DNA of 64,000 nucleotides from Chloroflexota bacterium (GTDB lineage Bacteria > Chloroflexota > Anaerolineae > B4-G1 > SLSP01). Below the pieces are notes generated by a model that was not told where the DNA came from, did not search any database, and worked only from the letters and a program-made list of their open reading frames with translations. This document shows positions 1 through 64,000 of the stretch, in pieces (within the stretch, counting starts at the first letter, position 1; the number at the start of each line of letters is the position of its first letter). The DNA lies in assembly GCA_036845725.1 (NCBI GenBank), contig DAIUDK010000001.1, positions 22,522 to 86,521 of the forward strand, in the 5' to 3' direction. The position numbers were made by a program, and so were the translations under genes.

Positions 1-459
1 TCGTGGCGCGCCACGATCCAGGGGAACGGTCCCGCAGAGGCTCGCCTGCGCGCGCTGGTGGAGCACTACAACCTGACGGCGCGCGTTACGTTCAGTCTGC
101 CGGTCCCCTCCGTGGATATGCCGGCGTTCTACCAGGGCCTCGACGTGCTGGTACTCCCCTCACGCACTCAGGAGAACTGGACCGAGCAATTTGGGCGCGT
201 GCTGGTGGAGGCGATGGCCTGCGGTGTGCCGGTGGTCGGCTCCGCTGCGGGTGAAATTCCGCACGTTATCGGCGATGCCGGGATCGTCTTCCCCGAAAAT
301 GACGTCCAGGCGCTGCGTGCCGCGCTGGTCCGCTTGATCCACAACCAGGCGTTGCGGCGGGACTTAGGCGCACGAGGCCGCGCGCGTGTGCTGGCAGAGT
401 ACACGCAGCAGCACGTGGCGCAGCAGACCATCCAGGTTTATCAGGAGATGCTCGCATGA
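1..459 (+). CDS. Glycosyltransferase family 4 (GT-B fold), C-terminal part; 5' end lies outside the window
   Basis: The frame is open from nt 1. The protein ends ...VLVEAMACGVPVVGSAAGEIPHVIGDAGIVFPENDVQALRAALVRL..., a typical GT4 C-terminal domain (E-x7-E region). The stop overlaps the start of the next gene (ATGA). Confidence 0.75.
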   Translation, partial: SWRATIQGNGPAEARLRALVEHYNLTARVTFSLPVPSVDMPAFYQGLDVLVLPSRTQENWTEQFGRVLVEAMACGVPVVGSAAGEIPHVIGDAGIVFPENDVQALRAALVRLIHNQALRRDLGARGRARVLAEYTQQHVAQQTIQVYQEMLA

Positions 460-905
460 AGCTCCTATCGATACCGGAAAAACTATTCAAAGCCTTAATG
501 GCGCACAGCTACTACCTGATCGGCATCGTCCACCGCTACATCGGCAACTCGCGCGGCGTGCGTTGGGAGTACGAAGCCGCTATCGACGCCTTCACCCGCG
601 CGCTGGAATGGAAGCCCGATTTCGCGCAAATCTACCTGGATCGCGGCATCCTCTATTGGCGCGAAATCGATCACCCGCGCAAGGCCATCCACGACCTGAC
701 CACGGCAATGAACCTCGACCCGCGCCTGGTTGAGGCGCAGTTCAACCGCGCCATCGCGCACCAACAACTGCGCGAATACGCCGAAGCCATCGCCGATTTC
801 CAGGCTTACCTGGCCGTCGGCGAACATCCTTACTGGCGGGAACATGCCGAATCGATGATACGGGAGTTAAGCGAATGGGTGCCGAACGCAGAAGTCGATC
901 GATAA
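456..905 (+). CDS. Tetratricopeptide (TPR) repeat protein
   Basis: 149 aa with repeated 34-residue A/Y/L-rich helical pairs (AIDAFTRALEWKPDFAQIYLDRGILYW..., AIHDLTTAMNLDPRLVEAQFNRAIAH..., AIADFQAYLAV). Translationally coupled to the upstream GT4 gene. Confidence 0.7.
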   Translation: MKLLSIPEKLFKALMAHSYYLIGIVHRYIGNSRGVRWEYEAAIDAFTRALEWKPDFAQIYLDRGILYWREIDHPRKAIHDLTTAMNLDPRLVEAQFNRAIAHQQLREYAEAIADFQAYLAVGEHPYWREHAESMIRELSEWVPNAEVDR

Positions 906-2050
906 ATATCGCTGGCGTTGTCCTGGTGTGCGGCCTCTTGGGGCTGCTCGCCGCCTGCACGTCGACAAGGGTGCCGCCGCCCGCCCCCACGCCGCTTTCC
1001 CCGCCCCAGGTCACGTTCGACACGGCCCCGGATACGGTATGCCAGGCCGCGACACAAATCCGCTTCACCCCGGAGGCACTCGATGTTTGGCCCATCACGG
1101 TGAAGGCGCAGTGGATGCTCAGCCGTGAAAGCGAGAGCGCCGTCCTCAGCCAGGGCGAATGGCAGCCCGGCATGGGCGAGTTGCTCATCGCCTTTCCCAA
1201 AGGCGAAGCGCTGCCGCCAGGGCGCTACACGTTGGCGCTGCACGCGGACGGTGTCGCCTTAGGCGCACACACGTTCACCATCGCCGAAGACACCGCTGCC
1301 ATTACGTCAATGGAGCTGGCACTCACGCCCTCCGGCCCGACGTTGACCCGGCTGCCAGATGGCACGCAGCACTTCTACCTGCGCTTCACCTACCAGGGTG
1401 CATGCCCCGGCGCGCCGTACTGGATCGCCATCCGGCAAGAGAACGCAATCATCTGCACCCATAACGCCACCTTGCTCCAGGCAGAGGGCACAGAGAGTGT
1501 GGCCTGTTACCGCAAAAACGGCGCGCCGTTAGAAGACGGCGATTACCACTCCGAACTTACGCTGATGGGACGCACGGAACACACCTTCGCCTTTGCGGTT
1601 GGCGAGCCCCCTGTCCCCGATCCGACCGCCACGGCGACTCCCGCGCCGACCGCCACGCCTGAACCGCTGCCCTCGCTCACCTGCGCGCCGCTCTTCGCCG
1701 CCGCCGGACTGACGCCCGCAGGCGAGCCGTTCCTGCCCCAAGATCGCTTCGAATGGTATTCACAGGTCATCTATGTGGGGACGCAGTGCGCGGGACTTTC
1801 GGCCGGTACAACGTGGGAGAGCGCGTGGTACCGCAATGGCGTCAACGTACGTGCAGCCAGCGGCGTGTGGAATGAAACGGGCAATACAGGGGTTATCTGG
1901 GACAGCATCACCGGCATTCCGGGCGCGCCGTTCCTGCTGCCCGGCGAGTACACCGTCACCCTGACCCTGGACAACACGCGCCCGCTCACCGCCACCTTCC
2001 GCCTGATTGCCTACATCAAACCCGAACCGGAGGCAACGACGGGACCGTGA
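875..2050 (+). CDS. Hypothetical lipoprotein (secreted; Pro/Thr-rich linker)
   Basis: N-terminal lipoprotein-type signal (...VVLVCGLLGLLAACTS). Contains a PT-rich linker (PVPDPTATATPAPTATPEPLP). A GGGAG motif lies 7 nt 5' of the ATG. No recognisable catalytic motif. Confidence 0.55.
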   Translation: MGAERRSRSINIAGVVLVCGLLGLLAACTSTRVPPPAPTPLSPPQVTFDTAPDTVCQAATQIRFTPEALDVWPITVKAQWMLSRESESAVLSQGEWQPGMGELLIAFPKGEALPPGRYTLALHADGVALGAHTFTIAEDTAAITSMELALTPSGPTLTRLPDGTQHFYLRFTYQGACPGAPYWIAIRQENAIICTHNATLLQAEGTESVACYRKNGAPLEDGDYHSELTLMGRTEHTFAFAVGEPPVPDPTATATPAPTATPEPLPSLTCAPLFAAAGLTPAGEPFLPQDRFEWYSQVIYVGTQCAGLSAGTTWESAWYRNGVNVRAASGVWNETGNTGVIWDSITGIPGAPFLLPGEYTVTLTLDNTRPLTATFRLIAYIKPEPEATTGP

Positions 2051-2120
2051 AATATTGACACACAGCGCATCAAATGCTAACATTAAGGTAGAACCGACGG
2101 GAACTTAACATCACAAAGAC

Positions 2121-2173
2121 ACCAAACCACGAAGCTGTCGGGGTCTCCCTGGTGTTTTCGTGTTTTGGTGGTT
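2121..2173. repeat. Related hairpin element (ACCAAACCACGAA ... TTCGTGTTTTGGTGG)
   Basis: Imperfect 14-bp stem sharing the CCACGAA/TTCGTGG core. Lies between the lipoprotein gene and the cytidylate-kinase-like gene. May serve as a terminator (T-rich 3' arm). Confidence 0.35.
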
Positions 2174-2195
2174 TACCTACATAAGGAGAATGACC

Positions 2196-2936
2196 ATGAG
2201 CATCATAATCACCGTCTCAAGGCAATTAGGCAGCCGTGGCAGTTACATTGCGACGGCCGTCGCCAAAAAACTCAACCTGCGCTATATCGACCGGGAAATC
2301 CTCAACCGCGCCGCAGAAATGGCCGGTTTCCCCGATGAATCCATGGTTGAAGAATTGGAAAAGCGCGAGCGCGTCCCCGGATTTTTAGAGCGCATCATCG
2401 ACTCGATGAATACCATGCCCGCCATCCCCACTATCGCCAGCGCCACGTTACGTGAGGGCTATGCTTACGACGAGCAGGTCGCCGCGCTGATCCTGCAAGA
2501 TAACCTGAGCCGCGACGAGGCACTCCACCATCTCACCGAGCAGCAGCGCCGCGTCGAGGCCGGTGCGTCCTACGGGGAACTCATCCGGCGGGTCATCCAG
2601 GAGTATGCCCAAACAGGGGGCGTCATTATCGCGGGACGAGGCGGGCAGGTGGTGCTAAAGGATTTCGCCAACGCGCTGCACGTGCGCATCCACGCGCCAG
2701 AAGACCTGCGCATCCTGCGTCTCACCGAGCGCCTGGGGTTGGATCAGAAAGAGGCCGAACGGCAAATCCACCAGGCCGACAAAGAACGCGTGCGCTACAT
2801 GAAACACTTCTACGACGCCAGATGGGACGATCCCGATCTCTACCATCTGACCATCAACACAGGTAAAATCGCGGCAGATCTGGCGACGCAAATCATCTGC
2901 GACACGGCGCAACGCCTCGCCCGGCCGATACCGTAA
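2196..2936 (+). CDS. Cytidylate kinase-like family protein (PF13189-type P-loop fold, predicted)
   Basis: MSIIITVSRQLGSRGSYIATAVAKKLNLRYIDREIL... matches the degenerate P-loop N-terminus of the cytidylate_kin2 family. SD AAGGAG lies 6 nt upstream of the ATG at 2196; the ATG at 2190 is too close to the SD. Confidence 0.6.
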   Translation: MSIIITVSRQLGSRGSYIATAVAKKLNLRYIDREILNRAAEMAGFPDESMVEELEKRERVPGFLERIIDSMNTMPAIPTIASATLREGYAYDEQVAALILQDNLSRDEALHHLTEQQRRVEAGASYGELIRRVIQEYAQTGGVIIAGRGGQVVLKDFANALHVRIHAPEDLRILRLTERLGLDQKEAERQIHQADKERVRYMKHFYDARWDDPDLYHLTINTGKIAADLATQIICDTAQRLARPIP

Positions 2937-2951
2937 AACACACTACCCCCA

Positions 2952-2990
2952 GCGAAGGTGCAGGCGAACCCTCGGTTCGCCCACCTTCGC
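2952..2990. terminator. Nested GC-rich stem-loop between convergent genes (no U-tract)
   Basis: gcgaaggtg-ca-ggcgaacc-ctc-ggttcgcc-caccttcgc gives 9 + 8 bp of perfect nested stems. Confidence 0.5.
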
Positions 2991-3005
2991 AAGGGCAGAA
3001 TCAAA

Positions 3006-3668
3006 TCAATATCCGGTCAGCAGGCCGCCTTCGGTTGAATCGGTGAAGACGGCGCCCAACAGGCGCACGTGGACCCGCTCCAGCAGTTCTTTGGCCTGGG
3101 CAATGCGGTCGCGGCGTGTGTGTCCGGCACGCACGACCAGCAGCAGGCCATCCGTCCGCGCCGCCAGCACCGAAGCATCCACCGCGACCGTGACCGGCGG
3201 CGCATCGAACACCACCACGTCGGCGCGCGCCTTCAGATGCGCCAGCAATTGCTCCATCTTCTGCGCGCCGAGGATGTCGGCGGGATTGGGCGGCAGCGCG
3301 CCGCTCGGCAGCAGTTGCAAACCCGGCACGTCAGTCTCCACAAGCGCCAATGCCTCTTCCCCATCGTGACTCACCATGTAGCCTGTCAACCCCGGTTCCT
3401 GAGGCGCGTCAAAGCAGGTGTGCAGGCTGGGACGGCGCAGGTCGGCGTCCACCAAAATCACCCGCTGCCCGGATTGCGCCATAACAACCGCCAGGTTCAC
3501 CGCCACCTGTGACTTGCCATCGTCGGGGGACGGTGATGAGACTACCAGCGTCTCTAAAGGTTTGTCGAGGCTGGTAAACGTCAAATTCATCCGCAGAGCA
3601 CGGTAAGCTTCCGCCGCCGGCGAGCGCGGCTCAGCCAGGGTCACTACACTTGCTTTATCCATCGTCAC
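3006..3668 (-). CDS. BY-kinase-like P-loop ATPase (CapB/CpsD/YwqD family), polysaccharide co-polymerase partner
   Basis: Walker A is SSPSPDDGKS and Walker A' is VILVDADLRRP; a Walker B-like VVVFDAPP is present. RBS AAAGGAG lies 6 nt upstream. Sits immediately downstream of a Wzz/CapA-like gene, the classic capA-capB order. The C-terminus ...LLTGY has a single Tyr only. Confidence 0.8.
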   Translation of the reverse strand: MTMDKASVVTLAEPRSPAAEAYRALRMNLTFTSLDKPLETLVVSSPSPDDGKSQVAVNLAVVMAQSGQRVILVDADLRRPSLHTCFDAPQEPGLTGYMVSHDGEEALALVETDVPGLQLLPSGALPPNPADILGAQKMEQLLAHLKARADVVVFDAPPVTVAVDASVLAARTDGLLLVVRAGHTRRDRIAQAKELLERVHVRLLGAVFTDSTEGGLLTGY

Positions 3669-3690
3669 TCCTTTAGATTCAAGACTACAA

Positions 3691-3770
3691 AGGTCTCAGC
3701 ACGCACTGGCACTACGCAAGATAGAGCTTGGCACAGATAAATGCGCGACAAAACACGTCGTAAGACTTTT
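3691..3770. repeat. Pair of near-identical 15-bp palindromic sites (agactacaaaggtct / agacttttgtagtct) 50 bp apart in the Wzz to BY-kinase spacer
   Basis: The second site is the reverse complement of the first with one mismatch. Each is an AGACT-N5-AGTCT palindrome. Confidence 0.4.
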
Positions 3771-3794
3771 GTAGTCTGTAACCAAAATTCTTTG

Positions 3795-4448
3795 CTACTG
3801 TGCCGGCGGGATCACGCCGAGGACGGTCACGCCGGTCTCGCGCTCCAAGTCTTGCGGCAGATGCACAATCCCGGCTTCCAGCCATTCGAGCACGAACACG
3901 ATGACCACGCCGATGACGAGGCCAAAAATCCCCCCCGCCGCCACGTTGATCATCGTTTTGGGCCGCAACTGCCGGTAAGAGGCCGGATCGATGGCTTTGG
4001 CAAATACACGGTCCTCCTTGTTCTGAAGTGCGTTTTGCTCGTTGCGCCATTCCTGGAACAACTGTGCCCAGGTGTTGGCGATATTGTTGGCCTGCTCGCC
4101 GTCGTAGTCATCCACGTCGATCTTGATCACCATGCGAGCATCGTCGACGGCGAAGGTCACATCGCCCTTTAAATCTTTAGCGGTGCGCATCAAGGTCCGT
4201 CGGTCGATGACCTCCTGCGCATACTGCTCCGACCACATTGTCGCTGAGAAGTTATTCAGCAACAACTTGGCCGATTGCGCCAAGCCAAAGTCAGGCCGCG
4301 CGAGCTGGATTGAAACCTCAATACTGGAACGGTAGACCGGCGTCTGCACTTTACTGAAGACAAAGGCGCTCGCTGCAGCCACAACCGCCGCCAGCAGGAT
4401 GATCCATCCGCGGTAGCGAAGGATACGCACGTAGTCTTGAATTTTCAC
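3795..4448 (-). CDS. Wzz/CapA-like polysaccharide chain-length determinant (membrane modulator of the BY-kinase)
   Basis: GTG start at 4448 preceded by AGGAGTGAGCGA. Has an N-terminal TM segment (WIILLAAVVAAASAFVF), a periplasmic domain and a C-terminal TM segment (GGIFGLVIGVVIVFVLEWL). This is PCP2b/Wzz topology. The ORF-track extension upstream to 4691 is probably not translated. Confidence 0.7.
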   Translation of the reverse strand: MKIQDYVRILRYRGWIILLAAVVAAASAFVFSKVQTPVYRSSIEVSIQLARPDFGLAQSAKLLLNNFSATMWSEQYAQEVIDRRTLMRTAKDLKGDVTFAVDDARMVIKIDVDDYDGEQANNIANTWAQLFQEWRNEQNALQNKEDRVFAKAIDPASYRQLRPKTMINVAAGGIFGLVIGVVIVFVLEWLEAGIVHLPQDLERETGVTVLGVIPPAQ

Positions 4449-4469
4449 TCGCTCACTCCTTAAAAATAG

Positions 4470-4505
4470 TTGCGTAGTCGTTAATCTGATAGTCGGATAG
4501 TCAGT
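4470..4505 (-). repeat. Three GACTA units (GACTATC...CGACTATC...CGACTAC) upstream of the Wzz SD
   Basis: The minus strand reads cactGACTATCcGACTATCagattaacGACTACgcaactatttttAAGGAGtgagcgagGTG. Confidence 0.35.
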
Positions 4506-4519
4506 GAAACAATGCCATC

Positions 4520-4828
4520 TCAAGAACTCTGACGACCGCGCAGTCGCGCGCGCACTTCCCGGCAATGTGGACAATCCACATCCGTGTACGGTCGCCCGCA
4601 TGTCTGGCAAACACGGGTTTGCATTGGACGACTCTCCTGCATCGGCAGTAAAATCATCGTCACATCTTCGTTTTCGTGACGCGACATCCACTCTTCCACG
4701 AGGATGTTACCTACCAGCCACCGCCCGCTGTCTGGATCGCGGCTCACGACGCCTTGCATAAACCGACCCTCCAGCGCATACGCCGCGTTGGTCAAATCCC
4801 GAATGCTTGCTTTACGATATGCTGTCAT
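4520..4828 (-). CDS. Small zinc-ribbon protein (CxxC...CxxC), function unknown
   Basis: 103 aa beginning at the internal ATG at 4828 (MTAYRK...) with RBS GGGAGG upstream. The C-terminus is ...VCQTCGRPYTDVDCPHCREV. Lies between the GT-C-like membrane protein gene and the Wzz gene on the same strand. Confidence 0.45.
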   Translation of the reverse strand: MTAYRKASIRDLTNAAYALEGRFMQGVVSRDPDSGRWLVGNILVEEWMSRHENEDVTMILLPMQESRPMQTRVCQTCGRPYTDVDCPHCREVRARLRGRQSS

Positions 4829-4852
4829 AGACCTCCCGTGATGGGTCTGGGA

Positions 4853-4880
4853 CGAATTTCGCCGGGCGAATTTCGCCCAC
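4853..4880. repeat. Two tandem palindromes GRCGAATTTCGYC (gacgaatttcgcc + gggcgaatttcgccc)
   Basis: Both are perfect or near-perfect 13-15 bp palindromes. They sit in the spacer between the GT-C-like membrane protein gene and the zinc-ribbon gene. Confidence 0.45.
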
Positions 4881-4952
4881 CCACAAGGGCACATTATAAA
4901 CGAAGCGGGCAGGAGAGCAAGATGCAGGGTCAAGGGCAGGAAGCAAGAGCCC

Positions 4953-6728
4953 TTAGCGAGCACGCCACAGGATCATCTGCTCGGATGCAGGCATGGTTGG
5001 CGTCTGGCGGAAGAGATACCAGCGCGCCAGATCCTTGCATGCCAGCGGGAGTATAGATTGGCAGGCTGGAATGCGCGCAGTCCCACGGGTCAACGCGGTG
5101 AAAGCCATCCCTTCCCACGTCTGTACTGCTGTGTCAGGCGGGATCGCGTCAGGCGCAGCCACCACCGCCCCGGTGACATCCGCCGGCCAGAATTCGGCGA
5201 CGCGCAGGCGCGCAAAATCGCGCAGCGCCCAGCGCATCACCGCCGCCGTCGCCGCATCCCGCGCCACCACCGTGACCGGGAAGGCATCCCGCCGCTGCCC
5301 GCTCTGCACCGCCATCCGGTCTAGCATAGTGCGTAGCGCACGCAAGTCCGGCGAGACCGCTGCCGGCACTGCCGGTTCTGCGATAGAATCGGGACGCACG
5401 AACGCCAGTCCCCAGGCAAAACCCGCCTGTGTCACCAATAGGGCCAGCGTCAGCCCCAACATCGCGCCGCGCCACACCAGATGCAAGGGCATCTTCAAGG
5501 AGAACAACAGCGCGATCAGGGCTTGTAACGCCAGCAAGGTCACGCTACCGAGAAGCAAAACCAGGTTGACGTTATCGAATGCGCCTCCGAGGGCTGAGGT
5601 TCCAGTTCCATTTGCATGCCACGCCAATGCTAACCCCACCGGCTGCCAGAAGATAAAGCCCACCAGCCCGTGTAATGCCGTCCACTTTAGAACCGGACCG
5701 GCGGTGGCGCGGTTGGAGAGCGGCCATAGTAGCGCCTGCTGCACGCCGTACCCGGCGAACAATGTCAAGGGCAAAACGACCACCACCAAAGCCGAAGGTG
5801 TCGCGCCGGGACGCAGGCTCACCAGCAGCAGCCCGAAGACGCCCCACAGTGCCAACGCCAGGGGCAGAGAAGCCGTTTTCCTCACAGTGTAGGTGCGCAA
5901 CAACATCACAACCAACCCGAGCAGCACCAGCAGCAGCGTAACCGGCTCGTAGAGGAATAGAAGGACGACCGGCGGAAGCCCGGCGCGAGGCGCGCGCCAA
6001 GAGGTCAACCACGCCGCCAGTCCATCGGCGACACCGCTCCAGCCATTCCAACGCAGTCCCAAAGCAATTGTGATTAGCAGCGCGCTCAACAGTCCCCAGA
6101 GAGCAGGTCTGATCCACGCTCGCAAAGACATACCGTCGCGCAAGGAAACAGTCGGCGAGCTGAAAATCCAGCGGTAAATCACCCACGCCAGCGCCCCGGC
6201 GAGCAATCCGTCGTAGAATACGGAGCCGCTCGTCAACCCAATCGCCAGCCCGGCAACGACGAGCGCGGAGGAGCATCCTGCAGGCCACCCCTCCGCATCG
6301 CGCGCCAGCAGCGCCGTGAGCAGCAGCCCCGCGCCGAGCAAACCCAGGCTCGCGCCATCCACGCGCCGGGTCGCGAAGAGCGCCAATGGCGAGCAAAGCA
6401 GCAGTCCGGCCGCAACCAATGCGCCAACCTCGCCCAGACGTTTTCGCCAGAACCAGGGCAATCCCACCAGCGCCACGCCCGCCAGCGCGGGCAGCAGACG
6501 CGCCATCCCATCCCCGCCGCCGAAGAGCAGGAATAGCAATCCGTTGCCCACCAGCAGCAGCGGGCTTTCCACCCTACTGACCCACTCCGCGCCGCGCGCC
6601 GCATCCAAAGAGGCCAGCGCCGCCGTTGCCTCATCCGGTGCCAGCAGAACGCTGTTCAATGCCACCAGGCGTAACAACAGCGCCAAGACAATCATCGTTA
6701 CCCAAGCCCAACGCGCATATCGTTCCAT
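4953..6728 (-). CDS. Large polytopic membrane protein, GT-C-like (PMT/ArnT-type putative glycosyltransferase; COG4745-like)
   Basis: At least 13 predicted TM helices. The first extracytoplasmic loop carries a D-E motif (LLAPDEATAAL), typical of GT-C enzymes. Start ATG at 6728 with GAGGAAG upstream. An alternative start is the ATG at 6803, coupled to the upstream gene's stop. Confidence 0.5.
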   Translation of the reverse strand: MERYARWAWVTMIVLALLLRLVALNSVLLAPDEATAALASLDAARGAEWVSRVESPLLLVGNGLLFLLFGGGDGMARLLPALAGVALVGLPWFWRKRLGEVGALVAAGLLLCSPLALFATRRVDGASLGLLGAGLLLTALLARDAEGWPAGCSSALVVAGLAIGLTSGSVFYDGLLAGALAWVIYRWIFSSPTVSLRDGMSLRAWIRPALWGLLSALLITIALGLRWNGWSGVADGLAAWLTSWRAPRAGLPPVVLLFLYEPVTLLLVLLGLVVMLLRTYTVRKTASLPLALALWGVFGLLLVSLRPGATPSALVVVVLPLTLFAGYGVQQALLWPLSNRATAGPVLKWTALHGLVGFIFWQPVGLALAWHANGTGTSALGGAFDNVNLVLLLGSVTLLALQALIALLFSLKMPLHLVWRGAMLGLTLALLVTQAGFAWGLAFVRPDSIAEPAVPAAVSPDLRALRTMLDRMAVQSGQRRDAFPVTVVARDAATAAVMRWALRDFARLRVAEFWPADVTGAVVAAPDAIPPDTAVQTWEGMAFTALTRGTARIPACQSILPLACKDLARWYLFRQTPTMPASEQMILWRAR

Positions 6729-6804
6729 AGCTTCCTCAGTGGTTGTTACTCGTTGCTCAATACTGGTTACTGGGTGCTGGGATAATTCAGCTTTCCCCAC
6801 CATT

Positions 6805-7947
6805 CTATACCTGTCTACCGTCTGCCTCTTCCCCCGCCGTGCGGATATCCGCCTCTTGCGCCTCGATGCTTTCAACGAGTTTGAACTGGACAAGCGCCCG
6901 TGTGAGGTTGTGGCACGCGCGCTTTATCTTGTAGTAAACATTGCCTTCCAAATAGTCGGTGAAGAAGCGCAACGCCTGTTCCAGCGCGAGAAGGCGCACC
7001 GCGGCGTACAGGTATGTATAATCATCCACAGTATAGAACCCGTGCACGAGCGGCAAGTAGCCTTGCAAAATCGCCCGGCACAAGTCCATGTCGAAATATA
7101 CAGCGTCGATGTCCTCCGTCTCCTCGCCCAACGGATTACATCCGGAGCGCAGGCAATCGCCGATGTCGTATTGGACAAGCCCCGGCTTGATCGTGTCCAG
7201 GTCGATAAGGCCCACGGCCTGCCCGGTGACGTCATCAATCATCACGTTATCCACTTTGGGATCGCCGTGGGTCAGGCGCAGACGCAGCCTGCCCCGCGCC
7301 TGTGCGTCTTCCAACACGGGGATGATGTCCCGCCGCGCCGCGACAAAGCGCAGGCCGTATTCCACCTCTGGCGACCGGGCGAAGTCACCGCGCTCCACCA
7401 CCGCATCGTGGTACGCCAGATAGCGCGACGTGACATGATAGCCCGCGAGCGTGTCGTACAACCGTCCGGCGTCCAGATCGCTGATAAGGCTGTGGAAACG
7501 TCCCAGCGCATAGCCGACCTCGTGAGCATGGTATGCGTCCCGTATTTTGGGATACGTTCGCGCGCCCTCGATGAAGGTAAGCGCGCGCCAGAATCCGCCC
7601 TCCGTATCGAGCGCGTAATCGCGCCCATCCTGGGCTGAGACGATCTGCGGCGTCTCCCAACGACGTCCTGCCTTCGCCGTCTGCGGCAGCTCACCTTCCA
7701 CCACCATCCGTGCCGCCACATGCTCGCCGTACACGCGGATGTTGGACATAATCCATTCAGGTTGTTTGAACACCCGCCGGTTGATTTGCTGCAAGACGAA
7801 CCGCCGCCCCGATGCCGTTGTCACCAGATACGTGTCGTTGATGTTGCCCGCGCCGTATTCGCGGACGTCCGCAAGGGCGTCGGCGGGCAGGATGAAGTGG
7901 GCAGCCAGGGTAGAGATGTTTTCTTTGTTCGCCGTATCCGTTATCAT
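6805..7947 (-). CDS. Phosphotransferase-family kinase (APH/ChoK-like fold)
   Basis: Catalytic-loop motif LTHGDPKVDNVMIDD (HGD-x4-N) and downstream IDLDT (DxD) match the aminoglycoside phosphotransferase / sugar-kinase fold. The start is uncertain: ATG at 7947, or TTG at 8040. Confidence 0.65.
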   Translation of the reverse strand: MITDTANKENISTLAAHFILPADALADVREYGAGNINDTYLVTTASGRRFVLQQINRRVFKQPEWIMSNIRVYGEHVAARMVVEGELPQTAKAGRRWETPQIVSAQDGRDYALDTEGGFWRALTFIEGARTYPKIRDAYHAHEVGYALGRFHSLISDLDAGRLYDTLAGYHVTSRYLAYHDAVVERGDFARSPEVEYGLRFVAARRDIIPVLEDAQARGRLRLRLTHGDPKVDNVMIDDVTGQAVGLIDLDTIKPGLVQYDIGDCLRSGCNPLGEETEDIDAVYFDMDLCRAILQGYLPLVHGFYTVDDYTYLYAAVRLLALEQALRFFTDYLEGNVYYKIKRACHNLTRALVQFKLVESIEAQEADIRTAGEEADGRQV

Positions 7948-8095
7948 CCGTTCGGTTTTCGCACTCGCACGGGATTGTGATTGCACGCCGGTAATTCTAT
8001 CCCGAAAGGCAGGCTTTGCAACATTTGATTCGTAATCCAATAGAACTGGCCTGTGTGAGAATAAAAGTTATAATTCTTTCGGAGGATAAACTCAA

Positions 8096-8482
8096 ATGAA
8101 GAAAGTCATCGTGATGCTCATTGGAAGTGTAGGCGCAATCCTGCTGGGGCTGCCCTACATCTTCCATGCCTTCGGTCCAACCGAGGCAGAAGTGGTGTCG
8201 TGGGGCGAGGTTTCTCTGTACACCGGCATCGCCCTCACGCTGGTGGCTGTGGTCATCGGGCGCAGTGCGAATAAGCTTTCCCGAGGTGTCCTGGCGCTCG
8301 GTTACCTATTTTTGGCACTTCTGCAGGTGCTGCCAATTTACCTATGGTTTACCTTCCACGGCACGGGGATATCCGATGGCACACCGCCCAGTCTGTTTGT
8401 GGCGCACTGGGTCTACGCGATTCCGCACCTAGCGTTACTGATCGTCAGTCTCGTAGTGATTGCATCGATGTTCAAAGAGTAG
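8096..8482 (+). CDS. Small integral membrane protein (4 TM), hypothetical
   Basis: SD GGAGGA lies 8 nt upstream of the ATG. Four hydrophobic helices. Divergent from the kinase gene. Confidence 0.55.
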   Translation: MKKVIVMLIGSVGAILLGLPYIFHAFGPTEAEVVSWGEVSLYTGIALTLVAVVIGRSANKLSRGVLALGYLFLALLQVLPIYLWFTFHGTGISDGTPPSLFVAHWVYAIPHLALLIVSLVVIASMFKE

Positions 8483-8494
8483 TGCGAAACACCT

Positions 8495-11032
8495 TCACTG
8501 CCCAACGCTGTAAATCACCACATCTCCACCCTCGTACACCACTGGGAACATCGCGGTAAACTTATCCAGCCCTTCGGCGGGATAGCGCTCGCGTTCGACT
8601 TGGCCGATGTAAATGTAGGCGACGTTGTAGCGCGCTAGAATCGCCTGTGCTTCGGTGGGGTCGAGTGTGGTGAATAGCGTTTCCAGCTCGACCTCGCGAC
8701 GCCCAGGCTCATCGTAGTTGCCGCGCCATTGCCTTTGGTGGCCGCCCCAACCCAACATGGTCGGCAAGCCGGTTAACGCAGAGACGCGCCCCTCGTAGAT
8801 GTAGGCGCGATGTTGGTCGCCCGGCGCTTCGACGATGACCGGCGCGCCCTCCACGTTGGCATTGAGCCACCGAATCGCGGCATAGTCGGTCGGTCGAGAC
8901 GTCGCCAGCCACGCTGCGCCGTCCAGGGTCCACGGTGTGCCGTGTTCGTGTGCCCGCGCCGGAACGGCCAACACGGTGTAGAGCAAGCCCACAGCGATCA
9001 ACAGGCAGGAAAGTCCCACCGCCAGCGCCCGCCAGGGAAAGCACTCTCCGTTCCGGGCTTCATGTGGTTCCAACCAGCGCGCAATCTGCCACGCACCCGC
9101 CAGGCTCCACAAGATCCACGCCTGAAAGTAGAACTTAAAAATTGTGTTCATCCGCGTCATAAACACGTCTTTGAGGTACACGTACTCCGGCGCCAACGTG
9201 AGCAGCAGGCCGATGAGGACGAGGAGGAGGGGGAATTGGGAGTAGGGAGTAGAGAATAGGGAGTAAGGGGGAGGTGGAGATTTTGGATTGTGGATTGTGG
9301 ATTGTGGATCTGGGATTGTGGATTCAGGGCCAGGGGCTACAGACTCAGAACTGACCGCTGACGGCTGATCGCTGACCGCTGATCGCTTCAACAACGCCAA
9401 AACCACCGCCGCGACGCCAAGCGCGAGCGCGAGTCCTACCCAAGGACGCAGCCAGCGCGCAACGATGCCTTCGACGACCATCTCTGGTGCGATGGATAAT
9501 CCCTGGACCGGTTCGCCGCGCCAGACGCTCTGCAGATAAGGATACGCAGCGCCCGCGCCTACCAACAGGCCAAGCAACGCAATGGCGAGCACCAGCCCCA
9601 CGCCGCCGATCAACACCCACTGCCACGGCACACCCGCGTCACGCGCTGCGCCGGCGATCACACCGAGTAGCGGGATCAGCAGCGGGGCAAACATCACCAC
9701 GAACTGCGGCCAGTGCGTAGCGTTGAAGAGATTGGGCAGCACGCCCCCAGCTTGCGAGCGCAGCGCGTACCAGAACGGGAAATACAAAAACACGCTCAAC
9801 ACACCCAGGATAACCCCTTCAGGCAGCGTCCTCCACAGCGCATCAAAAAACCGCGTCCACATATGCCGGAAGGTGGACGCCCCGCCCGCCGAGCGCGCAT
9901 ATCGCGCCAACACGATCCCGCCCACCATCAACACCCAATAGATTGGAAAATCCCACGTGTTGAGAAAACCGAGCGCGCCCAAAGTGAGCGCGTAGCCTGC
10001 CAGCGGTGCAAGCCGCGCCCCCCAACCCTTGCTAAATTCGCCCTCCCGCAACGTCCGGTACAGGTTGAGCGTCAGCGCAACCGCCAGCAGCACAAAAGGC
10101 AGCGCCAAAACGTGCGGGTGCATATCGCCCAGGGTGAAACTGAACGCGGGGAACTCGTCGATGATCTCGATGCGGTCGCCCCAGGGTGCATAGTCGGTGA
10201 GGACGCGCGATCCTTGCCACCACCAGAAGAAGCGCGTGGGAATCCAGGAGAACGGCGGCTGTGGCGTGGTGTTGATATTGCGGATATCCAGCCATGTCCA
10301 AAATTCGGCGGACAGCAATCCACGCGCGTGCAGCACCTCGAGCAAACCGGCAGCGTTGCCGGTCAGCAAGAGCAGCAAAGGCGCGAACAACGCACGCAAC
10401 ACGCCACGTCGTTCCAGCAGATCGTAGACGATGCCGTAAGCGCCCACTGCCGCCAATGCGAACCACCCCGCGCACCCCAGGTTGAAGGCCACCGTCGCCG
10501 GGAGCGCCGACAACCGCGTGAGCATCCCCAACAGGAAATAGCCCAGATAATAATACGAAATTGCGTAGCCGGAAAGCCAGGGATCGTGCGGTGGAACCTG
10601 CGGCGCGCGCAAAACCGCATTGAGGAACGCGATCTCCATCCACTTTTCGCCGCCCGCCGTCTCCAACTGCGGCTGAGAGGCGCGCACCACCGTCCACAAC
10701 AGCAACGCGCCGAAGAAGAGCGCCTCTGTGGTGAGGATGAACACCCGCTGCTCCTGCAACCAGGGACGGATCTCCACCCGGTATCGCCGTAGTGCCCATA
10801 GGCCCACGGCGAATACAAGGCCCGCCGCGACGAGGATGGCGGACGTCGTGTTCTCCCACAAGTGTAGGATACCACCCCACCAAACCACCACGCCGGTCAG
10901 CAACAAGCCCAGCGCCTTTGCCGCCGCATAGCCCCGCGAGCGCAAACGCCGCAACCACACAAACGCTAGTGGCAATCCCGCCAGCGCGAAAACTTGCATC
11001 GTCAGATACCACGTGAGAAACGGTCCAAGCAT
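8495..11032 (-). CDS. DUF2298-family large membrane protein (Chlor_Arch_YYY / TIGR03662-like; predicted GT-C glycosyltransferase)
   Basis: About 845 aa and more than 14 TM helices. Hallmark segment FFWWWQGSRVLTDY...IDEFPAFSFTLGDMHPHVLALPF; C-terminal soluble domain ...TLFTTLDPTEAQAILARYNVAYIYIG. The ATG at 11032 has GGAG 7 nt upstream; the TTG at 11056 has no RBS. Confidence 0.7.
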   Translation of the reverse strand: MLGPFLTWYLTMQVFALAGLPLAFVWLRRLRSRGYAAAKALGLLLTGVVVWWGGILHLWENTTSAILVAAGLVFAVGLWALRRYRVEIRPWLQEQRVFILTTEALFFGALLLWTVVRASQPQLETAGGEKWMEIAFLNAVLRAPQVPPHDPWLSGYAISYYYLGYFLLGMLTRLSALPATVAFNLGCAGWFALAAVGAYGIVYDLLERRGVLRALFAPLLLLLTGNAAGLLEVLHARGLLSAEFWTWLDIRNINTTPQPPFSWIPTRFFWWWQGSRVLTDYAPWGDRIEIIDEFPAFSFTLGDMHPHVLALPFVLLAVALTLNLYRTLREGEFSKGWGARLAPLAGYALTLGALGFLNTWDFPIYWVLMVGGIVLARYARSAGGASTFRHMWTRFFDALWRTLPEGVILGVLSVFLYFPFWYALRSQAGGVLPNLFNATHWPQFVVMFAPLLIPLLGVIAGAARDAGVPWQWVLIGGVGLVLAIALLGLLVGAGAAYPYLQSVWRGEPVQGLSIAPEMVVEGIVARWLRPWVGLALALGVAAVVLALLKRSAVSDQPSAVSSESVAPGPESTIPDPQSTIHNPKSPPPPYSLFSTPYSQFPLLLVLIGLLLTLAPEYVYLKDVFMTRMNTIFKFYFQAWILWSLAGAWQIARWLEPHEARNGECFPWRALAVGLSCLLIAVGLLYTVLAVPARAHEHGTPWTLDGAAWLATSRPTDYAAIRWLNANVEGAPVIVEAPGDQHRAYIYEGRVSALTGLPTMLGWGGHQRQWRGNYDEPGRREVELETLFTTLDPTEAQAILARYNVAYIYIGQVERERYPAEGLDKFTAMFPVVYEGGDVVIYSVGQ

Positions 11033-11099
11033 AAAAACTCCAAAGAGAATGAGCAAATCAGTGAATCAGCAAGACCCCTTACTCCATACTCCTTACTTC

Positions 11100-11807
11100 C
11101 TACTCCACCGTTATCAACGGTGCCAGGTCCCTGTAGCGCGTCTCCCCAATGCCCTCGACTTCCTGCAAGTCTTCGACCCGTTCGAAAGGGCCATGAGCTT
11201 CGCGGTAGGCGATGATGCGCTGCGCCATTGCCGGGCCGATGTGCGGTAGTGTCTCCAATTCGACGGCAGAAGCCGTGTTGATGTTCAACAACGTGGTCGC
11301 GGAAGCTCCCCTCGCAGCCGAAACCACCTCGACTGCCGACTGTGGCGTGGGCGTACAACGAGGCACAATCACGTGTTGGTTGTCCACAAGCGATGCCGCC
11401 AGGTTGACGCTGTACAGGTCGGCATCGGCAGCCGCACCGCCAACAGCGTCCAACGCGTCGGCGAGCAAGCTATCCGCAGGCAGCGTCACAACACCGGGAT
11501 GCGCTACTGCGCCACTGACGTAGACTCGCAACGGCTGTGGCGTCACCGTAGCATCGACGATGCTACTCTCCACACATGCCACAGGAGCACACATCTCCCC
11601 CCAATACGGTGGTGGGGTAAGCACACTACTGGGCTGCGCCTGCTCCCGCATTATGGCTGCAACAATCGCCCCGCCAACAAACAGGCATATGAAAGCAAGG
11701 ACAACACCATAGATGCGATACTGTTTTCGCACCTGAGCCTGCAGCTGCTCACGGATCTCCGCACGAAGTTCATCAACATCAATCAGCGTAGAAGGTACAG
11801 CGTTCAT
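11100..11807 (-). CDS. comEA: ComEA-like competence protein (SLBB domain plus tandem helix-hairpin-helix DNA-binding domain)
   Basis: C-terminus INTASAVELETLPHIGPAMAQRIIAYREAHGPFERVEDLQEVEGIGETRYRDL is a canonical ComEA HhH domain. Has an N-terminal TM anchor. Confidence 0.8.
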   Translation of the reverse strand: MNAVPSTLIDVDELRAEIREQLQAQVRKQYRIYGVVLAFICLFVGGAIVAAIMREQAQPSSVLTPPPYWGEMCAPVACVESSIVDATVTPQPLRVYVSGAVAHPGVVTLPADSLLADALDAVGGAAADADLYSVNLAASLVDNQHVIVPRCTPTPQSAVEVVSAARGASATTLLNINTASAVELETLPHIGPAMAQRIIAYREAHGPFERVEDLQEVEGIGETRYRDLAPLITVE

Positions 11808-11828
11808 CGACCACCAGCCCGCCCGTCT

Positions 11829-12914
11829 TCAGGCCGATTCAGGCTCCGGCATTTCCGGCGGGGAGGCCTCGGGAGATGCAGATTTGGCAGCACGGCGGCG
11901 AAGCAGCCGGCGGGGTGCCAGACGGCGCATCTGTTGGTACAGGCCACGCAGTTCCGGTCCCTTGATCGCGCGACCAGCCTCGAAGTAACGGCGCGCGGCT
12001 TGCCCGATACCCCACGTGCTAACTGCCGAAATCGCCGCCGAAACGATCCAGCCCAGGCCAGGGACGAGTTTAGCTGCCTGCGATCCCAGATAACGCGAGA
12101 GAAGACTGCCCGCCATCGTCGTCAACAGCTCGCGCGCGTGTGAGACGTTCATCGATTCGCCATACGCCGCCGCGATGCGCAGCACCATCCGCGTCTGCGA
12201 AGCCAACAGGATGGGGATATCCAGCCCGGGAACCGGTTGCAGCGAGATCGCCGCGTTCATCCATGCGGTGCGCCGCACAATGCGGTTGACGATATGCACA
12301 CGCACATCGGGGAGCGCTCGCGCCATCGCCACGGCAACTGCCGGCTGTGCGTTCAGAATCGCGGGCAATAGCCCGTCCACAATGCCCATCCCCGTCTGCG
12401 CCGAGATCGGTATGGGGCGCACACCGAGCAGTTTCTCGGCGTCCTCCAGAATCCACGGCACATCCTTCTTCACCAGATCGGCCTTGTTCAAAGCGATGAC
12501 CACCGGACGTTGCAAGTCGCGCAGCGTCATATAGAGGTCGTGGTCGCTCTGGCGGACACCGGCTGCCGCATCCAACAGCAACAAAACCAAATCCGCGTCC
12601 GCCGTCGCCTCGCGGGCGATCTCGGCACGGTCAACGCCCCACACCTCGCCAAAACCGGGAGTATCTACAAGCAGAAACGGACCAATTGGATGTTCGACGA
12701 CGCCCTTCGTCGTGCCAGGTACGGCGCTCACTGCCGATATATTCTGTCCGTGTAAGCGATTGAAAAGCGTCGACTTACCGCTATTAACTGGGCCGACGAT
12801 AGCCAGCCGGGCCAGCGTCTCCTGCGCCACTTCATAATTGAGCGCGTGCCAATCCAACGACCGCAGCAGCGTATGAACGTCATCCATCTTTTTGGGCAGC
12901 AGCAAAATGCTCAT
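11829..12914 (-). CDS. GTP-binding protein with a C-terminal DUF697 membrane-associated domain (YcjF/YeeP-like)
   Basis: G1 is GPVNSGKST, G3 is DTPG and G4 is NKAD. The start ATG at 12914 is preceded by GGAG-AAAA. Confidence 0.7.
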   Translation of the reverse strand: MSILLLPKKMDDVHTLLRSLDWHALNYEVAQETLARLAIVGPVNSGKSTLFNRLHGQNISAVSAVPGTTKGVVEHPIGPFLLVDTPGFGEVWGVDRAEIAREATADADLVLLLLDAAAGVRQSDHDLYMTLRDLQRPVVIALNKADLVKKDVPWILEDAEKLLGVRPIPISAQTGMGIVDGLLPAILNAQPAVAVAMARALPDVRVHIVNRIVRRTAWMNAAISLQPVPGLDIPILLASQTRMVLRIAAAYGESMNVSHARELLTTMAGSLLSRYLGSQAAKLVPGLGWIVSAAISAVSTWGIGQAARRYFEAGRAIKGPELRGLYQQMRRLAPRRLLRRRAAKSASPEASPPEMPEPESA

Positions 12915-12930
12915 TTTTCTCCATACATGT

Positions 12931-12958
12931 TCAGGTGGAACGCACGTGCGTTCCACCT
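12931..12958 (-). terminator. Perfect 14-bp hairpin between the histidine kinase stop and the GTPase start
   Basis: caggtggaacgcac|gtgcgttccacctg is a perfect inverted repeat with no U-tract. Could act as a terminator or an RNA-processing element. Confidence 0.4.
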
Positions 12959-12967
12959 GGATTCAAT

Positions 12968-15082
12968 CTAGGATAGGGAACCGGCTAACGGCAGCGTGAA
13001 GATAAATGTCGTTCCATCCTGCGAGGTATTCGACACCCAAATACGTTCGCCGTGAGCCTCCAATACCATCCGGCAGAAGGCCAACCCCAGGCCGCTCCCA
13101 TGCTCACTCTGCTGTCCCGCCACAAATTTGGTGAATAGATTGCGACGAATTTCTGGGGGAATGCCCGGCCCGGTATCGGAAACGGAGATGCGCAGCTTAT
13201 CGGGCATTTCAGGTTCCACCTCAGCCCGCACCAACACTTCCCCACCCGGCGGGGTAAATTTGAACGCATTGCCCATCAGGTTCTGCAGCACGCGCTCGAC
13301 CAATTCCCTATCGGCCCGCACCAACGGCACATCCTCGGGTACAGCATTGACAAAAGTCAACTCGTGTTGGTTGATCGCCAACTTTTGCAGTTCTACCGAA
13401 TCGCGCACGACATCCGAGAAGCGGAAAACGACCGGTTTTAACGGCATCTGCCCGGTCTCCAGACGGCTGATATCCAGAATCGCGTTGACCAGCTTGACCA
13501 TGCGTTCAGTGCTGAGCAAGGCGATGTTGATGATACGCCGCTGCCCCTCCATCAATGACTCGCCGACCGCACGCGAAAGCAGGGTGAGTGCCGCGTGGAT
13601 ACCGGTCAGCGGGTTGCGCAGGTCGTGGACCATCGTGTGTGTCAAATCGTCACGGAATTGGTCCAAAAGCCGCGCGTCGGTGACATCGCGCACCATGAAA
13701 AGCCGTCCCAAAGGCTCTGCATCCCCCCGCACGGGCCAACTAACCCATTGGATGATTCGCAGCCCGACTTTCACTTCACCATCGTGCGGCTGGTCGTCGC
13801 CATCGCGGATGCGGCGCATCTCACCGAGAACGACCCTGACCACGTGCCGCGCATGGTCGCGCAGCGTGTACACAATATCCCACAACGAACGATCGACCCA
13901 GGTTTCTGGCTCACCGAGCAGGCCTAGGAAGCGCAACGCCGGCCGGTTGACCACCAACAGACGCAGATCGGTCCCCAGCAATATGATCCCATCGCGGCTG
14001 GATTGGACCACCGTACGCAGGCGCTCACGCTCTTCCTCGATTGTCCGGAAAAGCTCCGCTTGCTGTATCGCAGCTGTGATTTGTGCCGCAATCGCCATCA
14101 GTAGATCGACGTCCTGCTGGGTAAAATCCGGCTGATCGGAACGATTAACCGCCAGCAGCACCCCACAGGACTGGTCTTGAACCAACAACGGGGCCACGGC
14201 GATCGATCCACCCATTTCGGGCGTATACCACGGCTGCGTTTCTCCCGCCCACCCGCGCGCTTCCATCGCCGTTTTGGTTAGGTAAAGGGGACGCCCATCC
14301 CGCAGCACCTCGCCCACCACCCCTTGCGATATATCGTCGAAGTCTAATAGTGGCAAGATAGGCGGAGTGGCCCCGCCCACAAGTAAAGCACAGGTCTGCC
14401 GATTCGCGGGATTGCCGCGCACCAACCAGACGAGATTGGCGCGCAGCGCGTTGGCGATGCTGTTCAGAACCGCCGGCAGAACATCGTCTAAGTAGCGTGA
14501 AGCGATCAGGGCGCGAGTGACGAAATACAACGTTTCCGTCTTGCGCGTCGTCGCCCAAAACCGATCTTCGGTTTGTCGGCGCTCGAACGCCTCCTGCCGC
14601 AGCGAAATGTAAAGCTCCGTATTCTGCAAAGCCGCCGACAGGACTTCGCTCAACGACGATGCCAACAGCCGCGCGTCCACATCGAAAGCATCGGGCACAT
14701 CACTCACAACGTAAAGCAACAGGTGAACCCATTCGCCCCGTTTGAGTGGAACGAGCACGGCACTGGCCTGCTCGATTTCAAGGGGAAACACCAGCGCAGC
14801 GCCAGGAATAGCAGGGGCATAGTGGAAATATTTGGTCTGAAGTACGGTAACGACCAACGGTTGATCGGTAGGCGCGACGGCGTCGAGCGGTGGGGCCAGC
14901 GCTCCGGTCGAGGCCGTGACGCGCACCACACCCGATTCGTGATCCGGCGATAGCAAAGCAAGACCCGCCCAACCAGTCAACTGGGCTATAAAGGCGAGGC
15001 TTTCCTGCATCAAACGTTCCGTGCGTTGGAAACGACGCAAGAACTGCAAGACCTCATTGAGAATCGCCAAATGGTTGTTCAC
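12968..15082 (-). CDS. Sensor histidine kinase with GAF/PAS sensory domains
   Basis: H-box HTMVHDLRNPLTGI. N/G1/G2 boxes are LQNLMGNAFKFT, VSDTGPGI and GSGLGLAFCR. GTG start with GAGGAG upstream. Confidence 0.85.
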   Translation of the reverse strand: MNNHLAILNEVLQFLRRFQRTERLMQESLAFIAQLTGWAGLALLSPDHESGVVRVTASTGALAPPLDAVAPTDQPLVVTVLQTKYFHYAPAIPGAALVFPLEIEQASAVLVPLKRGEWVHLLLYVVSDVPDAFDVDARLLASSLSEVLSAALQNTELYISLRQEAFERRQTEDRFWATTRKTETLYFVTRALIASRYLDDVLPAVLNSIANALRANLVWLVRGNPANRQTCALLVGGATPPILPLLDFDDISQGVVGEVLRDGRPLYLTKTAMEARGWAGETQPWYTPEMGGSIAVAPLLVQDQSCGVLLAVNRSDQPDFTQQDVDLLMAIAAQITAAIQQAELFRTIEEERERLRTVVQSSRDGIILLGTDLRLLVVNRPALRFLGLLGEPETWVDRSLWDIVYTLRDHARHVVRVVLGEMRRIRDGDDQPHDGEVKVGLRIIQWVSWPVRGDAEPLGRLFMVRDVTDARLLDQFRDDLTHTMVHDLRNPLTGIHAALTLLSRAVGESLMEGQRRIINIALLSTERMVKLVNAILDISRLETGQMPLKPVVFRFSDVVRDSVELQKLAINQHELTFVNAVPEDVPLVRADRELVERVLQNLMGNAFKFTPPGGEVLVRAEVEPEMPDKLRISVSDTGPGIPPEIRRNLFTKFVAGQQSEHGSGLGLAFCRMVLEAHGERIWVSNTSQDGTTFIFTLPLAGSLS

Positions 15083-15147
15083 CCGCCTCGGCTCCTCATC
15101 GAGGAATGTAATATACTGCTAACAAAAGTGTAGCACAAAATACAGGA

Positions 15148-15185
15148 CAAGCAAAACACAAAGAGGAACCTTTCCAGGTTCCTCT
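15148..15185 (-). terminator. Rho-independent terminator downstream of ftsK
   Basis: Stem agaggaacct/aggttcctct of 10 bp with loop ttcc. On the minus strand it is followed by UUGUGUUUUGCUUG. Confidence 0.6.
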
Positions 15186-15214
15186 CGTCCTCTCACCTGA
15201 CCAGGCTGAACAGC

Positions 15215-17638
15215 TCAAAAGTCATCGTCCCCACCGAGGATGACGTGCCGTTTGCGTCCGGCGCTTTCCTGCGGGCCAACGAGACCCATCTGCTCCATCT
15301 CCTCCATCAACCGTGCCGCGCGGGGATAACTGATGCGCAACTGCCGCTGCAAACCGGACGTCGAAATATTGCCCCGACTTTTCGCAAGAGCCATGGCGCG
15401 CTCCAACAGGTCCGCATCTTCCGGCTGTCCTTCCATCCGCAGGGAATCAGGGCCTTTCGCCCGCACGATCGCTTCCCAGGGCGGTTTGGCCGGGGTGGCG
15501 CCGGCACTCTTCTGCCAAAAGCGGATAATGGCCTCCAGCTCATCGTCCGAAATGTAGCAGCCCTGCACGCGCAGCGGCGCAGAGGCATCCGGCGGCAAAA
15601 AGAGCATATCGCCGCGCCCCAACAGCGATTCCGCGCCCGGCGTGTCAATGATAACGCGCGAATCGACATTGCTGGTGGTCGCAAAGCTCACGCGCGCAGG
15701 GAAATTGGCCTTGATCAACCCTGTCACCACGTCGGTGCTGGGACGCTGTGTGGCGACAACCAGATGAATACCGGTCGCGCGCGCCATCTGCGCGATGCGC
15801 GTCAGCGTGCGCTCCGTCTCCTCCGGGGTGGACATCATCAGGTCCGCCAGCTCGTCGATGAAGACGACGATGCGCGGCAGCGTCTCCTCGCCTTTGCGTG
15901 TCATTTTGCGGTTGTAGTCGTCCAGGTTGCGCGCTACCGTCTCCGAGAACAGCTTGTAACGCTGATCCATCTCATGCGCCACCCAGCGCAACGTCCGGAT
16001 GATGTTTTCCATATCGGATTCGGCCCGGCCCAACAGGTGCGGCAGGCCGTTGAGGTGACTCAATTCCACCATCTTCGGGTCGATGGCGACCAGGCGTAAA
16101 TTGTCCGGATGGTTGTGCATGATCAGACTCGCTGCCAGCGCCTTGATGAAGATGCTTTTACCGCTGCCGGTCGTCCCGGCGACGAGCAGGTGCGGCATCG
16201 CCGAAAGATCAGTGACAATGGCAGAACCGGCCACATCCAGCCCAATCGCCACGCAGAGCGGTTTGCCGCACTTGCGAAATTCCTCGCTTTCCAGTACCAC
16301 GCGCAGCGAAACCAGGCTGATCTCGCTGTTGGGCACTTCGATACCGACAACCGCGCGGCCAGGCACGGGCGCTTCGACGCGCAGCGATTTTGCCGCCAGC
16401 GCCAGGGCCAAGTCGTCGGACAGCGACGCGATCTGGCTGACGCGCACTTTACGCTGTTCCTCACCATCCGGCCCTCGGCTGATGTAGCCCGGCGCGACGC
16501 CAAATTGTGTGACCGTGGGACCGGGGCGTACCTCCGTCACCTGTGCGGGCACGCCAAACTGCGCCAGCGTCTCTTCGATGATGCGGCTCTTACGGCGCAA
16601 GTCATCCTGATCCGTCCCCACGCGCCGGGCTTGCCTCAACAGGGTAAACGGCGGCAGGGTATCCACTCGCAGTGCAGGATCGAGCGCTGCTTTGGAACTC
16701 ATCGGTAACGGCACAGAAGGAACTTTCACATCCGGGGACGGCGACATCGGCGGGGGTTCGACCACCGGGGCAGGCGTCTCGTGGCGCTGCGAGATTGGTG
16801 AGACCGCCACACCGGAAGTCATTCGTGCCGGCGCGGCAGATTTGGAAGTGGAAATGGCTTCTTCCAGATCACTGTCGGATCGCCGCTCACGCCAGGCCGC
16901 GCCGATCTCGACGAGACGCTGCCCGAAGATGCGCAAGTCTTCTTTCGTCACATCGAACGCGAGCGCAAGGCCGATCAGCATCACTACCGCCATCAAAAAG
17001 CCGGTGATCAACGAGCCAACCGCTTCATCCAGCAGCACGTAGAATGCCCAGCCGATCACGCCACCGCCCCGGCCCGACTCGACCAATCCCCAGCTACTGG
17101 GACGATTCGCCACCCCGCTGATGAGTGTCGCAGTGAGAGTCAGCAGGGCGATGAAGGTCAATTCAAAGCCCAACACCGGACGCCAGCGCCAAATCATCGG
17201 CTGGTGGACGAGGTGACGCAGCCACAGCAAGCCCAATCCGACAATCATCGCCGCAACGGGATAGGCACCCCACCCAAACACAAACACCAGGACATGCACC
17301 CACCCATTGATCAACACACCGGAGTTCACACCGGCGACTTTGCCGGTAAGCGCCACAATCGTCAGCAATCCAAAAAGGATGAGTGCCACCGCCAACAGTT
17401 GTTGTCCGGTCGGCCCCTTGATCCAGTTGAAGAAGAGCTGCACGCCTTTGCTCAAGACATCCCACACCGTGACCTTCTTTACGGCAGTCCGCGTCCTGGA
17501 GGCCGTCCGGTTCTGGGCGGATGTCCGCGTTGATGTGCCCGTGGAGGCCCGCGGCGACGCAGTCATCTTCTTGCTGCGGGGCGTGGATCCCCCGCTGCCA
17601 GAAGGCCGGGCCATCGATGCGGCTTTACGCCGTGTCAT
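15215..17638 (-). CDS. ftsK: DNA translocase FtsK/SpoIIIE
   Basis: N-terminal TM helices, a Pro-rich linker, a motor domain (Walker A GTTGSGKS; ...LVVATQRPSTDVVTG...) and a C-terminal gamma winged-helix. RBS GAGGGAG. Confidence 0.9.
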   Translation of the reverse strand: MTRRKAASMARPSGSGGSTPRSKKMTASPRASTGTSTRTSAQNRTASRTRTAVKKVTVWDVLSKGVQLFFNWIKGPTGQQLLAVALILFGLLTIVALTGKVAGVNSGVLINGWVHVLVFVFGWGAYPVAAMIVGLGLLWLRHLVHQPMIWRWRPVLGFELTFIALLTLTATLISGVANRPSSWGLVESGRGGGVIGWAFYVLLDEAVGSLITGFLMAVVMLIGLALAFDVTKEDLRIFGQRLVEIGAAWRERRSDSDLEEAISTSKSAAPARMTSGVAVSPISQRHETPAPVVEPPPMSPSPDVKVPSVPLPMSSKAALDPALRVDTLPPFTLLRQARRVGTDQDDLRRKSRIIEETLAQFGVPAQVTEVRPGPTVTQFGVAPGYISRGPDGEEQRKVRVSQIASLSDDLALALAAKSLRVEAPVPGRAVVGIEVPNSEISLVSLRVVLESEEFRKCGKPLCVAIGLDVAGSAIVTDLSAMPHLLVAGTTGSGKSIFIKALAASLIMHNHPDNLRLVAIDPKMVELSHLNGLPHLLGRAESDMENIIRTLRWVAHEMDQRYKLFSETVARNLDDYNRKMTRKGEETLPRIVVFIDELADLMMSTPEETERTLTRIAQMARATGIHLVVATQRPSTDVVTGLIKANFPARVSFATTSNVDSRVIIDTPGAESLLGRGDMLFLPPDASAPLRVQGCYISDDELEAIIRFWQKSAGATPAKPPWEAIVRAKGPDSLRMEGQPEDADLLERAMALAKSRGNISTSGLQRQLRISYPRAARLMEEMEQMGLVGPQESAGRKRHVILGGDDDF

Positions 17639-17642
17639 GTTG

Positions 17643-18569
17643 TTATTCTCCCTCGACTATCCCTAACGCAATGCGATGTTCTTCGGGCACAATCTCCAAA
17701 ACGCGCACCGCAACCTCTTGTCCCACAGCATACACATCGTGATCGACGCCGGCGCCGTCGTTGCGCTCCAACTCGGAGGCATGCAGCAAACCCTCAAGGC
17801 CATCGACCAATTCCACAAAGACGCCAAAGCGCTCGACGCTGGCGACAGTGCCAGTAAGCACATCGCCCGCCCTGATCCGCGTGTGGACGGACATCCAGGG
17901 GTTCGGGTTAAGCCGCTTCAGGCTCAGGCCCACACGCTGGTGCTCCAAATCGATGTTGAGGATTTTGACACACACGTCCTGCCCCGGCTGCAAGAAATCC
18001 TGGGGATCGCGTACCCGGCCCCACGAAATCTCAGAGATATGCACCATGCCCTCCAACGGGCCGATATCGACGAAAGCTCCGAACGGTCGCACACTGGTGA
18101 CCTTCCCCATGCAGGTTTGACCGGTGCATAACCATTCCGGCCATTCGGGCTGTATCATCTCGCACTCCGACACCTGGCGCTCCGAGAGCAGGATGCGATT
18201 GCGAATTGGCTCGACTTCGATGATGCACAGCCGCAAGTGCTGCCCGACGTAGTCTTCGAAGCAGCGCTCGCGCGCGTCGGGATCGGCGGGAAACGGGTAA
18301 CCAACCAAGTGCGAAGCAGGAATAAAACATTCCACGCCCTTCCAATGCGCCATCAATCCGCCCCGGTTGAAACCATCAACGACCAGCTCCAAAATCGTGT
18401 GCGTGTGGAAAAGCTGTCGGGCTTCATCCCACACGGCCATCGGCACATCAGGCGCTTCGACCCACTCCCAGGTGACGGTGGTACGCCCCTGACTGATTGG
18501 GCCTTCATCCAAAATAACGTCCCAATAACTCTCACTAAGCGGCGAATGCGGGGGAACATAATGATCCAT
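17643..18569 (-). CDS. S1 RNA-binding domain protein (three S1 repeats)
   Basis: Repeated S1-fold signatures (GKVTSVRPFGAFVDIG, GTVASVERFGVFVEL). The ATG at 18569 has AAAGGAG 8 nt upstream. Confidence 0.7.
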   Translation of the reverse strand: MDHYVPPHSPLSESYWDVILDEGPISQGRTTVTWEWVEAPDVPMAVWDEARQLFHTHTILELVVDGFNRGGLMAHWKGVECFIPASHLVGYPFPADPDARERCFEDYVGQHLRLCIIEVEPIRNRILLSERQVSECEMIQPEWPEWLCTGQTCMGKVTSVRPFGAFVDIGPLEGMVHISEISWGRVRDPQDFLQPGQDVCVKILNIDLEHQRVGLSLKRLNPNPWMSVHTRIRAGDVLTGTVASVERFGVFVELVDGLEGLLHASELERNDGAGVDHDVYAVGQEVAVRVLEIVPEEHRIALGIVEGE

Positions 18570-18638
18570 AAAGACAACTCCTTTTGTCACCAACCCTGCA
18601 AAGCTCCAACCTGTGCAAGGCTCCTGTCAAAGTCAAGA

Positions 18639-20573
18639 TTATATAACACTTTGCTGATGATGGCTACCGTGCAAATCGACCGGCAACACACTTTGGTCAT
18701 GATGTACCTCTTCTTCCATCACAACAATGATCTCGGCCAGGTTTTCAATCGCCACCCGCTGTTTTCGATACAGGTCCGACTCACTTACCGCCAGCCGCAT
18801 CGCCACCTCACGGACTTTGTGCCCACGTAGAAACTTCATTTCAAGTATATTGTATAGCAGCCATTCCGGTGCTGTCAACTTGCGTTCGCCATCTGGACGC
18901 AGGCGCTCGATAGCGTCGGCCAACACCACCCGCAGCCCTTTGACGACATTCCCATCGTAATCGGCGGCGGCCTGTTTGACGACTTCCAGGTCCAGCAGTG
19001 GGTTTTCAGTGAGACGCGGTCCACCCCAGTAGTGCGCGAGTGCATCGTGGACCCACTGCGGCAGCTCCGGCGACCGGGTCAGCGTGAAACCGCCTACCGC
19101 CTCGCCCGTGTATCGCAGGATACTCCCACGACGCTGGATGTCCGTCAATTCCGAGAGCAGCGGTGAGAACGCGCCGAACACCACCTGCTGCAGTCGCCGG
19201 TCTTCCAGCGCGGCGCTGGCCTGCAGGAGCAGATCATCCAACAGCACTCCCAGCTCTACCGGCAGCGGCAAACGAATTTCGGGCGACCGCAATCCGATGA
19301 GACCAAGCATGTCATTCCCGCTCTTGTCGTAAATGACAAGCACCCAATAGCCGTCCCAAAAGATGAAGCGGTCCTGCTTATGCGCGAAGGCGACCTCCGC
19401 CAGCGGAATTTGGGCGATATCCTCCGGCGAGAGCGACCAGTTACAGCGGACGTCCCAGTGCAATTCGCCATTGTCCAACGTCGCTAGGAAGCCGCCACCG
19501 CTGTGGAGGATTTCGCAGACCGCAGCCAGAACGTTCTCCAAAAACTGTCGCAGATCGGCAGTGGTCAACAGGCGTTGGCTCAGTTCCTGCACCCGCACCA
19601 CCTCTTCGCGCCCCTCACGGTAGAGGAGCAAGTCGATCACAGGTTTGGCTAGTTCCACGCCCAACTGCATCACAATCACGGTTGCGGCACAGACGATCAA
19701 TGAGAGCGTGTACTGGCGCAGGCCCAGCACCGGCTCCAACGTCAAGCCGATGCCAAACATCACCAAGGCGAGGCTCGCCGTCAACGGGCCGCGCAGAAGA
19801 AAGCGCACCATCCGGTGCTTGATCACTCGATCGGGTGTCAGCGCACCGATGAAAGCAACACTGTAGGCCATCAACACCAGCATCGCCGCGACAGCGACGT
19901 TCCCCACAATCAATAGGAGCCAGAACAAGGCTCCGGGAAGACGCGTCGGCCAGCCAATCAACAGCAGATAAGGGAACACACCCATGGCCGGAGCGACAAA
20001 ACTGACGAGCAAGTACGCCATGCGGCGCCGCGCCGCGTGGGTATAGCAGCGCCCGCGCGCGACCAGCATTTCCCGTAATCCCCACAACGCCACACCGGCA
20101 AAAGCGAAGGCGAAGGGATAAAAGAGCGGGCCAGGCAGCAAATGCTGCGCTCCGACTAAGATGGTGCTGGGCAGGAACATGCCATCGCGAACGACCAAAT
20201 CGGTGAAAAGGGCCAGCAGCGCCACAACAGCACTGATCAGGAAACCTGCCCAGCGCAACCAGCCGGGGAAGCGATCCTCCATAACCGAAAGACGGATCGC
20301 GCGAACAAACTCGATGTAGAACGGCGGTGTAAAGGCGATGCCCAGCCACTGCAACCGGAGCAGCGTCCCCGTCGGTACCAGAACCGCGTCACTGGGCGGG
20401 AGCAGATCAACCAGATAAACAATAATCACGCATCCCAGCAACCCCCCAAAAGTGCTCGAGACACGGCTCTGACGATTATAAAAGAAAAGATAGAGCGCAA
20501 GCGCGAAAGCGGTAGCCGCTACACCCGCCATCAACACATCGTTCGCTTTAATAAGGAAATGCAGCCAGTCCAT
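18639..20573 (-). CDS. Membrane sensor/regulator: N-terminal 7TM (HisKA_7TM-like) domain, central GAF-like region, C-terminal sigma-70 region-4-like HTH
   Basis: N-terminus MDWLHFLIKANDVLMAGVAATAFALALYLF... with about seven TM helices. The C-terminus ...TAPEWLLYNILEMKFLRGHKVREVAMRLAVSESDLYRKQRVAIENL resembles an HTH. Confidence 0.5.
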   Translation of the reverse strand: MDWLHFLIKANDVLMAGVAATAFALALYLFFYNRQSRVSSTFGGLLGCVIIVYLVDLLPPSDAVLVPTGTLLRLQWLGIAFTPPFYIEFVRAIRLSVMEDRFPGWLRWAGFLISAVVALLALFTDLVVRDGMFLPSTILVGAQHLLPGPLFYPFAFAFAGVALWGLREMLVARGRCYTHAARRRMAYLLVSFVAPAMGVFPYLLLIGWPTRLPGALFWLLLIVGNVAVAAMLVLMAYSVAFIGALTPDRVIKHRMVRFLLRGPLTASLALVMFGIGLTLEPVLGLRQYTLSLIVCAATVIVMQLGVELAKPVIDLLLYREGREEVVRVQELSQRLLTTADLRQFLENVLAAVCEILHSGGGFLATLDNGELHWDVRCNWSLSPEDIAQIPLAEVAFAHKQDRFIFWDGYWVLVIYDKSGNDMLGLIGLRSPEIRLPLPVELGVLLDDLLLQASAALEDRRLQQVVFGAFSPLLSELTDIQRRGSILRYTGEAVGGFTLTRSPELPQWVHDALAHYWGGPRLTENPLLDLEVVKQAAADYDGNVVKGLRVVLADAIERLRPDGERKLTAPEWLLYNILEMKFLRGHKVREVAMRLAVSESDLYRKQRVAIENLAEIIVVMEEEVHHDQSVLPVDLHGSHHQQSVI

Positions 20574-20575
20574 AA

Positions 20576-20598
20576 AAAGTTTAAAGTCTAAAGTCGAT
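20576..20598 (-). repeat. Tandem heptad array CGACTTT-AGACTTT-AAACTTT abutting the start codon of the 7TM sensor gene
   Basis: The minus strand reads gatatCGACTTTAGACTTTAAACTTTttATG. Confidence 0.45.
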
Positions 20599-20668
20599 AT
20601 CAGCAGTCAATTTGGGAGCAAACACGCCCCCCTGTCCCTTGCAGCCAACATTCTGCAACATACACGCT

Positions 20669-21199
20669 TTACCGTATGCGCTTGCGGAAGAAAATCCCCA
20701 CTTCCTGACCCGGCCAATACCCATCCTGATACCCGCAAAAGACGAACCGGTGTTTGAGCGCAAAAGTGATTGCCGGCTGCGCCTTAAGCGGACACTCGAA
20801 AATCAAATGCTCTACGTCTTTGCGTAAAGCCCACTCGATGGCATGGTTCAGCAAATCCGTAGCAACCCCACGTCGGCGAAAGGCCTCATCTACCACCAGA
20901 TCGTTGATACGCGCTTCAGCGCGCTCGGCTGCCACCGACAGCGCCATGTAACCAATCACTTTGCGCCCTTCGACAGCAACCCAAAAGATATCGCTGCGCA
21001 CCCAGCACCGCGCCCGTGCCTCCAGGGTAAGAAAAGAAATGATGCGTTGTTTGCGCGGCAAACGCACTTCACGGAAAAGCGCGCCCCACTCGCCATCGCC
21101 ACGCAGCCCTTCCATCTGCCACGCGGATTCGGTCTCATACGAGCCGTCGATTGCCAAACACGCTTTCCAATCGTCTTCACGAGCCACACGTATACGCAT
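20669..21199 (-). CDS. GNAT family N-acetyltransferase
   Basis: Acetyl-CoA binding motif DLVVDEAFRRRGVATDLL (Q/R-x-x-G-x-G/A). The start ATG at 21199 is preceded by AGGGGGA. Confidence 0.75.
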   Translation of the reverse strand: MRIRVAREDDWKACLAIDGSYETESAWQMEGLRGDGEWGALFREVRLPRKQRIISFLTLEARARCWVRSDIFWVAVEGRKVIGYMALSVAAERAEARINDLVVDEAFRRRGVATDLLNHAIEWALRKDVEHLIFECPLKAQPAITFALKHRFVFCGYQDGYWPGQEVGIFFRKRIR

Positions 21200-21265
21200 A
21201 ATTCCCCCTATATTTAGAACCTGAAGGCACAATATCGTACCCGGCGAGTTTTCGGATGGATTCTC

Positions 21266-21300
21266 AGTCAAAGTCGTTAGTCAATATCCAAAGTCACCCA
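21266..21300 (-). repeat. Heptad array GTGACTT TGGATAT TGACTAA CGACTTT GACTGAG, 70-100 nt upstream of the GNAT gene
   Basis: Same 7-nt GACT periodicity, seen on the minus strand. Confidence 0.35.
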
Positions 21301-21340
21301 CAGATAGCCCAAAAATCCAAAATCACAAATCTAACATCAT

Positions 21341-21372
21341 CGTCTACGGTGTGACGCGTCTACGGTGTGACG
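21341..21372. repeat. Perfect 16-bp tandem duplication (cgtctacggtgtgacg x2) spanning the stop codon of the 21360 membrane-protein gene
   Basis: Two identical adjacent copies. The second copy overlaps the last four codons and the stop. Confidence 0.6.
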
Positions 21373-22154
21373 ATGTTGAGCGGGATGATACACATAAGCG
21401 TGTTGCCGTAGATGTCCACGACGACCAACTGGAAGCGGTACGGTCCGCCCGGAGGATAACGGCTGGGGTCCGAGACGTCCCACGTCCCTAAAATTCCATT
21501 CGTCACCGGCGCGTCGTATTGCGAGACAAAGTTGGGCGTGTCCGATCCCGGGAACTGCACCTCGAACTTGTAATACGAAAAGGCGTTGACGTTGGCCGTG
21601 CCCACCACCTGCACTTCCCCCGCCACGTTGCTCCCAGCGGTAGGCAATGTCAACTGCGCTTCGGCCGACGGGCAATCGGGCTGATAGACGTCAGGTGGAA
21701 CCGGCGTGTCCGTGGGTACTACAACGTCCGTCGGCGTCGGCTGCGTCGCGGGGATCACCACCGTGGTGAGCATCTCCGTGGCGGTCAGGGTCGAACCGGG
21801 CATTCCGACACCCGGGGTTTCAACACCCGGCGTCCCCAGTGGTCTGAGCGGTGTAGGTGTGAGGGTGAACAGCCCCACCCCCAACGTAGGCACCGGCGTC
21901 GACGTCACCGGCAGAGCAGGCAGCATGTAAGCGCGCAGCAGGAACACAGCCGAGCCAAGCCCGAGGAACAATACCGCCGTCATCCAGGCGCGGATCATCC
22001 GCTGCTGGTAAACCTCGCGCTCCAACGAGAACTGCGCGACGTCACGTCGGCGTTTGGTGGAGATGGCGGTGACGACGTAGCCAAGCGCACCCAACAGGCA
22101 GATCACGCCAATCCACAGGGCCTGCCGCCCTAGCCAGGAAAGTACAATCGTCAT
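21360..22154 (-). CDS. Membrane-anchored hypothetical protein with a Pro/Thr-rich linker and C-terminal beta domain
   Basis: Two N-terminal TM segments, a PT-rich spacer and a C-terminal domain ...FSYYKFEVQFPGSDTPNF... The start overlaps the PNP stop (ATGA). Confidence 0.5.
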   Translation of the reverse strand: MTIVLSWLGRQALWIGVICLLGALGYVVTAISTKRRRDVAQFSLEREVYQQRMIRAWMTAVLFLGLGSAVFLLRAYMLPALPVTSTPVPTLGVGLFTLTPTPLRPLGTPGVETPGVGMPGSTLTATEMLTTVVIPATQPTPTDVVVPTDTPVPPDVYQPDCPSAEAQLTLPTAGSNVAGEVQVVGTANVNAFSYYKFEVQFPGSDTPNFVSQYDAPVTNGILGTWDVSDPSRYPPGGPYRFQLVVVDIYGNTLMCIIPLNIVTP

Positions 22155-22990
22155 AGACGGCGCAGCACTCCCCGGATGATCGTCTCCAAACGGGGCGTCA
22201 GCACACGCCCGGCTTCCAATACCTCTTCGTGATTGGGTGACGGCGCGCCCTCCTCACCCACCAGGGTGTTGCTGATTCCTGAGAGTCCCAACACGCGCAT
22301 CCCGCTGTGCCGGGCCGCGATCACTTCCGGCACAGTGGACATCCCTACAGCATCCGCACCGATAAGGCGCAGGAAACGTACATCGGCAGGCGTCTCGAAG
22401 CTTGGTCCCGCCAGGCACATGTAGATACCGAGATGTGCCGGAATGGCAGCTTCCAAGGCGATCTCCTGAGCCAGCCGGCGCAACGCGGGCTCGTAGGCGT
22501 CGTTCATACTGGGGAAGCGGGGGCCGAACTCGGCCAGATTCGGGCCGCGCAGGGGATTCAGACCGGCCATGCCGATCAGGTTGATATGATCGCGGATAAT
22601 CATCACGTCACCGGCGCGGAAGGTCATGTTCAACCCACCCGCGGCGTTGGTCACGACGAGCATTTCGCAGCCGAGAAGGCGCATCACGCGGACCGGCAGC
22701 CCGACCCGCCCCATGCTGTAGCCCTCGTAGTAATGCGCGCGCCCTTGCATCACTACCAGTGGGACGCCCTCCAGCATACCGAAAATCAAACGCCCGGAGT
22801 GACCCTCCACGGTGGAGACGGGGAAATGCGGAATATCCGCGAAAGGAATCGATGTCGCGCCCTCCACCGACTCGGCCAAGGCGTTGAGGCCCGAGCCGAG
22901 GATCAATCCCACGCGCGGCTGCACATCGGTATGGCGGCGAATCGCCGTCACCGCCGCATTGAACTCGTGCATTGTAAAGAATTCTTCCAT
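22151..22990 (-). CDS. punA: Purine nucleoside phosphorylase (PNP/MTAP family, trimeric type)
   Basis: ...LILGSGLN...FPVSTVEGHSGRLIFG...VVTNAAGGLN...GMSTVPEVIAARHSGMRVLGLS... match the PNP-I family. Perfect SD AGGAGG 6 nt upstream of the ATG at 22990. Confidence 0.85.
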   Translation of the reverse strand: MEEFFTMHEFNAAVTAIRRHTDVQPRVGLILGSGLNALAESVEGATSIPFADIPHFPVSTVEGHSGRLIFGMLEGVPLVVMQGRAHYYEGYSMGRVGLPVRVMRLLGCEMLVVTNAAGGLNMTFRAGDVMIIRDHINLIGMAGLNPLRGPNLAEFGPRFPSMNDAYEPALRRLAQEIALEAAIPAHLGIYMCLAGPSFETPADVRFLRLIGADAVGMSTVPEVIAARHSGMRVLGLSGISNTLVGEEGAPSPNHEEVLEAGRVLTPRLETIIRGVLRRL

Positions 22991-23002
22991 CGAAAACCTC
23001 CT

Positions 23003-23037
23003 GATCGTCACCAGTCGTTGGCCGTCAGTCGTTAGTC
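23003..23037 (-). repeat. Five-unit 7-nt periodic GAC array (GACTAAC GACTGAC GGCCAAC GACTGGT GACGATC) immediately 5' of the PNP Shine-Dalgarno
   Basis: The minus strand reads ...GACTAACGACTGACGGCCAACGACTGGTGACGATC-AGGAGGT-tttcg-ATG. Confidence 0.45.
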
Positions 23038-23050
23038 GCGCTGACGCGGG

Positions 23051-23962
23051 TTATGATTCTTCGGCATCCAGATGAGCGCGCGGGTGAGCGCGGTCGTAGG
23101 CCTCGCGCTTGCGCTGGCTCGAAATTTCTGTGTAAATCTGCGTCGTAGTGATGTTGGCGTGTCCCAAAAACTGTTGGACCTCACGCAAATCAGCTCCACC
23201 ATCCAACAAATGCGTGGCGAACGTATGGCGCAGCGTGTGCGGCGTCACCGGCGCTTCCAGACCTGCCGCCTGAGCGTAATACTGCACCAGAAACCAGAGA
23301 CCCTGCCGGGTCAAGGCGTCACCCACTTTGTTGAGAAACAGCGTCTTTTCGGCAGTCTCGCGCAGCAGGAAGGGGCGGCCTTCTTCAATATAACGTCGCA
23401 CGCAATCTCGCGCTGCCGGATAAAGAGGAATCTGGCGCTCCTTGCTGCCCTTGCCCATGCACAGCACGATATTATCTGCCAGGTCTACATCTCCCACGCG
23501 GAGATTGAGCACCTCGCTCGCCCGCATCCCCGTAGCATACAACATCTCCAACAGTGCGCGATCCCGCAATGCCAGCGGTGTCTCCTCGACCGAAGCTGCA
23601 TCCAACAATCGCTGCACTGCTTCGCGGGAAAGGGTATGCGGCAAGCGCTTGCCCAGCTTCGGTTGATGCACCCAATCGGCCAACTCGTTCGCAATCACTC
23701 CCTCAGCAAAGAGAAAATGCAAAAACGAGCGCATCGCCGCGACCTTTCGGCCCACCGTCGCCGTGCTATACCCCTGATCCTGAAGCGAGGTCACAAAGCT
23801 TTCAAGTACATCAGCCCTGAGCGCGCTCCACTGCGTCAGCCCAAAGGCTTGCACAAATTCCCGGAACTGCATCAAATCCCGCTCATAAGCAACCAGCGTG
23901 TTGGCAGCATACCCACGCTCGAACCTCACGTACTGCAAGAAACGGTGTAAATCGGTATCCAT
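23051..23962 (-). CDS. xerC: Tyrosine recombinase XerC/XerD
   Basis: ...R...HTLRHTFATHLLDGGADLREVQQFLGHANITTTQIYTEI contains the R-H-R-Y catalytic residues. The start ATG at 23962 is deduced from homology (MDTDLHRFLQYV...). Confidence 0.85.
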   Translation of the reverse strand: MDTDLHRFLQYVRFERGYAANTLVAYERDLMQFREFVQAFGLTQWSALRADVLESFVTSLQDQGYSTATVGRKVAAMRSFLHFLFAEGVIANELADWVHQPKLGKRLPHTLSREAVQRLLDAASVEETPLALRDRALLEMLYATGMRASEVLNLRVGDVDLADNIVLCMGKGSKERQIPLYPAARDCVRRYIEEGRPFLLRETAEKTLFLNKVGDALTRQGLWFLVQYYAQAAGLEAPVTPHTLRHTFATHLLDGGADLREVQQFLGHANITTTQIYTEISSQRKREAYDRAHPRAHLDAEES

Positions 23963-23979
23963 GTCTGAAACATTATACT

Positions 23980-25137
23980 TTAACGCCTCAAATCCCACAA
24001 ATGACGGGCGATTTCTGTGGTGGCGTGCGGGCGCGCCAACGCCTGCGAGCACGCCGCCATCGCCGCGCGCTGCTCCGGATGCGTGAGCAAATCCATCACT
24101 GCATCCGCTGCGGCCTGAGGTTTGGGCGTCCACACCCCGGCGTGATTTTCGACGACGTGGAGGATATTGCCCTCTTCCTGGCCCGGAATCGCGGCATACA
24201 GCACCAACGGCAGCCCAGCGATGAAGGCCTCCGACAGTGTGTTGGGGCCGGCCTTGGTGACGAGCACATCCACCGCGCGCATCCACACAGCGATATTGGT
24301 GATAAACCCTTCCACCCGCAACGGAACAGGGACATCCAACACGCGCAGCGCGTTATAGAGCATCTGATTGCGCCCGGCGATGACCACCAAGTGCGCGTCC
24401 GGTTTGCGCTCGGCAATCGCCCGCACGACAGGAACCAATGGCCCCATCCCCTCGCCGCCGCCGATCATCAGGACGATTGGGCGATCCTGTGGCAGCCCCA
24501 AAAGATCGCGGGCCTCGCTCTGGGGCATGGCGCGGACTTCGACGAAGGCACGGCGGGTGGGCATCCCGATCACATGGATGCGCTTTGGCGTTACCCCGGC
24601 ACGCAAAGCCCGCTGCCGGGCCGCCTCTGTAGGAACGATGTACATGTGCGCCCCCGGCGTGAACCATCCCGCGTGAACGCTTACCAAATCCAGCGTCACG
24701 ATGGCGAACGGGCTACGCAGCGCCAGCTTGCGCCGCGCGAACAACAGCGCCGCATTCGGCACCCCGTGAAAGGAGACCATCACATCGGCGGGGTGCTGTC
24801 CCAACAGGTGACAAAGAGACGGTCCGGCGTAAGGCCACGCCGCACCTGAGAGCAGCTTCACCATTGGCATCGTATCAGAGAGATGATAGCCTACGTACCA
24901 TGGGATCCCGTTCATCCCCACGGCGACCGGATACAACTTCGGGAACCTATCGAACGGCCAGCGCCGCATCTCAACGAAGACGTCCACCATCTCGACGATG
25001 GCAGCATCGCCGTACAGACGCGCCATTTCATCTTTGACCGCCTGTGCGGAGGCGCGATGTCCGCCGCCGGTATCGGAGAAGAGGAAGAGAAAGCGCGTGG
25101 GAGAAACAGCAGATCGCGATGAACGCGCCAGGCTCAT
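23980..25137 (-). CDS. GT28-family glycosyltransferase (monoglycosyl-diacylglycerol synthase / MGDG-synthase-like, UgtP/YpfP-type)
   Basis: N-terminus FLFSDTGGGHRASAQAV. C-terminal GT-B half ...LVTKAGPNTLSEAFIAGLPLVLYAAIPGQEEGN. SD GGAGGGGGA. Confidence 0.75.
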   Translation of the reverse strand: MSLARSSRSAVSPTRFLFLFSDTGGGHRASAQAVKDEMARLYGDAAIVEMVDVFVEMRRWPFDRFPKLYPVAVGMNGIPWYVGYHLSDTMPMVKLLSGAAWPYAGPSLCHLLGQHPADVMVSFHGVPNAALLFARRKLALRSPFAIVTLDLVSVHAGWFTPGAHMYIVPTEAARQRALRAGVTPKRIHVIGMPTRRAFVEVRAMPQSEARDLLGLPQDRPIVLMIGGGEGMGPLVPVVRAIAERKPDAHLVVIAGRNQMLYNALRVLDVPVPLRVEGFITNIAVWMRAVDVLVTKAGPNTLSEAFIAGLPLVLYAAIPGQEEGNILHVVENHAGVWTPKPQAAADAVMDLLTHPEQRAAMAACSQALARPHATTEIARHLWDLRR

Positions 25138-25364
25138 GATTCCCCCTCCGGCGTGCCGGAGACCCGTTCGACAAAACGCTTAACGCGCGCCTCAAAGCGG
25201 CTGCGAGGCACCATCACGTAGCGGCCACACGTCAAACACTCCATGCCAACATCCACGCCGACCCGCATAATGCGCCAGGTGTAGCCGCCACACGGATGAC
25301 TTTTGCGCAGTTCAACCACGTCACCCACATTCAAAGACAAAGGCGTTTTACCCGCCATAACCAT
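25134..25364 (-). CDS. DUF951-family small protein
   Basis: ...VGDVVELRKSHPCGGYTWRIMRVGVDVGMECLTCGRYVMVPRSRFEARVKR matches the conserved DUF951 core. Confidence 0.65.
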   Translation of the reverse strand: MVMAGKTPLSLNVGDVVELRKSHPCGGYTWRIMRVGVDVGMECLTCGRYVMVPRSRFEARVKRFVERVSGTPEGES

Positions 25365-25382
25365 CTCGCCTTTGAAACCACT

Positions 25383-26009
25383 TCACAATGTCACATGCCG
25401 TTGCTGGACACGGCAGTGTTCGGCGGAGATAATGTGCAAAACCTGATCTACCGTCTCATCCAGCTCGGACTCGTGGTTGATGACCACGTAATCGAACTCG
25501 CCGACGCGTCGCATTTCCTCACGCGCCAGTCCCATACGGTAATGCAACTGCTCTTCGGACTCGGTCCGACGGCGTTGGAGGCGCTCGTACAGCTCATCTT
25601 CCGAAGCCGCGGTCAAAAAAACGAGAATTGCCTCCGGAGCCATCCGCTTGACCGTCGCCGCACCCTGCACATCCAGACGCATAATCACATCCTTGCCGCT
25701 GTTCAACGCGTCACGCACCTGCTGCTTGGGAATGCCCTTGTACTGCCCGTAAACCATCGCGTGTTCCAGGAGTTCATCCTGCCTGATCATCTCCTGGAAC
25801 TCAGCCTCGGAAACGAAGAAATAATCCACGCCGTGCACCTCGTCGGGACGCGGCGGGCGCGACGTCGCCGTGACTACAAAATGGAACGAAGATTGGCGGC
25901 GCTGCATTTGCATAACGACGCTGTCTTTCCCCACCCCTGAAGGCCCGGAAATGACGATCAACAGCGGGTAATGCGGGCGTTGGTACAAATCGGTCGCGTT
26001 TTCCCCCAT
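25383..26009 (-). CDS. gmk: Guanylate kinase
   Basis: P-loop SGPSGVGKDS, plus a TTR...E...Y and a D/EY...VN motif. RBS GGAGGGAG. Confidence 0.9.
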   Translation of the reverse strand: MGENATDLYQRPHYPLLIVISGPSGVGKDSVVMQMQRRQSSFHFVVTATSRPPRPDEVHGVDYFFVSEAEFQEMIRQDELLEHAMVYGQYKGIPKQQVRDALNSGKDVIMRLDVQGAATVKRMAPEAILVFLTAASEDELYERLQRRRTESEEQLHYRMGLAREEMRRVGEFDYVVINHESELDETVDQVLHIISAEHCRVQQRHVTL

Positions 26010-26013
26010 AAAA

Positions 26014-26042
26014 CTTGCTCTCCCTCCATATTTTCGGTATAA
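26014..26042 (+). promoter_or_regulatory. Candidate sigma-70-type promoter for the FmdB-like gene
   Basis: The -35 is TTGCTC, followed by a 17-nt spacer and a perfect -10 TATAAT. This is about 40 nt upstream of the 26084 start. Confidence 0.45.
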
Positions 26043-26083
26043 TACCTCACTACACTATACCACAGTTGCTAAAGGAGAGAAAG

Positions 26084-26494
26084 ATGCCGATTTACGAATA
26101 CCGCTGCCAGAAGTGCCGCCGCCGGTTCTCGGTATTTTGGCGCTCTTTTTCCGCCATCGACGAGAGCACGGTGACGTGCAAGTACTGCCACGGCGCAGAA
26201 GTGCGCCGCCTGGTCTCGCGCGTGCGCGTCGTGCGCTCAGAAGACAGCCGGATGGAAGATATGGCCGATCCGAGCGCCTGGGGTGACTTCGACGAGAACG
26301 ACCCCAAGAGCATGGGGCGCTTCATGCGCAAAATGGTCAACGAGATGGGCGACGAAGCTGGGGACCTCGGTTCGGAATTCGACGAGGTCATTGATCGCTT
26401 AGAGGCCGGACAGGACCCGGAGCAGATCGAAAAAGAGATTCCCGATCTGGCCGGAGATGCCGGACCGATGGGCGGGGACATGGACTTCGGTTAA
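26084..26494 (+). CDS. FmdB-family zinc-ribbon regulatory protein with a long acidic C-terminal tail
   Basis: MPIYEYRCQKCRRRFSV...CKYCHG matches the CxxC-x-CxxC FmdB signature. RBS AAAGGAGAGAAAG. Confidence 0.7.
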   Translation: MPIYEYRCQKCRRRFSVFWRSFSAIDESTVTCKYCHGAEVRRLVSRVRVVRSEDSRMEDMADPSAWGDFDENDPKSMGRFMRKMVNEMGDEAGDLGSEFDEVIDRLEAGQDPEQIEKEIPDLAGDAGPMGGDMDFG

Positions 26495-26500
26495 AAACTT

Positions 26501-26697
26501 AACCACGAATCCCCACGAATATTCACCAATTTTCTCCGTCTGTGCAGATTTGTGATAGTCAAAAGTTCATGAATTGTACACGGATTTGATGGATTTTTGG
26601 ATTTTTAAGGAAAAAATCCGCATTTTGCAGTGTGCATCCGTGTACCAGAACGGCAAAATGATCTCGATTAGTACACTATTCGTGTAGACTCGTGGTT
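26501..26697. repeat. MITE/REP-like intergenic element with 20-bp imperfect terminal inverted repeats (AACCACGAATCCCCACGAAT ... ATTCGTGTAGACTCGTGGTT) and nested internal palindromes
   Basis: About 197 bp with no coding capacity. Nested inverted repeats are gtacacggat/atccgtgtac (26576-85 and 26636-45) and ggattttt/aaaaatcc (26599-26619). A tandem ggattttt repeat is present. Confidence 0.45.
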
Positions 26698-26714
26698 TCT
26701 TTCTAGGAGGGCGT

Positions 26715-27533
26715 ATGAACGGACAGGACACTTCGCTAAAAGGGCGTTGGGCGTTGATTTTGGGCGCCTCGAGCGGATTCGGGGCGGCGACGGCGCGGGC
26801 GGTGGCGCAGGCCGGGATGCACGTCTTTGGCGTCCACCTGGACCCCCGCCGTAGCATCGACCAGGCCGAGGCCGTCATCGCCGACGTGGAAGCCGCCGGC
26901 AGCCGAGCCGTCTTCTTCAACACGAACGCCGCCGATGCGCGCCGACGTGCGCGCGTCATCGAGGCCATCGCCGCGACGTTGCGGGACGCCGAACACACCA
27001 CAATCCACCTGATGGTCCACACCCTGGCCTTCGGTAGCCTGCGCCCGTACATCACCGAGTCGCCGGAGAACGCGACCAGCGAGGAACAGATGGATATGAC
27101 GCTGCGCGTCATGGCACACAGCCTCGTCTACTGGACGCAGGACTTGGTGCAGGCGAACCTGTTGGGAGCGGGAAGCCGTATCTATTCGATGAGCAGTATG
27201 GGAGCGCAGCGGGCCGCGCCACACTACGGGGCCGTCTCGGCGGCCAAAGCTGCCCTGGAAGCGCACACGCGCCAGTTGGCGCTCGAACTGGCCCCGCGCG
27301 GCGTCGCCGTCAACTGCCTGATGCCCGGCGTCACCGACACGCCTGCGCTGCGCGCCATCCCCGGTCATGAAAAGATCATCGAGACCGTGCTGACCCATCA
27401 TCCGGCGCGCCGGTTGACCACACCGGAAGACGTGGCGCAAGTGCTCGTGGCGCTGTCCGATCCGCGCGTCACATGGATCTCGGGGACGTCGATTCCGGTC
27501 GATGGCGGGGAGGCGGCAATCAGCATTGCCTGA
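26715..27533 (+). CDS. SDR-family oxidoreductase (FabL/FabI-like enoyl-ACP reductase type)
   Basis: Cofactor motif ILGASSGFGAATARA; catalytic Y-x3-K in YGAVSAAKAALE. RBS AGGAGGG. Confidence 0.8.
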   Translation: MNGQDTSLKGRWALILGASSGFGAATARAVAQAGMHVFGVHLDPRRSIDQAEAVIADVEAAGSRAVFFNTNAADARRRARVIEAIAATLRDAEHTTIHLMVHTLAFGSLRPYITESPENATSEEQMDMTLRVMAHSLVYWTQDLVQANLLGAGSRIYSMSSMGAQRAAPHYGAVSAAKAALEAHTRQLALELAPRGVAVNCLMPGVTDTPALRAIPGHEKIIETVLTHHPARRLTTPEDVAQVLVALSDPRVTWISGTSIPVDGGEAAISIA

Positions 27534-27537
27534 AAGT

Positions 27538-27565
27538 TTGACATTATGCCTTGGTATGATAGAAT
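27538..27565 (+). promoter_or_regulatory. Candidate promoter for the S1-like (rpsA) gene
   Basis: Perfect -35 TTGACA, a 16-nt spacer, then -10 TAGAAT. This is about 70 nt upstream of the start. Confidence 0.4.
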
Positions 27566-27634
27566 ACGGGAAATTTTAGCAGACCGTCCAAGTTGCACGT
27601 GTAACACAAGTTTGCAATACTGGGTGGAAGAGGA

Positions 27635-29005
27635 GTGAAAGTGGAAGAACTAAAGGCGACCCCAACCGAGCCTGTCTCAATGGAACAATGGGAGGATCAA
27701 CTCGAAGAATCGTTAGTAGGCACAGAACTTCGGCGCGGAGAACTTCGCGAAGGCATTGTCCTGGCGCTCAAGGATGGCGGACTGGTTGTTGATATCGGTT
27801 CAAAACGCGATGGGTTTGTCCCCCGTGAAGACCTTGAGGACCTCGAAAACAAAACGTTCACTGTAGGTGAGACCGTTAACGTCATCGTGACCCGGTTCCG
27901 CGATTCGGACGGCAACGTTGAACTGTCTGCCTCGCAAGCAATGCTCCAGGAGGACTGGATCAAGGCCGAGAAACTGCGCGAAGACGAATCCGTTTACGAA
28001 GCGTTGGTGTTGAATGCTAACCGCGGTGGTCTAACCGTCGAGTTTGGCCATCTACGGGGATTCATCCCGATGTCCCAACTGATCGGCTTCTCCCGCATCC
28101 GGCAGGCTGCCGAACGGCATCGCCGTTTGCGCGCGATGGTTGGGCAAACGATTATGCTCAAAGTTATCGAGGTTAATCGCCGTCGCCGCCGCCTCATCCT
28201 CTCCCAGCGGGCCGCCGCCAAAGAGTGGCGCTCGGCGCGTCGCCACCAACTGATGGAAGAGCTAGAAACCGGGCAAGTCCGGCGTGGACGCATCAGCCAG
28301 ATCACCGACTTTGGCCTGTTCGTCAATCTCGGAGGGTTGGATGGCCTGGTACACATCTCGGAACTGTCATGGGGCCGTATCGAAGACCCGCGCGAGGCCT
28401 ATCACGAAGGCCAGCGCATCAAGGTCAAAGTCCTGAGTGTAGACCGTGATCGCCAGCGCATCGCCCTGAGCATCAAGGCACTCGCTCCGGACCCGTGGGA
28501 CATCGCACCCGAAAAATACGAGGAAGGGACGCTAGTCGAAGGCAAAGTCACCCAGGTGGTGGATTTTGGCATTTTCGTTGAGCTGGAGCCGGGCGTCGAG
28601 GGGCTGCTGCACAATTCTGAGCTTGGTGATGTGGAGCAACGCAACGAACTGGAACCGGGCGCGGCTGTCTTGGTGAAAGTCATTCGCGTTGAACCGGACC
28701 GCCGCCGCATTGGGCTGAGCGTCCGGCAAGTCCGCCGCGACGAATGGGAAGAGTGGGCGCTCGCAAAGGCCGCAGCCGAGGCGCAGAGCGAAGTCGCAGT
28801 CGAAGAGGAAGAGTTCGACGACCTTGCGGAAGCTGACGAAGATGAGGATGAATTCGGACTGGAATTGCCGGATGAAGTAGACGAAGACGCAGAGGCCATC
28901 GAGGCCGATGAAAAAGAATTCGACGAAACGCCGCTGCCAGAAGATACCGAAGAGGCCACGCCCAGCGCTGATGAAGGTGACGAGGCGGCTGAGGCCGAAG
29001 ATTAA
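27635..29005 (+). CDS. rpsA: Ribosomal protein S1-like protein (4 S1 domains) with a 90-aa acidic C-terminal tail
   Basis: Four S1 repeats ([16 protein letters not shown]..., [16 protein letters not shown]..., [15 protein letters not shown]...). GTG start within the GGAAGAGGAGTGAAAGTG context. Confidence 0.7.
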
Positions 29006-29022
29006 AGGAGATCACAAACCGG

Positions 29023-29280
29023 ATGGCTGGCAAAGAAGAAAAGATTGTGGTCGAAGGGACCATTGTAGAGGCGTTGCCCGGCACGCAATTCCGTGTGCAG
29101 TTGGATTCAGGGCACGAAATCCTGGCCTACCTATCCGGGAAAATGCGCAAGTACTACATCCGCATTCTGTTAGGGGATCGCGTGCGTGTGGAACTTTCTC
29201 CATATGACCTGACCCGCGGGCGGATTGTTTACCGCCACAAGAAACAACGCGGGGCCAGCGAAGAAGAAGAAGAGGGATAA
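29023..29280 (+). CDS. infA: Translation initiation factor IF-1 (with a short acidic C-terminal extension)
   Basis: [71 protein letters not shown] matches IF-1 nearly end to end. Confidence 0.9.
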
Positions 29281-29309
29281 TCGTCGATTGATTATCCGGC
29301 GACTATGCA

Positions 29310-29343
29310 CAACGCCGACCATAAAGGTCGGCGTTGTTTTTTT
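29310..29343 (+). terminator. Rho-independent terminator after infA
   Basis: Stem caacgccgacc/ggtcggcgttg of 11 bp, loop ataaa, then a TTTTTTT tract. Confidence 0.8.
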
Positions 29344-29380
29344 GTCAACGGATTGAACGGATTTAACGGATGAAACAGAT

Positions 29381-30286
29381 TTACATATGATTTCCGTGCG
29401 GCTTGCGTGCCACCAGAGCGATCCAGTCCTCACACTGCCGGCGCTCAACAACGGACAGCCCCTGCGCAGCCAGCGCCGCCGTAACCTCATCCGCCTGCTC
29501 CGCCAAAATGCCCGAGACCACCAGTGTGCCCGCACGCCGAATCCGCGTATCCAACCCTGACGATGCCATGTCAATGATGATGTGCGCGAGAATGTTCGCC
29601 ACGACCAGATCGTATGGCTCGCCGACCTCCGCCAGCGAGCCGTGCAACACTCGTATCTGATGCGCTGCATCGTTGACACGCGCGTTCCGCCGAGCGACTG
29701 CCACCGCGTTGACGTCGTTATCAACGGCAAGAATGTCCGCCGCCCCCAGTTTCGCCGCGACCAGCGCCAGGATGCCCGTACCGGTTCCCAGGTCCAACAC
29801 ACGCATCCCTGGCTGCACCAGGTCTTCCAACGCTTCGACGCACAACTGCGTTGTCGGGTGCAAACCGGTGCCGAACGCCATGCCGGGATCCATTTCTAAA
29901 AGTAGCTCACCGGCCTGCGCGGCGTATTCACGCCATGAGGGCTTGATGACTACCTGCCGGCCCAAGTGCAGCACGGGGATGCTTTCCTTCCAGCCGGACG
30001 TCCAATCCTGATCAAGGATCGGCGCAAAAATCGGCTCGGGGATGACAGGCCAGATGTGGTGCAGATGCCAGAGCGCCTCCTCCACTTTCCGACGCCGCTC
30101 GACAATGTCATCGTCTACAGCGAGATAGGCTTTGACGGTCACTTGCTGCGGTGTGGCCTCTTCGCCGGTGCCCAGATCAATGACCACACCCTGCGGCGCG
30201 TAACGACTGAACACCTCGGCGACGGCTTCCGCCGCTTCGGGGACCACTGCGACGCTAACCTCGAGCCATTCCATCTGTGCTGTCAT
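29381..30286 (-). CDS. prmA: Ribosomal protein L11 methyltransferase
   Basis: SAM-binding motif [20 protein letters not shown]; ...AVDNDVNAV...; DLVVANI. Confidence 0.85.
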
Positions 30287-31407
30287 AGTCCCAACGCTTC
30301 TTTGACACGATCCACGAAGCCGAGTTTCTCCTCGACAACCACCTCGGTGCCGAGCGTCCCTGACAATTCCTGAAACAATTCCTTCTGCCTTGCCGAAAGG
30401 CGAGTCGGGATAGCGACTTGCACCACAATCAACTGATCCCCCCGCCCGTTGCCGCGCAGGAAGGGAATGCCCAGATTGCGCAGGCGGAAGATCGCGCCGG
30501 ACTGCGTTCCGGCAGGCATGGTGATCTGCCGTTCGCCCTCCAACGTGGGCACTTTGACCGAGTCACCCAGCGCCGCCTGCGCCACGTTGATCTGCATTTC
30601 GAGGATGACGTCGTTATTGTGACGCTTGAAGTAGGCATGTGGCTTGACGCTGAGCGTGACGTACAGATTCCCGGACGGCGCACCGCGCTCGCCCTGCTCG
30701 CCCTGTCCCGCCAGGCGAATCGTGACGCCGTCATCCACGCCCGCCGGGATCGCCACTTTAATCCGCCGTCGCCGGTAGACACGGCCCTGGCCATTACACT
30801 CATGGCACGGTTTGGTGACGATCGTCCCCTTGCCATTACAGCGCGGGCAAGTGACGATGTTGACGAACGATCCCAGGAATGTGCGCTGCGTGTGGCGCAC
30901 CTGCCCCGCCCCACCACATTCCGGGCACTGTTCTGCTACTGTCCCTGGTTCGGCCCGCGAGCCATTACAGGTCGGGCAGATTTCCTGCCGCTGGATATCG
31001 ACTTCTTTTTCGACACCGAACACCGCTTCTTCGAAAGTGATCTCAACGGTGCTACGCAGATCTCCGCCGCGCCGTGGACCGGAGCGGCTCGCCTGCCCAA
31101 AACCACCAAATCCGCCCAGGTTGCCGAACACCTCGGCGAAGATGTCGAAGGGATCGCGCCCACCGCCGAAGTCGAAGCCGCCGAAGCCGTTCGGAACTTC
31201 TGTGCCAAAGCGGTCGTACATCGAACGCTTCTCAGGATCGGACAGCGCTTCATACGCGGAATTGACTTCCTTGAAACGCTCTTCCGCATCTGGCTCAGAA
31301 CTGACATCAGGGTGATATTTGCGTGCCAACTGACGATATGCACGTTTGATATCTTCCTGGCTGGCTTCCCGCTGAACACCTAACACTTCATAGTAATCTC
31401 TGCTCAT
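30283..31407 (-). CDS. dnaJ: Chaperone DnaJ (J domain, G/F region, CxxCxGxG zinc fingers, C-terminal domain)
   Basis: [11 protein letters not shown]...HPD has the J-domain HPD motif. Four CxxCxGxG repeats ([32 protein letters not shown]). Confidence 0.95.
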
Positions 31408-31422
31408 ACACCATCTCGTACT

Positions 31423-32172
31423 TTACGCCGCGTCTTGACAGTCACAGGGTTCGTCGTTCCCGCAACAACAGGCTTCCTGTTCGGTTGCGCCAGGTTCGTC
31501 GTCACAACAACAAGGTTCATCCTCGATAACGACTGCATCCACCACTTCCAATTTCGCTTCTGGTTCCGGGACACGGGATGACGCCTTTGCAACCACCACC
31601 GATGAAGGCCGCAACACACGTTCGCCCAGGATGTAGCCGCGCTCGACCTCGGCGACGATCTGCCCATCTTCGAAGCCCGGTATCTCCTGGTAGAGCACGG
31701 CCTGATGATAAAGCGGATCGAAGGCATCACCGGGTTGAAGCCCTATGGGTGTTACGTTCTCGGCTTCGAGAACACCAGCGATTTTGCGCTGGATGAGCCT
31801 GATTCCACCCAGCCACGGGTGTTCCGCCAAATCCTGCGGCAAGGCCTGGAATGCACGTTCGAAGTCGTCCAGCACCGGCAGGAAGCGGCTCAACAACGCG
31901 GCATTGGCCACGCTGCGCCACGAAACCTGCTCGGCCTCCGTACGCTTGCGATAGTTGACAAAGGAAGCCTGCGAACGCTGCAAACCGTCGAGGTATTCCG
32001 CCGCTTTCTGCTCGGCTTCGGCCAATTGCGCCGCAAGCTGCCGGATTTTTTCCTCAAGGGGCGGTTCTTCAGAAACACTTACTTCGCCCGGTTCGTGTTC
32101 TTCTGTCACAACGTCTTCAACGTCTGTTTCTTCAAGTTCGGTTTGGTTTTCTTCATGGATTTCTTCTGTCAT
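31423..32172 (-). CDS. grpE: Nucleotide exchange factor GrpE with an atypical Cys-cluster C-terminal tail
   Basis: Core ...FVNYRKRTEAEQ...DAFDPLYHQAVLYQEIPGFEDGQIVAEVERGYILGERVLRPSSVVVAK matches GrpE. Extra tail VIEDEPCCCDDEPGATEQEACCCGNDEPCDCQDAA. SD GGTGGAGGA. Confidence 0.85.
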   Translation of the reverse strand: MTEEIHEENQTELEETDVEDVVTEEHEPGEVSVSEEPPLEEKIRQLAAQLAEAEQKAAEYLDGLQRSQASFVNYRKRTEAEQVSWRSVANAALLSRFLPVLDDFERAFQALPQDLAEHPWLGGIRLIQRKIAGVLEAENVTPIGLQPGDAFDPLYHQAVLYQEIPGFEDGQIVAEVERGYILGERVLRPSSVVVAKASSRVPEPEAKLEVVDAVVIEDEPCCCDDEPGATEQEACCCGNDEPCDCQDAA

Positions 32173-32198
32173 ACTAAGCGATCCTCCACCAAATATTT

Positions 32199-33302
32199 TC
32201 AGGATGCGGTTATACTAGCATCATCTTCAGAATCGGGGAATACACCGCGGATCCCAGGCTGATACGTCTCATAAACCAGTTCACCGAGGATATTCGCCAC
32301 GAAACGCACAACGGAAATGGTACGACTGTAGGGCATACGCATCGGTCCGACGACGCCAAGCGCGCCGGTGGCGTAGTTTGTCACGCCGTAACGCGCCAGT
32401 ACAATGCTACATGTGCGCAGTTCATCCCAACGCCCCTCACCGCCAATAAGCACGCGCACGCTACCGACGCCCACCGCCGGGGTCAAGGTCTCAGCCAACA
32501 CCGCCTGGAGCAGGCTGCGCTCTTCCAACACCCTCACCACGGACGTGGAAGCGGCGTCGCCTTCGGTGAATTCCGGCTCTTGCAGCAGGTCGGAGAGACC
32601 GTGCTGGTAGATTTCGTCCGAGGGCGTGCCCTCGGCATTGTACATAATCGAAACGACCAACCGGGCGATGTCGGCCTCCAGCGTGGGCAGCTCACCTAGC
32701 CGCGCTTCGATAGCCGCGACGCGCAAACCGGCGAAAATCTGGTTGAGGCGGTCGGCGACGTCGCGCAGGGTCGTTTGCGTCAACGGTTCGGAGAGCGCCA
32801 GCATTTGCTGTTCGATGGTGCCGCCCTGCAACACCAGGATCAGCAGCACCGCCCGCCCGTGGGTGAGGACGAGTTCCAGGTGTTTGTACACCGGCTCCAT
32901 CGTGCGCGGCGCGGTCACGACCGAGGCTACGCCCGACGAGCGCGCCAGCACCGAAGCCGCCAGCGGCAACCACGCCTCGATGTGGTCGCGAGCCTGATGA
33001 AACTGGTGCGCGATGCGGCGCTGTTCCGGGACCGGCAGCGATTGCTCTTCCATCAAGCGCGCCACGAAGTAACGGAACCCGGCCTCGGTGGGTACCCGTC
33101 CCGCCGACGTGTGCGGCTGCGCCAGATAGCCGAGGTCTTCAAGGGCCGCCATCTCGTTGCGCACCGTCGCCGGGCTGAAGTCGAGCCGGTACTTGTCCAC
33201 CAGGGTGCGCGAAGCCACCGGGATCGTCGATTCGACGTGTTCCCGGACGATGAGCTTGAGCAGCAAGCCCTGACGTGAGGTTAGTTCTGGCGATTCGGTC
33301 AT
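32199..33302 (-). CDS. hrcA: Heat-inducible transcription repressor HrcA
   Basis: N-terminal winged helix ...LLKLIVREHVESTIPVASRTLVDKYRLDFSPATVRNEMAALEDLGYL. A CIRCE operator lies about 200 nt upstream. Confidence 0.9.
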   Translation of the reverse strand: MTESPELTSRQGLLLKLIVREHVESTIPVASRTLVDKYRLDFSPATVRNEMAALEDLGYLAQPHTSAGRVPTEAGFRYFVARLMEEQSLPVPEQRRIAHQFHQARDHIEAWLPLAASVLARSSGVASVVTAPRTMEPVYKHLELVLTHGRAVLLILVLQGGTIEQQMLALSEPLTQTTLRDVADRLNQIFAGLRVAAIEARLGELPTLEADIARLVVSIMYNAEGTPSDEIYQHGLSDLLQEPEFTEGDAASTSVVRVLEERSLLQAVLAETLTPAVGVGSVRVLIGGEGRWDELRTCSIVLARYGVTNYATGALGVVGPMRMPYSRTISVVRFVANILGELVYETYQPGIRGVFPDSEDDASITAS

Positions 33303-33309
33303 CGGTTCA

Positions 33310-33330
33310 TTAGTCCAAAGTCCTTAGTCC
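33310..33330 (-). repeat. Tandem heptad array GGACTAA-GGACTTT-GGACTAA abutting the hrcA start codon (no SD present)
   Basis: The minus strand reads ctgaGGACTAAGGACTTTGGACTAAtgaaccgATG. Confidence 0.5.
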
Positions 33331-33502
33331 TCAGAACCTATCCAAAAATTATCGCGGTTTCACACTGTCGTCAGTATGGGCGGCTAAAGCCGCTTTTCCC
33401 CCGCGCCTTTAGGCGCAAAATACTGCGTCCGGTGAATTTTCGGATAGATTCTAAGTCCGTCGTCGCAATTCGGACATTCAAAACTGTGAACATGGCATCA
33501 AA

Positions 33503-33529
33503 TTAGCACTCGGATATAGAGAGTGCTAA
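33503..33529. promoter_or_regulatory. CIRCE operator (HrcA binding site), perfect consensus TTAGCACTC-N9-GAGTGCTAA
   Basis: Sequence is ttagcactc-ggatataga-gagtgctaa. It lies about 200 nt 5' of hrcA on the minus strand, inside the hrcA/kdgK divergent intergenic region. Confidence 0.85.
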
Positions 33530-33649
33530 GCACAACACCTAAATGATACCATGAAGAAGGCGCATGTCAATCTGACAGATTTGGCATCTTCCCTTTTTGA
33601 GTACAATTAGGAGTAGGGTACGCTCTACAACGGATCAGGAGGTCTTTTT

Positions 33650-34687
33650 ATGGTGAAGAAAGTTGTGACGTTTGGCGAGATTATGATGCGGCTCGCGCCG
33701 CCCGGTTTTCTACGTTTTGGACAGGCGCGCTCGTTCGATGTAATCTACGGCGGCGGTGAAGCGAACGTCGCCGTCTCGCTGGCGAACTACGGTGTGCCGG
33801 TCAACTTCGTCACCCGGCTGCCCAACAACGACCTGGGCGAGGCGTGCATCCAGTTCGTGCGCCAATATGGCGTGGGGACGGATTATATCGTGCGCGGCGG
33901 CGAGCGGCTGGGCATCTATTTTCTAGAGACAGGAGCCGCGCAGCGTGGCAGCAAAGTCGTTTATGACCGCGCCAACTCCTCCATCGCCACGATCAAACGC
34001 GGGATGATCGACTGGTGGACGGTTTTCGCCGACGCGGACTGGTTCCACTGGACCGGCATCACGCCCGCGATTTCGGAAGGCGCTGCCGACGTCTGCCTGG
34101 AGGCCGCGCAGGTCGCCAAGGAGATGGGACTGACCGTGTCGTGCGATCTGAACTTCCGCGCCAAGCTGTGGAAGTGGGGCAAGAAGGCCGGCGAGGTGAT
34201 GCCGGAACTGGTACGCCACAGTGACGTCGCTATCGGCAATGAGGAGGATGCGGACAGGGTGTTCGGCATCAAAGCGCCCGATGCGGATGTGTCGTCGGGG
34301 AAAGTCGAGGCGGAGGGTTACAGGTACGTCTGCGCGACGCTCGCGGAACGCTTTCCCAACCTCAGCGCCATCGCCATCACGCTGCGCGGATCGCTCTCGG
34401 CGAGTCACAACACGTGGTCGGGTGTGCTGTGGCGCAAGGGCGCGTTTTACAGCGCGCCGGTGTACGACATCGTGCACATCGTGGATCGCGTCGGCGGCGG
34501 CGATTCTTTCGGCGCGGGGCTGATCTACGGCCTGCGCAGCTACGGCGAGGATGTGCAGAAGGCGCTCGACTTTGCCGTGGCGGCGTCGTGCCTCAAGCAC
34601 TCGATCCTCGGCGATTTCAACCTCGTCAGCGTGGATGAAGTCGAAAAGCTGATGGGCGGCGACGCCTCAGGCCGCGTCGCGCGGTAA
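33650..34687 (+). CDS. kdgK: 2-dehydro-3-deoxygluconokinase (PfkB family carbohydrate kinase)
   Basis: PfkB signatures (..GGGEANVAVSLA.. N-terminus; DRVGGGDSFGAGLIYG C-terminus). SD AGGAGG. Followed by the eda gene. Confidence 0.8.
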   Translation: MVKKVVTFGEIMMRLAPPGFLRFGQARSFDVIYGGGEANVAVSLANYGVPVNFVTRLPNNDLGEACIQFVRQYGVGTDYIVRGGERLGIYFLETGAAQRGSKVVYDRANSSIATIKRGMIDWWTVFADADWFHWTGITPAISEGAADVCLEAAQVAKEMGLTVSCDLNFRAKLWKWGKKAGEVMPELVRHSDVAIGNEEDADRVFGIKAPDADVSSGKVEAEGYRYVCATLAERFPNLSAIAITLRGSLSASHNTWSGVLWRKGAFYSAPVYDIVHIVDRVGGGDSFGAGLIYGLRSYGEDVQKALDFAVAASCLKHSILGDFNLVSVDEVEKLMGGDASGRVAR

Positions 34688-34693
34688 ATTAAA

Positions 34694-34766
34694 CCACGAA
34701 TCTTCACGAATTGACACTAATTTTGCTTTCTATTCGTGAAGATTCGCGTCAATTCGTGGTTAATCT
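34694..34766. repeat. Short member of the same element family: AACCACGAAT...ATTCGTGGTT termini with a perfect 15-bp inner stem
   Basis: aaccacgaat-cttcacgaat-TGACAC-loop-ATTCGTGAAGATTCG-cgtca-ATTCGTGGTT. The inner stem cgaatcttcacgaat/attcgtgaagattcg is perfect. Lies between kdgK and eda. Confidence 0.5.
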
Positions 34767-34781
34767 TGATAGGAGAGTATT

Positions 34782-35456
34782 ATGGCACGCTTTGATCGAA
34801 TGACGGTTTTGAACAAGATTATGGAATTGGGCCTCATCCCAATATTTTATCACGCGGATGTGGAAGTGGCCGCGAAGATTGTGGCGGCGTGCGCGGCGGG
34901 CGGGGCGACGGTGGTGGAGTTCACCAACCGGGGCGATTTTGCACCGCAGGTGTTCCTCGAATTGAGCAAGCATTTCGCCAAGTCCGATCCCAACATCATC
35001 CTCGGCGCCGGCTCAATTGTGGACGCGCCTACGGCGGCGCTCTACATCGCCTACGGCGCGAACTTCATCGTCGGCCCGAACCTCAACCCCGAAGTGGCGC
35101 GGCTGTGCAATCGCCACAAGATTCCTTATTCGCCGGGCTGCGGCAGCGCCACGGAGATCGGCGAGGCGGAGGAACTCGGCGTGGAAATCGTCAAGATCTT
35201 CCCCAGCAAGGGGGTAGGCGGGCCGGATTTCGTCAAGGCGGTGTTGGGTCCGTGCCCGTGGACGCGCATTATGCCCACCAGCGGCCCGGACGCCACACAG
35301 GAGAGCATCCATACCTGGTTCAAAGCGGGCGTGGCCTGCGTGGGGCTTGGCTCGCAGCTCATCACCAAGCAAATCGTCGCGTCGGGCGACTTCGAGGGGC
35401 TGGCGCAGAAGACGGCGCAGATTTTGCAGTGGATCCGCGAGGCGCGCGGGAAGTAG
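34782..35456 (+). CDS. eda: KDPG / KHG aldolase (2-dehydro-3-deoxy-phosphogluconate aldolase)
   Basis: ...IPIFYHADVEVAAKIVAACAAGGATVVEFTNRG...VGPNLNPEV...KIFPS... match the Eda (beta/alpha)8 class I aldolase family, including the Schiff-base Lys region. SD TAGGAGAG. Confidence 0.85.
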   Translation: MARFDRMTVLNKIMELGLIPIFYHADVEVAAKIVAACAAGGATVVEFTNRGDFAPQVFLELSKHFAKSDPNIILGAGSIVDAPTAALYIAYGANFIVGPNLNPEVARLCNRHKIPYSPGCGSATEIGEAEELGVEIVKIFPSKGVGGPDFVKAVLGPCPWTRIMPTSGPDATQESIHTWFKAGVACVGLGSQLITKQIVASGDFEGLAQKTAQILQWIREARGK

Positions 35457-35477
35457 GCAGGCGCGTTGGTTCCATCA

Positions 35478-35514
35478 ACACGCCCCGCAAGAGATCGCGG
35501 GGCGTGTGTTTTGG
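35478..35514 (+). terminator. Rho-independent terminator after eda
   Basis: Stem acacgccccgc/gcggggcgtgt of 11 bp, followed by GTTTTGG. Confidence 0.65.
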
Positions 35515-35539
35515 CGAGTCCGTGGCCATTCTCACAATT

Positions 35540-36865
35540 TCAATAAACGTTGAAGTTCCCGCTGGCGATCAGCAGCGACATAAAATAGAGCAGGCCGTCG
35601 TAGTACCGGTATTGTCCCGAAGGGGCGCTTTGGTTCCACAGCGCCTGTACGAATTCGACGCGATGTGCTTCTGTGGAAGCAACCGCAGCCGCAGCGCCGT
35701 TGATCGAAATCAGTCCGGCCCCACTGTGCGACGCAAGCGCCTTGCCATCCAGGGTGTATTCCGCTTTGTAGCTGTTGATTCCTTCGTTGTAGAAAAAGTT
35801 GAGGACGCGGTTGACGTGTTCGACCTGCCACGGATCCGCCCCATTCCAGGCGTGATCGAGGGCTATATTCATGGTCGTGCGCCACGCATCGTACGCAAAG
35901 GCGTCATGGTTGCCGCCGCCAAACTTGACCGGCGTGCCGTCGAATTCGGCGTAGTCGGACATCAGGCCGGTTTCGGGATGTTCGGCCAGTTTCAGATAGG
36001 CGCGGCTGGCGGCTGTGGCTTCGCGCCAGAAGTCGTTGTCCGCTTTGGCCCATTGGGCCCACAGATTGTAGTAGTGCGGGACGTTATATGAGGGATCCGA
36101 GAACTGGCTGACTCGTCCCCGCCCCGGCACAAAGACGACGAGCTTCGTCTCCGGGTCGAACATGGCCGTAGCCGCGCCGCCCTCTTCACCCTTGTGGAGC
36201 ATGGTGTGCAGAATGGCGTTGGCTTCGGCTTCATAGTCGAAGATGCCCTCCCCGTTCCCCCAGCGGTGCGCGGCAAAGAAGAGCGCCATCGTCATCCAAA
36301 TCTCGCCATCCGAGGCGGGACCCTGATCGATAGGTGTCCCATCAGTGCGGTTGTGCCATGAGAAGTAGCCGGCGTTGGGGCCTTCGGTTCGATACATATA
36401 GGTTTTGGCCCACTTCCAAATGCGGTTGAACTCTTCCTGCTTGTCCATTTGCACCGCGATCATCATCCCATAAGAGATACCTTCCGAGCGTATATCGTTG
36501 TTGTTGACATCCAAAATATACGCCATGTCGTCGCCCACCTCATAGTAGACGCGCTCACGCTCGTCATCGCCGTAGAACAGGTGTTGCCATGCGGCGTCGA
36601 TTTTGGCCTGGACTTGCGCTTCACTTTTACCCAACAGGGTCTGAAACGTGTTTCCATCGTTTGGAGTCACCTCGGCTGTTGCCTCAGGTGTTGGCTCGAC
36701 CGTTGCCTCAGGTGGTGGCTCGGATGTTACCGCCGCTGTTGGCTCGGGTGTCACCTCAGTTGTTAGCTCCGGTAACACCTCGGGGGTCGCTGTTGACCTG
36801 ATACACCCAGCCCACAACGTGACAAACAAAAACAGCAAACCTAAAAACAGTGAGTTACGCATCAA
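35540..36865 (-). CDS. Glycoside hydrolase family 8 (Rex/endoglucanase-like), lipoprotein
   Basis: Lipobox ...LWAGCIRS. GH8 catalytic segment DIRSEGISYGMMIAVQMD. Pro/Glu/Thr-rich linker. SD AAGGAGG. The start is either TTG at 36865 or ATG at 36862. Confidence 0.75.
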   Translation of the reverse strand: MMRNSLFLGLLFLFVTLWAGCIRSTATPEVLPELTTEVTPEPTAAVTSEPPPEATVEPTPEATAEVTPNDGNTFQTLLGKSEAQVQAKIDAAWQHLFYGDDERERVYYEVGDDMAYILDVNNNDIRSEGISYGMMIAVQMDKQEEFNRIWKWAKTYMYRTEGPNAGYFSWHNRTDGTPIDQGPASDGEIWMTMALFFAAHRWGNGEGIFDYEAEANAILHTMLHKGEEGGAATAMFDPETKLVVFVPGRGRVSQFSDPSYNVPHYYNLWAQWAKADNDFWREATAASRAYLKLAEHPETGLMSDYAEFDGTPVKFGGGNHDAFAYDAWRTTMNIALDHAWNGADPWQVEHVNRVLNFFYNEGINSYKAEYTLDGKALASHSGAGLISINGAAAAVASTEAHRVEFVQALWNQSAPSGQYRYYDGLLYFMSLLIASGNFNVY

Positions 36866-36908
36866 TAAATCGGCCTCCTTTTAATTTGTCACCCACCCGC
36901 TGCGAAAA

Positions 36909-37742
36909 TCAATCTCCCGCCGCGAATTCCGAAACTCTGTCTAACCACTCTTTCACCAGCGCGCCAAAGAGAACGTCTTGCTCGATCTGCAAATTGTGAC
37001 CGGCTCTGTCCAATACCACAAACGATGCTCTGGGGAAGTTCTCGATCAACTGCCATTGATCTCTATAGCCGACCGCAGAATCCTGCCTGCCCATCACCAT
37101 CAGGGTCGGCTGTTGATAGGGGTGCTCGATCAAATCGACGTCGTGCGCAAAAGAGACGTGCTGGCTCAGGCTGTGCTCCAGGAATGTGTAATCCGCGACC
37201 TTCAGTCCCGGCATAATGTCTTCCTTGAATCTCTCCCAAACCCTCCGGTCCTGAATGACGTTTATCCCTTCGAAATACTGTCTGTCTTCTGCGGATAAGC
37301 TGTCAAGAAGCGCTTCATCCTTCACAAAGACCTGGAAAGCGGTCGCATTGCGTTCTCGCGTTTCCTGAACGGCCACGGGGCAGATGAGCAGCAGCCCATC
37401 GGCGAACGCCGTTCGCTCTTTGATCACGCCTCTTGCCAGATAGCCGCCATAAGATTCTCCGGCGACGACAAAGTGCTGATTGGGGATGATGCCATCGATA
37501 AACTCCAGGACCACCTCAAGCATTTGATCCGAGCCGGTAATCCACGGAGCGCCTTTGGTCCGGCCCATACCCGGCAGATCGAAATAGATGCGCTGCCAGG
37601 GTTGGTCGATTTCCGCAAAGATCGGTTCCATACACCCCTTCATCAGCCTGTGATCCGGGCTCCACCCATGAATCATCAACACGGGCGTACCCGAACCGTG
37701 TATTTCATAGTAGATGTCGATGTCCCTAACTGTGTATTCCAT
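36909..37742 (-). CDS. Alpha/beta-fold hydrolase
   Basis: HGWSPDH oxyanion region; nucleophile elbow GESYGG (G-x-S-x-G); C-terminal ...DRAGHNL His. Confidence 0.75.
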   Translation of the reverse strand: MEYTVRDIDIYYEIHGSGTPVLMIHGWSPDHRLMKGCMEPIFAEIDQPWQRIYFDLPGMGRTKGAPWITGSDQMLEVVLEFIDGIIPNQHFVVAGESYGGYLARGVIKERTAFADGLLLICPVAVQETRERNATAFQVFVKDEALLDSLSAEDRQYFEGINVIQDRRVWERFKEDIMPGLKVADYTFLEHSLSQHVSFAHDVDLIEHPYQQPTLMVMGRQDSAVGYRDQWQLIENFPRASFVVLDRAGHNLQIEQDVLFGALVKEWLDRVSEFAAGD

Positions 37743-38142
37743 AGGTATTCAGTCCCTCACTCTCCAACTTCAAGAAATCCTGGATTTTCATCAGTCGCAA
37801 ACCGGAGCGAAACAGCGCCGGAAAGGCCGTCAAACCGATCTCCTTGTCGATGAATTCAGGATGAACAAGCTGGAAATCCTTGTTCTTCCACCTCAACAAG
37901 CAGCCACCTTTGGCCGCGACGTTTTTGTACCAGTCCACGTTTTTCCCGTACGTCAATGCAATCACAAAGCCGTTCTGGAACGGTTCGGCGACAACCGGTA
38001 TCCGGTACAGTGTGCCGCTCTTGCGACCGGTATGCCCCAAGACTGCGAAATGGCCGAAGCGCTTCCCGGCGATGTGAATCATCAGCTTGTTCGTCACACG
38101 CTTGTTGATGATTCTGATTCGATCCAGCAGGGCTTGTTTCAT
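37726..38142 (-). CDS. DUF385 / deazaflavin-dependent nitroreductase-family oxidoreductase (PNPOx-like split barrel)
   Basis: ...GKRFGHFAVLGHTGRKSGTLYRIPVVAEPFQNGFVIALTYGKNVDWYKNV matches the DUF385 core. A 17-nt overlap with the downstream hydrolase gene, in another frame. Confidence 0.6.
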   Translation of the reverse strand: MKQALLDRIRIINKRVTNKLMIHIAGKRFGHFAVLGHTGRKSGTLYRIPVVAEPFQNGFVIALTYGKNVDWYKNVAAKGGCLLRWKNKDFQLVHPEFIDKEIGLTAFPALFRSGLRLMKIQDFLKLESEGLNTYGIHS

Positions 38143-38246
38143 TGGCGTTTCTTATCCTCAGAGACTAGAAGCGGGAATGCAATGAGTGCCGAAGACGTAA
38201 GTCGGGTAAAACATTTTTTGGGTAGCATAGCAACTCAATATCCATT

Positions 38247-39350
38247 TCATTGCCCTGACAATCGATAAAGCGCCACCGTACCGCCTTCCATTTTGACAGC
38301 AAGAACCTCATCCGATAAGAAAGCTACTGCATCTGCCTCGATCTCCCAGATTCGCAGTAATTCCCCATCTTCCACACGCCACAATCGCATCTCAGCTCCC
38401 GACGCGGAGGCAAGGCGTTGTCCATTGCGCGAGAGAGCTATGCTGGTTATCGTATTCGGATGCCCCTCCAGCCTGTGCAAGAGAGTCCCATCCGCGACTC
38501 GCCATAGATACATCCCATTGATCCCTGCCGCCACTAGAATTGTCCCGTCTCTGGAGTAAGCGAGGGGGCCATTCCCCCCAGGTAATACGCGTATAGGCGT
38601 TCTATCAGTAAGTAACCATAGGATCACCCCATCGTTATTCCCTAGTGCTAGCGTCGTTCCGTCCGGCGAGAAGGCCATATCGCTCCGATGTCCTTCAGCC
38701 TCAGTATGGAGGGTCTGGAGCAGAGTATGATCTGAGACTTGCCACAGTTGAACCTGTGTGCCATTATGTGAGGCTAACAAAGCCCCATCGGAGGAGAAGG
38801 CAATGTCAGCTGCTTCCACAGGTGCAAGCATCTCGGATGACCATCCCTGTTGCGGAGGTATTTCCCACAGAATAATGCCGTTCCAGGTGGCCAGAGCTAC
38901 CATCCTGCCGTCAGGTGACAGCGCCATGCTGTGAACATAGTCGGTAGTCCATTCCAGTAACGGAGTGAAACTTCCGCCAGATGTCTTCCACAACTCCACA
39001 CTCGTCCTGAGTTGACTACCGCCTTTCTTCCCATTCGAGCCATACAATAAGCTGCTTGAGGCCATAGCTGTGCCGTTTTCAGAAAGGACAAAGTCGACAC
39101 TGTATCCGCGTCCATCAAGCACTTCGTGCATTTCCAGCACCTGAAAGCACCCACTACGCCTGAGTGCAATGTCAAGCCAACCGCAGGGTTCTAGCGCTGG
39201 CTGGAGCAGGTAATCGTAAAGCAGCATGCATACCAGTAACACTAATGCTGCCATCCGCCAAGGTAGGATTTTTCTTCCCAACGCGACCTTAAGTCCACTG
39301 GATGATTCTGGCGAGATCCTATCTGATTGATTGTAGTCGGACATAGCCAC
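38247..39350 (-). CDS. WD40 / beta-propeller repeat protein, N-terminally membrane-anchored
   Basis: Seven or more repeats of the ...S.DG..LA....DG.I.LW type. TM helix near the N-terminus. GTG start with GAGGAG upstream. Confidence 0.7.
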   Translation of the reverse strand: MAMSDYNQSDRISPESSSGLKVALGRKILPWRMAALVLLVCMLLYDYLLQPALEPCGWLDIALRRSGCFQVLEMHEVLDGRGYSVDFVLSENGTAMASSSLLYGSNGKKGGSQLRTSVELWKTSGGSFTPLLEWTTDYVHSMALSPDGRMVALATWNGIILWEIPPQQGWSSEMLAPVEAADIAFSSDGALLASHNGTQVQLWQVSDHTLLQTLHTEAEGHRSDMAFSPDGTTLALGNNDGVILWLLTDRTPIRVLPGGNGPLAYSRDGTILVAAGINGMYLWRVADGTLLHRLEGHPNTITSIALSRNGQRLASASGAEMRLWRVEDGELLRIWEIEADAVAFLSDEVLAVKMEGGTVALYRLSGQ

Positions 39351-39421
39351 CTTACTCTCCTCGACTCAGCGCAAACTTGCAATCATTCGATGCTACCCGG
39401 CATAGTTTGTAGACTAGGTGC

Positions 39422-39898
39422 CTACATCAACACCACCGCCAACACGATCGTCAACACGCCCATCACCACGTTGGCGACGCCGAATAACAGCACGGTATTG
39501 TGCATTCTTGGTTTCTCTACCTTCAGGGCAGCCTGCTCCGGGACGTCAGGGTTATACCGCACGGTGACGGCCTTGCCCGCCGGGAACGCCGCAACAATCT
39601 CCTTCGCTTTGCGCTCGTCAGTGAACGTCGCGCAGTCGTACGGCGCAAAATCGCGTTTCTCGGAGGTATAGCGTTGTTCCCCGATGGTGTAGGCGTATTC
39701 GACAACGGGGGTGAAGGTGATGCTGGTTTCCTGCGGCGTCCGGCGCTCGTGGCGGTAGACGAACGCCCGCTGAACCTGCCCGACAGCCTTCGGCCAGTTC
39801 GCCGTCCCCTGGAAACTGCGCTTAGTCACAATCGTGGAAATGATGTAGACCGCACCAAAAACGATCAAACACCCGCCAAAAACGATCAAGAATGGCAT
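39422..39898 (-). CDS. DUF3592 domain membrane protein
   Basis: N- and C-terminal TM helices flank a small beta domain (...WPKAVGQV...VVEYAYTIGEQRYTS...). SD AGGAGGTG. Confidence 0.6.
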   Translation of the reverse strand: MPFLIVFGGCLIVFGAVYIISTIVTKRSFQGTANWPKAVGQVQRAFVYRHERRTPQETSITFTPVVEYAYTIGEQRYTSEKRDFAPYDCATFTDERKAKEIVAAFPAGKAVTVRYNPDVPEQAALKVEKPRMHNTVLLFGVANVVMGVLTIVLAVVLM

Positions 39899-39977
39899 TG
39901 CACACCTCCTACGAATAAATCGTTGGAACGTTATCGTATATGCAAAATTATAGCGTCAGGCCAAGACAAGTCAAAAA

Positions 39978-41162
39978 TCAACGCTGACAGGCATAGCGAT
40001 ACGCAGCTTCGGCGACGGGCGCGAGTGCCTCCCAGGCGAAGCGCTCACGCGCATCGCGGGTGGCATATTCGCTAAGAGATTGGCGCAGTGAGGCATCACG
40101 CAACAGCGACGTCACGGCCTCGATGAACGCCGCATCATCTCCGGGGGGAACGAGCCAGCCCGATTCGCCATGGCGGATGCTCTCCGCCACCTGGCCCACC
40201 GCGTCGGCGACGACCGGAACGCCCGCCGCCAGCAAATCCAGCAGCTTGACCGGGCATTTGGTGCGGTTGAGCAGCGTGTCGTCGAAGGGATAGAGCGCCA
40301 CGTCGGCCTGGACGAAGTGCGCGGGCAGGTCTTCCGCCGGAACCAACCCCGCGTAGACCAAATCGGCGTCCAGTGCGGGCGATGCCCCCTCTGTCACCTG
40401 CCATCCCGCCGCGCGGGCCAATGCCAGCAGTGTCTCCTCCTCCGCGAAGAAGCCCTTCCCCACCACCCACAGCCGCGCGTCGGGAATGCGCGCCCACACA
40501 CCCTCGACGATGCGCCATAGCCGTTCTACGTTGTACTCGAAGAAGCGCGTGTAGAGCAAAAGTGTCGGACGTCGCCCACCCTTGGCGGCGCGTGAAACCG
40601 CCGGGCGCGGGATGCAGCCGTTCGGCAGATAGAAGACGCGCTCCGGCGGGCCGCCCATCGCCCAGACGAGCGTTTGCAGAGCGCGACTGGCGACGGTGAC
40701 CGCAGCCGCGCGCGTCAGTCCCCAGCGCTCCTGCCAGGCGAAGAAGCGCTTGAGCAATACCGGATAGGGGTTGAGGTCGTTCCAGCCGCCGTAGCCCTCC
40801 CAATCGTCGGTATCCACCACCACCGGGAAACGTCGTCGCAGCGCCAGATGCGCCAGTCCCGCGTAGGCTTTGGGCTTAAAAGTGTGGATCATGTCCGGTT
40901 TGAGTGCCACGGCGCGGCGGACCAACGCCGCCGCCAGCCGCCAGTGGAACCACCCCGGCACACCCGCCGGGAGTGCGACGTTTTCGATTTGCACGCCGCC
41001 TTCGTCCCAGGATTTTCCCGCATCCTCGGGATTCTGCCACGGGGGGAGCAGCAGCGTCACGGTATGCCCACGCGCGACGAGTGCCTGCGCCAGCGGCAAG
41101 GCTCGCACACTCATCGTGCCGCGCGGGCGCAGACCAAACGGGCCGATCATCACGATGCGCAC
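39978..41162 (-). CDS. Glycosyltransferase family 4
   Basis: N-terminal GT-B half (MRIVMIGPFGLRPRG..., HTFKPKAY). C-terminal E-x7-E region (...PFDDTLLNRTKCPVKLLDLLAAGVPVVADAVGQVAESIRHGESGWLV). Confidence 0.8.
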   Translation of the reverse strand: MRIVMIGPFGLRPRGTMSVRALPLAQALVARGHTVTLLLPPWQNPEDAGKSWDEGGVQIENVALPAGVPGWFHWRLAAALVRRAVALKPDMIHTFKPKAYAGLAHLALRRRFPVVVDTDDWEGYGGWNDLNPYPVLLKRFFAWQERWGLTRAAAVTVASRALQTLVWAMGGPPERVFYLPNGCIPRPAVSRAAKGGRRPTLLLYTRFFEYNVERLWRIVEGVWARIPDARLWVVGKGFFAEEETLLALARAAGWQVTEGASPALDADLVYAGLVPAEDLPAHFVQADVALYPFDDTLLNRTKCPVKLLDLLAAGVPVVADAVGQVAESIRHGESGWLVPPGDDAAFIEAVTSLLRDASLRQSLSEYATRDARERFAWEALAPVAEAAYRYACQR

Positions 41163-41707
41163 GGCGCCTCACGATAGCGGGTGATAAAATCGGGGTCGTG
41201 CACCAGCGCCCAAATCACGTCGGCGACTTCTTCGGGTGTTCGCGCTGTGGTATCCACCACGTATCCCAGGTCACCGTTGCGCGCCGCCGCTTCTTGGATA
41301 CGAACCAGTTCCACGGCGCGGTCGAGATGCCAAGCCACCTCATCGGGTGAGCGCGAAGAATCACGGAGGCGTTGTTCGATCACTTGCGCGTCGCACACCA
41401 GGCGGAAGGCGTAAATCTCATCATCCAGGTCGGCAAGTAGCGTCCGCAAGCGCGCCAGCGATTCCGGTGACTCGAAGACGTAGGGGATCACGAAGTTGTG
41501 ATAGTCGCCATGCTCGATGTGGAACGCGATAAGAACCCGCAACGTCTGATAAAGATGCTCGATACGCACCTCATCGTAGATCTCGAAGGGATGTACCCAT
41601 CCGATGTAATCGCCATCGAGGAAGACGGCGCGGTCGAATTTCGAGGTCACATGCTCGCCCGTCGTGCTCTTGCCGATGCCGCATGGGCCGTTGATAATCA
41701 CAATCAT
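41150..41707 (-). CDS. P-loop NTPase / small-molecule kinase-like protein (AAA_33 / chloramphenicol-phosphotransferase-like)
   Basis: Walker A INGPCGIGKST. SD AAGGAGG. Overlaps the GT4 gene start by 13 nt. Confidence 0.6.
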   Translation of the reverse strand: MIVIINGPCGIGKSTTGEHVTSKFDRAVFLDGDYIGWVHPFEIYDEVRIEHLYQTLRVLIAFHIEHGDYHNFVIPYVFESPESLARLRTLLADLDDEIYAFRLVCDAQVIEQRLRDSSRSPDEVAWHLDRAVELVRIQEAAARNGDLGYVVDTTARTPEEVADVIWALVHDPDFITRYREAPCAS

Positions 41708-41730
41708 GGTGCGAGAGCCTCCTTACAAAA

Positions 41731-41795
41731 AACCGCGAATCTCGCCAATCTACGAGAATCCCCTAAAAATTAGCGAAGATTCGCGTGATTTGCGG
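41731..41795. repeat. Related CGCGAATCT / AGATTCGCG inverted repeat overlapping the 3' end of rnhB
   Basis: cgcgaatct (41734-42) and agattcgcg (41778-86). It shares the gaagattcgcg core with the 34694 element. Confidence 0.3.
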
Positions 41796-42441
41796 TCTCA
41801 ATCTTCATATTTGTTGCCGCCACACACACCGCAACAGGACGAAAAGTCAACCGGTGCAGTGGGCAGACACCCAGGCGGACCAACGCCTCCCGATGCTGTT
41901 GCGTGCCGTAACCCTTGTGTTGCGCGAAGCCGTAGCCGGGGAAATCAATCTCCGCTACGTCCACCATCCAGCGATCCCGTGCCACTTTCGCGATGATGCT
42001 GGCTGCCGCCACCGACAGCGAACGCGCGTCGGCGTAGGGGAACGCGTCCTGCGGCAGATTCACACCGGGCAAGCGCAGCGCGTCAATCACCAGGGCTTCT
42101 GGTGAGACAGACAATGCCGCCAGCGCGCGCTGCATCGCTAATCGCGTCGCCGGGACGATGCCGAGCGCGTCGATTTCCTGCTGCTCGCCGCGCCCTACCC
42201 CTACGGCCAACGCCACGTCGAGGATGCGCGTTACCAATCGCTGACGGACCACGGATGACAACTGCTTGGAATCGCGCACACCGGCCAAAGCCGCACACAC
42301 GCCATCTCCACAAGGCAGAATCACCGCCGCGGCGACCACCGGCCCGGCCCACGCCCCGCGCCCGGCCTCATCCAGTCCGGCTACGCGTTGCATCCCGCGC
42401 GCCCAAAATCGCTCTTCCGCTTCCAGTGTAGGTAAATTCAT
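41770..42441 (-). CDS. rnhB: Ribonuclease HII
   Basis: ...[21 protein letters not shown]... with the DEAGRG catalytic motif; DSKQLS; ...HKGYG... C-terminal region. Confidence 0.85.
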
Positions 42442-42465
42442 AAGTCAAAAGCCAAAAGTCCAACG
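42442..42465 (-). repeat. Tandem heptad array TTGGACT-TTTGGCT-TTTGACT abutting the rnhB start codon
   Basis: The minus strand reads ggcgTTGGACTTTTGGCTTTTGACTtATG. Confidence 0.45.
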
Positions 42466-42527
42466 CCGAACACCGATTCGCTGATTCGCTTATTCTGCCA
42501 CACTCTGCCCGATTGCCAAATGAATAT

Positions 42528-42556
42528 TTGCTTTTTCGCCCATGTCGTTTTATACT
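42528..42556 (+). promoter_or_regulatory. Candidate promoter for the TPR gene at 42621
   Basis: The -35 is TTGCTT, followed by a 17-nt spacer and -10 TATACT. Confidence 0.35.
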
Positions 42557-42620
42557 AGGTTTGTGTAGGAAATGGCGGGCACAAACCATGTGCCAGAGAT
42601 ATGGACGATGGAGGTAAGAT

Positions 42621-43946
42621 ATGGGGTTGCTCGACGATAAACGCAGTGCAAAGCAACAACCAGATGAGGAACTGTGGGAAGGTCTGTTCGGCGAAGAAGA
42701 ACTCGAAGCGCCATCTGAGCCAGCCGACGCTGCATCCGCTAAAAAAAAGGAACGGGGCAGCAAGCGCCAAAAACGCGAGAAAGCACCGCCAAAACGCAAG
42801 GCCCCTGTCACAAAGGCCCCAAAGCCGAAACGCACACGTGCCAAAGGCAAAGGGCTTACACCTGGACAACTGCTCATCCTGCTGCTGTTAGGGATAGGCA
42901 TTATTGTGGCCTACCTGCTACTTGCGTCGATGATTAAAGGGACGCTGTCGACAAATCCTCCCCCAAGTGGCGACGTCATTCCAACAGCCCTTCCCGGTAC
43001 GGAGGCCACCGCGCAGACATCGTCGAGACCAATCCCACCTACCCCCACCCCGCTCCCAACTCGCTCTCTGGCAGACATTGCTACGCTTACGCCAACGCCA
43101 CTTCCACTGGTGACAACGCGATTTGACCAAAACGTCATCCTCAACCCTGATGATATTGAACTACGCTTGCAGCGTGGCGCGGAATACTTAAGCCTGGGAG
43201 CCTACGAAGCAGCGCTGGCCGACTTCGAACACGCGCAAACCCTCGACGAGAAACACGCCGAAACCTATGTCGGTATTGGCCAGGCGCAGTACCATCTACT
43301 CAACTGGCCGGCGGCTGAGAGCGCTTTTCTCACCGCGATCTCTTTCAAAGAGAACCTGCCTGACCCCTATTTCGGCATCGGCATGATTTACTACCTGCAA
43401 GGGCGCTATCCCGAAGCAGCCAAGGAATTCGACCGGGCAGCAGAGAAAAACCCCGAATTTGCCGAGGCCGAAGCCTGGTTAGCCATCGCCACTTCTCTGG
43501 CCGGCGATTCGGGAGAGGCTATGGCCGCGGCGGATCGGGCTTTTGGCCTCGCGCAGGAAAGCGCCATCATTCACATCGCACGCTCCTGGGCCTATCGCGT
43601 ACAAAGTCCCCCCGACATTGACGCGGCCCAAGGCGATCTCCTTCAGGCACAAAAACTGGCCCCGTATAGCCTGGAATTGCTCATCGCCCTGGCACAGTTC
43701 TATACCGATTACCGACCTGAACGTATAGCTGAAGCGGAGCAGCTAGGGCACTACGCCATTCAATGGGCGAAAACCGATCTGGAACGCGCGCGCGCTTTGC
43801 ACATTCTGGGGCACGTCTACCTGGCGCAGGACCGCAAGGAAGAGGCTAAAAAGGTGCTGGCCGAAGCCGCCGCTCTGACGACTTACGAAGGCCAGGTGTT
43901 ATTGAGTGGCGTGGTTGAGGATTTGGATCGCGCGCTGGCGCCGTGA
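42621..43946 (+). CDS. TPR-repeat protein with a Lys-rich N-terminal region and one TM helix
   Basis: KR-rich N-terminus (KKKERGSKRQKREKAPPKRKAPV...), a TM helix (LLILLLLGIGIIVAYLLLA), a PT linker and then TPR repeats. SD GGAGGTAAG. Confidence 0.7.
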   Translation: MGLLDDKRSAKQQPDEELWEGLFGEEELEAPSEPADAASAKKKERGSKRQKREKAPPKRKAPVTKAPKPKRTRAKGKGLTPGQLLILLLLGIGIIVAYLLLASMIKGTLSTNPPPSGDVIPTALPGTEATAQTSSRPIPPTPTPLPTRSLADIATLTPTPLPLVTTRFDQNVILNPDDIELRLQRGAEYLSLGAYEAALADFEHAQTLDEKHAETYVGIGQAQYHLLNWPAAESAFLTAISFKENLPDPYFGIGMIYYLQGRYPEAAKEFDRAAEKNPEFAEAEAWLAIATSLAGDSGEAMAAADRAFGLAQESAIIHIARSWAYRVQSPPDIDAAQGDLLQAQKLAPYSLELLIALAQFYTDYRPERIAEAEQLGHYAIQWAKTDLERARALHILGHVYLAQDRKEEAKKVLAEAAALTTYEGQVLLSGVVEDLDRALAP

Positions 43947-43970
43947 GTGGAAGTTCTCTGGCTAAACACA

Positions 43971-44006
43971 TCGTCCCGAAGACAATTTCTTCGGGACGAT
44001 TGTTTT

Positions 44007-44007
<1 letters not shown>
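43971..44007. terminator. Bidirectional terminator between the TPR gene (+) and uvrA (-)
   Basis: Stem tcgtcccgaaga/tcttcgggacga of 12 bp, loop caatt. Followed by TTGTTTTT on the plus strand, and an A-rich run precedes it. Confidence 0.75.
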
Positions 44008-46928
<2,921 letters not shown>

Positions 46929-46991
46929 ACCTGCCCCCACTATGATGCTCACTGCAACCGGTTATTATAACACACTTTCCCGGCGCGAGTA

Positions 46992-47005
46992 GGAACAAGT
47001 GTTCT
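46992..47005. promoter_or_regulatory. Putative LexA/SOS box (Cheo-box-like GAAC-N4-GTTC palindrome) upstream of uvrA
   Basis: Sequence is aGGAACaagtGTTCta, a perfect GAAC-N4-GTTC. It lies 40-65 nt 5' of the uvrA start, just upstream of a TATAAT (minus strand, 46961-46966). Confidence 0.5.
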
Positions 47006-47117
47006 ACAAACGCAACGATAATTGACAATCTACGCGACAAGTGGTAACCTATGAGATGAGCTTTGCAACTCAACTTTTCACGTTCAACCTGTGACGATTC
47101 TCGAAGGAGCAACAGCG

Positions 47118-47501
47118 ATGCACTGGATCACCTCATTGGCTTGTCTTGGCGTTTTTACGCTAACTGCTGTAGGGCGTACGCTGGAAAGCGGCGTTTGGGA
47201 AGGCCACGTGACCTTTGGCCGGGGAGGCAGCAGCTTCAACCCATGCGGATCGAAAGAGACCTGGTGGGTGAAAAGCAAAGGATTCAGCAAAACCGCCGAG
47301 AAGCTCCAGGAGGACTATAACAGCATCGCGCAAAAACCCTACGAGCCGGTCTACGTCCGTGTAAGCGGCGACGTCAGCCGCAAAGGGCAGTACGGGCGAC
47401 TCGGCTCATACCAACGCGTGCTCTATATTGAAGAAGTGCTCGAAATCCGCCCCAAGAAAGATGATGATTGCAAGTCGGTAAAACGAATGAGCGAAATCTA
47501 A
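47118..47501 (+). CDS. Hypothetical small secreted protein / lipoprotein
   Basis: Signal peptide MHWITSLACLGVFTLTA. SD AAGGAG. No recognisable motif. Confidence 0.45.
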   Translation: MHWITSLACLGVFTLTAVGRTLESGVWEGHVTFGRGGSSFNPCGSKETWWVKSKGFSKTAEKLQEDYNSIAQKPYEPVYVRVSGDVSRKGQYGRLGSYQRVLYIEEVLEIRPKKDDDCKSVKRMSEI

Positions 47502-49942
47502 GGCAAAAACACAGTCCCTGCTGATTTCAGAACCAATGGCAGATACAGCCTGTACGACGTCACAGTCACAATCCACTGGATACTTCCCTCGCTGCAGGAA
47601 TTCGTGGCCGTCATGATGACGGTGTACGGGAGTGTTATGGTCGCTACCGGGAAGGTATACGTAACGACCTCGCCATAAACGAGCGGACTTCTATCCCCGA
47701 AATCCCACGCGAAATCAACCGGCGGCGTGCCCTCCGCCACCGTGCCGGTAAATGTAGCCGTCTGCCCAACAGCCAGATAGGACGGCGTGTAACTGAAAAA
47801 CGGCTCGACCACCGGAAAACACTCTGCGGCAATCGCGACAGTCGTCAAATCGCTGTAGGCCGAAACGCCTGTCCCAGATGCCGTCACCCGCACCGTATCC
47901 GTGAACCCCGTAAAAGCATTCCAGGGGACCGTGACCAGTGTTGTGACCGGTGTGCTCGCTTGCGGCGCTAATGTCACCTGCGTGGGAGTCAGCGTCGTCG
48001 CCAACGCCGCACCGGAGAACGCCAGACTATAGTCATCGGTGATATTGCCGATGTTGGTCAATGTGAGCGTGTACACCAGCGTTTTTCCCGCGTCGCCGTT
48101 AGCACTTATTTCCGGCGGCCAAAGCTCCAGGCCGTACACCGCATCCGCCGTCGTGCGGAGCGTGGCGCGCGCGCTGCGGGAGGGGTCGCCTGCCGACGTC
48201 GCCGTCACCGTGACCCTGTCCGATGCCCCGGACAATGCATCTGTGGGGATGGTGACCGTCACAGGCAGTGGCGCGGTCGCCCCGGCAGACAACGGCCCGA
48301 TTCGGGTCGGTGCGGTCGTCTGCCAGCCGGCACTGGTCAATGTGACGGTGAAGTTGTCCGCCGTCGTCCCGGTATTCGTGACGCGAAAGGCAACACTCAC
48401 CGCCTGGCCCGGCGCGCCGTGCTGTTCAACCGTCGCCGGCGCAATGGCGACGCCGTATTCGACCGAGGCGAGCGCCGCATCCACTGCCGATTTGATGTCC
48501 AGCCGCCCGTAACCGTAGACGTTGTTGGGCCAGCCGCTGCTGCTACACGCGGTCGAGTTGATGTGGAACGCATTGTCATTCAGCAGTTGCTCCGTTGCAT
48601 CGATCTGGTTCTTAAGCACCGGAACCGCCGACCACAACAGCGCCACGGCCCCGGCGACGTGCGGCGCGGCCATCGAGGTGCCATTCTTGGCGCCGTAGCC
48701 GCCGTTGGGAATACACGAGCGGACACTCGTCCCTGGCGCGGCAAGGTCGGGCTTGCGGCGGTTGCTGCCGTCCACCATCACCGGGCCGCGACTGCTCGAT
48801 GACCAGATCGTATCTGTGCCGGTGCTCAACGCCCCCACCGTGTACGCGGCGGCGTAAATCGCGGGAGGATCGTTCACCGTCGAACAATTCGAACCGGCGT
48901 TCCCTGCCGAGACGACGGTCATAATGCCCGCCGCGCGCTGCGCTTCCATCGCGTCTTGCAGCGTGCTCCACGAGCAGCCTTCGCCGCTAGGGCACGTCCA
49001 CGAGTTGTTGGTCACGTCGGGCGCTTTGCTCGGATCGCCCTGGGCAGACGTCCCACCCACCGGATACGGCGCGAGGAAGAACTCGAAACATTCCAGATAT
49101 GTGGCCGGTGTCCCGTACCCCACGTTCATATTGCGACAGCCGATCCACTGCGCGCCGGGCGCCATCCCGATCTGGTTCATCCCACCGTCATCGCCGACAG
49201 CCGTGCCCATCGTGTGCGTGCCGTGGCCGTAGTCGTCGCATGGCACAAACGAGTCTGCGCCGCACGAGCCGCCGCCGCTGTGAATGGCATCGTGCCAGTT
49301 GTAATCGTGGTTGGCCGTTGTCCCGTTCCAGCCGCGATAGTGTGGCTTCAGTGCCGGATGCGTCCAGTCGTAGCCCGTATCCTGCCCACCAACGACCACG
49401 CCCTGCCCGGTAAAGTCCATCGCCCAGACTTCCGGTGCGCGCACGTAGGTGATGTTCAGTTCGATAGCGGTAGGGGCGGCGGCGAGCAGCGCGTCGAGCG
49501 GGCGCGCGGGCTGCGGCAGCACGTTCTGGATGCGCGGGTTGCCCTCGATGCGCGCCACGTCGGGCCGTGCAGCCAACGCTCGCACCAGGTCGGCATCTCC
49601 TTTCACCCAGATCAGGTTGACGATGTAGTAGGCGCGATGTTCCACGCCGCGCGCGGCAAGCCACTTGAGCAGCGGCCTTTGCGAGGTCTGTGCGGTGCGC
49701 CACAGCGTCTCGTAGACGTAACGGCCCTTTTCCGCTTTCATTTGCAGTCGTGCCGCGCCGCTGAGATCCGCCTGCGCCGCCAGCACGACGAGGAACTCGG
49801 CCTCTGCGCCGCCGGCGGTGTGCGCGAGAACCCACGGGGCGATTTTATCGAGAGCCGGAGCAGCGCGCAGTGCGGTGGAAGGCGCACCGAACAGGCCGAG
49901 CAACAGCACAACAAACAAAACGACGCGGTAGAGTCGATTCAT
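47498..49942 (-). CDS. S8-family subtilisin-like serine peptidase with C-terminal Ig-like/PKD domains and a conserved YLPLV C-terminal tail
   Basis: Catalytic triad context GGQDTGYDWTHPAL (Asp), HGTHTMGTAVGDDG (His) and GTSMAAPHVAGAVALLWSA (Ser). Signal peptide from MNRLYRVVLFVV. PKD signature WDFGD. Ends ...SYRLYLPLVLKSAGTVFLP. Confidence 0.85.
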   Translation of the reverse strand: MNRLYRVVLFVVLLLGLFGAPSTALRAAPALDKIAPWVLAHTAGGAEAEFLVVLAAQADLSGAARLQMKAEKGRYVYETLWRTAQTSQRPLLKWLAARGVEHRAYYIVNLIWVKGDADLVRALAARPDVARIEGNPRIQNVLPQPARPLDALLAAAPTAIELNITYVRAPEVWAMDFTGQGVVVGGQDTGYDWTHPALKPHYRGWNGTTANHDYNWHDAIHSGGGSCGADSFVPCDDYGHGTHTMGTAVGDDGGMNQIGMAPGAQWIGCRNMNVGYGTPATYLECFEFFLAPYPVGGTSAQGDPSKAPDVTNNSWTCPSGEGCSWSTLQDAMEAQRAAGIMTVVSAGNAGSNCSTVNDPPAIYAAAYTVGALSTGTDTIWSSSSRGPVMVDGSNRRKPDLAAPGTSVRSCIPNGGYGAKNGTSMAAPHVAGAVALLWSAVPVLKNQIDATEQLLNDNAFHINSTACSSSGWPNNVYGYGRLDIKSAVDAALASVEYGVAIAPATVEQHGAPGQAVSVAFRVTNTGTTADNFTVTLTSAGWQTTAPTRIGPLSAGATAPLPVTVTIPTDALSGASDRVTVTATSAGDPSRSARATLRTTADAVYGLELWPPEISANGDAGKTLVYTLTLTNIGNITDDYSLAFSGAALATTLTPTQVTLAPQASTPVTTLVTVPWNAFTGFTDTVRVTASGTGVSAYSDLTTVAIAAECFPVVEPFFSYTPSYLAVGQTATFTGTVAEGTPPVDFAWDFGDRSPLVYGEVVTYTFPVATITLPYTVIMTATNSCSEGSIQWIVTVTSYRLYLPLVLKSAGTVFLP

Positions 49943-50066
49943 AGTTTCACCCTCAAAAAGTTTCATGTCAACGCTCAAGGCAGGTCACAATCCACGGTCT
50001 CCGCAGCCCCCCCCTTTAATCCCCCCCTCTAAGGGGAAACTAAAGGGGGGAATCAGTCCTTGCACA

Positions 50067-53000
50067 CTATTGGCCGCGCAAAATCACGGGCAAATAGACG
50101 TAGACAGTCTTTTGCTCAAGCGCGGTCGTCAGAACAGCTTGCGCCTGCACGGTTGGCGATTCAAGAATAGTGGCGGTTACGGTCAATATGTGCGGTGCTG
50201 CATCCAAGAGTGTTCCTGACTCAGGGATCGTCACTGTGACCGTCACGGGGGCAATGCCACCAACTGGCAAAGAAACCTGCGTTGGAACGATCTGCACCGG
50301 CCAGATACTCGACGGCGTAGTTAAGGCAACCGTTATAGGCAACGTCCCGACGTTGGTCACGGTCAGGTAATGAGACGCGGTTGCCCCAGGCAGCCCTGAC
50401 CGGTATGATACCGGCGGCGACAGTTCCAGGTCATAGGGAGCGGCCACCTCCGATGTTAGCACCAGCTCCGCCGGTGCCGTTATGCCCGGCCAGGAGGCAG
50501 TGACGCGGCTGGCGAACACGTTCAGATCGGTCCCGGTCGGGATCAGCACCGTCCAGGTGAAGGTCTGCACGGCCTCAGAATCCGACGCCAGATCACGCCA
50601 GATCAACGTTCCCAGCGCAACACTCGTGGCTGCCGGCGAATGAGACAATATCGTCACCGACGAGGGTAATGTGAGGGTCAAAACGCCATCTGTCATCGGC
50701 AACAGGCTATCGTTGAGCACCGTCAGAGTATAGGTGAGGGGAATACCAGGCCACACGCGAGCCGGCTGGGGTGTCAGCGCCAGCTCCAGGCGGGCCGGGG
50801 GCTGCGACAGACCCAACCATGCCAACCCGTCACGCAGGATAGTGGTCCGTTGCGCGCTATCGGCAACACCCTCCAGGCCAAACGCAAGGTAGATGAGACG
50901 GTGCGCGCCGTCGTCCACGGCCAACCCTGCCGCGCCGGTGGTATAGGTGAAGACCGGCGTCGCCGCCACATTATAAGGGGCAATCACGTCTGGGCTGGTT
51001 TGGTTGTCGGCCCCGCTTCCACCGGTCAACGTGACGTTCAGTCCGCTGTAGAACGAGAGGCCGACGGTTTCTGTCTCCCCGGCATTGTCCTGAATGAACG
51101 CAGCGTGCAAAACGTCGCGGAAGAAAGCGCCGTTGTCGTTCTTGATGTCCATCCCGATGTTCTGCCCGGTCACGAAGAGCCGCCCGCCGGCGTCGAGGTA
51201 AGTGAGCAGGGCGGTCTGCTCAGCGCGATTCAGGCTGTTGAGCGCATCGTCGCCGGTGAACCAGAACACACCCGTATAAGCCGCCAGCGTCTGGGGCGAC
51301 AACGGACCTTGCGTTGCTATCGTCCACGTCGCGTACGGAATTCTCAGTGCATCCAACGCCGGCAGGAGATAAGTCTCGTAGGACGCGCCGGCGTCGTCAT
51401 CCACGACCAGGAGCGCTGGCTTGGGATGCAGGCGCAAGGTGTGCGTCACCCACGCCCCCTCGGTGATGGTGACAGAGTAGGAACGCGGCCAATGCTCTGC
51501 CGCCGTCGCCGTGAACGTGTACACGTCAACCGGCAGCTCCAATGTCAGGGTCGGCGCTGCAGTCCAGGCCGTCCCCAATCCTTCCAGGGCGACGGTCGCC
51601 GTCAACGGTTGCGCCGATCCCAACTCGGCTACTATCAGAGAAAGCGTTCCCCAGGGCAACCGTTCCAGAGCAAAATCCTGCACAGAGGTCTCGCCGATAG
51701 CCATAGAAACGGTCGCCATGCTGCTTGCGTAGCCCAGCAGCGAAGCGGTCACGGTATACGTTCCGGCGTACAAAGGCAGGGTGTACTGTCCGGTGACATC
51801 GGTCTGGGTGACGTACTGGGCCGTGCCGCTGTCTGCTGTAACCTGCGCGCCGGATAGCGGAGTCGCCGTTCCCGAGACAACGACGGTACCGGTCAAAGCG
51901 CTGTCGTCCACCAACTGCACGAAGGCGGCAGAGATCGGGCCCCAGAAGCCATCGGCGTCCCGGCCTCGCACATAGACGAGATGTCGCCCGCGCGCCATGC
52001 CGGTCGTATCGATCTGAACCTGGGCGGCCTCTTCCGTTTCGTTGAAAGCGCCATCCAGCGCGAACATCGGAATGGGCGTACCGCCATCCCAGGGAGGTGT
52101 CCCCACGTAGATCTCCGCCGCCACAACTGCCTGGCCGGTATTCTTGCTATCGGCGTCATTGAGCGTCGCCTGCACGGTGATGGGCTGCCCAATCAACACC
52201 GCATCCGGCATCGCTGTGACGGTTTGGACGTGAGGGCCAAAGGACGTGAGATAGGGCGTCCGCGCGACTTTGGCGGCATAGAGGAGCGTGTCAACGTTCG
52301 GTTGGATCAAGGCATCGTAGCGCGAACAAGGTGGGTAAAATTCGTCGCTGCTCGAACCAATCTCAAAGGTGTAGGCCGCGACGCCCAATTCGCCGTAAGC
52401 CCAGTCATCGGTAGCGCCGCTAGTAGGATATAACGCGCTGGATTGCTGTGGGGTGAATCCGTTGAAGGACGCCATCCGCCGGCCGAGCATCTGCAATTGC
52501 GTGCCGTTCGGCGCGGGGGTGGAGGTATCTCCCCAAGGCCAAAGCACCAGATTACTGTAACTGTGCAGGGTGATGAAAACGCCGGTTGCATCGTCCGGCG
52601 CAGGGTCGGTGTCGTTGGGGCCGCGTTGATCGGGAAAAAGGGTAGCGACGAAGCTTTCCAATCGAATCGTTTCAATTTCAGAAGCCGCCGACGGCCCGCG
52701 ATAAGTTTCATCACAGGGGTTGGTGCTGGTGCCCGGCCCACCCCAATGGAAGCTGGAATTGCGGTTGAGGTCCACACCGTAGTCAGTGGAACTGCACGAT
52801 CCGTAAGGGTGGGTATTTTTGCGCCAGTAGGCCCAGGGTTGGCCCGGCTCGTTTTTTACGTGGCCGTCGGGATTGGCGCTGGTGAGAACGTAGATCAAGT
52901 GCTCGTCCAGCAACCAGGTCACGTCCGGGTCAACGTTGTAGTTCTCCAGCAAATACTGCATGAAGACCAACGCCGTCTCCGGGGTGATCAATTCGCGTCC

Positions 53001-53492
53001 GTGGATGTTCGCCACTAAGAAGAAAGTGGGTTTGTTGCTCGTCCCGGTCGCCTCGTTGGTCAAGCGCATCACCCGCAAAGGACGGCCCTCGTAACTCTGG
53101 CCGATGCTGAACAGTTGCGTAAAGTCGGGGTATGCTGCTGCCCACTGATCCAACTGCGCGTAGATCTCGTCCACCGTGCGGTAACACGGGAAACCGGGAA
53201 TAGTATCCGGCAGCGCGAGGTTCAGAGGCGATTCAGTGAAAGCAAAGCCAGCCGAGGTCAGCCACGCGTCGTCGGTGGTCGAGGTGTAGGCGACCACATA
53301 GCCGGTTTCCGGGTTCTGCGCGTCGCGGTGAACTTCCCACACATCCAGACGCGCCGTCAACGCCGCCAGTTCCTCCGCCGAAGCAAAGGTAATATGCACG
53401 ATACGGTCGCCGTCAGGGCTGTTGGCTTCGACAGGCAGGGCCGATATCAGGGTTATTCCTAATACAATGAGAAAAAGCCAGCATTTGCGCAT
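50067..53492 (-). CDS. M14-family zinc carboxypeptidase with CarboxypepD_reg-like and Ig-like domains, and a conserved C-terminal YLPVILR tail
   Basis: ...VANIHGRELITPE... carries the HxxE zinc ligands; ...ITLHSYS..., ...TFEIG... Signal peptide MRKCWLFLIVLGITLISALPVEA. SD GGAGGA. Ends ...KTVYVYLPVILRGQ. Confidence 0.8.
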   Translation of the reverse strand: MRKCWLFLIVLGITLISALPVEANSPDGDRIVHITFASAEELAALTARLDVWEVHRDAQNPETGYVVAYTSTTDDAWLTSAGFAFTESPLNLALPDTIPGFPCYRTVDEIYAQLDQWAAAYPDFTQLFSIGQSYEGRPLRVMRLTNEATGTSNKPTFFLVANIHGRELITPETALVFMQYLLENYNVDPDVTWLLDEHLIYVLTSANPDGHVKNEPGQPWAYWRKNTHPYGSCSSTDYGVDLNRNSSFHWGGPGTSTNPCDETYRGPSAASEIETIRLESFVATLFPDQRGPNDTDPAPDDATGVFITLHSYSNLVLWPWGDTSTPAPNGTQLQMLGRRMASFNGFTPQQSSALYPTSGATDDWAYGELGVAAYTFEIGSSSDEFYPPCSRYDALIQPNVDTLLYAAKVARTPYLTSFGPHVQTVTAMPDAVLIGQPITVQATLNDADSKNTGQAVVAAEIYVGTPPWDGGTPIPMFALDGAFNETEEAAQVQIDTTGMARGRHLVYVRGRDADGFWGPISAAFVQLVDDSALTGTVVVSGTATPLSGAQVTADSGTAQYVTQTDVTGQYTLPLYAGTYTVTASLLGYASSMATVSMAIGETSVQDFALERLPWGTLSLIVAELGSAQPLTATVALEGLGTAWTAAPTLTLELPVDVYTFTATAAEHWPRSYSVTITEGAWVTHTLRLHPKPALLVVDDDAGASYETYLLPALDALRIPYATWTIATQGPLSPQTLAAYTGVFWFTGDDALNSLNRAEQTALLTYLDAGGRLFVTGQNIGMDIKNDNGAFFRDVLHAAFIQDNAGETETVGLSFYSGLNVTLTGGSGADNQTSPDVIAPYNVAATPVFTYTTGAAGLAVDDGAHRLIYLAFGLEGVADSAQRTTILRDGLAWLGLSQPPARLELALTPQPARVWPGIPLTYTLTVLNDSLLPMTDGVLTLTLPSSVTILSHSPAATSVALGTLIWRDLASDSEAVQTFTWTVLIPTGTDLNVFASRVTASWPGITAPAELVLTSEVAAPYDLELSPPVSYRSGLPGATASHYLTVTNVGTLPITVALTTPSSIWPVQIVPTQVSLPVGGIAPVTVTVTIPESGTLLDAAPHILTVTATILESPTVQAQAVLTTALEQKTVYVYLPVILRGQ

Positions 53493-53562
53493 GGGATCCT
53501 CCAGAAAAGTGATGGGTAATGGGTAATGAGTTGGATAATGGGTCTTGAGTTTTGGGTTTTGC

Positions 53563-53597
53563 TGTGCGCCGCCTCCTTGTGGTGGAGGCGGCGCACA
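53563..53597 (-). terminator. Perfect 14-bp GC hairpin in the 118-bp spacer between the two giant-protein genes (no U-tract)
   Basis: tgtgcgccgcctcc-ttgtggt-ggaggcggcgcaca. Confidence 0.35.
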
Positions 53598-53610
53598 GGT
53601 TGAGAGCACG

Positions 53611-56600
53611 TTAGTCAGAAGCTCTTATGATTAACGGCAGGTATACCTGATACAGATGAACCGCAACGACTTGTTCTGCTACATCCCAGCCACAGGCGTT
53701 GGTCGCCGTCATCGCCACGGTGTAGGGGAAAATCGCGGTCTCGGTGGAGAAGGTGTGCGTGACGACAGCGCCAGTCGCCGTACCGCCATCACCAAAATCC
53801 CAGGTATAGACGATGGGCGGCGTGCCCGCCGTCACCGTGCCGGTGAACGTCGCCGTCTCACCGCCGAAGGGTTGTGCGGGTGTAAAAGTGAACGCCGCAC
53901 CGGATACGGAGATGCAGTCGAGCGTTGTTGTCAACAAGCTGGTCGTGGAAACCCCCGTACCCGCAGCGACGACACGGGCTGTATCGAGTGAGGCGGCCGT
54001 AGCAACCGGCACCGCGACCGTCGCCGTCACCGTGAGCGTCTGGCCGGGAGCCAGAGAAGCCATCTGTGAATTGAGTGTCGTCGACCAGGCAGCGTCCTCG
54101 ACGGAGAGTGTATAGGTATCGGCGGCATTGCCCATGTTCGACAGGGTCAATGTGTAGACCACCGTTTCGCCAGGGTCTGCATCCATCGACGCCGTCTGCG
54201 GGGAGAGCGCCACACCGTACACCGCGTTCGCGGTCGTGGTCACGGTTGCTGTCGCGCGCACGGCGGCATTGGCCTGTGACATCGCCGCCAACGTCGTCGC
54301 GGCGGCATCGCCAGCCAGGGCGCTCGCCGGGATTGTCACCGTCACCGGGACGGCGATCCCAACACCAACCTCCAGCGCGCCCGTTGTCGCCGTGACATCG
54401 ACCGGCCATACGCTTGTTGGGTACAGCGCGAACGTGTCCACGCAATTGCCGGTGTTCGTCACCCACAACGTGGTTTGCAGCACCGCAGCGGGATCGCCAG
54501 TAAGTTGCAATGGGTTCACGACGGCCTGCACGGCATATACGGCCCGGGCAGACGTCGTAGCCGTCGCTGAGACAAAACGGGAGGGACTTCCCTGCGATGC
54601 GACAGTTACCGTCAGTGTGTCCAACGCATCACACAAAGCGGCGTTGGGCACGGTCACGGTCACAGTGACCGGGGCGCTTTCTCCTGCAGCCAGCGGGCCA
54701 ACCATGGGTGTAGCGGTCGCGATCCAGTCGTCGCCGGAGAGCGTTACCGTGTAGGTGTCCGTCTCCAACCCTTCATTCGTCAGCATGAAGGTGTATGTCA
54801 CTTGCGCACCGGGCAAGCCACTTTGTGCCGCAGCAGAGGGCGACAACGCCACGGCGTAGGGTTGTACCACCGTCAGCGTGATGGGAACGCTCAACTCACC
54901 ATAGGGTGTACTGTTAGCAACGCGCAGATGAGCAGGGTAGACACCCGCGTCCATACCGCTCGCGTCGAAGTGTAGGGTTACGGCCTGCTCGCCGCCGATC
55001 CCAACCGTGCCCGTCACCGGATCGCTGGTCAGCCACGCCACCTCCTGCCAGGCGCAAACGCCGGTCTCGCCGGAAATGGCCTGGATGACCTGCCCCGTGA
55101 CCTGATTGACCGCCCACAGATTGCCGTCGCAATCCAGTGAGAGGCCGGCCTGCTCGAAGCTGCCCAGGCCATCAATGTCGAAGCCGCCAATGATGGTATA
55201 GCCGGCCGCCGTGTCGATGACGTACACGTCGCGCCCTATCGCAGCGTTGGACATCACAAACAAGTGGCGGGTCGCGGGGTTGTAAGCCAGACCGGCGATG
55301 TTCAGCTTTAGATCGTAGGAGTCCAACAAGCGCCCGGTCGCATCGAAGTGGTAGACAATTTGATCGTTCCACGAGCCGCTGTAGAAGGTGTCGGTCGTGG
55401 GATCGTAGGCCAGACCGCGCTCGGATACGCCGAAGGGCGGGCAAAGCGCGCGCCCGGTTGCCGCCGCCGTCCCCGGCGCGGTTGCTGGATCCAGTTCGTA
55501 CACGCAGCCATCTTCACCCACGTTGATCTGCCAGAGATTGCCGGTGATGGGGTTGTAGGCAATGTCGGCGGCAAACAGTGCAACCCACGGTGAGGTCGGC
55601 AGGGATGCGCCGGTGGGCGTACCGTCGGGTTCAAAAGCGACGTTGCGATCTTCGCCGCCGCCGAGACGGGTATCACTTAGCCAAAGCAGACCGGCAGCCG
55701 TGTCATAGGCGACGCCCCATGGCGAAACCAGGCCACTATCCCAGGTCTGGATGACGGTCCCTGCATCCAACAACGGCACGTCGGGCGGATCGTATTGGCG
55801 GACAGTAGTGGCATTGAGGTCGTGCAAGTGCTTGGGTGAGACGCGGCGCGTCATCCCGGCAAACGGCCCGGTGACGGTAATCGGCGTGAACGGCGCGTTG
55901 ATCTCCTGCAAGGTGAAACTGGCGCTAAACCCGCCGCTGTTGCTGAGCGTGATCGCGCGCGTGGTCATCGTATCGGCAGTCATCGTCAATGTAAGCGCAT
56001 TCGGCGCGACTGCAAGCTGTCCCGCATCGAGAGCGATGTCGTGGGCAACCGCTACACCGGCAGTCACAGTCGCCGTGACGACGCCAGGCGCGTAGCCGGT
56101 CGCCGTCGCGGTGACGACGTGTGTCCCGGCAGGCGCGAAGAGCGTGTAGAAGGCCCCCACGCCGGGTGCATTGTGCGTGCTGGCCTGAGCGGTGTAGCCC
56201 GCATCGTCGCGCAACACCGCAGCGACCGCTGCTCCGGTGTTGGCATCGGTCACTTCACCGACGATTAAGCCGCCCGCTGTGGGAGCACACGTCGAGGTCC
56301 CGACGAACACGTCATCCACTTGCCACCACCATTCGTAGTTGGCGTTGTAGTAGTGGAAGCGCACGCGCACGTCAGATTTCCCGACCGCCAGGGCGGAAAG
56401 GTTCACGCGCGCGGTTTTGGGGCCGCGGTCGTTGGCGCCGCTGCGCTGCCAAACGTTGGTCCAGGTCGTTCCCCCGTTCACACTCACGTCCACGTCGGCA
56501 ATTTCATTCTCGCCATAACTGTACCAACGAAAGTCATACTTGAATTCGAGGATGACCGCCGTCTGGGAAGAGAAATCCATAACGGGCGAGTATAAGACGG

Positions 56601-59007
56601 CGTCCACATTTTTCGCGCCCGCGTGGTCGCTATCGATGAGAGCAAACGATCCCGTCCCGCCAGTGCGGTTACCAAGCGACTTCGAGTCATCGAAGCGCCA
56701 CACCACGCCGGCCCCGGCGTTATCCACCAGTGACCAACCGGCAGGCAGAGCGCCACCATCGAAGGATTCTGTCGTCCCAACACGGCTGAGACTATAACCC
56801 GGCGCACGGCAGGTGACCGTATCCGCATGCAAAGCCACATTGCGCGTCACATTGCCCATCAACGGGCCGAGGGAAAAACTGGCGGGCAGGTAGCCGGAGA
56901 CCCAGGCTTCGACCTCCAGCGTGTAGGTGACTCCAGCCGCCAGCGTGAGGGTGTACGCGCCGCTGAGCGGATCGGTCCACACGACGTCGTTAGGCGCGGG
57001 CGGGTTGTAGGGCACACCCTGCACGCGGATGCGCGCGTAGAGCGGCCAACCGGTGAGCGCGTCGGTGACGGTCCCAGAAACGACGTAGGTCGGCGCGGGG
57101 GTGAGGGACAGGTTGAGTGTGGTGGTCGCGTTGCTGGTGACTTCGACGCCGGTTTGCGTGCGCGGGAAATAGCCATAAGCGCTGGCGGTGACGGTGTAAG
57201 TCTCCGGTTCAAGCAACAACACGTAGGAACCATTGCCGGCGCTGGTGGTGGCTTCCGTTCCGGATGGGCCGACAGCTTCGACGCGCGCGCCGCTCACGGG
57301 TGAAGATGTGGCGGCATCGGCGACAACACCGCGCAGCGTGCCGGGTTCGGCAGCCGTGCAGCCCGGAAAGCGAAAGGAGCCGATACGCGTCGACCACGAC
57401 GCGTATCCTGTCGTCGCCATGTACTCCTGCGTATACCAGAAGGTGCAATCGTCCACCGGGTCGATGCCCATCATACTGTAATCGCCCCAGCGATTGTAGG
57501 AACTACTCTGGTAACCGCTACCGGCAACTAACGAGACTTCATCCTGGGGCAACGTCCCCAGGGGATCGTTCGCCAGCCGCCCGGCGTACCGCACAGAGGG
57601 ATAAACACTGCTGCTGGAGACGCTGTAGCCCAGGGCCATGTTGCCCTCTCCATCCATCGCCACACTGCCCATCCAGCGGTGATGGGAATCCGGGGCGTAC
57701 GTGCCTTGCTGGTAAATGACGGGTGAACCACCGGGGTCGCGGACTTCGTACCAGCGCACGCCGGCGATGCCACTTCCGGCGTTGACCGTGTGGTTGACCA
57801 CGAGCGATTCGTGCGTGCCGAAGTTGCGGTAGGCCAGCCGGTACATCAGCCGGTCGCCGATGGCATCCAGCCGCACCGACGTGCCCGGCTGAGGGATGCA
57901 ATTGCGCGTGCTAGAACAGATCGGCGTCCACTCGGCCACGGGGATGACAAAGTTAGGCTGTCCGTTAAGGCCAAACGTCGTATTGGCAGGGTTGGCCCAA
58001 TCGACGTGGAATTCCCAGATCCGCATGGCGTCGTTCGGCCTGATCCAGGAACCATCATCCACTTCCATAAAGTAGTTGGGCGCACCCGCCGGCGGCAGCG
58101 TAGCGCCATCGAGGTCGGAGGGCAACATCCCGCCGAAATTATCGTTGACGTTATAAAGGTCAAAGAATTGAAAGGATGCCGTGGGGTCGCCGGTGAGCAT
58201 CTTATCACGCTCGAAGACGAAGACGCCCGCCCCACCCCAGTACTCGCTGTTGGTGAACTGGTTGACCGTCATATAGTACCCATCGGGCCAGACACCGAAC
58301 TTGGGGTAGTCGTTCATTTTGGTGGCGCTAACCTGAAAAGCATAACGATACCAGGCGCCGGTGGGGTCGGCGGTCTGGGAGACGGCGATACATTGGTAGT
58401 ACGGGCCATCGACGGAGAACTGAGTCATCAGCCAGCGATTGGCGATGGGATCAAAGAGGGTAATCGGGTCACCGTCGTTGGTGTTCGCACAAACACCGCC
58501 GAAGCCCTGCCAGATTGTGTTGCCGGTGACAGGGCCGTAGACCAGCGTAGGCGTGTTGGTCACGTCCCAGACGGCAAAGGAGAGGTTGACCCATTGCACA
58601 TAGTATTTCGTCCCGGTAGCCGGATCGTAGCCGATGTCGCCCTGGGTGTCAGGCGGATGCACGCCGTTGATGTTATCCAGGCCATCGAAGCTGGTGAGCG
58701 GCGATGGCATCGCCATGGGACCGGTTACGCTTTGCAGGACGCGGTCCGTCGTGTAAAACGCATCCGACTGGACAGCTTTAGGAAGGCGGAACGAAAACGC
58801 AGTTTCGTCTCCCCCTATCGCCTGCTGGCCGCTGTCTATTGATAGCGCGCGTAACGCCGGAGAGACGTCCATGCGCTCGGCGTACCCCACGGTGGGCGTC
58901 AGCGGCGCGGGCGGGGCGGCGAAGGCCAGGCGCGGGGGTATGGCCAGCGCGCCGAAAAACAAAACGAGCAACAATGATAAACAAAGATTCTTTTTCACGT
59001 TTGTCAC
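53611..59007 (-). CDS. Giant (about 1800 aa) secreted multidomain protein: N-terminal unknown domain, CarboxypepD_reg-like domains, MAM/jelly-roll-like domain, beta-propeller region, CARDB/Ig-like repeats, PKD domain, and a conserved C-terminal YLPLIIR tail
   Basis: Signal peptide ...KKNLCLSLLLVLFFGALAIPPRLAFA. GTG start at 59007 with GAGGGAG 5 nt upstream. PKD signature WDFGDGG. Ends ...HLYQVYLPLIIRASD. Confidence 0.6.
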   Translation of the reverse strand: MTNVKKNLCLSLLLVLFFGALAIPPRLAFAAPPAPLTPTVGYAERMDVSPALRALSIDSGQQAIGGDETAFSFRLPKAVQSDAFYTTDRVLQSVTGPMAMPSPLTSFDGLDNINGVHPPDTQGDIGYDPATGTKYYVQWVNLSFAVWDVTNTPTLVYGPVTGNTIWQGFGGVCANTNDGDPITLFDPIANRWLMTQFSVDGPYYQCIAVSQTADPTGAWYRYAFQVSATKMNDYPKFGVWPDGYYMTVNQFTNSEYWGGAGVFVFERDKMLTGDPTASFQFFDLYNVNDNFGGMLPSDLDGATLPPAGAPNYFMEVDDGSWIRPNDAMRIWEFHVDWANPANTTFGLNGQPNFVIPVAEWTPICSSTRNCIPQPGTSVRLDAIGDRLMYRLAYRNFGTHESLVVNHTVNAGSGIAGVRWYEVRDPGGSPVIYQQGTYAPDSHHRWMGSVAMDGEGNMALGYSVSSSSVYPSVRYAGRLANDPLGTLPQDEVSLVAGSGYQSSSYNRWGDYSMMGIDPVDDCTFWYTQEYMATTGYASWSTRIGSFRFPGCTAAEPGTLRGVVADAATSSPVSGARVEAVGPSGTEATTSAGNGSYVLLLEPETYTVTASAYGYFPRTQTGVEVTSNATTTLNLSLTPAPTYVVSGTVTDALTGWPLYARIRVQGVPYNPPAPNDVVWTDPLSGAYTLTLAAGVTYTLEVEAWVSGYLPASFSLGPLMGNVTRNVALHADTVTCRAPGYSLSRVGTTESFDGGALPAGWSLVDNAGAGVVWRFDDSKSLGNRTGGTGSFALIDSDHAGAKNVDAVLYSPVMDFSSQTAVILEFKYDFRWYSYGENEIADVDVSVNGGTTWTNVWQRSGANDRGPKTARVNLSALAVGKSDVRVRFHYYNANYEWWWQVDDVFVGTSTCAPTAGGLIVGEVTDANTGAAVAAVLRDDAGYTAQASTHNAPGVGAFYTLFAPAGTHVVTATATGYAPGVVTATVTAGVAVAHDIALDAGQLAVAPNALTLTMTADTMTTRAITLSNSGGFSASFTLQEINAPFTPITVTGPFAGMTRRVSPKHLHDLNATTVRQYDPPDVPLLDAGTVIQTWDSGLVSPWGVAYDTAAGLLWLSDTRLGGGEDRNVAFEPDGTPTGASLPTSPWVALFAADIAYNPITGNLWQINVGEDGCVYELDPATAPGTAAATGRALCPPFGVSERGLAYDPTTDTFYSGSWNDQIVYHFDATGRLLDSYDLKLNIAGLAYNPATRHLFVMSNAAIGRDVYVIDTAAGYTIIGGFDIDGLGSFEQAGLSLDCDGNLWAVNQVTGQVIQAISGETGVCAWQEVAWLTSDPVTGTVGIGGEQAVTLHFDASGMDAGVYPAHLRVANSTPYGELSVPITLTVVQPYAVALSPSAAAQSGLPGAQVTYTFMLTNEGLETDTYTVTLSGDDWIATATPMVGPLAAGESAPVTVTVTVPNAALCDALDTLTVTVASQGSPSRFVSATATTSARAVYAVQAVVNPLQLTGDPAAVLQTTLWVTNTGNCVDTFALYPTSVWPVDVTATTGALEVGVGIAVPVTVTIPASALAGDAAATTLAAMSQANAAVRATATVTTTANAVYGVALSPQTASMDADPGETVVYTLTLSNMGNAADTYTLSVEDAAWSTTLNSQMASLAPGQTLTVTATVAVPVATAASLDTARVVAAGTGVSTTSLLTTTLDCISVSGAAFTFTPAQPFGGETATFTGTVTAGTPPIVYTWDFGDGGTATGAVVTHTFSTETAIFPYTVAMTATNACGWDVAEQVVAVHLYQVYLPLIIRASD

Positions 59008-59132
59008 ATTTTCTCCCTCAGTCTGAATACCAACCACAGCGTACTATACCATTGAGCGATGTGAAGTCCAATGCAGTGCGAGCCAGAGTCTTTTCATTCT
59101 CCTGGTGCAACGTATCTCCTCTCCCACAAAGT

Positions 59133-59163
59133 GAGGGCCACCAGGGTAGCCCTGGTGGCCCTC
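59133..59163 (-). terminator. Perfect 14-bp GC hairpin 3' of the 59197 giant-protein gene (no U-tract)
   Basis: gagggccaccaggg-tag-ccctggtggccctc. Confidence 0.35.
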
Positions 59164-59196
59164 TTGAGAAAGCAACGTGTTAGAGCAGGTTACCTG

Positions 59197-62100
59197 CTAC
59201 TGCGCGTTGCGCATCACGAGCGGCAGATAGATGGTGTGCATCACCCGCCCAACTCGCACCACAGCCTCAGCGGTAAACGGCAGATCGTTCGCCGTTACCG
59301 TGACGGTGTTCGTGATCAACGTACCCAACTCCACATCATCGTTCACGCGAACGACGAAGCTGAAGGTAACGGTTGCGCCTGCTTCGAGCGACCCGGCCCA
59401 CGTCACCGCGTTGCCCGGCGGATCTGCCACAGTTGCGCCGGAGACGCTGCCCAACACGTAGGTCGTGTTGGCGGGAACGGGATCGGACGCCGTTAGATCG
59501 AGTGGCATATCGTAGCTGTTGGTGAAGACCACGGTGTAGGTGATCAGCTCGCCGGGCAGCACGAAGTCCGCCGGATCGGCAGTCTTGACGACATCCACCC
59601 GGACCGCCGGTTCATCGAGCACAGTCAGCCGCACGGGGCGGACGAACAGACGTTCCACCGCCGCGTTCGTGTGCGCGATTTCCAGGACGGTTGAGTAGAC
59701 GTCGCCGGCGACCAGGCCGGTCGAGTCGAACGTCAACACCACCGGCACACTGCTATCCGCCGGGACGACGCCCGTCTTGGGCGCCACCGACAGCCACAGA
59801 CTGGAGCCGGAGATGTCGTCGTAGGCGAAGTCGCCCGCACCAACGTTGTGGATGGTGAGAGTGCGCGTGAGGGTGCGTTCCTTGGGCAGTGTCTCGTCGA
59901 AGCTGGTCGGCGTGACGCTGACGCAAGGCAGATCGATACGCAGGCTCACGTTGCGCGGCAGCATCCCCGTTTGCGCCGTTCCATTCGCCGTGACCGGTAC
60001 GTAGCCAGGATGCGAAACGGTTATGGTGTAAGCATCACCGGTCGCGAGCCAGGCCGCGTAGGTGCCATCAGCGCCCGTGGTAAGTATGAAGCTGTCACCC
60101 GAGCTGGTCGAGACGGCGACTTGCACGCCCTCCAGCGTTTCGCTGACCTCGTCACACTGCGACCAGGCGGTGACAACACCTTCGAGTCTCACCTGCGCCG
60201 CCTGCAGCACGGTCATCGTCACAGGGATAACGAATAGCGCTTGCTGCGGATCATTGGTCTCTACCCACAGTTCGGCCAGATAGTCGCCCGGTAAGGTGAC
60301 TTCAGGCACGGACGCGTCGAGCGTGACCACGACCGTCGCATCGTCGTGAGCGGCGATGTCGCCTTCGTCCACATCCACCGACAACCACGTGACTTGATCG
60401 GACCGGCAATTCGTCTCCTCGCCAGGGTAAGCGAAGCAGATCGCCAGTTCGTCGGCCAGCGCCGGCCCGTAGTTGAGGCCGACGATGCCGAGCGCGTCTT
60501 CGATGCCGGTGCTCGCGTCAGGTGCATCCACCGTCTCGTACTGCATCAGGATGCTGCCGGAGCGGAAGAGAATGGCCTGGAAGGTTCCTGCCGGAGCGCC
60601 GCCAGCGTGCGTGAAGTCGTCGTACTGCACGATGAAGCAGGCGTCCACGGCAGTCCCTGCCGGGTTGTACGGACACTGCGGGAAGTTCTGAACGTAGACG
60701 GTTCCCGGAAGCAGATCGTCCCAGGCGACGGCGATGAGGTTGTTGGGCAGCGTCGGGCTAGGCAGCGCGTCGGGGCTGAGGTCGGTGGAGCCGGCGCCGA
60801 AGGAGAGGAAGCCGTTGCTGTTGACGAAGACGGAGTCGTAGAGATTGGGATCGACGTCGCTATCGCCGTAGAACTTGAAGTCGAAGCCGATGTCCACTTC
60901 AACGGAGTCATTGTCGCCGAGCGTTACCGGCGTGCCGATGCCGGAGATGTCCACGAAGCCGTAGGCCGGGCCGACGCCCGCGCTGTTGGAGTCGGCGAAC
61001 TCATAGCCGAAGCCATCCGGGCCGCCGGCGGCCAACGGGCCGAGTATGTCGAAGCCCAGGCTGCGCTCGTCGATCTCGAACGTGCCGGTGAAGGCGCCCA
61101 GGTTCGCCAGGTTGAGGTCCACCGTAGTGACGGCGCCCATCTCCACAGAGACGGCCAGCGCGTCCGGCGCGACCGTGATGCACGGCTGCATGAAGAGCAG
61201 GTCAGCGTTCTGCGTGGTCACTTCACCGCCGGCGATCTCGACACCGGTGAACACCTGCGCGTCGTAACCGGCCTCATAGGAAATAGTAACGGTGAACGGG
61301 CTATACATCCCGTCGATCCAGATACCGTAGATACCGGCGGCATCGGTTTCGACGGCCCAGGTGTCGGTGGTCACGGTGCTTTCGACGAAGATGACGGCGC
61401 CTTCCAGCGGCATGGTCATCGCGTTACAGTAGCCAAGACCCTGCACCAGGCCGCCGATCTTGCCCCACGTAGCGGGCGGTTCGACGGTCATGGTGACGGG
61501 CATGACGATTTCGTTGCTGCCTTTGAAGGTCAACGTGGCGTAGTAATCGCCAGGTTGTGTCACTTCCGGCACGCTCGCGTCGAAGGTGAGGGTGACGGGG
61601 GCGGTGGCGTCAGGCGCGACCGTTCCAGAGGTCGGATCTTCGTCCAGCCACGGGACGCCGCCCGCTGCCAGGAAGTCCATAGCCCGCTCAACGATGGCCG
61701 TTTCTACCGGATCGCCTACGGCGCTGCCGCCGGCGTAGTAGAAGTCCCAAGCCAGATAGATGGCCTTGTAGCCCAGACGCTCCACCTTAATGCCCGCGCA
61801 GTTGAGGCTAGGCGCGTCGAAGATACAGGTTCCTTCGGCGCCCACGGTAAAGTCATCGGGGTACGGGTCGGCGCTGATGTCAGGATCGATGCCGGCCATG
61901 ATATCCAGGCCGGTCAACTGTCCATCCGATCCACTGTCGCTCACGTAGGTGGACTGGAGGTAGGTCTGGTAGAAGGTGGTAGGGGCAGTACGATTGCTGT
62001 ACCCCAGATCGTTGTCGGCGATCAGGAACGAGCCGCCAGCATCCAGGTAGGCCAAGGCCTTAGCCCAACTGTCGCCAGAATAACCACCGGCGTAGAAGAC

Positions 62101-64000
62101 GGCCTGGTATTCCAGCAGATCGGCCAGCGCCATCGCCTGGAAGGCATCTCGGGTTACGCGCAGATAGCTGTAGCCCAGGTTGGTCAGCGCCGTCTCCATA
62201 GCCGTCGCTGGGGTGGTGTCATACGCGACGACCAGGACATCCTCGCCGGCCGTCGGCGCCATCACCTGGAAGCCACCCGATTTCTCCCGCACCTCCCAGT
62301 CAAGATCCGCCGCGCCTGTGTTAGACACGGTGATCGGCAGCGTGGTGCTCACGCCCATCGCCACGGTAACGTGCGCGTCGGCGGGTGTCACGCTCATGCA
62401 CGGCGCTTCGGAGCTAAGATCGAAGTCCTGTATTGTGGTCATGCCAGAGATAACTTCGACATCGGCCACAAACTCCGTCACATAGCCGTCCGCGTCTACC
62501 GTGATGGTGACAGGGCTGTGCGCCTCATCCAGCCAGAGGGCGTAAGCGCCGTCAGCGTCGGTCAGTAACGTCCAGGTCTGGGTCGCACTTTGGATCGTGA
62601 CTTCCGCGCCTTCCAACGCCTCAGCGGTCGCCGGGTCATCGCACGGGCCAAGGCCCATGACGGTGCCGGTGATCTGACCGTAGGTTTCGGGGAGCGTGAC
62701 GTGCATGGTCACGGGGATGCTGAATCCGTCCCACACGGGGTCGCTGTTGTTGACGGTCAGGACGCCGGCATAGGTGCCGGGCTGCGTCACTTCAGGCACG
62801 CCCGCGTCGAAGGTGATGTCGGCTACACCACTCGTCGCAGACGGCACCGCGCCCGATTCTGGATCTTCGAAGAGCCAGGGGATATCAGCTGCCTCAAGCA
62901 ATTGGATGGACAGCTCGGTAGCCCCATCATAGTTCCAACCAGACCCGGGCACTGTCGCAGCCCACACTGAGCCGGTCAAACCGTTCACCGGATCCAGATC
63001 GCCAGTCTCCCAGAAGAAATCGTCTGTGCCAGTCCCGGTGTTGTTGTAGATCTCGATCCAGTAGTTTCCGGGCGCCAGAATCACTGGGGAAGCCAGGGTC
63101 AACGTATGCATCCACTCATGCACGCCGAACAGCACTACGCCGGTTTGAACGCGCTCGTAATCCACATTGGTCTCGACGTAGATATTCGCGCCCGGTAAGC
63201 CGGCATCATCAGAGTGGAAGATGACCGTAAGGTTATCCGGATCGATGGGTGTGTCGGTAGAGTAATAGCCGGTCCAGAAGACGATCTGACCGATAGCTTT
63301 CCCCTCACTCAGAGTAAAGTTCTCAGCTATGGCCTGCGCGCCAGTAGAACAGTTATCACAACCGGCATCGCTGAAGAGGCCATTATCCTGGTTCGGGATC
63401 TGGTCCAGCAGGGTCGACGCCGAAGTCGCCAGCGGTGCAGACGCGTGTCCGACCACCTCAGCCTCGGAATATTGCAACAGGCTATGCGCCTGTCCATCCG
63501 AAGCAGCCGGCGGTTGATACGGCGTTAACGTTCGCAACGTCGGGACAAAGCCGGCGGTCACCTCCGAGAAGGCGAAGTCCAGCGCGCCCGCGCCGTCGTT
63601 GGTCATCGTCAGCGGCAGGGTCGTGCTCATCCCCATCGCCACGGTGACTTCCATAGCGGACGGTTCGATGCTGGTCACGCACGGACCGAGCCAGGTCAGG
63701 CTGAAGTCCTGCGCGACTGCGCCAGAAGCGGGTACGGCCACCACCGCGGAAGCGCCAACGTGATCAGCAGCCGCAACGGTGACGGTGTAAGTCCCGTTCA
63801 GGAGCCAGTAGCTATACGCGCCAGCCGCATCTGTGGTCAGGGTGACGACAGCCGTACCGCCGGCCTCCCAGATGACGACTTCTGCGCCTTCCAGCGCAGC
63901 GGTCGTCACATCACAGTGACCCAGGCTGGAGACGACGCCGGCCACCTGCCCCCAGGAAGCGGGCGGCGTGACGGTCATCGTCACCGGCAGGATGATGGGC
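59197..64000 (-). CDS. Giant secreted multidomain protein (over 1590 aa; N-terminus outside the window) with a five-fold repeated CarboxypepD_reg-like plus 'SVPEVTQPGDY' module, and a conserved C-terminal YLPLVMR tail
   Basis: Open to the window end. Repeats of WG.I.G.V.GLG.CD....LEGA.V.I......TDA.G.Y..WL..G.YT.T and DASVPEVTQPG.Y.A.L.......IPVTMTV. Ends ...VMHTIYLPLVMRNAQ. Confidence 0.6.
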   Translation of the reverse strand, partial: PIILPVTMTVTPPASWGQVAGVVSSLGHCDVTTAALEGAEVVIWEAGGTAVVTLTTDAAGAYSYWLLNGTYTVTVAAADHVGASAVVAVPASGAVAQDFSLTWLGPCVTSIEPSAMEVTVAMGMSTTLPLTMTNDGAGALDFAFSEVTAGFVPTLRTLTPYQPPAASDGQAHSLLQYSEAEVVGHASAPLATSASTLLDQIPNQDNGLFSDAGCDNCSTGAQAIAENFTLSEGKAIGQIVFWTGYYSTDTPIDPDNLTVIFHSDDAGLPGANIYVETNVDYERVQTGVVLFGVHEWMHTLTLASPVILAPGNYWIEIYNNTGTGTDDFFWETGDLDPVNGLTGSVWAATVPGSGWNYDGATELSIQLLEAADIPWLFEDPESGAVPSATSGVADITFDAGVPEVTQPGTYAGVLTVNNSDPVWDGFSIPVTMHVTLPETYGQITGTVMGLGPCDDPATAEALEGAEVTIQSATQTWTLLTDADGAYALWLDEAHSPVTITVDADGYVTEFVADVEVISGMTTIQDFDLSSEAPCMSVTPADAHVTVAMGVSTTLPITVSNTGAADLDWEVREKSGGFQVMAPTAGEDVLVVAYDTTPATAMETALTNLGYSYLRVTRDAFQAMALADLLEYQAVFYAGGYSGDSWAKALAYLDAGGSFLIADNDLGYSNRTAPTTFYQTYLQSTYVSDSGSDGQLTGLDIMAGIDPDISADPYPDDFTVGAEGTCIFDAPSLNCAGIKVERLGYKAIYLAWDFYYAGGSAVGDPVETAIVERAMDFLAAGGVPWLDEDPTSGTVAPDATAPVTLTFDASVPEVTQPGDYYATLTFKGSNEIVMPVTMTVEPPATWGKIGGLVQGLGYCNAMTMPLEGAVIFVESTVTTDTWAVETDAAGIYGIWIDGMYSPFTVTISYEAGYDAQVFTGVEIAGGEVTTQNADLLFMQPCITVAPDALAVSVEMGAVTTVDLNLANLGAFTGTFEIDERSLGFDILGPLAAGGPDGFGYEFADSNSAGVGPAYGFVDISGIGTPVTLGDNDSVEVDIGFDFKFYGDSDVDPNLYDSVFVNSNGFLSFGAGSTDLSPDALPSPTLPNNLIAVAWDDLLPGTVYVQNFPQCPYNPAGTAVDACFIVQYDDFTHAGGAPAGTFQAILFRSGSILMQYETVDAPDASTGIEDALGIVGLNYGPALADELAICFAYPGEETNCRSDQVTWLSVDVDEGDIAAHDDATVVVTLDASVPEVTLPGDYLAELWVETNDPQQALFVIPVTMTVLQAAQVRLEGVVTAWSQCDEVSETLEGVQVAVSTSSGDSFILTTGADGTYAAWLATGDAYTITVSHPGYVPVTANGTAQTGMLPRNVSLRIDLPCVSVTPTSFDETLPKERTLTRTLTIHNVGAGDFAYDDISGSSLWLSVAPKTGVVPADSSVPVVLTFDSTGLVAGDVYSTVLEIAHTNAAVERLFVRPVRLTVLDEPAVRVDVVKTADPADFVLPGELITYTVVFTNSYDMPLDLTASDPVPANTTYVLGSVSGATVADPPGNAVTWAGSLEAGATVTFSFVVRVNDDVELGTLITNTVTVTANDLPFTAEAVVRVGRVMHTIYLPLVMRNAQ

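Follow-up and report, generated by a model that had tools for sequence, protein, structure and literature searches.

In the current model of how BY-kinase rings control polysaccharide co-polymerases (PCPs), several phosphotyrosines per subunit are needed to open the ring. The definition of a BY-kinase quoted in PMC8457666 includes a C-terminal cluster of five to seven tyrosines, and CapB of Staphylococcus aureus makes its ring contacts through E23, R26, and R29 (PMC2422856). Two of the CapB tyrosines, Y221 and Y222, are both phosphorylated and jointly take up 54% of the first phosphate. In Wzc, no single tyrosine suffices, about four phosphotyrosines per subunit being needed for ring opening, and a salt bridge between K540 and D642 stabilizes an open form that keeps its oligomer interfaces intact. 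EpsB of Bacillus subtilis has two acceptor tyrosines (Y225 and Y227) and CpsD of Streptococcus pneumoniae has three, so a long cluster is not obligatory. Phosphatases are encoded alongside both the EpsA/EpsB and the CpsC/CpsD systems.

BY pseudokinases acting as scaffolds are also on record, namely, EcpK, HfsB, and GumC. EcpK has neither any of the three Walker motifs nor C-terminal tyrosines and ends in a basic helix; also missing are alpha1, alpha2, beta1, alpha6, alpha7, beta4, and beta5 (PMC12004946). The active BY-kinases of its own cell are dispensable for EcpK. GumC is thought to control chain length without phosphorylation (PMC9800525). A search of a literature library turned up no described case of a single-tyrosine BY-kinase. 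The protein considered here, encoded in a 64-kb stretch of Chloroflexota DNA (the window), ends in one tyrosine and most likely forms a mainly noncatalytic ring that scaffolds a membrane-protein regulator of sugar-polymer length.

The gene, its family, and its one-tyrosine tail

The gene and its downstream end comprise the following features:

3006..3668, minus strand: BY-kinase-fold protein of class I with a "one-tyrosine tail," 220 amino acids (aa) from GTG 3668
3009..3041, minus strand: disordered C-terminal tail D210 to Y220 (DSTEGGLLTGY), with the Tyr220 codon TAT at 3009..3011
2941..3001, no strand: strong terminator-like hairpin right after the stop codon of the gene, between convergent genes

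Translation probably begins at ATG 3662 (AAGGAG-N5-ATG), which gives a product of 218 aa, the same length as its closest homologues. The protein ends ...VFTDSTEGGLLTGY and is followed directly by TGA (3006..3008), with a single tyrosine within the last 20 residues. The initial annotation, which had noted a BY-kinase homologue devoid of the usual tyrosine cluster, had also raised the prospect of a frameshift concealing a longer C terminus. We find none: 125 of 127 independent orthologues stop at the same tyrosine, none of the frames downstream of the stop encodes a run of tyrosines, and the hairpin (-42.3 kcal/mol, z -5.9; 0 of 200 shuffles fold as well) occupies the 69-nt gap that separates the stop from the convergent gene. 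The C terminus and stop codon are genuine. That a frameshift or assembly error cut off a normal tyrosine-rich tail found no support and deserves practically no credence.

Homology to the BY-kinases is supported by sequence and by fold. The window protein scores 161.4 bits against TIGR01007, the BY autokinase model (cut-off, 108.05), in a match that covers profile positions 1 to 188 of 204, so that the tail of the profile is absent from the protein. [quoted passage not shown] We refer to the protein and its orthologues, 127 sequences that are 60 to 90% identical and were sorted into groups by similarity, as class I. Judging from dN/dS values of 0.09 to 0.16 against three orthologues, the window gene is under selection.

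Residues 215 to 220 have pLDDT values below 50 in the AF2 model, and the tail is 11 residues long in 117 of the 127 class I sequences and 10 to 12 residues long in all of them. Its terminal tyrosine is present in 126 of 127 sequences and is the last residue in 125, with TGY-COOH ending 110. Tyr220 lies 11 residues past the last strand, which corresponds to CapB position 222, and this spacing falls inside the range of 8 to 13 residues within which canonical tyrosine clusters begin. The multityrosine cluster of a BY-kinase is indeed missing, the one tyrosine being the last residue, and the orthologues share this condition; what does not hold is a simple loss of the acceptor, and with one near-invariant terminal tyrosine, the protein also departs from pseudokinases that have no phospho-acceptor tail.

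Nucleotide-binding and ring motifs across class I

Four nucleotide-binding and ring motifs are recognized:

3591..3611, minus strand: oligomerization (O-) motif EX2RX2R, E20-A-Y-R23-A-L-R26, equivalent to CapB E23/R26/R29
3510..3539, minus strand: Walker A region SSPSPDDGKS, aa 44 to 53, canonical reading in this copy
3429..3461, minus strand: Walker A' VILVDADLRRP, aa 70 to 80, with D74/D76/R78 equivalent to CapB D77/D79/R81
3195..3218, minus strand: Walker B VVVFDAPP, aa 151 to 158, with D155 equivalent to CapB D157

The O-motif and Walker A' are retained throughout the class. Glu20 and Arg23 each occur in 126 of the 127 sequences and Arg26 in 125; within Walker A', which follows the pattern hhhhDxDxR, D74, R78, and P80 are invariant and D76 is found in 126. 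The full set of invariant or nearly invariant residues is E20, R23, R26, D74, D76, R78, P80, D131, P157, P158, and Y220.

Walker A and Walker B behave differently. Both read as canonical in the window copy, which matches [A/G]xxxxxGK[S/T] literally (S-SPSPD-D-GKS) and hhhhDxxP as well, and the claim that Walker A, A', and B are intact therefore stands for this one protein. (Serine also occupies the first Walker A position of CapB.) It fails for the family, in which the Walker A loop is hypervariable: entropy exceeds 2 bits at aa 48 to 52 and 54, the mean over the whole protein being 0.99 (127 sequences), placing the P-loop among the most variable parts of the protein and making it as variable as surface loops. 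Gly51 is found in the window copy alone (1/127); its codon is GGC here and GCC or ACC in the nearest orthologous loci of a DNA alignment, and the closest relatives, at 87 to 90% identity, read AQS, AKS, TKS, or DKS. Lys52 is retained in 66 of 127 sequences, and position 155 is Asp in 66 and Gln in 55. When counted over the 127 sequences with kinship ignored, Lys52 and Asp155 covary, with both present in 65, neither in 60, and one without the other in 1 + 1; the sequences without the lysine fall mostly into one clade when average-linkage clustering is applied with the motif columns left out of the distances, which gives a similarity grouping rather than a proper phylogeny. We call Ia the subclade in which the P-loop glycine is lost and the lysine and aspartate are kept, and Ib that in which these two are lost as well. 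Loss of nucleotide-binding or catalytic residues, a pseudokinase trait, is absent from the window copy (GKS, DxD, D155) and present in about half of its orthologues. Contacts to adenine are lost as well: the window protein has T209/D210 in place of CapB N211/R212, and where CapA has F221, class I partners carry Ala, Thr, or Val (Ala in that of the window).

These patterns bear on whether the protein works as an enzyme. The initial annotation had suggested an ATPase-only regulator; the co-polymerase would then be powered by ATP hydrolysis, with no tyrosine being phosphorylated. The MinD/ParA ATPases have a related fold, and the Walker A and B strings of the window copy are canonical; but with the Walker A lysine and Walker B aspartate lost from about half of the orthologues and the P-loop glycine from 126 of 127, ATP turnover cannot be the conserved activity of class I. 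Such a role would also give no reason for the terminal tyrosine being invariant or last. The signature lysine of the deviant Walker motif of MinD and ParA (KGGxxK[ST]) is missing from the window protein, and the MinD, ParA, and BcsQ models match it at only 25 to 39 bits, well under their cut-offs. We regard this suggestion, the least supported reading, as very improbable.

A second possibility is an active BY-kinase with a minimal acceptor, each subunit phosphorylating Tyr220 of its neighbor so that one phosphate would toggle the co-polymerase, with a phosphatase encoded elsewhere. The intact Walker motifs of the window copy, the conservation of K52, S53, and D155 in subclade Ia, the placement of Tyr220 at the position of the phosphorylated CapB Y221/Y222, and the ability of B. 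subtilis EpsB to function with only two tyrosines all speak for it. We nonetheless find it unlikely, given a P-loop glycine that is unique among 127 sequences and differs even in relatives 87 to 90% identical, a loop that varies like the protein surface, the lost CapB and CapA adenine contacts, and the shortfall of one tyrosine against the four or so phosphotyrosines by which Wzc opens its ring. Moreover, orthologues lacking both Lys and Asp, such as P0076 (TDH / LQAPP), share the gene order of the window.

TIGR01007 is blind to activity, since orthologues with neither the lysine nor the aspartate still score 140 to 148 bits, above its cut-off; in public records they carry the label "CpsD/CapB family tyrosine-protein kinase" or "non-specific protein-tyrosine kinase." Motif scans call for caution: a single sequence reads as "intact," yet comparison across the family reveals no selection on the motif.

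Partner gene, neighbors, and class II relatives

Upstream of the BY-kinase-like gene, we recognize the following:

3795..4448, minus strand: Wzz/CapA-type PCP-2b partner, 217 aa, with a GTG start preceded by AAGGAG
4520..4828, minus strand: small zinc-ribbon protein (ZnRib), about 102 aa, CxTCGR...CPHCR...RLRG, third member of a ZnRib-Wzz-BYK-like triad
4953..6893, minus strand: polytopic membrane protein, Agl23-like (GT-C-like), TIGR03663 at 70.8 bits (below cut-off), conserved neighbor
6805..8040, minus strand: APH-fold kinase, NahK homologue (PDB 4ocj/4wh1, E value of ~5e-56; Pfam APH), conserved neighbor
8495..11056, minus strand: large membrane protein, DUF2298 / chlor_Arch_YYY, Pfam at 375 bits and TIGR03662 at 528 bits, frequent neighbor

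The split from a Wzz-type partner in the manner of CapA/CapB, as first annotated, is borne out: the partner gene lies directly upstream, and its true extent is 3795..4448 (217 aa) rather than an open reading frame (ORF) of 298 aa. Its product carries two transmembrane helices and ~130 aa of extracytoplasmic domain, lacks a kinase domain, and is matched by Pfam Wzz at 26.7 bits and by TIGR01006 at 72 bits, under the cut-off of the latter. The cytoplasmic tail of the partner, ...PQDLERETGVTVLGVIPPAQ, aligns with the CapA1 activator segment EDVEKELGLPVLGSIQKFN. The gene next door encodes the predicted counterpart of the adjacent F-type transmembrane activator expected of a BY-kinase and, equally, of the PCP-2 partner without a kinase domain expected of a pseudokinase. 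Every class I and class II locus with sequence upstream of the kinase-like gene has a Wzz partner there. The zinc-ribbon gene occurs upstream in all class I loci with upstream sequence and in 0 class II or canonical loci; its product has no relative that we could find in Pfam, NCBIfam, or the PDB.

Also upheld is the assignment to a Chloroflexota (Anaerolineae) context beside GT-C-like membrane proteins, here the Agl23-like and DUF2298 proteins. A literature search on DUF2298 gave nothing informative. Pfam scans of nearly all long, nonoverlapping ORFs of the window detected no Wzx, Wzy, or priming transferase. The same scans, together with six-frame regular-expression searches for C-x-G-N-x-C-R-[ST], HCx5R[ST], and the CpsB N terminus, found no tyrosine phosphatase in the 64 kb, which is a further point against an active kinase, and a tblastn search of the window revealed no further BY-kinase paralogue. 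The rest of the genome may hold a phosphatase or an active kinase.

The last of these bears on the idea of a substrate-only subunit, whose Tyr220 would be phosphorylated in trans by a separate kinase elsewhere (for example, in mixed rings), the pseudo-active protein reading the signal. Eukaryotic pseudokinases operate in this way, as does the proposed CapB1/CapB2 interplay, and even proteins that have lost Walker A and B retain Tyr220 together with the ring interface and the DxD pocket. We consider it quite improbable, however, since the window holds no second BY-kinase homologue, a class II paralogue was found in 0 of 10 class I genomes (among the best 80 genomic loci), and EcpK does not need the active BY-kinases of its cell. 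The neighboring APH-fold product is, by its homology, a sugar kinase (N-acetylhexosamine 1-kinase-like) and no protein kinase; being such a close homologue of NahK, it was dropped as the leading candidate for a Tyr220 kinase.

Among more distant relatives, GK[ST] is kept in 144 of the 149 other listed representatives of a 50%-identity library, most of which have at least 5 tail tyrosines. Class I forms one cluster in this library, with a frameshifted representative (P0114), so that the search gave a canonical baseline only. Between these canonical proteins and class I stands class II, Anaerolineae relatives (e.g., L012 to L016, L018, and L025) that are 53 to 60% identical to the window protein, with partners 47 to 58% identical to its partner. 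Class II tails are equal in length to those of class I, and most end in GY-COOH (or GGYYGA). Unlike class I, most class II proteins have a canonical Walker A (xEGKST), all have D155, and many have Asn at the N211 position; their genomic context is RmlD, GT2, GT2, RNase HII, and GT4, without the ZnRib gene. Because class II joins canonical GK[ST], DxD, and DxxP motifs to a single terminal tyrosine, which again favors an active kinase, a working one-site autokinase is plausible as the ancestral state, and such an autokinase might persist in the window protein.

Proposed scaffold role and comparison with known systems

On balance, we lean slightly toward viewing the window protein as the cytoplasmic half of a split PCP-2b co-polymerase whose job, across class I, is independent of ATP-driven tyrosine phosphorylation. 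It would dock on the C-terminal cytoplasmic tail of its Wzz-like partner, a step suggested by the homologous activator segment of CapA, and would then assemble into a CapB/Wzc-like ring through the EX2RX2R helix, which would touch R78 and D131 of the next subunit; the conservation of every CapB ring-contact residue points to this step. The fixed-length tail with its Tyr-COOH would finally enter the neighbor's vestigial active site beside the Walker A' DxD and would serve there as a latch or pseudo-substrate instead of a multisite phospho-switch. The ATP-binding loop would be free to drift across the class. By analogy with K540-D642 of Wzc, the window's subclade probably keeps Lys52-Asp155 as a salt bridge stabilizing an open state that is competent to form rings; the sister subclade has exchanged both residues jointly, for D/E/S and Q. 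With its Gly-Lys-Ser, the window copy may retain residual nucleotide binding.

Several observations run counter to a scaffold. All three Walker motifs of the window copy are canonical (GKS, DxDxR, and DxxP), the near-invariant DxD is equally required by catalysis, and the retention of Lys52, Ser53, and Asp155 in ~65 subclade Ia sequences could reflect residual nucleotide binding and not a salt bridge.

It is possible, though doubtful, that class I represents a natural "phosphorylation-free" BY-kinase ring in which the terminal tyrosine, with its free carboxylate, is a permanent latch in the DxD pocket of the neighbor. ATP binding would then be dispensable, with Walker A and B decaying in real time across the clade, and the assembly and disassembly of the co-polymerase would be under other control, for which the accompanying zinc-ribbon protein is a candidate. 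The complex would belong to a non-Wzy glycan pathway centered on the Agl23-like and DUF2298 membrane proteins of these monoderm Anaerolineae. Were this the case, the docking of a substrate tyrosine, not its phosphorylation, would be the conserved core of BY-kinase ring function.

One lineage presents a graded series, from canonical proteins with many tyrosines, through class II, whose motifs are canonical and whose tyrosines number one or two, to Ia and then Ib. The ring interface is unchanged throughout, as are the DxD motif and one terminal tyrosine. Catalysis is thereby set apart from the docking of the tyrosine and the assembly of the ring, at steps that can each be expressed and assayed in vitro.

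Of the described systems, CapA/CapB of S. aureus (a PCP-2b protein plus a stand-alone BY-kinase; PDB accession numbers 3bfv, 2ved, and 4jmp) is the best match in both sequence and fold. The gene arrangement is split identically, the C-terminal segment of the partner aligns with the activator segment of CapA, and CapB and the window protein stay in register at EX2RX2R, DxDxR, R81, the equivalent of E133, and the DxxP frame of Walker B. CapB differs, however, in having four tyrosines (Y221, 222, 224, and 225), against one here with nothing after it; N211/R212 are replaced by T/D and CapA F221 by Ala, the class I P-loop is not under selection, and no CapC-type phosphatase lies near the window gene. 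EpsA/EpsB and CpsC/CpsD resemble it in their split F-type organization and short tyrosine clusters, but these clusters are still multisite, and the Walker motifs of EpsB and CpsD are canonical and conserved.

The scaffold-type proteins, from which class I is set apart here by their published descriptions, share other features with it. GumC of Xanthomonas campestris, a "pseudo-BY-kinase" (PMC9800525), has a BY-kinase-like cytosolic domain without a tyrosine cluster but is a fused proteobacterial PCP, and no conserved terminal tyrosine is reported for it. EcpK/EpsV of Myxococcus xanthus and HfsB/HfsA of Caulobacter crescentus pair a stand-alone BY-kinase-like protein with a kinase-less PCP, and, as in class I, the family can do without its catalytic residues and is proposed to scaffold the PCP via the cytoplasmic C terminus of the latter (PMC12004946). 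The context here is that of a monoderm, with no OPX, Wzx, or Wzy gene nearby, and, compared with EcpK, class I retains the whole fold, Walker A', the O-motif, and the terminal tyrosine, only Walker A and B being in decay. From its sequences, class I looks like a BY pseudokinase in the making. BY pseudokinases as a kind are already known; what is new here is a form in which the complete fold survives along with the ring interface and a lone tyrosine at the C terminus.

A split BY-kinase pair and its gene neighborhood

The kinase-like gene and its neighbors lie in the window as follows.

875..2050, + strand: 391-aa protein with no Pfam match, convergent to the kinase-like gene
2160..2936, + strand: cytidylate-kinase-like gene (PF13189), convergent to the kinase-like gene
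3006..3668, - strand: BY-kinase-fold protein, 220 aa counted from GTG
3795..4448, - strand: Wzz/CapA-type partner, 217 aa, GTG start preceded by AAGGAG, directly upstream of the kinase-like gene
4520..4828, - strand: zinc-ribbon protein of ~102 aa, no known family, upstream of the partner
6805..8040, - strand: APH-fold kinase, N-acetylhexosamine 1-kinase (NahK) homologue (PDB 4ocj/4wh1; E value of about 4e-56 to 5e-56)
upstream of the kinase-like gene, - strand: Agl23-like polytopic membrane protein
upstream of the kinase-like gene, - strand: DUF2298/chlor_Arch_YYY membrane protein

The window protein has the BY-kinase fold, in agreement with the initial annotation: it scores 161.4 bits on TIGR01007, the curated BY-autokinase model (cut-off of 108.05; the match covers only profile positions 1 to 188 of 204), and falls far under the cut-offs of the MinD, ParA, and BcsQ models. 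Its top solved relatives are Staphylococcus aureus CapA/CapB chimeras (E value of 2.6e-38), then BceF, Etk, Wzc, and VpsO, and its AlphaFold2 model (pTM of 0.86; tail disordered, with pLDDT of <50 at aa 215 to 220) matches CapAB with a TM score of 0.86 to 0.89 and an rmsd of 1.6 to 2.2 Å. A 218-aa product from the ATG at 3662 is more likely than the 220-aa product from GTG, because an AAGGAG box sits five bases upstream of that ATG; the closest homologues are also 218 aa long.

The split CapA/CapB-style arrangement proposed for this pair is borne out by the separate partner gene (its 217-aa extent replaces a 298-aa ORF), whose product consists of a short external domain and two hydrophobic helices. 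With the partner's last 31 residues placed ahead of the kinase-like protein, the CapAB-chimera alignment runs on through the CapA activator segment, the partner tail QDLERETGVTVLGVIPPAQ aligning with EDVEKELGLPVLGSIQKFN; at the level of sequence, the partner is CapA-like and its tail homologous to the activator segment.

In the zinc-ribbon protein (~100 aa), the motif M-x-A-Y-R-K-A-x-I-R is conserved at the N terminus, and the zinc ribbon, C-x-T-C-G-R...C-P-H/Y-C-R...R-L-R-G, lies at the C terminus; searches of Pfam, NCBIfam, and the PDB returned no relatives. Its gene is directly upstream of the Wzz-like gene at every locus holding upstream sequence in class I, the window protein's own Anaerolineae clade (the window and genomic loci L001, L004, L008 to L011, L021, L027, L028, L038, and L041), and is present at none of the class II or canonical loci examined (defined below); it may encode a regulator of the Wzz-like/kinase-like pair.

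Across relatives, the NahK-like gene stays beside the Agl23-like gene and near the DUF2298/chlor_Arch_YYY gene, a set that points to an uncharacterized HexNAc-based glycan pathway in Anaerolineae. Downstream, the convergent genes encode the cytidylate-kinase-like protein, the 391-aa protein, a TPR protein, and a GT4 glycosyltransferase. Gene order is kept in related contigs, and the locus is therefore glycan related; no Wzx, Wzy, priming transferase, or tyrosine phosphatase was found in the scanned parts of the 64-kb window. The 391-aa protein neighbors the kinase-like gene at every class I locus (36 to 75% identity); the cytidylate-kinase-like gene occurs only in the closer relatives (L004 to L009) and is missing from L001, L002, L010, and L011, which makes it a recent addition to a conserved neighborhood.

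Elsewhere in the window lie several long ORFs and a block of large proteins that are apparently secreted or surface located.

47498..49978: S8 subtilase with Ig-like and PKD domains
50067..63984, - strand: three giant ORFs in succession (1180, 1808, and 1595 aa) with CarboxypepD_reg, Ig-like, PKD, and BACON domains, plus an M14 zinc carboxypeptidase domain in the first
18639..20573 (-), 21360..22154 (-), and 25296..25940 (+): long ORFs with no Pfam match

Walker motifs and the terminal tyrosine in class I

Class I (n = 127; 60 to 90% identical) pools database homologues with orthologues from species-representative genomes. The Walker strings of the window protein (220-aa numbering) are as follows.

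aa 44 to 53: Walker A, SSPSPDDGKS
aa 70 to 80: Walker A', VILVDADLRRP
aa 151 to 158: Walker B, VVVFDAPP

All three were initially annotated as intact, which holds for the window copy but not across class I, where Gly51 occurs once (in the window itself) and Lys52 and Asp155 are each kept in 66 of 127 sequences. Position 51 is otherwise mostly T (45), M (33), L (18), N (8), H (7), or A (6); Lys52 gives way mainly to D, E, or S, and Asp155 to Gln (55 sequences). The nearest relatives (87 to 90% identical) have AQS, AKS, TKS, or DKS at the window's GKS, and the DNA alignment at aa 51 sets GGC of the window against GCC in L004 (which encodes the homologue P0001) and ACC in L007 and L008. Lys52 and Asp155 are kept or lost together (both in 65, neither in 60, mixed in 1 + 1; Fisher P = 4e-34, a value that ignores shared ancestry, most no-Lys sequences forming one subclade). 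Positions 48 to 52 and 54 are among the protein's most variable (entropy of >2 bits; mean, 0.99), and the gene as a whole is under strong purifying selection (dN/dS of 0.09 to 0.16). The P-loop is under no selection, Lys and Asp being gone in half of the orthologues, and those without either keep the window's gene order (e.g., P0076, with TDH and LQAPP). In the wider family, GK[ST] is present in 144 of the 149 other 50%-identity cluster representatives listed, most with five or more tail tyrosines. CapB contacts adenine through N211 and R212 (PMC2422856), positions that are T and D in the window protein (T in 120 and D in 123 of the 127).

Invariant or nearly so in class I are E20/R23/R26 (EX2RX2R), D74/D76/R78/P80 (Walker A'), D131, and P157/P158. 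The inter-subunit contacts of the CapB ring are E23, R26, R29, R81, and E133 (PMC2422856), every one of which has its equivalent among these positions; all ring-contact residues and the DxD motif are conserved. The ATPase-only regulator suggested in the initial annotation is very improbable. The Gly-Lys-Ser of the window copy may leave room for residual ATP binding or single-site autophosphorylation, and an active one-site kinase is a reading we hold to be unlikely, though worth keeping in view.

Orthologues without the Walker A Lys and Walker B Asp (P0076, P0096, and P0062) still score 140 to 148 bits on TIGR01007 (cut-off, 108), and P0063, P0091, and P0099 bear kinase names in public records ("CpsD/CapB family tyrosine-protein kinase," "non-specific protein-tyrosine kinase"), which is probably systematic over-annotation. 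At 50% identity, all of class I falls into one cluster, whose representative, P0114, is a frameshifted copy (91% identical across aa 3 to 153, out of frame thereafter); searches of that representative library therefore under-represent class I.

The window protein ends ...AVFTDSTEGGLLTGY-stop, and the one-Tyr C terminus initially described is genuine: none of the frames beyond the stop encodes tyrosine, a hairpin (-42.3 kcal/mol; z score of -5.9) directly follows the stop within the 69 nt that separate it from the convergent gene, and of the best 120 database matches (Anaerolineae MAGs where the source is named; 63 to 90% identity), the 119 intact homologues all share the ending, mostly as ...GLLTGY. 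Orthologues thus lack the cluster as well, and loss of a longer tail by frameshift or sequencing error is ruled out by the downstream frames and the shared ending. In class I, a terminal-region Tyr is present in 126/127 sequences, as the very last residue in 125 and within a final TGY in 110, and the tail runs 11 residues past the last strand in 117 (10 to 12 in all). The terminal Tyr is invariant and the tail length fixed: a conserved feature, not a leftover. The sole class I sequence without it (L021, 3110..3769, ending ...GLMAGN) is also the sole one with D76 changed, to N (LVDANLRDP), a single case hinting that Tyr and the DxD motif may be functionally coupled.

Ungapped alignment places T209 on CapB N211, so the one Tyr, Tyr220, lies opposite CapB position 222. 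CapB is phosphorylated at Y221, Y222, Y224, and Y225, the first phosphate falling 35% on Y221 and 19% on Y222, and in its octameric ring one subunit's tail reaches the next subunit's active site (PMC2422856). Since canonical relatives have their first tail Tyr 8 to 13 residues past the same strand, we regard the tail as a Y-cluster reduced to its first position; a tail stopping short of the cluster position was rejected on the same alignment and spacing. That the protein is a substrate-only subunit, phosphorylated in trans, is improbable; no second BY-kinase was found within the 64-kb window.

A graded series of relatives

A genome scan and motif tabulation separate three grades, grouped by clustering, which falls short of a real phylogeny; all relatives compared are from metagenome-assembled genomes.

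Canonical kinases: at most ~50% identical to the window protein; xEGK[ST]T, D155, Asn at the N211 position, and 5 to 11 Tyr
Class II Anaerolineae proteins: 53 to 60% identical (partner, 47 to 58%); motifs mostly canonical
Class I: P-loop decayed; zinc-ribbon gene as described

Class II tails are as short as the window protein's, ending ...LGGY or ...GGYYGA, and their context is different, rich in glycosyltransferases and without the zinc-ribbon gene. Since this short tail accompanies mostly canonical motifs, cluster reduction preceded ATP-site decay; the P-loop Gly is already E, S, or D in some members (L017, L019, L025, and L046). At loci L012 to L016, L018, and L025 (the kinase gene lies near 10001..10650 in L012, L015, L016, L018, and L025), Walker A is mostly canonical (L016 has the full xEGKST, L025 has ASKS), the A' and B motifs are canonical, and a single Tyr closes the tail (...LGGY-COOH), which makes the products candidates for genuine one-site BY autokinases. 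Mutation of CapA F221 cripples CapB (PMC2422856); the partner has Ala, Thr, or Val at this position, and the aromatic is also missing from class II partners. Among the best 80 loci, no single assembly yielded genes of both class I and class II, which is no more than suggestive for a list limited to these loci and for genomes that are MAGs. In L015 (6444..10648), the class II pair comes after RNase HII and a GT4 glycosyltransferase; in the window (39978..42441, - strand), RNase HII, a small AAA-like protein, and a GT4 stand in a row, and no Wzz/kinase pair follows.

A scaffold reading and comparison with known systems

We lean, with some reserve, toward a scaffold: the window protein would bind the partner's cytoplasmic tail and form a CapB/Wzc-like ring, in which the terminal Tyr may serve as a latch or pseudo-substrate by inserting into the vestigial active site of the neighbor, and the conserved class I function would need no phosphotransfer. 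In Wzc, a K540-D642 salt bridge stabilizes the open, nucleotide-free state with oligomer interfaces intact (PMC8457666), which offers a structural explanation of why Lys52 and Asp155 are kept or replaced together. A single Tyr is never enough in Wzc: each subunit needs about four pTyr before the ring opens, which makes a tail with one Tyr ill suited as a charge-accumulation switch.

A BY-kinase clade marked by one invariant Tyr at the C terminus is nowhere described in the literature searched. The window system works like, and descends from, F-type CapA/CapB, but the window protein lacks the tyrosine cluster, a defining BY-kinase feature, and owes its Walker A motif to a residue unconserved in class I. 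Scaffolding BY pseudokinases are documented in EcpK and HfsB (PMC12004946) and GumC (PMC9800525). EcpK/HfsB-type pseudokinases have no Walker motif and no tail Tyr and are missing several elements of secondary structure (PMC12004946), whereas the window protein has kept the fold entire, together with Walker A', EX2RX2R, and one Tyr; by that description, it is outside the EcpK/HfsB type in the strict sense.

Follow-up and report, generated by a model that had tools for sequence, protein, structure and literature searches.

Two large membrane proteins encoded on the minus strand of the window (the whole 64-kb stretch of Chloroflexota DNA analysed here), a DUF2298 protein (8495–11032) and an Agl23-like protein (4953–6728), are in our reading a functionally coupled pair of GT-C-fold proteins that would glycosylate an acceptor of the cell envelope, outside the cytoplasm, from polyprenyl-phosphate-linked donors. 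We give this reading a probability of about 0.6. Little is understood of how the cell envelope is built in Chloroflexota, a phylum abundant in hot springs, sediments and bioreactors. Read along the minus strand, the order of genes is DUF2298, a small membrane protein gene of convergent orientation, a kinase, the 4953 protein, a zinc-ribbon protein, a Wzz-like protein and a BY-kinase. An earlier note on this DNA had the two large genes bracketing the kinase, the zinc-ribbon gene and the Wzz/BY-kinase pair; this holds for the kinase, which shares the interval with a 128-codon plus-strand ORF that the note did not mention. The other three genes are present as described (CxxC...CPxC protein, 4520–4828; Wzz-like, 3795–4448; BY-kinase, 3006–3668) but follow the 4953 gene downstream and fall beyond the interval 4953–11032.

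Two polytopic proteins with a GT-C fold

The DUF2298 ORF occupies 8495–11056 on the minus strand, extending as far as a TTG codon at 11056; with the ATG at 11032 as the called start the product is a polytopic protein of 845 aa, and exactly this protein is present in public collections. Both family models claimed for it were matched far above their cut-offs, TIGR03662 ('Chlor_Arch_YYY') with E 4.3e-158 and 528.2 bits (cut-off 300.25) and PF10060 with 6.5e-112 and 375.4 bits (cut-off 27.8). The hallmark picked out in the earlier note, FFWWWQG...IDEFPAFSFTLGDMHPH, was found together with SYYYLGY, and the YYYxG motif, a trait of TIGR03662 in the TIGRFAMs description, lies within 'ISYYYLGY' at residues 166–173. 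Residues S167, Y168, Y169, Y170, L171, G172 and Y173 are invariant among 49 sequences, and E137, K138, E141, D158, D288, D300-E301, D311, H313 and H315 are invariant as well. These last residues fall in loops that the positive-inside rule would place outside the cell, with E137, E141 and D158 in the candidate first outward loop. As a full-length match that carries YYYxG and is of the same size class (about 850 aa), the window protein shows no difference from TIGR03662/PF10060 at the level of the family. The families of both large proteins are already catalogued, and our literature search found no experiment on any DUF2298 protein and no characterised member of TIGR03662 or PF10060.

The ORF of the second protein covers 4953–6893 on the minus strand with a probable start at 6728 (591 aa) or 6695 (580 aa). 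The protein is polytopic, ends in a C-terminal alpha/beta domain and carries the claimed acidic motif ('LLAPDEA') after its first helix. Its assignment to TIGR03663 was approximately right, in that the homology is real (70.8–71.4 bits, E 1e-19) and the alignment covers nearly the whole model (positions 5–405 of 435), but the score remains under the cut-off of 126.25. The protein does not belong to an unrelated transporter family. TIGR03663 is matched by all 45 partner-family members (E 1.6e-36 for the best of these 45 relatives) and Pfam PMT_2 by only seven of the 45; the window protein itself has no Pfam match, PMT or PMT_2 included, and sequence identity to ArnT/PMT enzymes (GT83/GT39, GT-C_A) is 9–15%.

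The AlphaFold models of both proteins are confident and show a polytopic N-terminal module whose first outward loop is long, and their best matches among solved structures are all GT-C glycosyltransferases; judged from these predicted models both proteins have a GT-C fold, in agreement with the earlier note. Compared with AfAglB, the DUF2298 model is similar both as a whole and in its C-terminal globular domain, which on this basis appears AglB/STT3-like. In a profile search with this domain 3vu0 came up at no better than E 0.077, in the company of chance hits, so the similarity is structural only. The DUF2298 protein has no match among PDB sequences and no significant similarity to oligosaccharyltransferases, and differs from AglB/STT3/PglB (GT66) in having no WWDYG motif (the corresponding strand reads 'VIVEAPGD'), no DK or MI motif and, apparently, three extra N-terminal helices.

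Linkage of the pair across Chloroflexota

A species-level scan, with a single genome for each species, returned at least 597 DUF2298 loci, and the adjacency counts refer to the best 80 of these, all 80 of which are from Chloroflexota and 74 of which have downstream DNA. The partner gene follows DUF2298 directly, on the same strand and within 300 nt, at 58 of the 74, and lies within 6 kb at nine more (67/74 in total). Searches starting from the partner gave the same linkage, down to 28% identity, and gene overlaps of a few bases occur. Adjacency of the TIGR03662 and TIGR03663-type families, as stated in the earlier note, is borne out in Chloroflexota. Fusions of PMT_2 to DUF2298 are common, being found at 38 of the 56 loci that have enough upstream DNA; the fused gene encodes 1,500–1,850 aa, an N-terminal module followed by a complete DUF2298 module, and the N-terminal module scored above the Pfam cut-off for PMT_2 in four of five cases tested and also in locus L008. 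In the window's own clade DUF2298 directly abuts the partner at loci L006, L007 and L057. As the cassette, with its two to four GT-C-fold proteins, is conserved so widely, it probably builds a core glycoconjugate of the envelope.

A proposed division of labour between the two proteins

We suggest that the pair, which probably forms a complex, would work at the outer face of the cytoplasmic membrane on sugars or glycans linked to polyprenyl phosphate, and that the acceptor may be an envelope protein or polysaccharide. No gene for a polyprenyl-phosphate sugar synthase (GT2), Wzx or Wzy was found in the 64-kb window. DUF2298, whose predicted outward loops contain many invariant residues (Asp, Glu and His) and whose C-terminal domain is AglB-like, would be the better transferase candidate of the two, and the 4953 protein could be either a second transferase or a subunit for flipping or presenting the lipid-linked donor. 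An invariant DE dipeptide and an HGP tripeptide near the N-terminus are traits of TIGR03663 in the TIGRFAMs description. D32-E33 is present in the window protein; of the two residues E33 alone is invariant across the partner family and Asp32 varies, and the family lacks HGP, with SP or QP in its place. Paralogues encoded in the same cassettes have retained HDES, HGP and SRYIR, so the partner may not be a transferase. Two arginines, R77 and R121, are conserved in the partner family and are candidate phosphate binders.

The same residues bear on a possible, if rather unlikely, alternative, namely that the partner flips a lipid-linked glycan and DUF2298, in the manner of AglB, PglB and PglL, transfers it en bloc to a polymer or protein, Wzz and the BY-kinase having first set the length of the polymer on its lipid. 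The NCBIfam name of TIGR03663 is 'flippase activity-associated protein Agl23', and purified HhAgl23 of Haloarcula hispanica has been reported to flip M5GN2-PP-Dol in liposomes and to rescue a yeast rft1 deletion (PMC11182771); flippase activity within TIGR03663 is reported only for this protein. Near-whole-model homology, co-occurrence with TIGR03662, an acidic residue after TM1 and the two conserved arginines liken the window's partner, a bacterial (Anaerolineae) protein, to the haloarchaeal Agl23, and loss of the Asp of DE and of HGP with retention of R77 and R121 fits this alternative, as does the resemblance of the DUF2298 model to AfAglB in its full length and its C-terminal domain. Against this, the score of 71 bits where 126 are required makes Agl23 activity an extrapolation for the window protein; the invariant Glu33, with Asp32 present in the window protein, leaves room for catalysis by the partner; and DUF2298 has neither WWDYG nor a sequence-level link to oligosaccharyltransferases. 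The wider proposition that DUF2298 is an unrecognised oligosaccharyltransferase-like enzyme fed by a partner converted to a flippase, together constituting a system of en-bloc glycan transfer throughout Chloroflexota (and possibly in archaea) with the fusions as its single-chain version, we regard as unlikely. Should the partner prove to be a GT-C protein converted to a flippase, it would be relevant to the long-standing question of whether Rft1 or other proteins flip lipid-linked oligosaccharides, and an oligosaccharyltransferase-like DUF2298 would extend what is known of protein glycosylation in bacteria. The term 'mannosyltransferase', quoted in the earlier note as the existing annotation, is a database label only and should be dropped as baseless; the canonical Asp of DE and the HGP motif have been lost from the partner family, and the named member of TIGR03663 is the reported flippase.

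Genes added in the window's clade

In the window the small convergent gene lies between DUF2298 and the 4953 gene, which would place the two in different transcription units, and DUF2298 is probably not co-transcribed with its partner here. In sister genomes a toxin–antitoxin pair or a Gln-tRNA synthetase (GlnRS) gene stands between DUF2298 and the rest, and loci L003 and L004 keep the kinase, partner, zinc-ribbon, Wzz and BY-kinase genes with no DUF2298 within 10 kb. This five-gene block persists in clade members whose partner is 44–100% identical to that of the window, and GTPase-DUF697, ComEA and DUF2298 are kept together upstream. The genes that intervene between DUF2298 and the rest, the lack of a nearby DUF2298 at L003 and L004 and the grouping of DUF2298 with GTPase-DUF697 and ComEA would suit independent genes, with the 4953 protein (for example an ArnT/PMT-type decorating enzyme, a ligase or a polymerase) serving exopolysaccharide or capsule assembly with the other four genes of the block, DUF2298 belonging to the upstream GTPase–ComEA unit and their proximity being inherited synteny only; this is quite improbable given the phylum-wide adjacency, the few-base overlaps, the PMT_2::DUF2298 fusions and the three same-clade loci with abutting genes, all of which argue for a functional link. 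As to the coupled pair that we prefer, the kinase and the Wzz/BY-kinase genes cannot be counted among its parts as the earlier note had proposed: they are additions of one Anaerolineae clade, the NahK-like kinase being inserted only there, and the Wzz/BY-kinase genes should be annotated as a clade-specific appendix outside the core module.

The kinase ORF (6805–8040, minus strand) has an ATG at 7947, giving about 380 aa, and a promoter-like site at 8021–7994. The APH fold (PF01636, 2.8e-20) and the HGDPKVDN motif were confirmed. The protein aligns over its full length (residues 36–400 against 22–368) with NahK (LnpB) of Bifidobacterium longum (PDB 4ocj/4wh1; E 4e-56, 35% identity over 347 residues), keeping the HxDxKxxN catalytic loop ('THGDPKVDN' against 'THNDTKLNN' in NahK) and the DLD metal-binding site, the IDLDT motif reading 'IDLDTI' in both. 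It differs from NahK by about 15 residues inserted near positions 100–120 and in context, since it lies in an envelope-glycan locus and NahK in the GNB/LNB catabolic cluster. NahK phosphorylates GlcNAc or GalNAc at C1 (PMC8106489). Of the two substrates suggested in the earlier note, a sugar is favoured by this homology and a lipid-linked intermediate is not; judged by sequence, the APH-fold gene is better annotated as a putative NahK-type anomeric HexNAc 1-kinase that would act on free sugar in the cytoplasm, salvaging GlcNAc or GalNAc to HexNAc-1-P and on to UDP-HexNAc.

The zinc-ribbon gene (4520–4828, minus strand) encodes a 102-aa cytoplasmic protein with C-terminal CxxC...CPxC, whose four cysteines are invariant when it is aligned with its orthologues, small ORFs at loci L001, L003, L005 and L006; it matches DZR only weakly, and all 35 members of its cluster bear the name 'hypothetical'. 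The Wzz/CpsC-type polysaccharide co-polymerase (3795–4448, minus strand; about 217 aa) has a TM segment at either end, matches PF02706 (26.7 bits, cut-off 25.5) and TIGR01006 (6e-20), and has orthologues of 217–223 aa in sister loci. The BY-kinase, a CpsD-type tyrosine autokinase ATPase (3006–3668, minus strand; 220 aa), matches TIGR01007 (2e-47, 161.4 bits, cut-off 108.05), and carries the Walker motifs 'SPSPDDGKS', 'VDADLRRP' and 'VVFDAPP'; its C-terminus, the site of the tyrosine cluster in the CpsD type, reads '...STEGGLLTGY' in the window, with a single terminal Tyr. It follows Wzz at nine of the 12 distinct clade loci with downstream DNA. The addition of the kinase, the zinc-ribbon protein and the Wzz/BY-kinase pair around the partner gene suggests that the product in this clade is a HexNAc-containing polymer of controlled length.

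The small gene at 8096–8482 (plus strand; 128 aa), which converges on DUF2298 and diverges from the kinase gene, is missing from the same position in sister loci and is outside the conserved module. Its product belongs to no family, with no Pfam or NCBIfam match even at E 10, and has four hydrophobic segments, predicted as TM helices. The ORF has a GGAGGA Shine–Dalgarno sequence 9 nt 5' of its ATG, and the exact protein has been called on 20 contigs.

Family assignments and gene order

One of the two large membrane proteins belongs to an existing family, and the other is a divergent relative of one. The product of 8495-11032 (−) matches PF10060 (DUF2298) at 6.5e-112 and scores 528 bits with TIGR03662 (cut-off 300). 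The second protein, encoded at 4953-6728 (−) and referred to here as the partner, gave no match at all in a Pfam search and scores 71 bits with TIGR03663 (cut-off 126) over model positions 5-405 of 435. All 45 of its aligned relatives match TIGR03663, named ‘flippase activity-associated protein Agl23’ in NCBIfam, while PMT_2 is matched by seven and PMT by two of the 45. In a library clustered at 50% identity a profile of the partner family found 1,595 representatives at E ≤ 1e-30, and a search with a canonical TIGR03663-type relative (P0072) returned 38 proteins, none carrying an archaeal or Agl23 name. TIGRFAMs descriptions already record the co-occurrence of the two families. Both are catalogued and uncharacterised, and the window adds a single case to several hundred; our literature search found no functional study of DUF2298, the two papers that mention it being of another kind, and the TIGR and COG identifiers of these families appeared in no relevant paper. 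Beyond the database labels, the present analysis contributes a predicted GT-C fold for both proteins and an AglB-like C-terminal domain modelled in DUF2298, together with a degenerate catalytic motif in the partner family, recurring fusions and the identification of the linked kinase as NahK-like.

In the window the minus-strand genes run in the order GTPase-DUF697 (11829-12956), ComEA (11100-11807), DUF2298, APH-fold kinase (6805-7947), partner, 102-aa zinc-ribbon protein (4520-4828), Wzz (3795-4448) and BY-kinase (3006-3668), after which lies a cytidylate-kinase-like gene in convergent orientation. The Wzz protein is narrowly over the PF02706 cut-off and the BY-kinase exceeds that of TIGR01007; the BY-kinase C-terminus (...STEGGLLTGY) has one terminal tyrosine and lacks the usual tyrosine cluster. 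Every motif quoted in the earlier note was found in the window sequence. Its description of the two large genes as bracketing the whole set was wrong: they flank just the kinase and a small plus-strand ORF (8096-8482), the zinc-ribbon protein and the Wzz/BY-kinase pair lying downstream of the partner gene.

This ORF of 128 aa has a perfect GGAGGA ribosome-binding site and four hydrophobic segments, is convergent with DUF2298 and is called on 20 public contigs. It is not present at the same position in sister genomes, and a GtrA-type flippase was dropped as an identity for it because Pfam gave no family match even at E 10. Because of the convergent ORF, and of a promoter-like element upstream of the kinase start, DUF2298 is most likely transcribed apart from the kinase-to-BY-kinase set in the window. 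Sister genomes carry other, unrelated inserts at the DUF2298–kinase junction: an MNT/HepT toxin–antitoxin pair (L001:8169-8811) and a glutaminyl-tRNA synthetase gene (L005:7112-8854).

Linkage and fusion of the pair

Homologous loci in other genomes were collected from both sides. Look-ups starting from the partner protein covered L001-L008. In L001/L002 (partner 77% identical to that of the window) the order is DUF2298, toxin–antitoxin pair, kinase, partner, and in L005 (44%) DUF2298, glutaminyl-tRNA synthetase, kinase, partner; L003/L004 (60%) have kinase, partner, zinc-ribbon, Wzz and BY-kinase, with DUF2298 not found within 10 kb. In L006 (40%) and L007 (37%) DUF2298 is followed directly by the partner, without the kinase, after gaps of 25 and 10 nt respectively, and in L008 (28%) the two genes overlap by 4 nt.

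With DUF2298 as the starting point, one genome per species was scanned, giving at least 597 stretches encoding a DUF2298 relative, the best 80 of which all belong to Chloroflexota (Anaerolineae, Thermoflexales, Caldilineae, Ardenticatenaceae and Roseilinea) and were translated in six frames and searched with profiles built in this analysis. Downstream DNA was available in 74 of these 80. A partner homologue lies within 300 nt of DUF2298 on the same strand in 58 of the 74 and within 6 kb in nine more, six of them with a NahK-like gene intervening, and seven have no partner homologue. The conservation of the two genes as neighbours, on which the earlier note had made its proposal depend, is thus seen across the phylum.

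Among L009-L088, the stand-alone DUF2298 gene is directly preceded by a giant gene coding for 1,500-1,850 aa in 38 of the 56 loci with enough upstream DNA (for example L025:5489-10777), and L008 has such a gene at 2468-7279. In these PMT_2::DUF2298 fusions a whole DUF2298 module comes after a separate N-terminal one. A profile built in this analysis (A1) is blind to that first module and Pfam PMT_2 detects it, with scores over the cut-off in four of five tested fusions as well as in L008. A single ORF in L082 has two DUF2298 modules, and two giant genes stand in tandem in both L085 and L088. Many loci (L022-L088) also have a further PMT_2-like gene of about 1,000-1,300 aa downstream of the partner (L025:15312-18536; L070:16562-20500), and in L008 this gene bears NHL repeats; the PMT_2-NHL genes found in many loci are about 1,050 aa long. 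Phylum-wide conservation of the pair and its occurrence as a natural fusion are together good evidence that the coupling of the two proteins is functional and probably physical.

Structure models, catalytic motifs and proposed mechanism

Searches of PDB sequences with both membrane proteins gave no match even at E 1, and AlphaFold2 models were built from homologue alignments (45 for the partner, 49 for DUF2298). Both are confident (pLDDT 91.1 and pTM 0.91 for the partner; 84.7 and 0.89 for DUF2298). A sequence link between the DUF2298 C-terminal domain and oligosaccharyltransferases was rejected: the single sequence found only a chance beta-amylase match, and a 20-sequence profile placed 3vu0 at E 0.077 amid chance triosephosphate isomerase matches. 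As neither type of search was significant, the likeness that the model suggests is claimed as structural only; the WWDYG motif of oligosaccharyltransferases does not occur in DUF2298.

Alignment of DUF2298-adjacent partners from 66 loci showed that, in the ‘DE’ motif following the first helix, the Glu alone is invariant, the preceding position being D, A, S, E, V, P, G, T, Y, L, H or others (Asp32-Glu33 in the window protein). The partners have SP or QP instead of HGP and retain two Arg residues (R77 and R121 of the window protein). The PMT_2-NHL paralogues in the same cassettes, unlike the 580-aa partner family, retain canonical HDES, HGP and SRYIR. DUF2298 has a dense set of invariant residues, largely acidic or His (E137, K138, E141, D158, D288, D300-E301, D311, H313 and H315), and from the charge distribution and the model these would lie in loops outside the cell.

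The only functional data we found near the two families concern Haloarcula hispanica Agl23. It had earlier been proposed to be a dolichol-phosphate-hexose flippase; the purified protein was later reported to translocate Man5GlcNAc2-PP-dolichol in liposomes and to rescue a yeast rft1 deletion (PMC11182771). For the pair we infer donor, acceptor, complex formation and division of labour alike: it would act at the membrane's outer face on sugars or glycans carried by polyprenyl phosphate, DUF2298 being the likelier transferase and the partner either a second transferase or a donor-flipping or donor-presenting subunit. No GT2 polyprenyl-phosphate sugar synthase, Wzx or Wzy was found within the 64-kb window.

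Additions in the Anaerolineae clade and surroundings

Over its full length the kinase is homologous to NahK of Bifidobacterium longum (E 4e-56; 347 residues aligned at 35% identity), and it shares the NahK catalytic loop and IDLDT metal motif. NahK phosphorylates free GlcNAc or GalNAc at C1 (PMC8106489), and this homology argues that the window kinase is a cytoplasmic sugar-salvage enzyme. Of the two substrates suggested earlier, a sugar is thus favoured and a lipid-linked intermediate is not. Its gene is the immediate upstream neighbour of the partner in just one clade, the one with partners 44-100% identical to that of the window. Here the zinc-ribbon protein is also conserved, with four Cys invariant in direct alignment, and Wzz and BY-kinase follow the partner in nine of 12 distinct loci with downstream DNA. 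If the kinase feeds HexNAc into UDP-HexNAc and Wzz/BY-kinase sets polymer length, this supply and length control would point to a HexNAc-containing envelope polymer as the product of the clade.

Directly upstream of DUF2298 throughout the clade are a GTPase with a DUF697 membrane domain and a ComEA-like SLBB-HhH protein (window 11100-12956, −; L001, L005-L007, L011, L015, L017, L019 and L057). Convergent with the BY-kinase is a conserved block (window 58-2936, +; also L001-L006, L013 and L057) encoding a GT4 glycosyltransferase, a TPR protein, a Pro/Thr-rich protein of 391 aa assigned to no family, and a member of the Cytidylate_kin2 family; the block may be part of the same envelope locus.

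The giant ORFs at 44-64 kb do not make up another GT-C cassette, as they encode UvrA, an S8 peptidase, an M14 carboxypeptidase and Ig-repeat surface proteins. The row of very large secreted proteins at 47498-63984 (−), consisting of the S8 peptidase with PKD/Ig domains, the M14 carboxypeptidase (1,180 aa) and Ig-repeat proteins, one of 1,808 aa and another longer than 1,595 aa, could possibly supply envelope glycoprotein substrates, although nothing ties it to the module. In distant Anaerolineales a sensor histidine kinase recurs 2-5 kb downstream of the partner (L033, L035, L036, L041, L046, L049, L052-L055, L065, L071 and L086); it is about 1,100 aa long and has a relative in the window, the GAF-HisKA protein at 12968-15082.

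Follow-up and report, generated by a model that had tools for sequence, protein, structure and literature searches.

We analyzed a 64-kb stretch of DNA, referred to here as the window, in which a palindromic element occupies most of the spacer between an FmdB-like gene and an SDR gene. An element had been predicted at 26501–26697, and this placement is correct; the accompanying statement that it fills the spacer holds for most of the 220 nt, not for all of them. The element does end close to the Shine–Dalgarno (SD) sequence of the SDR gene (AGGAGG), at a distance of 7 nt rather than 6 nt. Its G+C content is 39.5%, compared to 60% for the window. The features of this element and of the two copies discussed with it are as follows.

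26501–26697, no strand assigned: whole element, 197 bp, in the 220-nt FmdB-like/SDR spacer.
26501–26530, plus strand: left arm, AAC-CACGAAT-CCC-CACGAAT-ATT-CACCAAT, with heptamers at 26504, 26514, and 26524 (10-bp phase).
26667–26697, minus strand: right arm, read on the minus strand as AAC-CACGAGT-CTA-CACGAAT-AGTG-TACTAAT and on the plus strand as ATTAGTA (26667), ATTCGTG (26678), and ACTCGTG (26688), then GTT.
26576–26585 and 26636–26645, no strand assigned: nested inner hairpin GTACACGGAT/ATCCGTGTAC, 10/10 paired.
26579–26606: phased CACGGAT-like units CACGGATTTG-ATGGATTTT-TGGATTTTT, inside the inner hairpin 26576–26645.
26599–26606 and 26612–26619, no strand assigned: small inner stem-loop GGATTTTT/AAAAATCC.
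26621–26631 and 26650–26660, no strand assigned: small inner stem-loop CATTTTGCAGT/ACGGCAAAATG, 10/11 paired.
34692–34761, no strand assigned: minimal second copy, 70 bp, between kdgK (PfkB) and eda, with heptamers at 34695, 34705, and 34715, a 10-nt loop, and inverted heptamers at 34732, 34742, and 34752.
41731–41797, no strand assigned: degenerate CGCGAAT-type copy with 3+3 phased units, AACCGCGAAT-CT-CGCCAAT-CTA-CGAGAAT ... ATTAGCG-AAG-ATTCGCG-TG-ATTTGCG-GTC.

The 26.5-kb element is a composite in which outer CACGAAT-type arms enclose an A/T-rich interior with nested hairpins. Terminal inverted repeats of 20 bp had been described; they are present at 26501–26521 and 26677–26697, but they measure 21 nt, are complementary at 18 of 21 positions (86%), and are separated by 155 nt. 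They are also not a simple repeat, as each arm consists of three CACGAAT-like heptamers in a 10-bp phase, corresponding to one turn of DNA. The right terminus is ACTCGTGGTT instead of ATTCGTGGTT, and the termini, which had been called identical, are therefore inexact. All three inner hairpins listed above bear out the predicted nested palindromes. From its sequence, the inner hairpin at 26576–26645 looks like a second, CACGGAT-type element nested in the CACGAAT-type one. Arms of the CACGGAT type exist as a separate family (loci L422, L423, and L426), and one heptamer type is nested in another at locus L183 as well.

The copy between kdgK and eda has the perfect 15-bp inner stem (CGAATCTTCACGAAT/ATTCGTGAAGATTCG) attributed to it, although it runs from 34692 to 34761, with arms at 34692–34721 and 34732–34761, and not from 34694 to 34766. 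The copy at 41731–41797, which had been proposed as a relative, lies 8 nt 5′ of the SD of a minus-strand gene starting at 41707, and the preceding minus-strand ORF terminates within it, at 41770. These arrays exceed chance expectation. With up to one mismatch, AACCACGAAT occurs 12 times in the window versus 3.7 ± 2.0 times in shuffles, none of 100 shuffles reaching 12, and there are 10 pairs of CACGAAT-like heptamers at a 9–11-bp phase, where 50 shuffles averaged 1.7 and gave 6 at most. All 10 pairs fall within the 26.5- and 34.7-kb elements. Both of these copies carry the inverted arrays of at least two to three phased CAC-type heptamers, closed by AACC.../...GGTT, that define membership in the family described below.

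The predicted RNA structures are stable. The FmdB–SDR spacer folds at −59.8 kcal/mol (z = −2.96) and the 34.7-kb copy at −26.1 kcal/mol (z = −3.5), each better than 200 of 200 shuffles. In addition, each window copy is located between co-directional genes and stops 7–9 nt short of the next SD. Both observations would fit a primary role at the RNA level, with similarity among copies being secondary: an intercistronic hairpin might stabilize the upstream mRNA, direct RNase III-type processing, or tune downstream translation, as is established for some REP/BIME copies. We regard this explanation as rather improbable in light of the family-wide evidence presented below and the absence of any Rfam family. 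Searches with Rfam 15 gave no match at the gathering threshold in the window, only noise (E = 2–6) in 26400–26800 at E < 10, and no relevant match at the gathering threshold in 18 element-bearing loci. The earlier suggestion of a structured ncRNA or riboswitch also fails on the interior of the 26.5-kb copy, which is unique, having only 15-nt chance matches elsewhere in 417 loci; the arms alone are conserved.

A related possibility is that these are known structured RNAs or independent terminator-like hairpins of coincidental similarity. The sequences are indeed hairpin-forming and intergenic, and a moderately T-rich tail (TTTCTTTCT) follows the 26.5-kb copy. A sigma-70 scan of both window copies nevertheless yielded no promoter-like site, and an intrinsic-terminator scan of both yielded a few short internal stems, about as many as shuffled sequence gives, none of which is the terminal hairpin. 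At 26.5 kb these are short minus-strand stems only; at 34.7 kb there is a 5-pair stem in the right arm (34744–34759) followed by TTAATCTTGA, with no T run. The chance-terminator and riboswitch readings, to which we assign virtually no probability, were rejected because they are refuted by the conservation of the arms across the family.

This conservation is extensive. The arm pattern AACCACGAAT-nnA-CACGAAT-nnA-CACGAAT recurs in MAGs from over 15 phyla, including Verrucomicrobiota, Planctomycetota, Kiritimatiellota, Lentisphaerota, Hydrogenedentota, Acidobacteriota, Chloroflexota (4 MAGs), Proteobacteria, Bacteroidota, Armatimonadota, and others, as well as one Thermoplasmata archaeon and 50 viral-contig stretches. 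A metagenome scan for the arms returned at least 120 contigs from soil and freshwater, none of the matches listed corresponding to the window. A search pattern that fixed only the first two heptamers yielded 372 distinct termini, whose consensus is tttAACCACGAATggACACGAATnaACACGAAT, without GTAG. In 250 of these 372, the third heptamer, which the pattern left free, stands at exactly +10 and differs from CACGAAT by no more than one base, a regularity that coincidental hairpins would not produce. A second family, with CACAGAG-type ends (TCACCACAGAG...CTCTGTGGTGA), is as abundant as the CACGAAT type. The proposal of a family of small, dispersed, possibly mobile palindromic elements resembling MITEs or REPs is thus upheld; the family is very large and cross-phylum, and the window site is polymorphic among close relatives. 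A literature search found no paper with these repeat sequences, matches to CACGAAT being irrelevant, and the family is apparently undescribed so far.

Hundreds of copies occur across genomes, with a clear intergenic bias: 104 of 156 termini lie wholly outside ORFs of 150 aa or more, although such ORFs make up 84% of the background. Copies are also found upstream, downstream, and inside genes, and this range of positions, with the same heptamers across phyla, is difficult to reconcile with a primary RNA-level role. About half of the termini are in inverted pairs (median 114 nt) and about half are solo; the solo arms, which cannot form the hairpin, argue in the same direction. In a crude ORF-based test, the orientation of solo arms relative to neighboring genes showed only a weak bias. 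Paired arms are 92% identical at heptamer positions and 47% identical at spacer positions, versus 45% expected by chance, indicating that the heptamers and their phase are kept and not a continuous stem. Spacer complementarity at chance level is again contrary to selection on an RNA hairpin.

Conserved heptamers with free spacers, a phase of exactly 10 bp, and a location just 5′ of gene starts could also describe operator arrays that present one helical face to a regulator or nucleoid-associated protein, with a function in host regulation and not as mobile DNA. We find this very unlikely: the arrays are spread over many phyla and precede genes that have no relation to one another (an SDR gene, eda, and a small minus-strand gene here, countless others elsewhere). 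The protein-binding sites raised in the original prediction may well exist, but they would serve the mechanism of a mobile element and would not form a regulon.

The idea of mobility is best examined at orthologous loci. We compared the FmdB–SDR site in nine relatives; the percentages below are SDR protein identities to the window (78–93%).

Window: CACGAAT type.
L127 (93%): empty, with TAA directly followed by ATG.
L418 and L419 (92%) and L125 (90%): CACAGAG type, with homologous flanks.
L422 (83%): CACGGAT type.
L420 (85%) and L128 (78%): bare spacers of 8 and 13 nt.

Comparison of such loci, as had been proposed, thus reveals polymorphism in presence, absence, and type among close relatives, so that the invariance named as a refutation of the original prediction is not observed. 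The kdgK–eda site behaves similarly, with the CACGAAT type in the window and the CACAGAG type in L125 and L126. An ACGAAT-type insertion interrupts the 3′ part of hrcA in L127 only; the window has none there, and the HrcA of L127 ends in translated repeat (tail ...TNERMDA*). Within a given genome fragment, all elements are of one heptamer type. Because the same spacer can be empty or can hold a CACAGAG or CACGGAT architecture, there is turnover of the elements and, as with REPs, each lineage has its own type. Close relatives that manage with spacers of 0, 8, or 13 nt speak against an RNA function of the element, and operator arrays would not be expected to be present, absent, or type-switched among relatives at 83–93% identity, or to lie within the 3′ end of hrcA. 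We are highly confident that the 26.5-kb element is a dispersed, turnover-prone repeat of this heptamer-arm family.

The empty site of L127 differs from the window by more than a clean insertion, and simple insertion does not account for the replacement of one type by another at a single site. Target-site duplications had been suggested as a check. No consistent one was found in the flanks of 19 complete pairs: no direct repeat recurs there, and matching flanks only extend the palindrome (TT/AACC...GGTT/AA).

Longer relatives of these elements contain a gene. In their gene-bearing form, two arms and one GxxExxY gene make up a total of ~430 bp and encode a protein of ~125 aa. The start codon and the first seven codons are made of repeat, the start codon lying within one arm, while the stop codon lies directly against the other arm. 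Of 124 distinct pairs, 107 are shorter than 350 bp, and 12 of the 15 with a length of 350–520 bp encode GxxExxY, which in these motif-selected loci is the only ORF that recurs between CACGAAT-type arms. Three shorter elements retain internally deleted GxxExxY remnants (HMM positions 4–61 plus 102–130, 4–37 plus 96–130, and 111–131). This deletion series from gene-bearing to short copies speaks against operator arrays. The protein belongs to TIGR04256 (E = 8e-35) and PF13366 (PDDEXK_3; E = 2e-31), and its match to the PD-(D/E)XK nuclease fold is generic. GxxExxY is a huge orphan family, with over 17,000 clusters (50% identity) that fit its profile. The literature on GxxExxY/PDDEXK_3 contains only passing mentions, which state its function as unknown.

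The nuclease and the arms are connected in sequence. A repeat-encoded N-terminus, M-x-T/A-N, is present in 81 of the 120 nearest GxxExxY homologues. A second subfamily starts with MNTDGHG, its TD signature occurring in 68 of 119 sequences versus 0 of 120 in the first set, and its gene is flanked on both sides by CACGGAT arms (L423 and L426). GxxExxY proteins of Desulfobacter postgatei and a Mangrovibacterium MAG are identical from residue 5 of P0180 onward, a sequence identity that shows signs of horizontal transfer and is at odds with host operator arrays. A CACGAAT-flanked GxxExxY gene is also found in an Anaerolineales MAG (L058), not necessarily of the same species as the window host. No GxxExxY gene is found in the 64-kb window or in ~130 kb of the relatives' loci, and the window copies are free of any remnant of such an ORF. 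A decayed GxxExxY gene was considered as the origin of the 26.5-kb copy's interior and rejected (best HMM E-value 0.16). Since the longer relatives carry the GxxExxY gene, the 197-bp copy looks like a gene-less form of a minimal selfish element.

These data leave room for elements that are mobile but are moved by another agent (a RAYT/IS200-like Y1 enzyme, another transposase, or host replication or recombination acting on hairpins), with GxxExxY as a passenger, for example a selfish, addiction-type, or defense-type nuclease cassette. We consider this unlikely, though it deserves more weight than the other alternatives. It would account for the gene-less majority of copies, for the other ORFs carried by some longer arm-bounded segments, and for the lack of GxxExxY near the window copies. 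It would also account for the CACAGAG family and the viral-contig copies, as GxxExxY was found in none of 120 CACAGAG-arm loci and none of 50 CACGAAT-arm loci on viral contigs. A passenger would not be expected, however, to be the sole recurrent ORF in the motif-selected loci, to fill the element exactly from one arm to the other, or to co-vary by subfamily with arm type.

Taken together, the 197-bp, 70-bp, and degenerate 41.7-kb copies are probably gene-less, nonautonomous, MITE- or REPIN-like derivatives of a minimal nuclease-encoding element. The complete form of such an element, at ~430 bp including the GxxExxY gene, would have ends of three heptamers at 10 bp closed by AACC.../...GGTT. 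With somewhat less assurance, we suggest that GxxExxY could be the enzyme that mobilizes heptamer-arm elements. In this mechanism, the nuclease would recognize the three heptamers on one face of B-DNA, or else the extruded hairpin, and cut at the element boundaries. It might thereby propagate or maintain its own cassette and, in trans, the gene-less internal-deletion derivatives, much as RAYT transposases serve REPs and REPINs. Several findings weigh against this mechanism: no consistent target-site duplication, replacement of one type by another at a single site, solo arms in half of the cases, a generic fold match, and no GxxExxY gene in the window, in the relatives' loci, or in the viral-contig loci. 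Copies occupy transcribed intergenic spacers, from a stop codon to the next SD, where closely related lineages gain them, lose them, or replace them with another heptamer type. Inserted copies would be co-transcribed and could fold as an intercistronic RNA hairpin, and if SDR expression were affected, this would be a side effect and not the reason for the element to exist.

More tentatively still, GxxExxY proteins may serve as site-specific nucleases for minimal autonomous mobile elements of a new class (~430 bp, tri-heptamer arms plus a 125-aa gene) that have spread across bacterial and archaeal phyla and phage genomes. Such elements, a PD-(D/E)XK analogue of RAYT–REPIN, might spawn lineage-typed, gene-less hairpins and replace each other in situ by a hairpin-targeted or gene-conversion-like process; the element in the window would be one such derivative with a nested second type. 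If this is true, the huge TIGR04256/PF13366 family gains a testable function in the recognition and cleavage of phased heptamer arms, and ~430 bp may be the size of the smallest protein-coding mobile unit in prokaryotes. It would also be a second, mechanistically different gene/repeat relationship of the REPIN–RAYT kind, common to many phyla and not inherited within one. Several annotation oddities would be translated repeat, among them the N-termini MDTNxHE and MNTDGHG, the C-tails FVSIRG and IRVHSW, and the HrcA end in L127. In this genome, the FmdB–SDR and kdgK–eda spacers would be hot spots of repeat turnover instead of conserved regulatory RNA.

A close known parallel in organization is REP/REPIN–RAYT, short extragenic palindromes of lineage-specific type whose inverted pairs fold to hairpins and which their authors describe as mostly vertically inherited (PMC3116915, PMC3337134, PMC5581495, PMC3686654). 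Both systems have extragenic palindromic repeats in inverted hairpin pairs between co-directional or convergent genes, no target-site duplication, a lineage-specific sequence type, and one small protein gene flanked by inverted repeats in a few copies amid a gene-less majority. The present elements differ in having three 10-bp-phased heptamers, whereas a REP is a single imperfect palindrome of 20–40 nt with a 5′ GTAG. The gene between the arms encodes a PD-(D/E)XK GxxExxY protein (~125 aa) with a start codon and first seven codons made of repeat, whereas RAYT is an IS200/IS605-type Y1 transposase. Furthermore, the heptamer type is common to many phyla, with signs of horizontal transfer.

IS-derived MITEs, such as Correia/NEMIS of Neisseria, are ~50–300 bp long and have terminal inverted repeats. 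Like them, the present elements are small, gene-less, and intergenic, vary in insertion between strains, and would be co-transcribed and derive by internal deletion from a longer coding element with the same ends. That longer form and deletion intermediates exist, but its sole gene encodes a PD-(D/E)XK protein, a putative transposase at most. Unlike MITEs, the elements have no DDE transposase and no consistent target-site duplication, a full length of ~430 bp, and multi-site array ends. Ends with several transposase-binding sites are a hallmark of Mu and Tn7, kilobase multi-gene elements with DDE transposases whose sites are ~20 bp long and irregularly spaced. About three short motif copies per end and inverted ends are shared features, but the heptamers are short and regularly phased and belong to a ~430-bp single-gene unit.

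Other small elements share single traits. The 428-nt intervening sequence (IVS) of Coxiella 23S rRNA has a small ORF for S23p, a four-helix-bundle protein (PMC4990558). It is likewise a selfish unit of ~430 nt with one ~120-aa ORF of unknown function, but from another protein family, and it sits inside rRNA with no phased heptamers reported. Translated repeats recall a different precedent: the palindromic elements of Rickettsia (Ogata et al. 2000) are reportedly small palindromes that can lie in coding sequence and be translated, as with the HrcA tail in L127 and the N-termini and C-tails of GxxExxY, although they are unrelated in sequence, confined to one genus, and not known to come with a nuclease gene. 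Cyanobacterial STRR heptamer repeats and small dispersed repeats (Mazel et al. 1990; Elhai et al. 2008) are said to be similarly heptamer-based, with repeat-in-repeat nesting and differing types at orthologous positions. STRR units are contiguous (period 7) and not 10-bp phased, lack inverted arms closed by AACC/GGTT, and have no known associated gene.

Overall, the window contains two clear and two to three degenerate copies in 64 kb. The palindromes at 4853–4880, which had been proposed as kin, were rejected as family members, since they share CGAAT only and have no phased heptamers. Two further sites may be listed as follows.

2125–2173, no strand assigned: weak candidate relative AACCACGAAG...TTCGTGTTTTGGTGGTT, one heptamer per arm, with an SD 8 nt further on.
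29345–29390, plus strand: solo phased AACGGAT array TCAACGGAT-TGAACGGAT-TTAACGGAT-GAAACAGAT, with no inverted partner.

The hairpin at 2125–2173 is only a candidate family member because it has a single heptamer per arm. The AACGGAT array lies immediately 3′ of the infA terminator hairpin and is possibly a half-element.

We confirmed, with small corrections, the predicted 197-bp element upstream of the SDR gene. Its arms (26501-26521 and 26677-26697) are 21 nt long, 86% complementary, and separated by 155 nt; the right terminus reads ACTCGTGGTT, one mismatch away from the ATTCGTGGTT quoted originally. The nested internal palindromes are also present, as three pairs. The kdgK-eda copy has the expected inner stem but spans 34692-34761 rather than 34694-34766. 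The G+C content of the 26.5-kb element is 39.5%, against 60% for the window.

Heptamer-arm elements of the window and their parts
26501-26697: 197-bp element, preceded by the FmdB-like zinc-ribbon gene (stop 26494) and followed by the SDR gene (ATG 26715)
Left arm of this element: AAC-CACGAAT-CCC-CACGAAT-ATT-CACCAAT
Right arm of this element, reading inward: AAC-CACGAGT-CTA-CACGAAT-AGTG-TACTAAT
26576-85/26636-45: nested palindrome, 10/10 paired
26599-606/26612-19: nested palindrome
26621-31/26650-60: nested palindrome
29345-29390: solo array of AACGGAT units, after the infA terminator
34692-34761: kdgK-eda copy, perfect 15-bp inner stem
41731-41797: degenerate CGCGAAT version

Each arm consists of three heptamers in 10-bp phase rather than a plain inverted repeat. 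The 34.7-kb copy contains 3+3 units with a 10-nt loop between them, and its arms have two alternative pairing registers because the spacers are permuted. The inner 10/10 hairpin of the 26.5-kb element is made of CACGGAT-like units (26579-26606), and the structure resembles an element within an element. The copies in the window are all flanked by co-directional genes and stop 7-9 nt short of the following Shine-Dalgarno sequence. Repeat similarity in the window is above chance: AACCACGAAT (≤1 mismatch) occurs 12 times versus 3.7 ± 2.0 in shuffled sequence, a count reached in 0/100 shuffles, and there are 10 CACGAAT-like phased heptamer pairs, all within the 26.5-kb and 34.7-kb elements, versus a shuffle mean of 1.7 and maximum of 6. 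The palindromes at 4853-4880, once assigned to the family, are unrelated to it; these two tandem copies of G(A/G)CGAATTTCGCC upstream of a gene resemble the operator of a dimeric regulator.

The predicted RNA folds of both element spacers are better than those of 200/200 shuffles (z = -2.96 and -3.51). A structured ncRNA or riboswitch had been offered as one explanation of the 26.5-kb element, but no Rfam family matches. The terminator consensus does not fit either, nor does the promoter consensus. The terminator reading, like the ncRNA and riboswitch readings, is thus unsupported.

The window organism belongs to the Anaerolineae, is uncultured, and turns up often in metagenome assemblies; we compared the syntenic region in nine relatives.

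FmdB-SDR spacer in the window and in retrieved loci of relatives (SDR identity to the window; spacer content)
Window: 100%; CACGAAT element, 197 bp
L127: 93%; none, TAA then directly ATG
L418: 92%; CACAGAG hairpin
L419: 92%; CACAGAG hairpin
L125: 90%; CACAGAG hairpin (AAACCACAGAGACACAGAAAACACAGAG...CTCTGTGACCTCCGTGTCTCTGTGGTTT)
L126: 86%; 111 nt, without arms
L420: 85%; 8 nt
L422: 83%; CACGGAT hairpin
L128: 78%; 13 nt

The right flank of this spacer (GTGGTTTCTTTCTAGGAGGG and variants) is homologous across the window, L418, and L125, indicating that one heptamer type replaced another while the AACC...GGTT frame stayed the same. At kdgK-eda, likewise, the window has the CACGAAT type, and L125 and L126 have the CACAGAG type. 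A tandem duplication of ~170 bp in L126 (18764-19026), made up of the very end of kdgK, the CACAGAG-type hairpin, and ~90 nt from the start of eda, shows that the element-bearing spacer is structurally unstable. In L127 (15540-15640), an ACGAAT-type element of ~97 nt lies within the hrcA 3' end, a position at which the window shows a spacer of 26 nt. The C-terminal HrcA residues are replaced there by the repeat-encoded ...EFVTNERMDA*, and the old tail and stop codon, now displaced, can still be recognised downstream. Each genome fragment carries a single heptamer type: CACGAAT-like in the window and L127, CACGGAT in L422, and CACAGAG in L418, L419, L125, L126, and L420. Among the relatives, elements are thus gained and lost and their type follows lineage, a pattern familiar from REPs. 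Judged by the refuting condition set out beforehand, the comparison of orthologous loci favours a dispersed, mobile family, and the variation in presence, absence, and type supports the original MITE/REP-like reading. We consider it very probable that the 26.5-kb element is a dispersed, turnover-prone repeat of the heptamer-arm family.

Scanning one genome per species with AACCACGAATNNNCRCGAAT returned at least 120 matches, a raw count that is uninformative alone, as we estimate a chance expectation of ~140 matches in 596 Gb. The matches listed fall in Verrucomicrobiota (most), Planctomycetota, Kiritimatiellota, Lentisphaerota, Hydrogenedentota, Acidobacteriota, four Chloroflexota MAGs, several Proteobacteria, Bacteroidota, Armatimonadota, Cloacimonadota, and others, with one Thermoplasmata archaeon. 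Pooling the genome-scan matches with 50 viral-contig and at least 120 metagenome stretches gave 372 distinct termini (consensus tttAACCACGAATggACACGAATnaACACGAAT), of which 250 have a third heptamer, ≤1 mismatch from CACGAAT, at exactly +10. Because the search pattern does not specify this heptamer, the family is genuine despite the uninformative raw count. The termini avoid genes: 104/156 lie wholly outside ORFs ≥150 aa, though such ORFs make up 84% of the loci. About half have an inverted partner ≤700 nt away (median 114 nt), and the remainder are solo. Comparison of the paired arms in 39 complete elements gave 92% agreement at heptamer positions versus 47% at spacer positions, where independent arms would give 45%. 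Conservation thus concerns the heptamer and its helical phase rather than a continuous stem, which suggests sequence-specific recognition by a protein. The repeat sequences were not found in the literature searched, and the heptamer-arm elements are apparently a cross-phylum family new to it.

The CACAGAG family is very abundant (at least 120 viral-contig stretches, pairs of 59-846 bp), and in one locus, L183, a CACGAAG-type hairpin is nested within a CACAGAG-type hairpin. Some phage-like IMG/VR contigs (L288, L292, L252/L266) carry 5-9 CACGAAT arms in 6-22 kb, mostly solo or back-to-back at gene boundaries such as those of a Fic-family gene, as a cassette-like punctuation of the genome. At a further locus (L117:7852-7973), a tandem CACGAAT/TACGAAT array with a 30-bp super-period is translated as MDTNGHEWIRMDTNGYEWIR...; heptamer arrays evidently can expand well past three units.

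A single ORF, encoding GxxExxY (TIGR04256, E = 8e-35; PF13366 PDDEXK_3, E = 2e-31), lies between the arms of some CACGAAT-type pairs. The gene begins (GGAGG)AACCACGA-ATG-GAC-ACG-AAT-..., so that the repeat itself supplies the start codon and first seven residues (MDTNxHE), and its stop codon abuts the first inverted heptamer (...L*-(TGA)ATTCGTG...ATTCGTGGTT). Among 124 distinct paired elements, 107 are <350 bp and 15 are 350-520 bp; GxxExxY is encoded in 12 of these 15. Three shorter pairs keep internally deleted remnants (HMM positions 4-61+102-130, 4-37+96-130, and 111-131). Such a series is what would be expected from internal deletion of a coding element into gene-less hairpins.

With N-terminally trimmed queries, 81 of the nearest 120 database homologues begin M-x-T/A-N, and 53 have the two-heptamer signature. 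The N-termini MNANERE (CGCGAAT) and MDTDGHG (CACGGAT) are present among 150 representatives (50% identity), as are C-terminal tails, such as FVSIRG and IRVHSW, that read through into the inverted arm. A second subfamily (homologues of protein P0273) begins MNTDGHG and has the TD signature in 68/119 members, versus 0/120 in the first set. Its DNA in loci L423 and L426 has CACGGAT arms on both sides, AACCACGG-ATG-AACACGGATGGACACGGAT ... stop-ATCCGTGnnnATCCGTGnnnATCCGTGGTT; arm type therefore co-varies with nuclease subfamily.

The distribution of GxxExxY points to horizontal transfer. A Thermococci archaeon encodes a 77% identical protein, and the proteins of Desulfobacter postgatei and a Mangrovibacterium (Bacteroidota) MAG (P0180 vs P0173) match exactly from P0180 residue 5 to the end, differing only by four additional residues at the N-terminus of P0180. 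This identity could reflect either very recent inter-phylum transfer or a binning or contamination artefact. A single survey lists the family, with function unknown and multiple transfers between divisions (PMC3424549).

We tentatively propose, accepting that this may well prove wrong, that GxxExxY is the mobilising enzyme of the heptamer-arm elements. The nuclease would bind either the three heptamers phased along each arm, which lie on one face of B-DNA, or the extruded hairpin, and would cut at the AACC/GGTT boundaries, propagating or maintaining both its own cassette and, in trans, the copies that lack the gene. A preference of insertion for stop-to-SD spacers or pre-existing hairpins would account for nesting as well as for same-site replacement. 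On this view the copies in the window would be gene-less derivatives, co-transcribed as intercistronic hairpins, with expression effects secondary at most. Weighing against GxxExxY mobilisation, no GxxExxY gene was found within the 64-kb window or the relatives' loci, no target-site duplications were found at the element flanks, and no partner for the CACAGAG type was found in the viral-contig loci (at least 120); the solo state of half of the arms and the in-situ replacement of types are further weak points. The proposal would give the orphan GxxExxY family a testable function.

In logic, the elements come closest to REP/REPIN-RAYT (PMC3116915, PMC3337134, PMC5581495, PMC3686654), but two of its defining features, the GTAG-headed single palindrome and the Y1 transposase, do not describe the arms and the gene between them. 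The ~430-nt one-ORF unit recalls 23S rRNA intervening sequences (PMC4990558). Like MITEs, heptamer-arm elements have terminal inverted repeats, deletion derivatives, and polymorphic insertion, but they differ in having neither a target-site duplication nor a DDE parent. The multi-site ends are reminiscent of Mu and Tn7, translation of the repeat into host proteins of Rickettsia palindromic elements, and the nested heptamer repeats of cyanobacterial STRR and SDR repeats. Because REP/REPIN-RAYT and MITE features are only partly matched, we file the elements as palindromic non-autonomous repeats with a single-gene partner, outside every named family.

The region has other features. The longest inverted repeat of the window (3672-3787; TTTAGATTCAAGACTACAAAGGTC...), with 32-nt arms that are 75% complementary and separated by 52 nt, has no relation to the heptamer family. 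Upstream of the hrcA-grpE-dnaJ operon is a canonical CIRCE operator (TTAGCACTC-N9-GAGTGCTAA, 33503-33529), which is kept in L125, L126, and L127. A second tiny hairpin repeat at 33378-33412 (GGCGGCTAAAGCCGC and GCGCCTTTAGGCGC; GCCGCTAAAGCGGC in relatives), also found in the L125 hrcA-kdgK and L126 SDR-S1 spacers, recurs in variable spacers of these genomes and may be another dispersed repeat family. In the SDR-rpsA (S1) spacer (27538-27627), a near-consensus promoter, TTGACA-N-TATGATAGAAT, precedes a leader that contains a conserved stem (CCAAGTTGCA...TTGCAATACTGGGTGG) and continues into the SD and the start codon; this leader may serve rpsA autoregulation. This promoter-leader is nearly identical in 8/9 relatives, down to 78% SDR identity, while neighbouring spacers turn over; the L418 spacer differs, with only the promoter similar.
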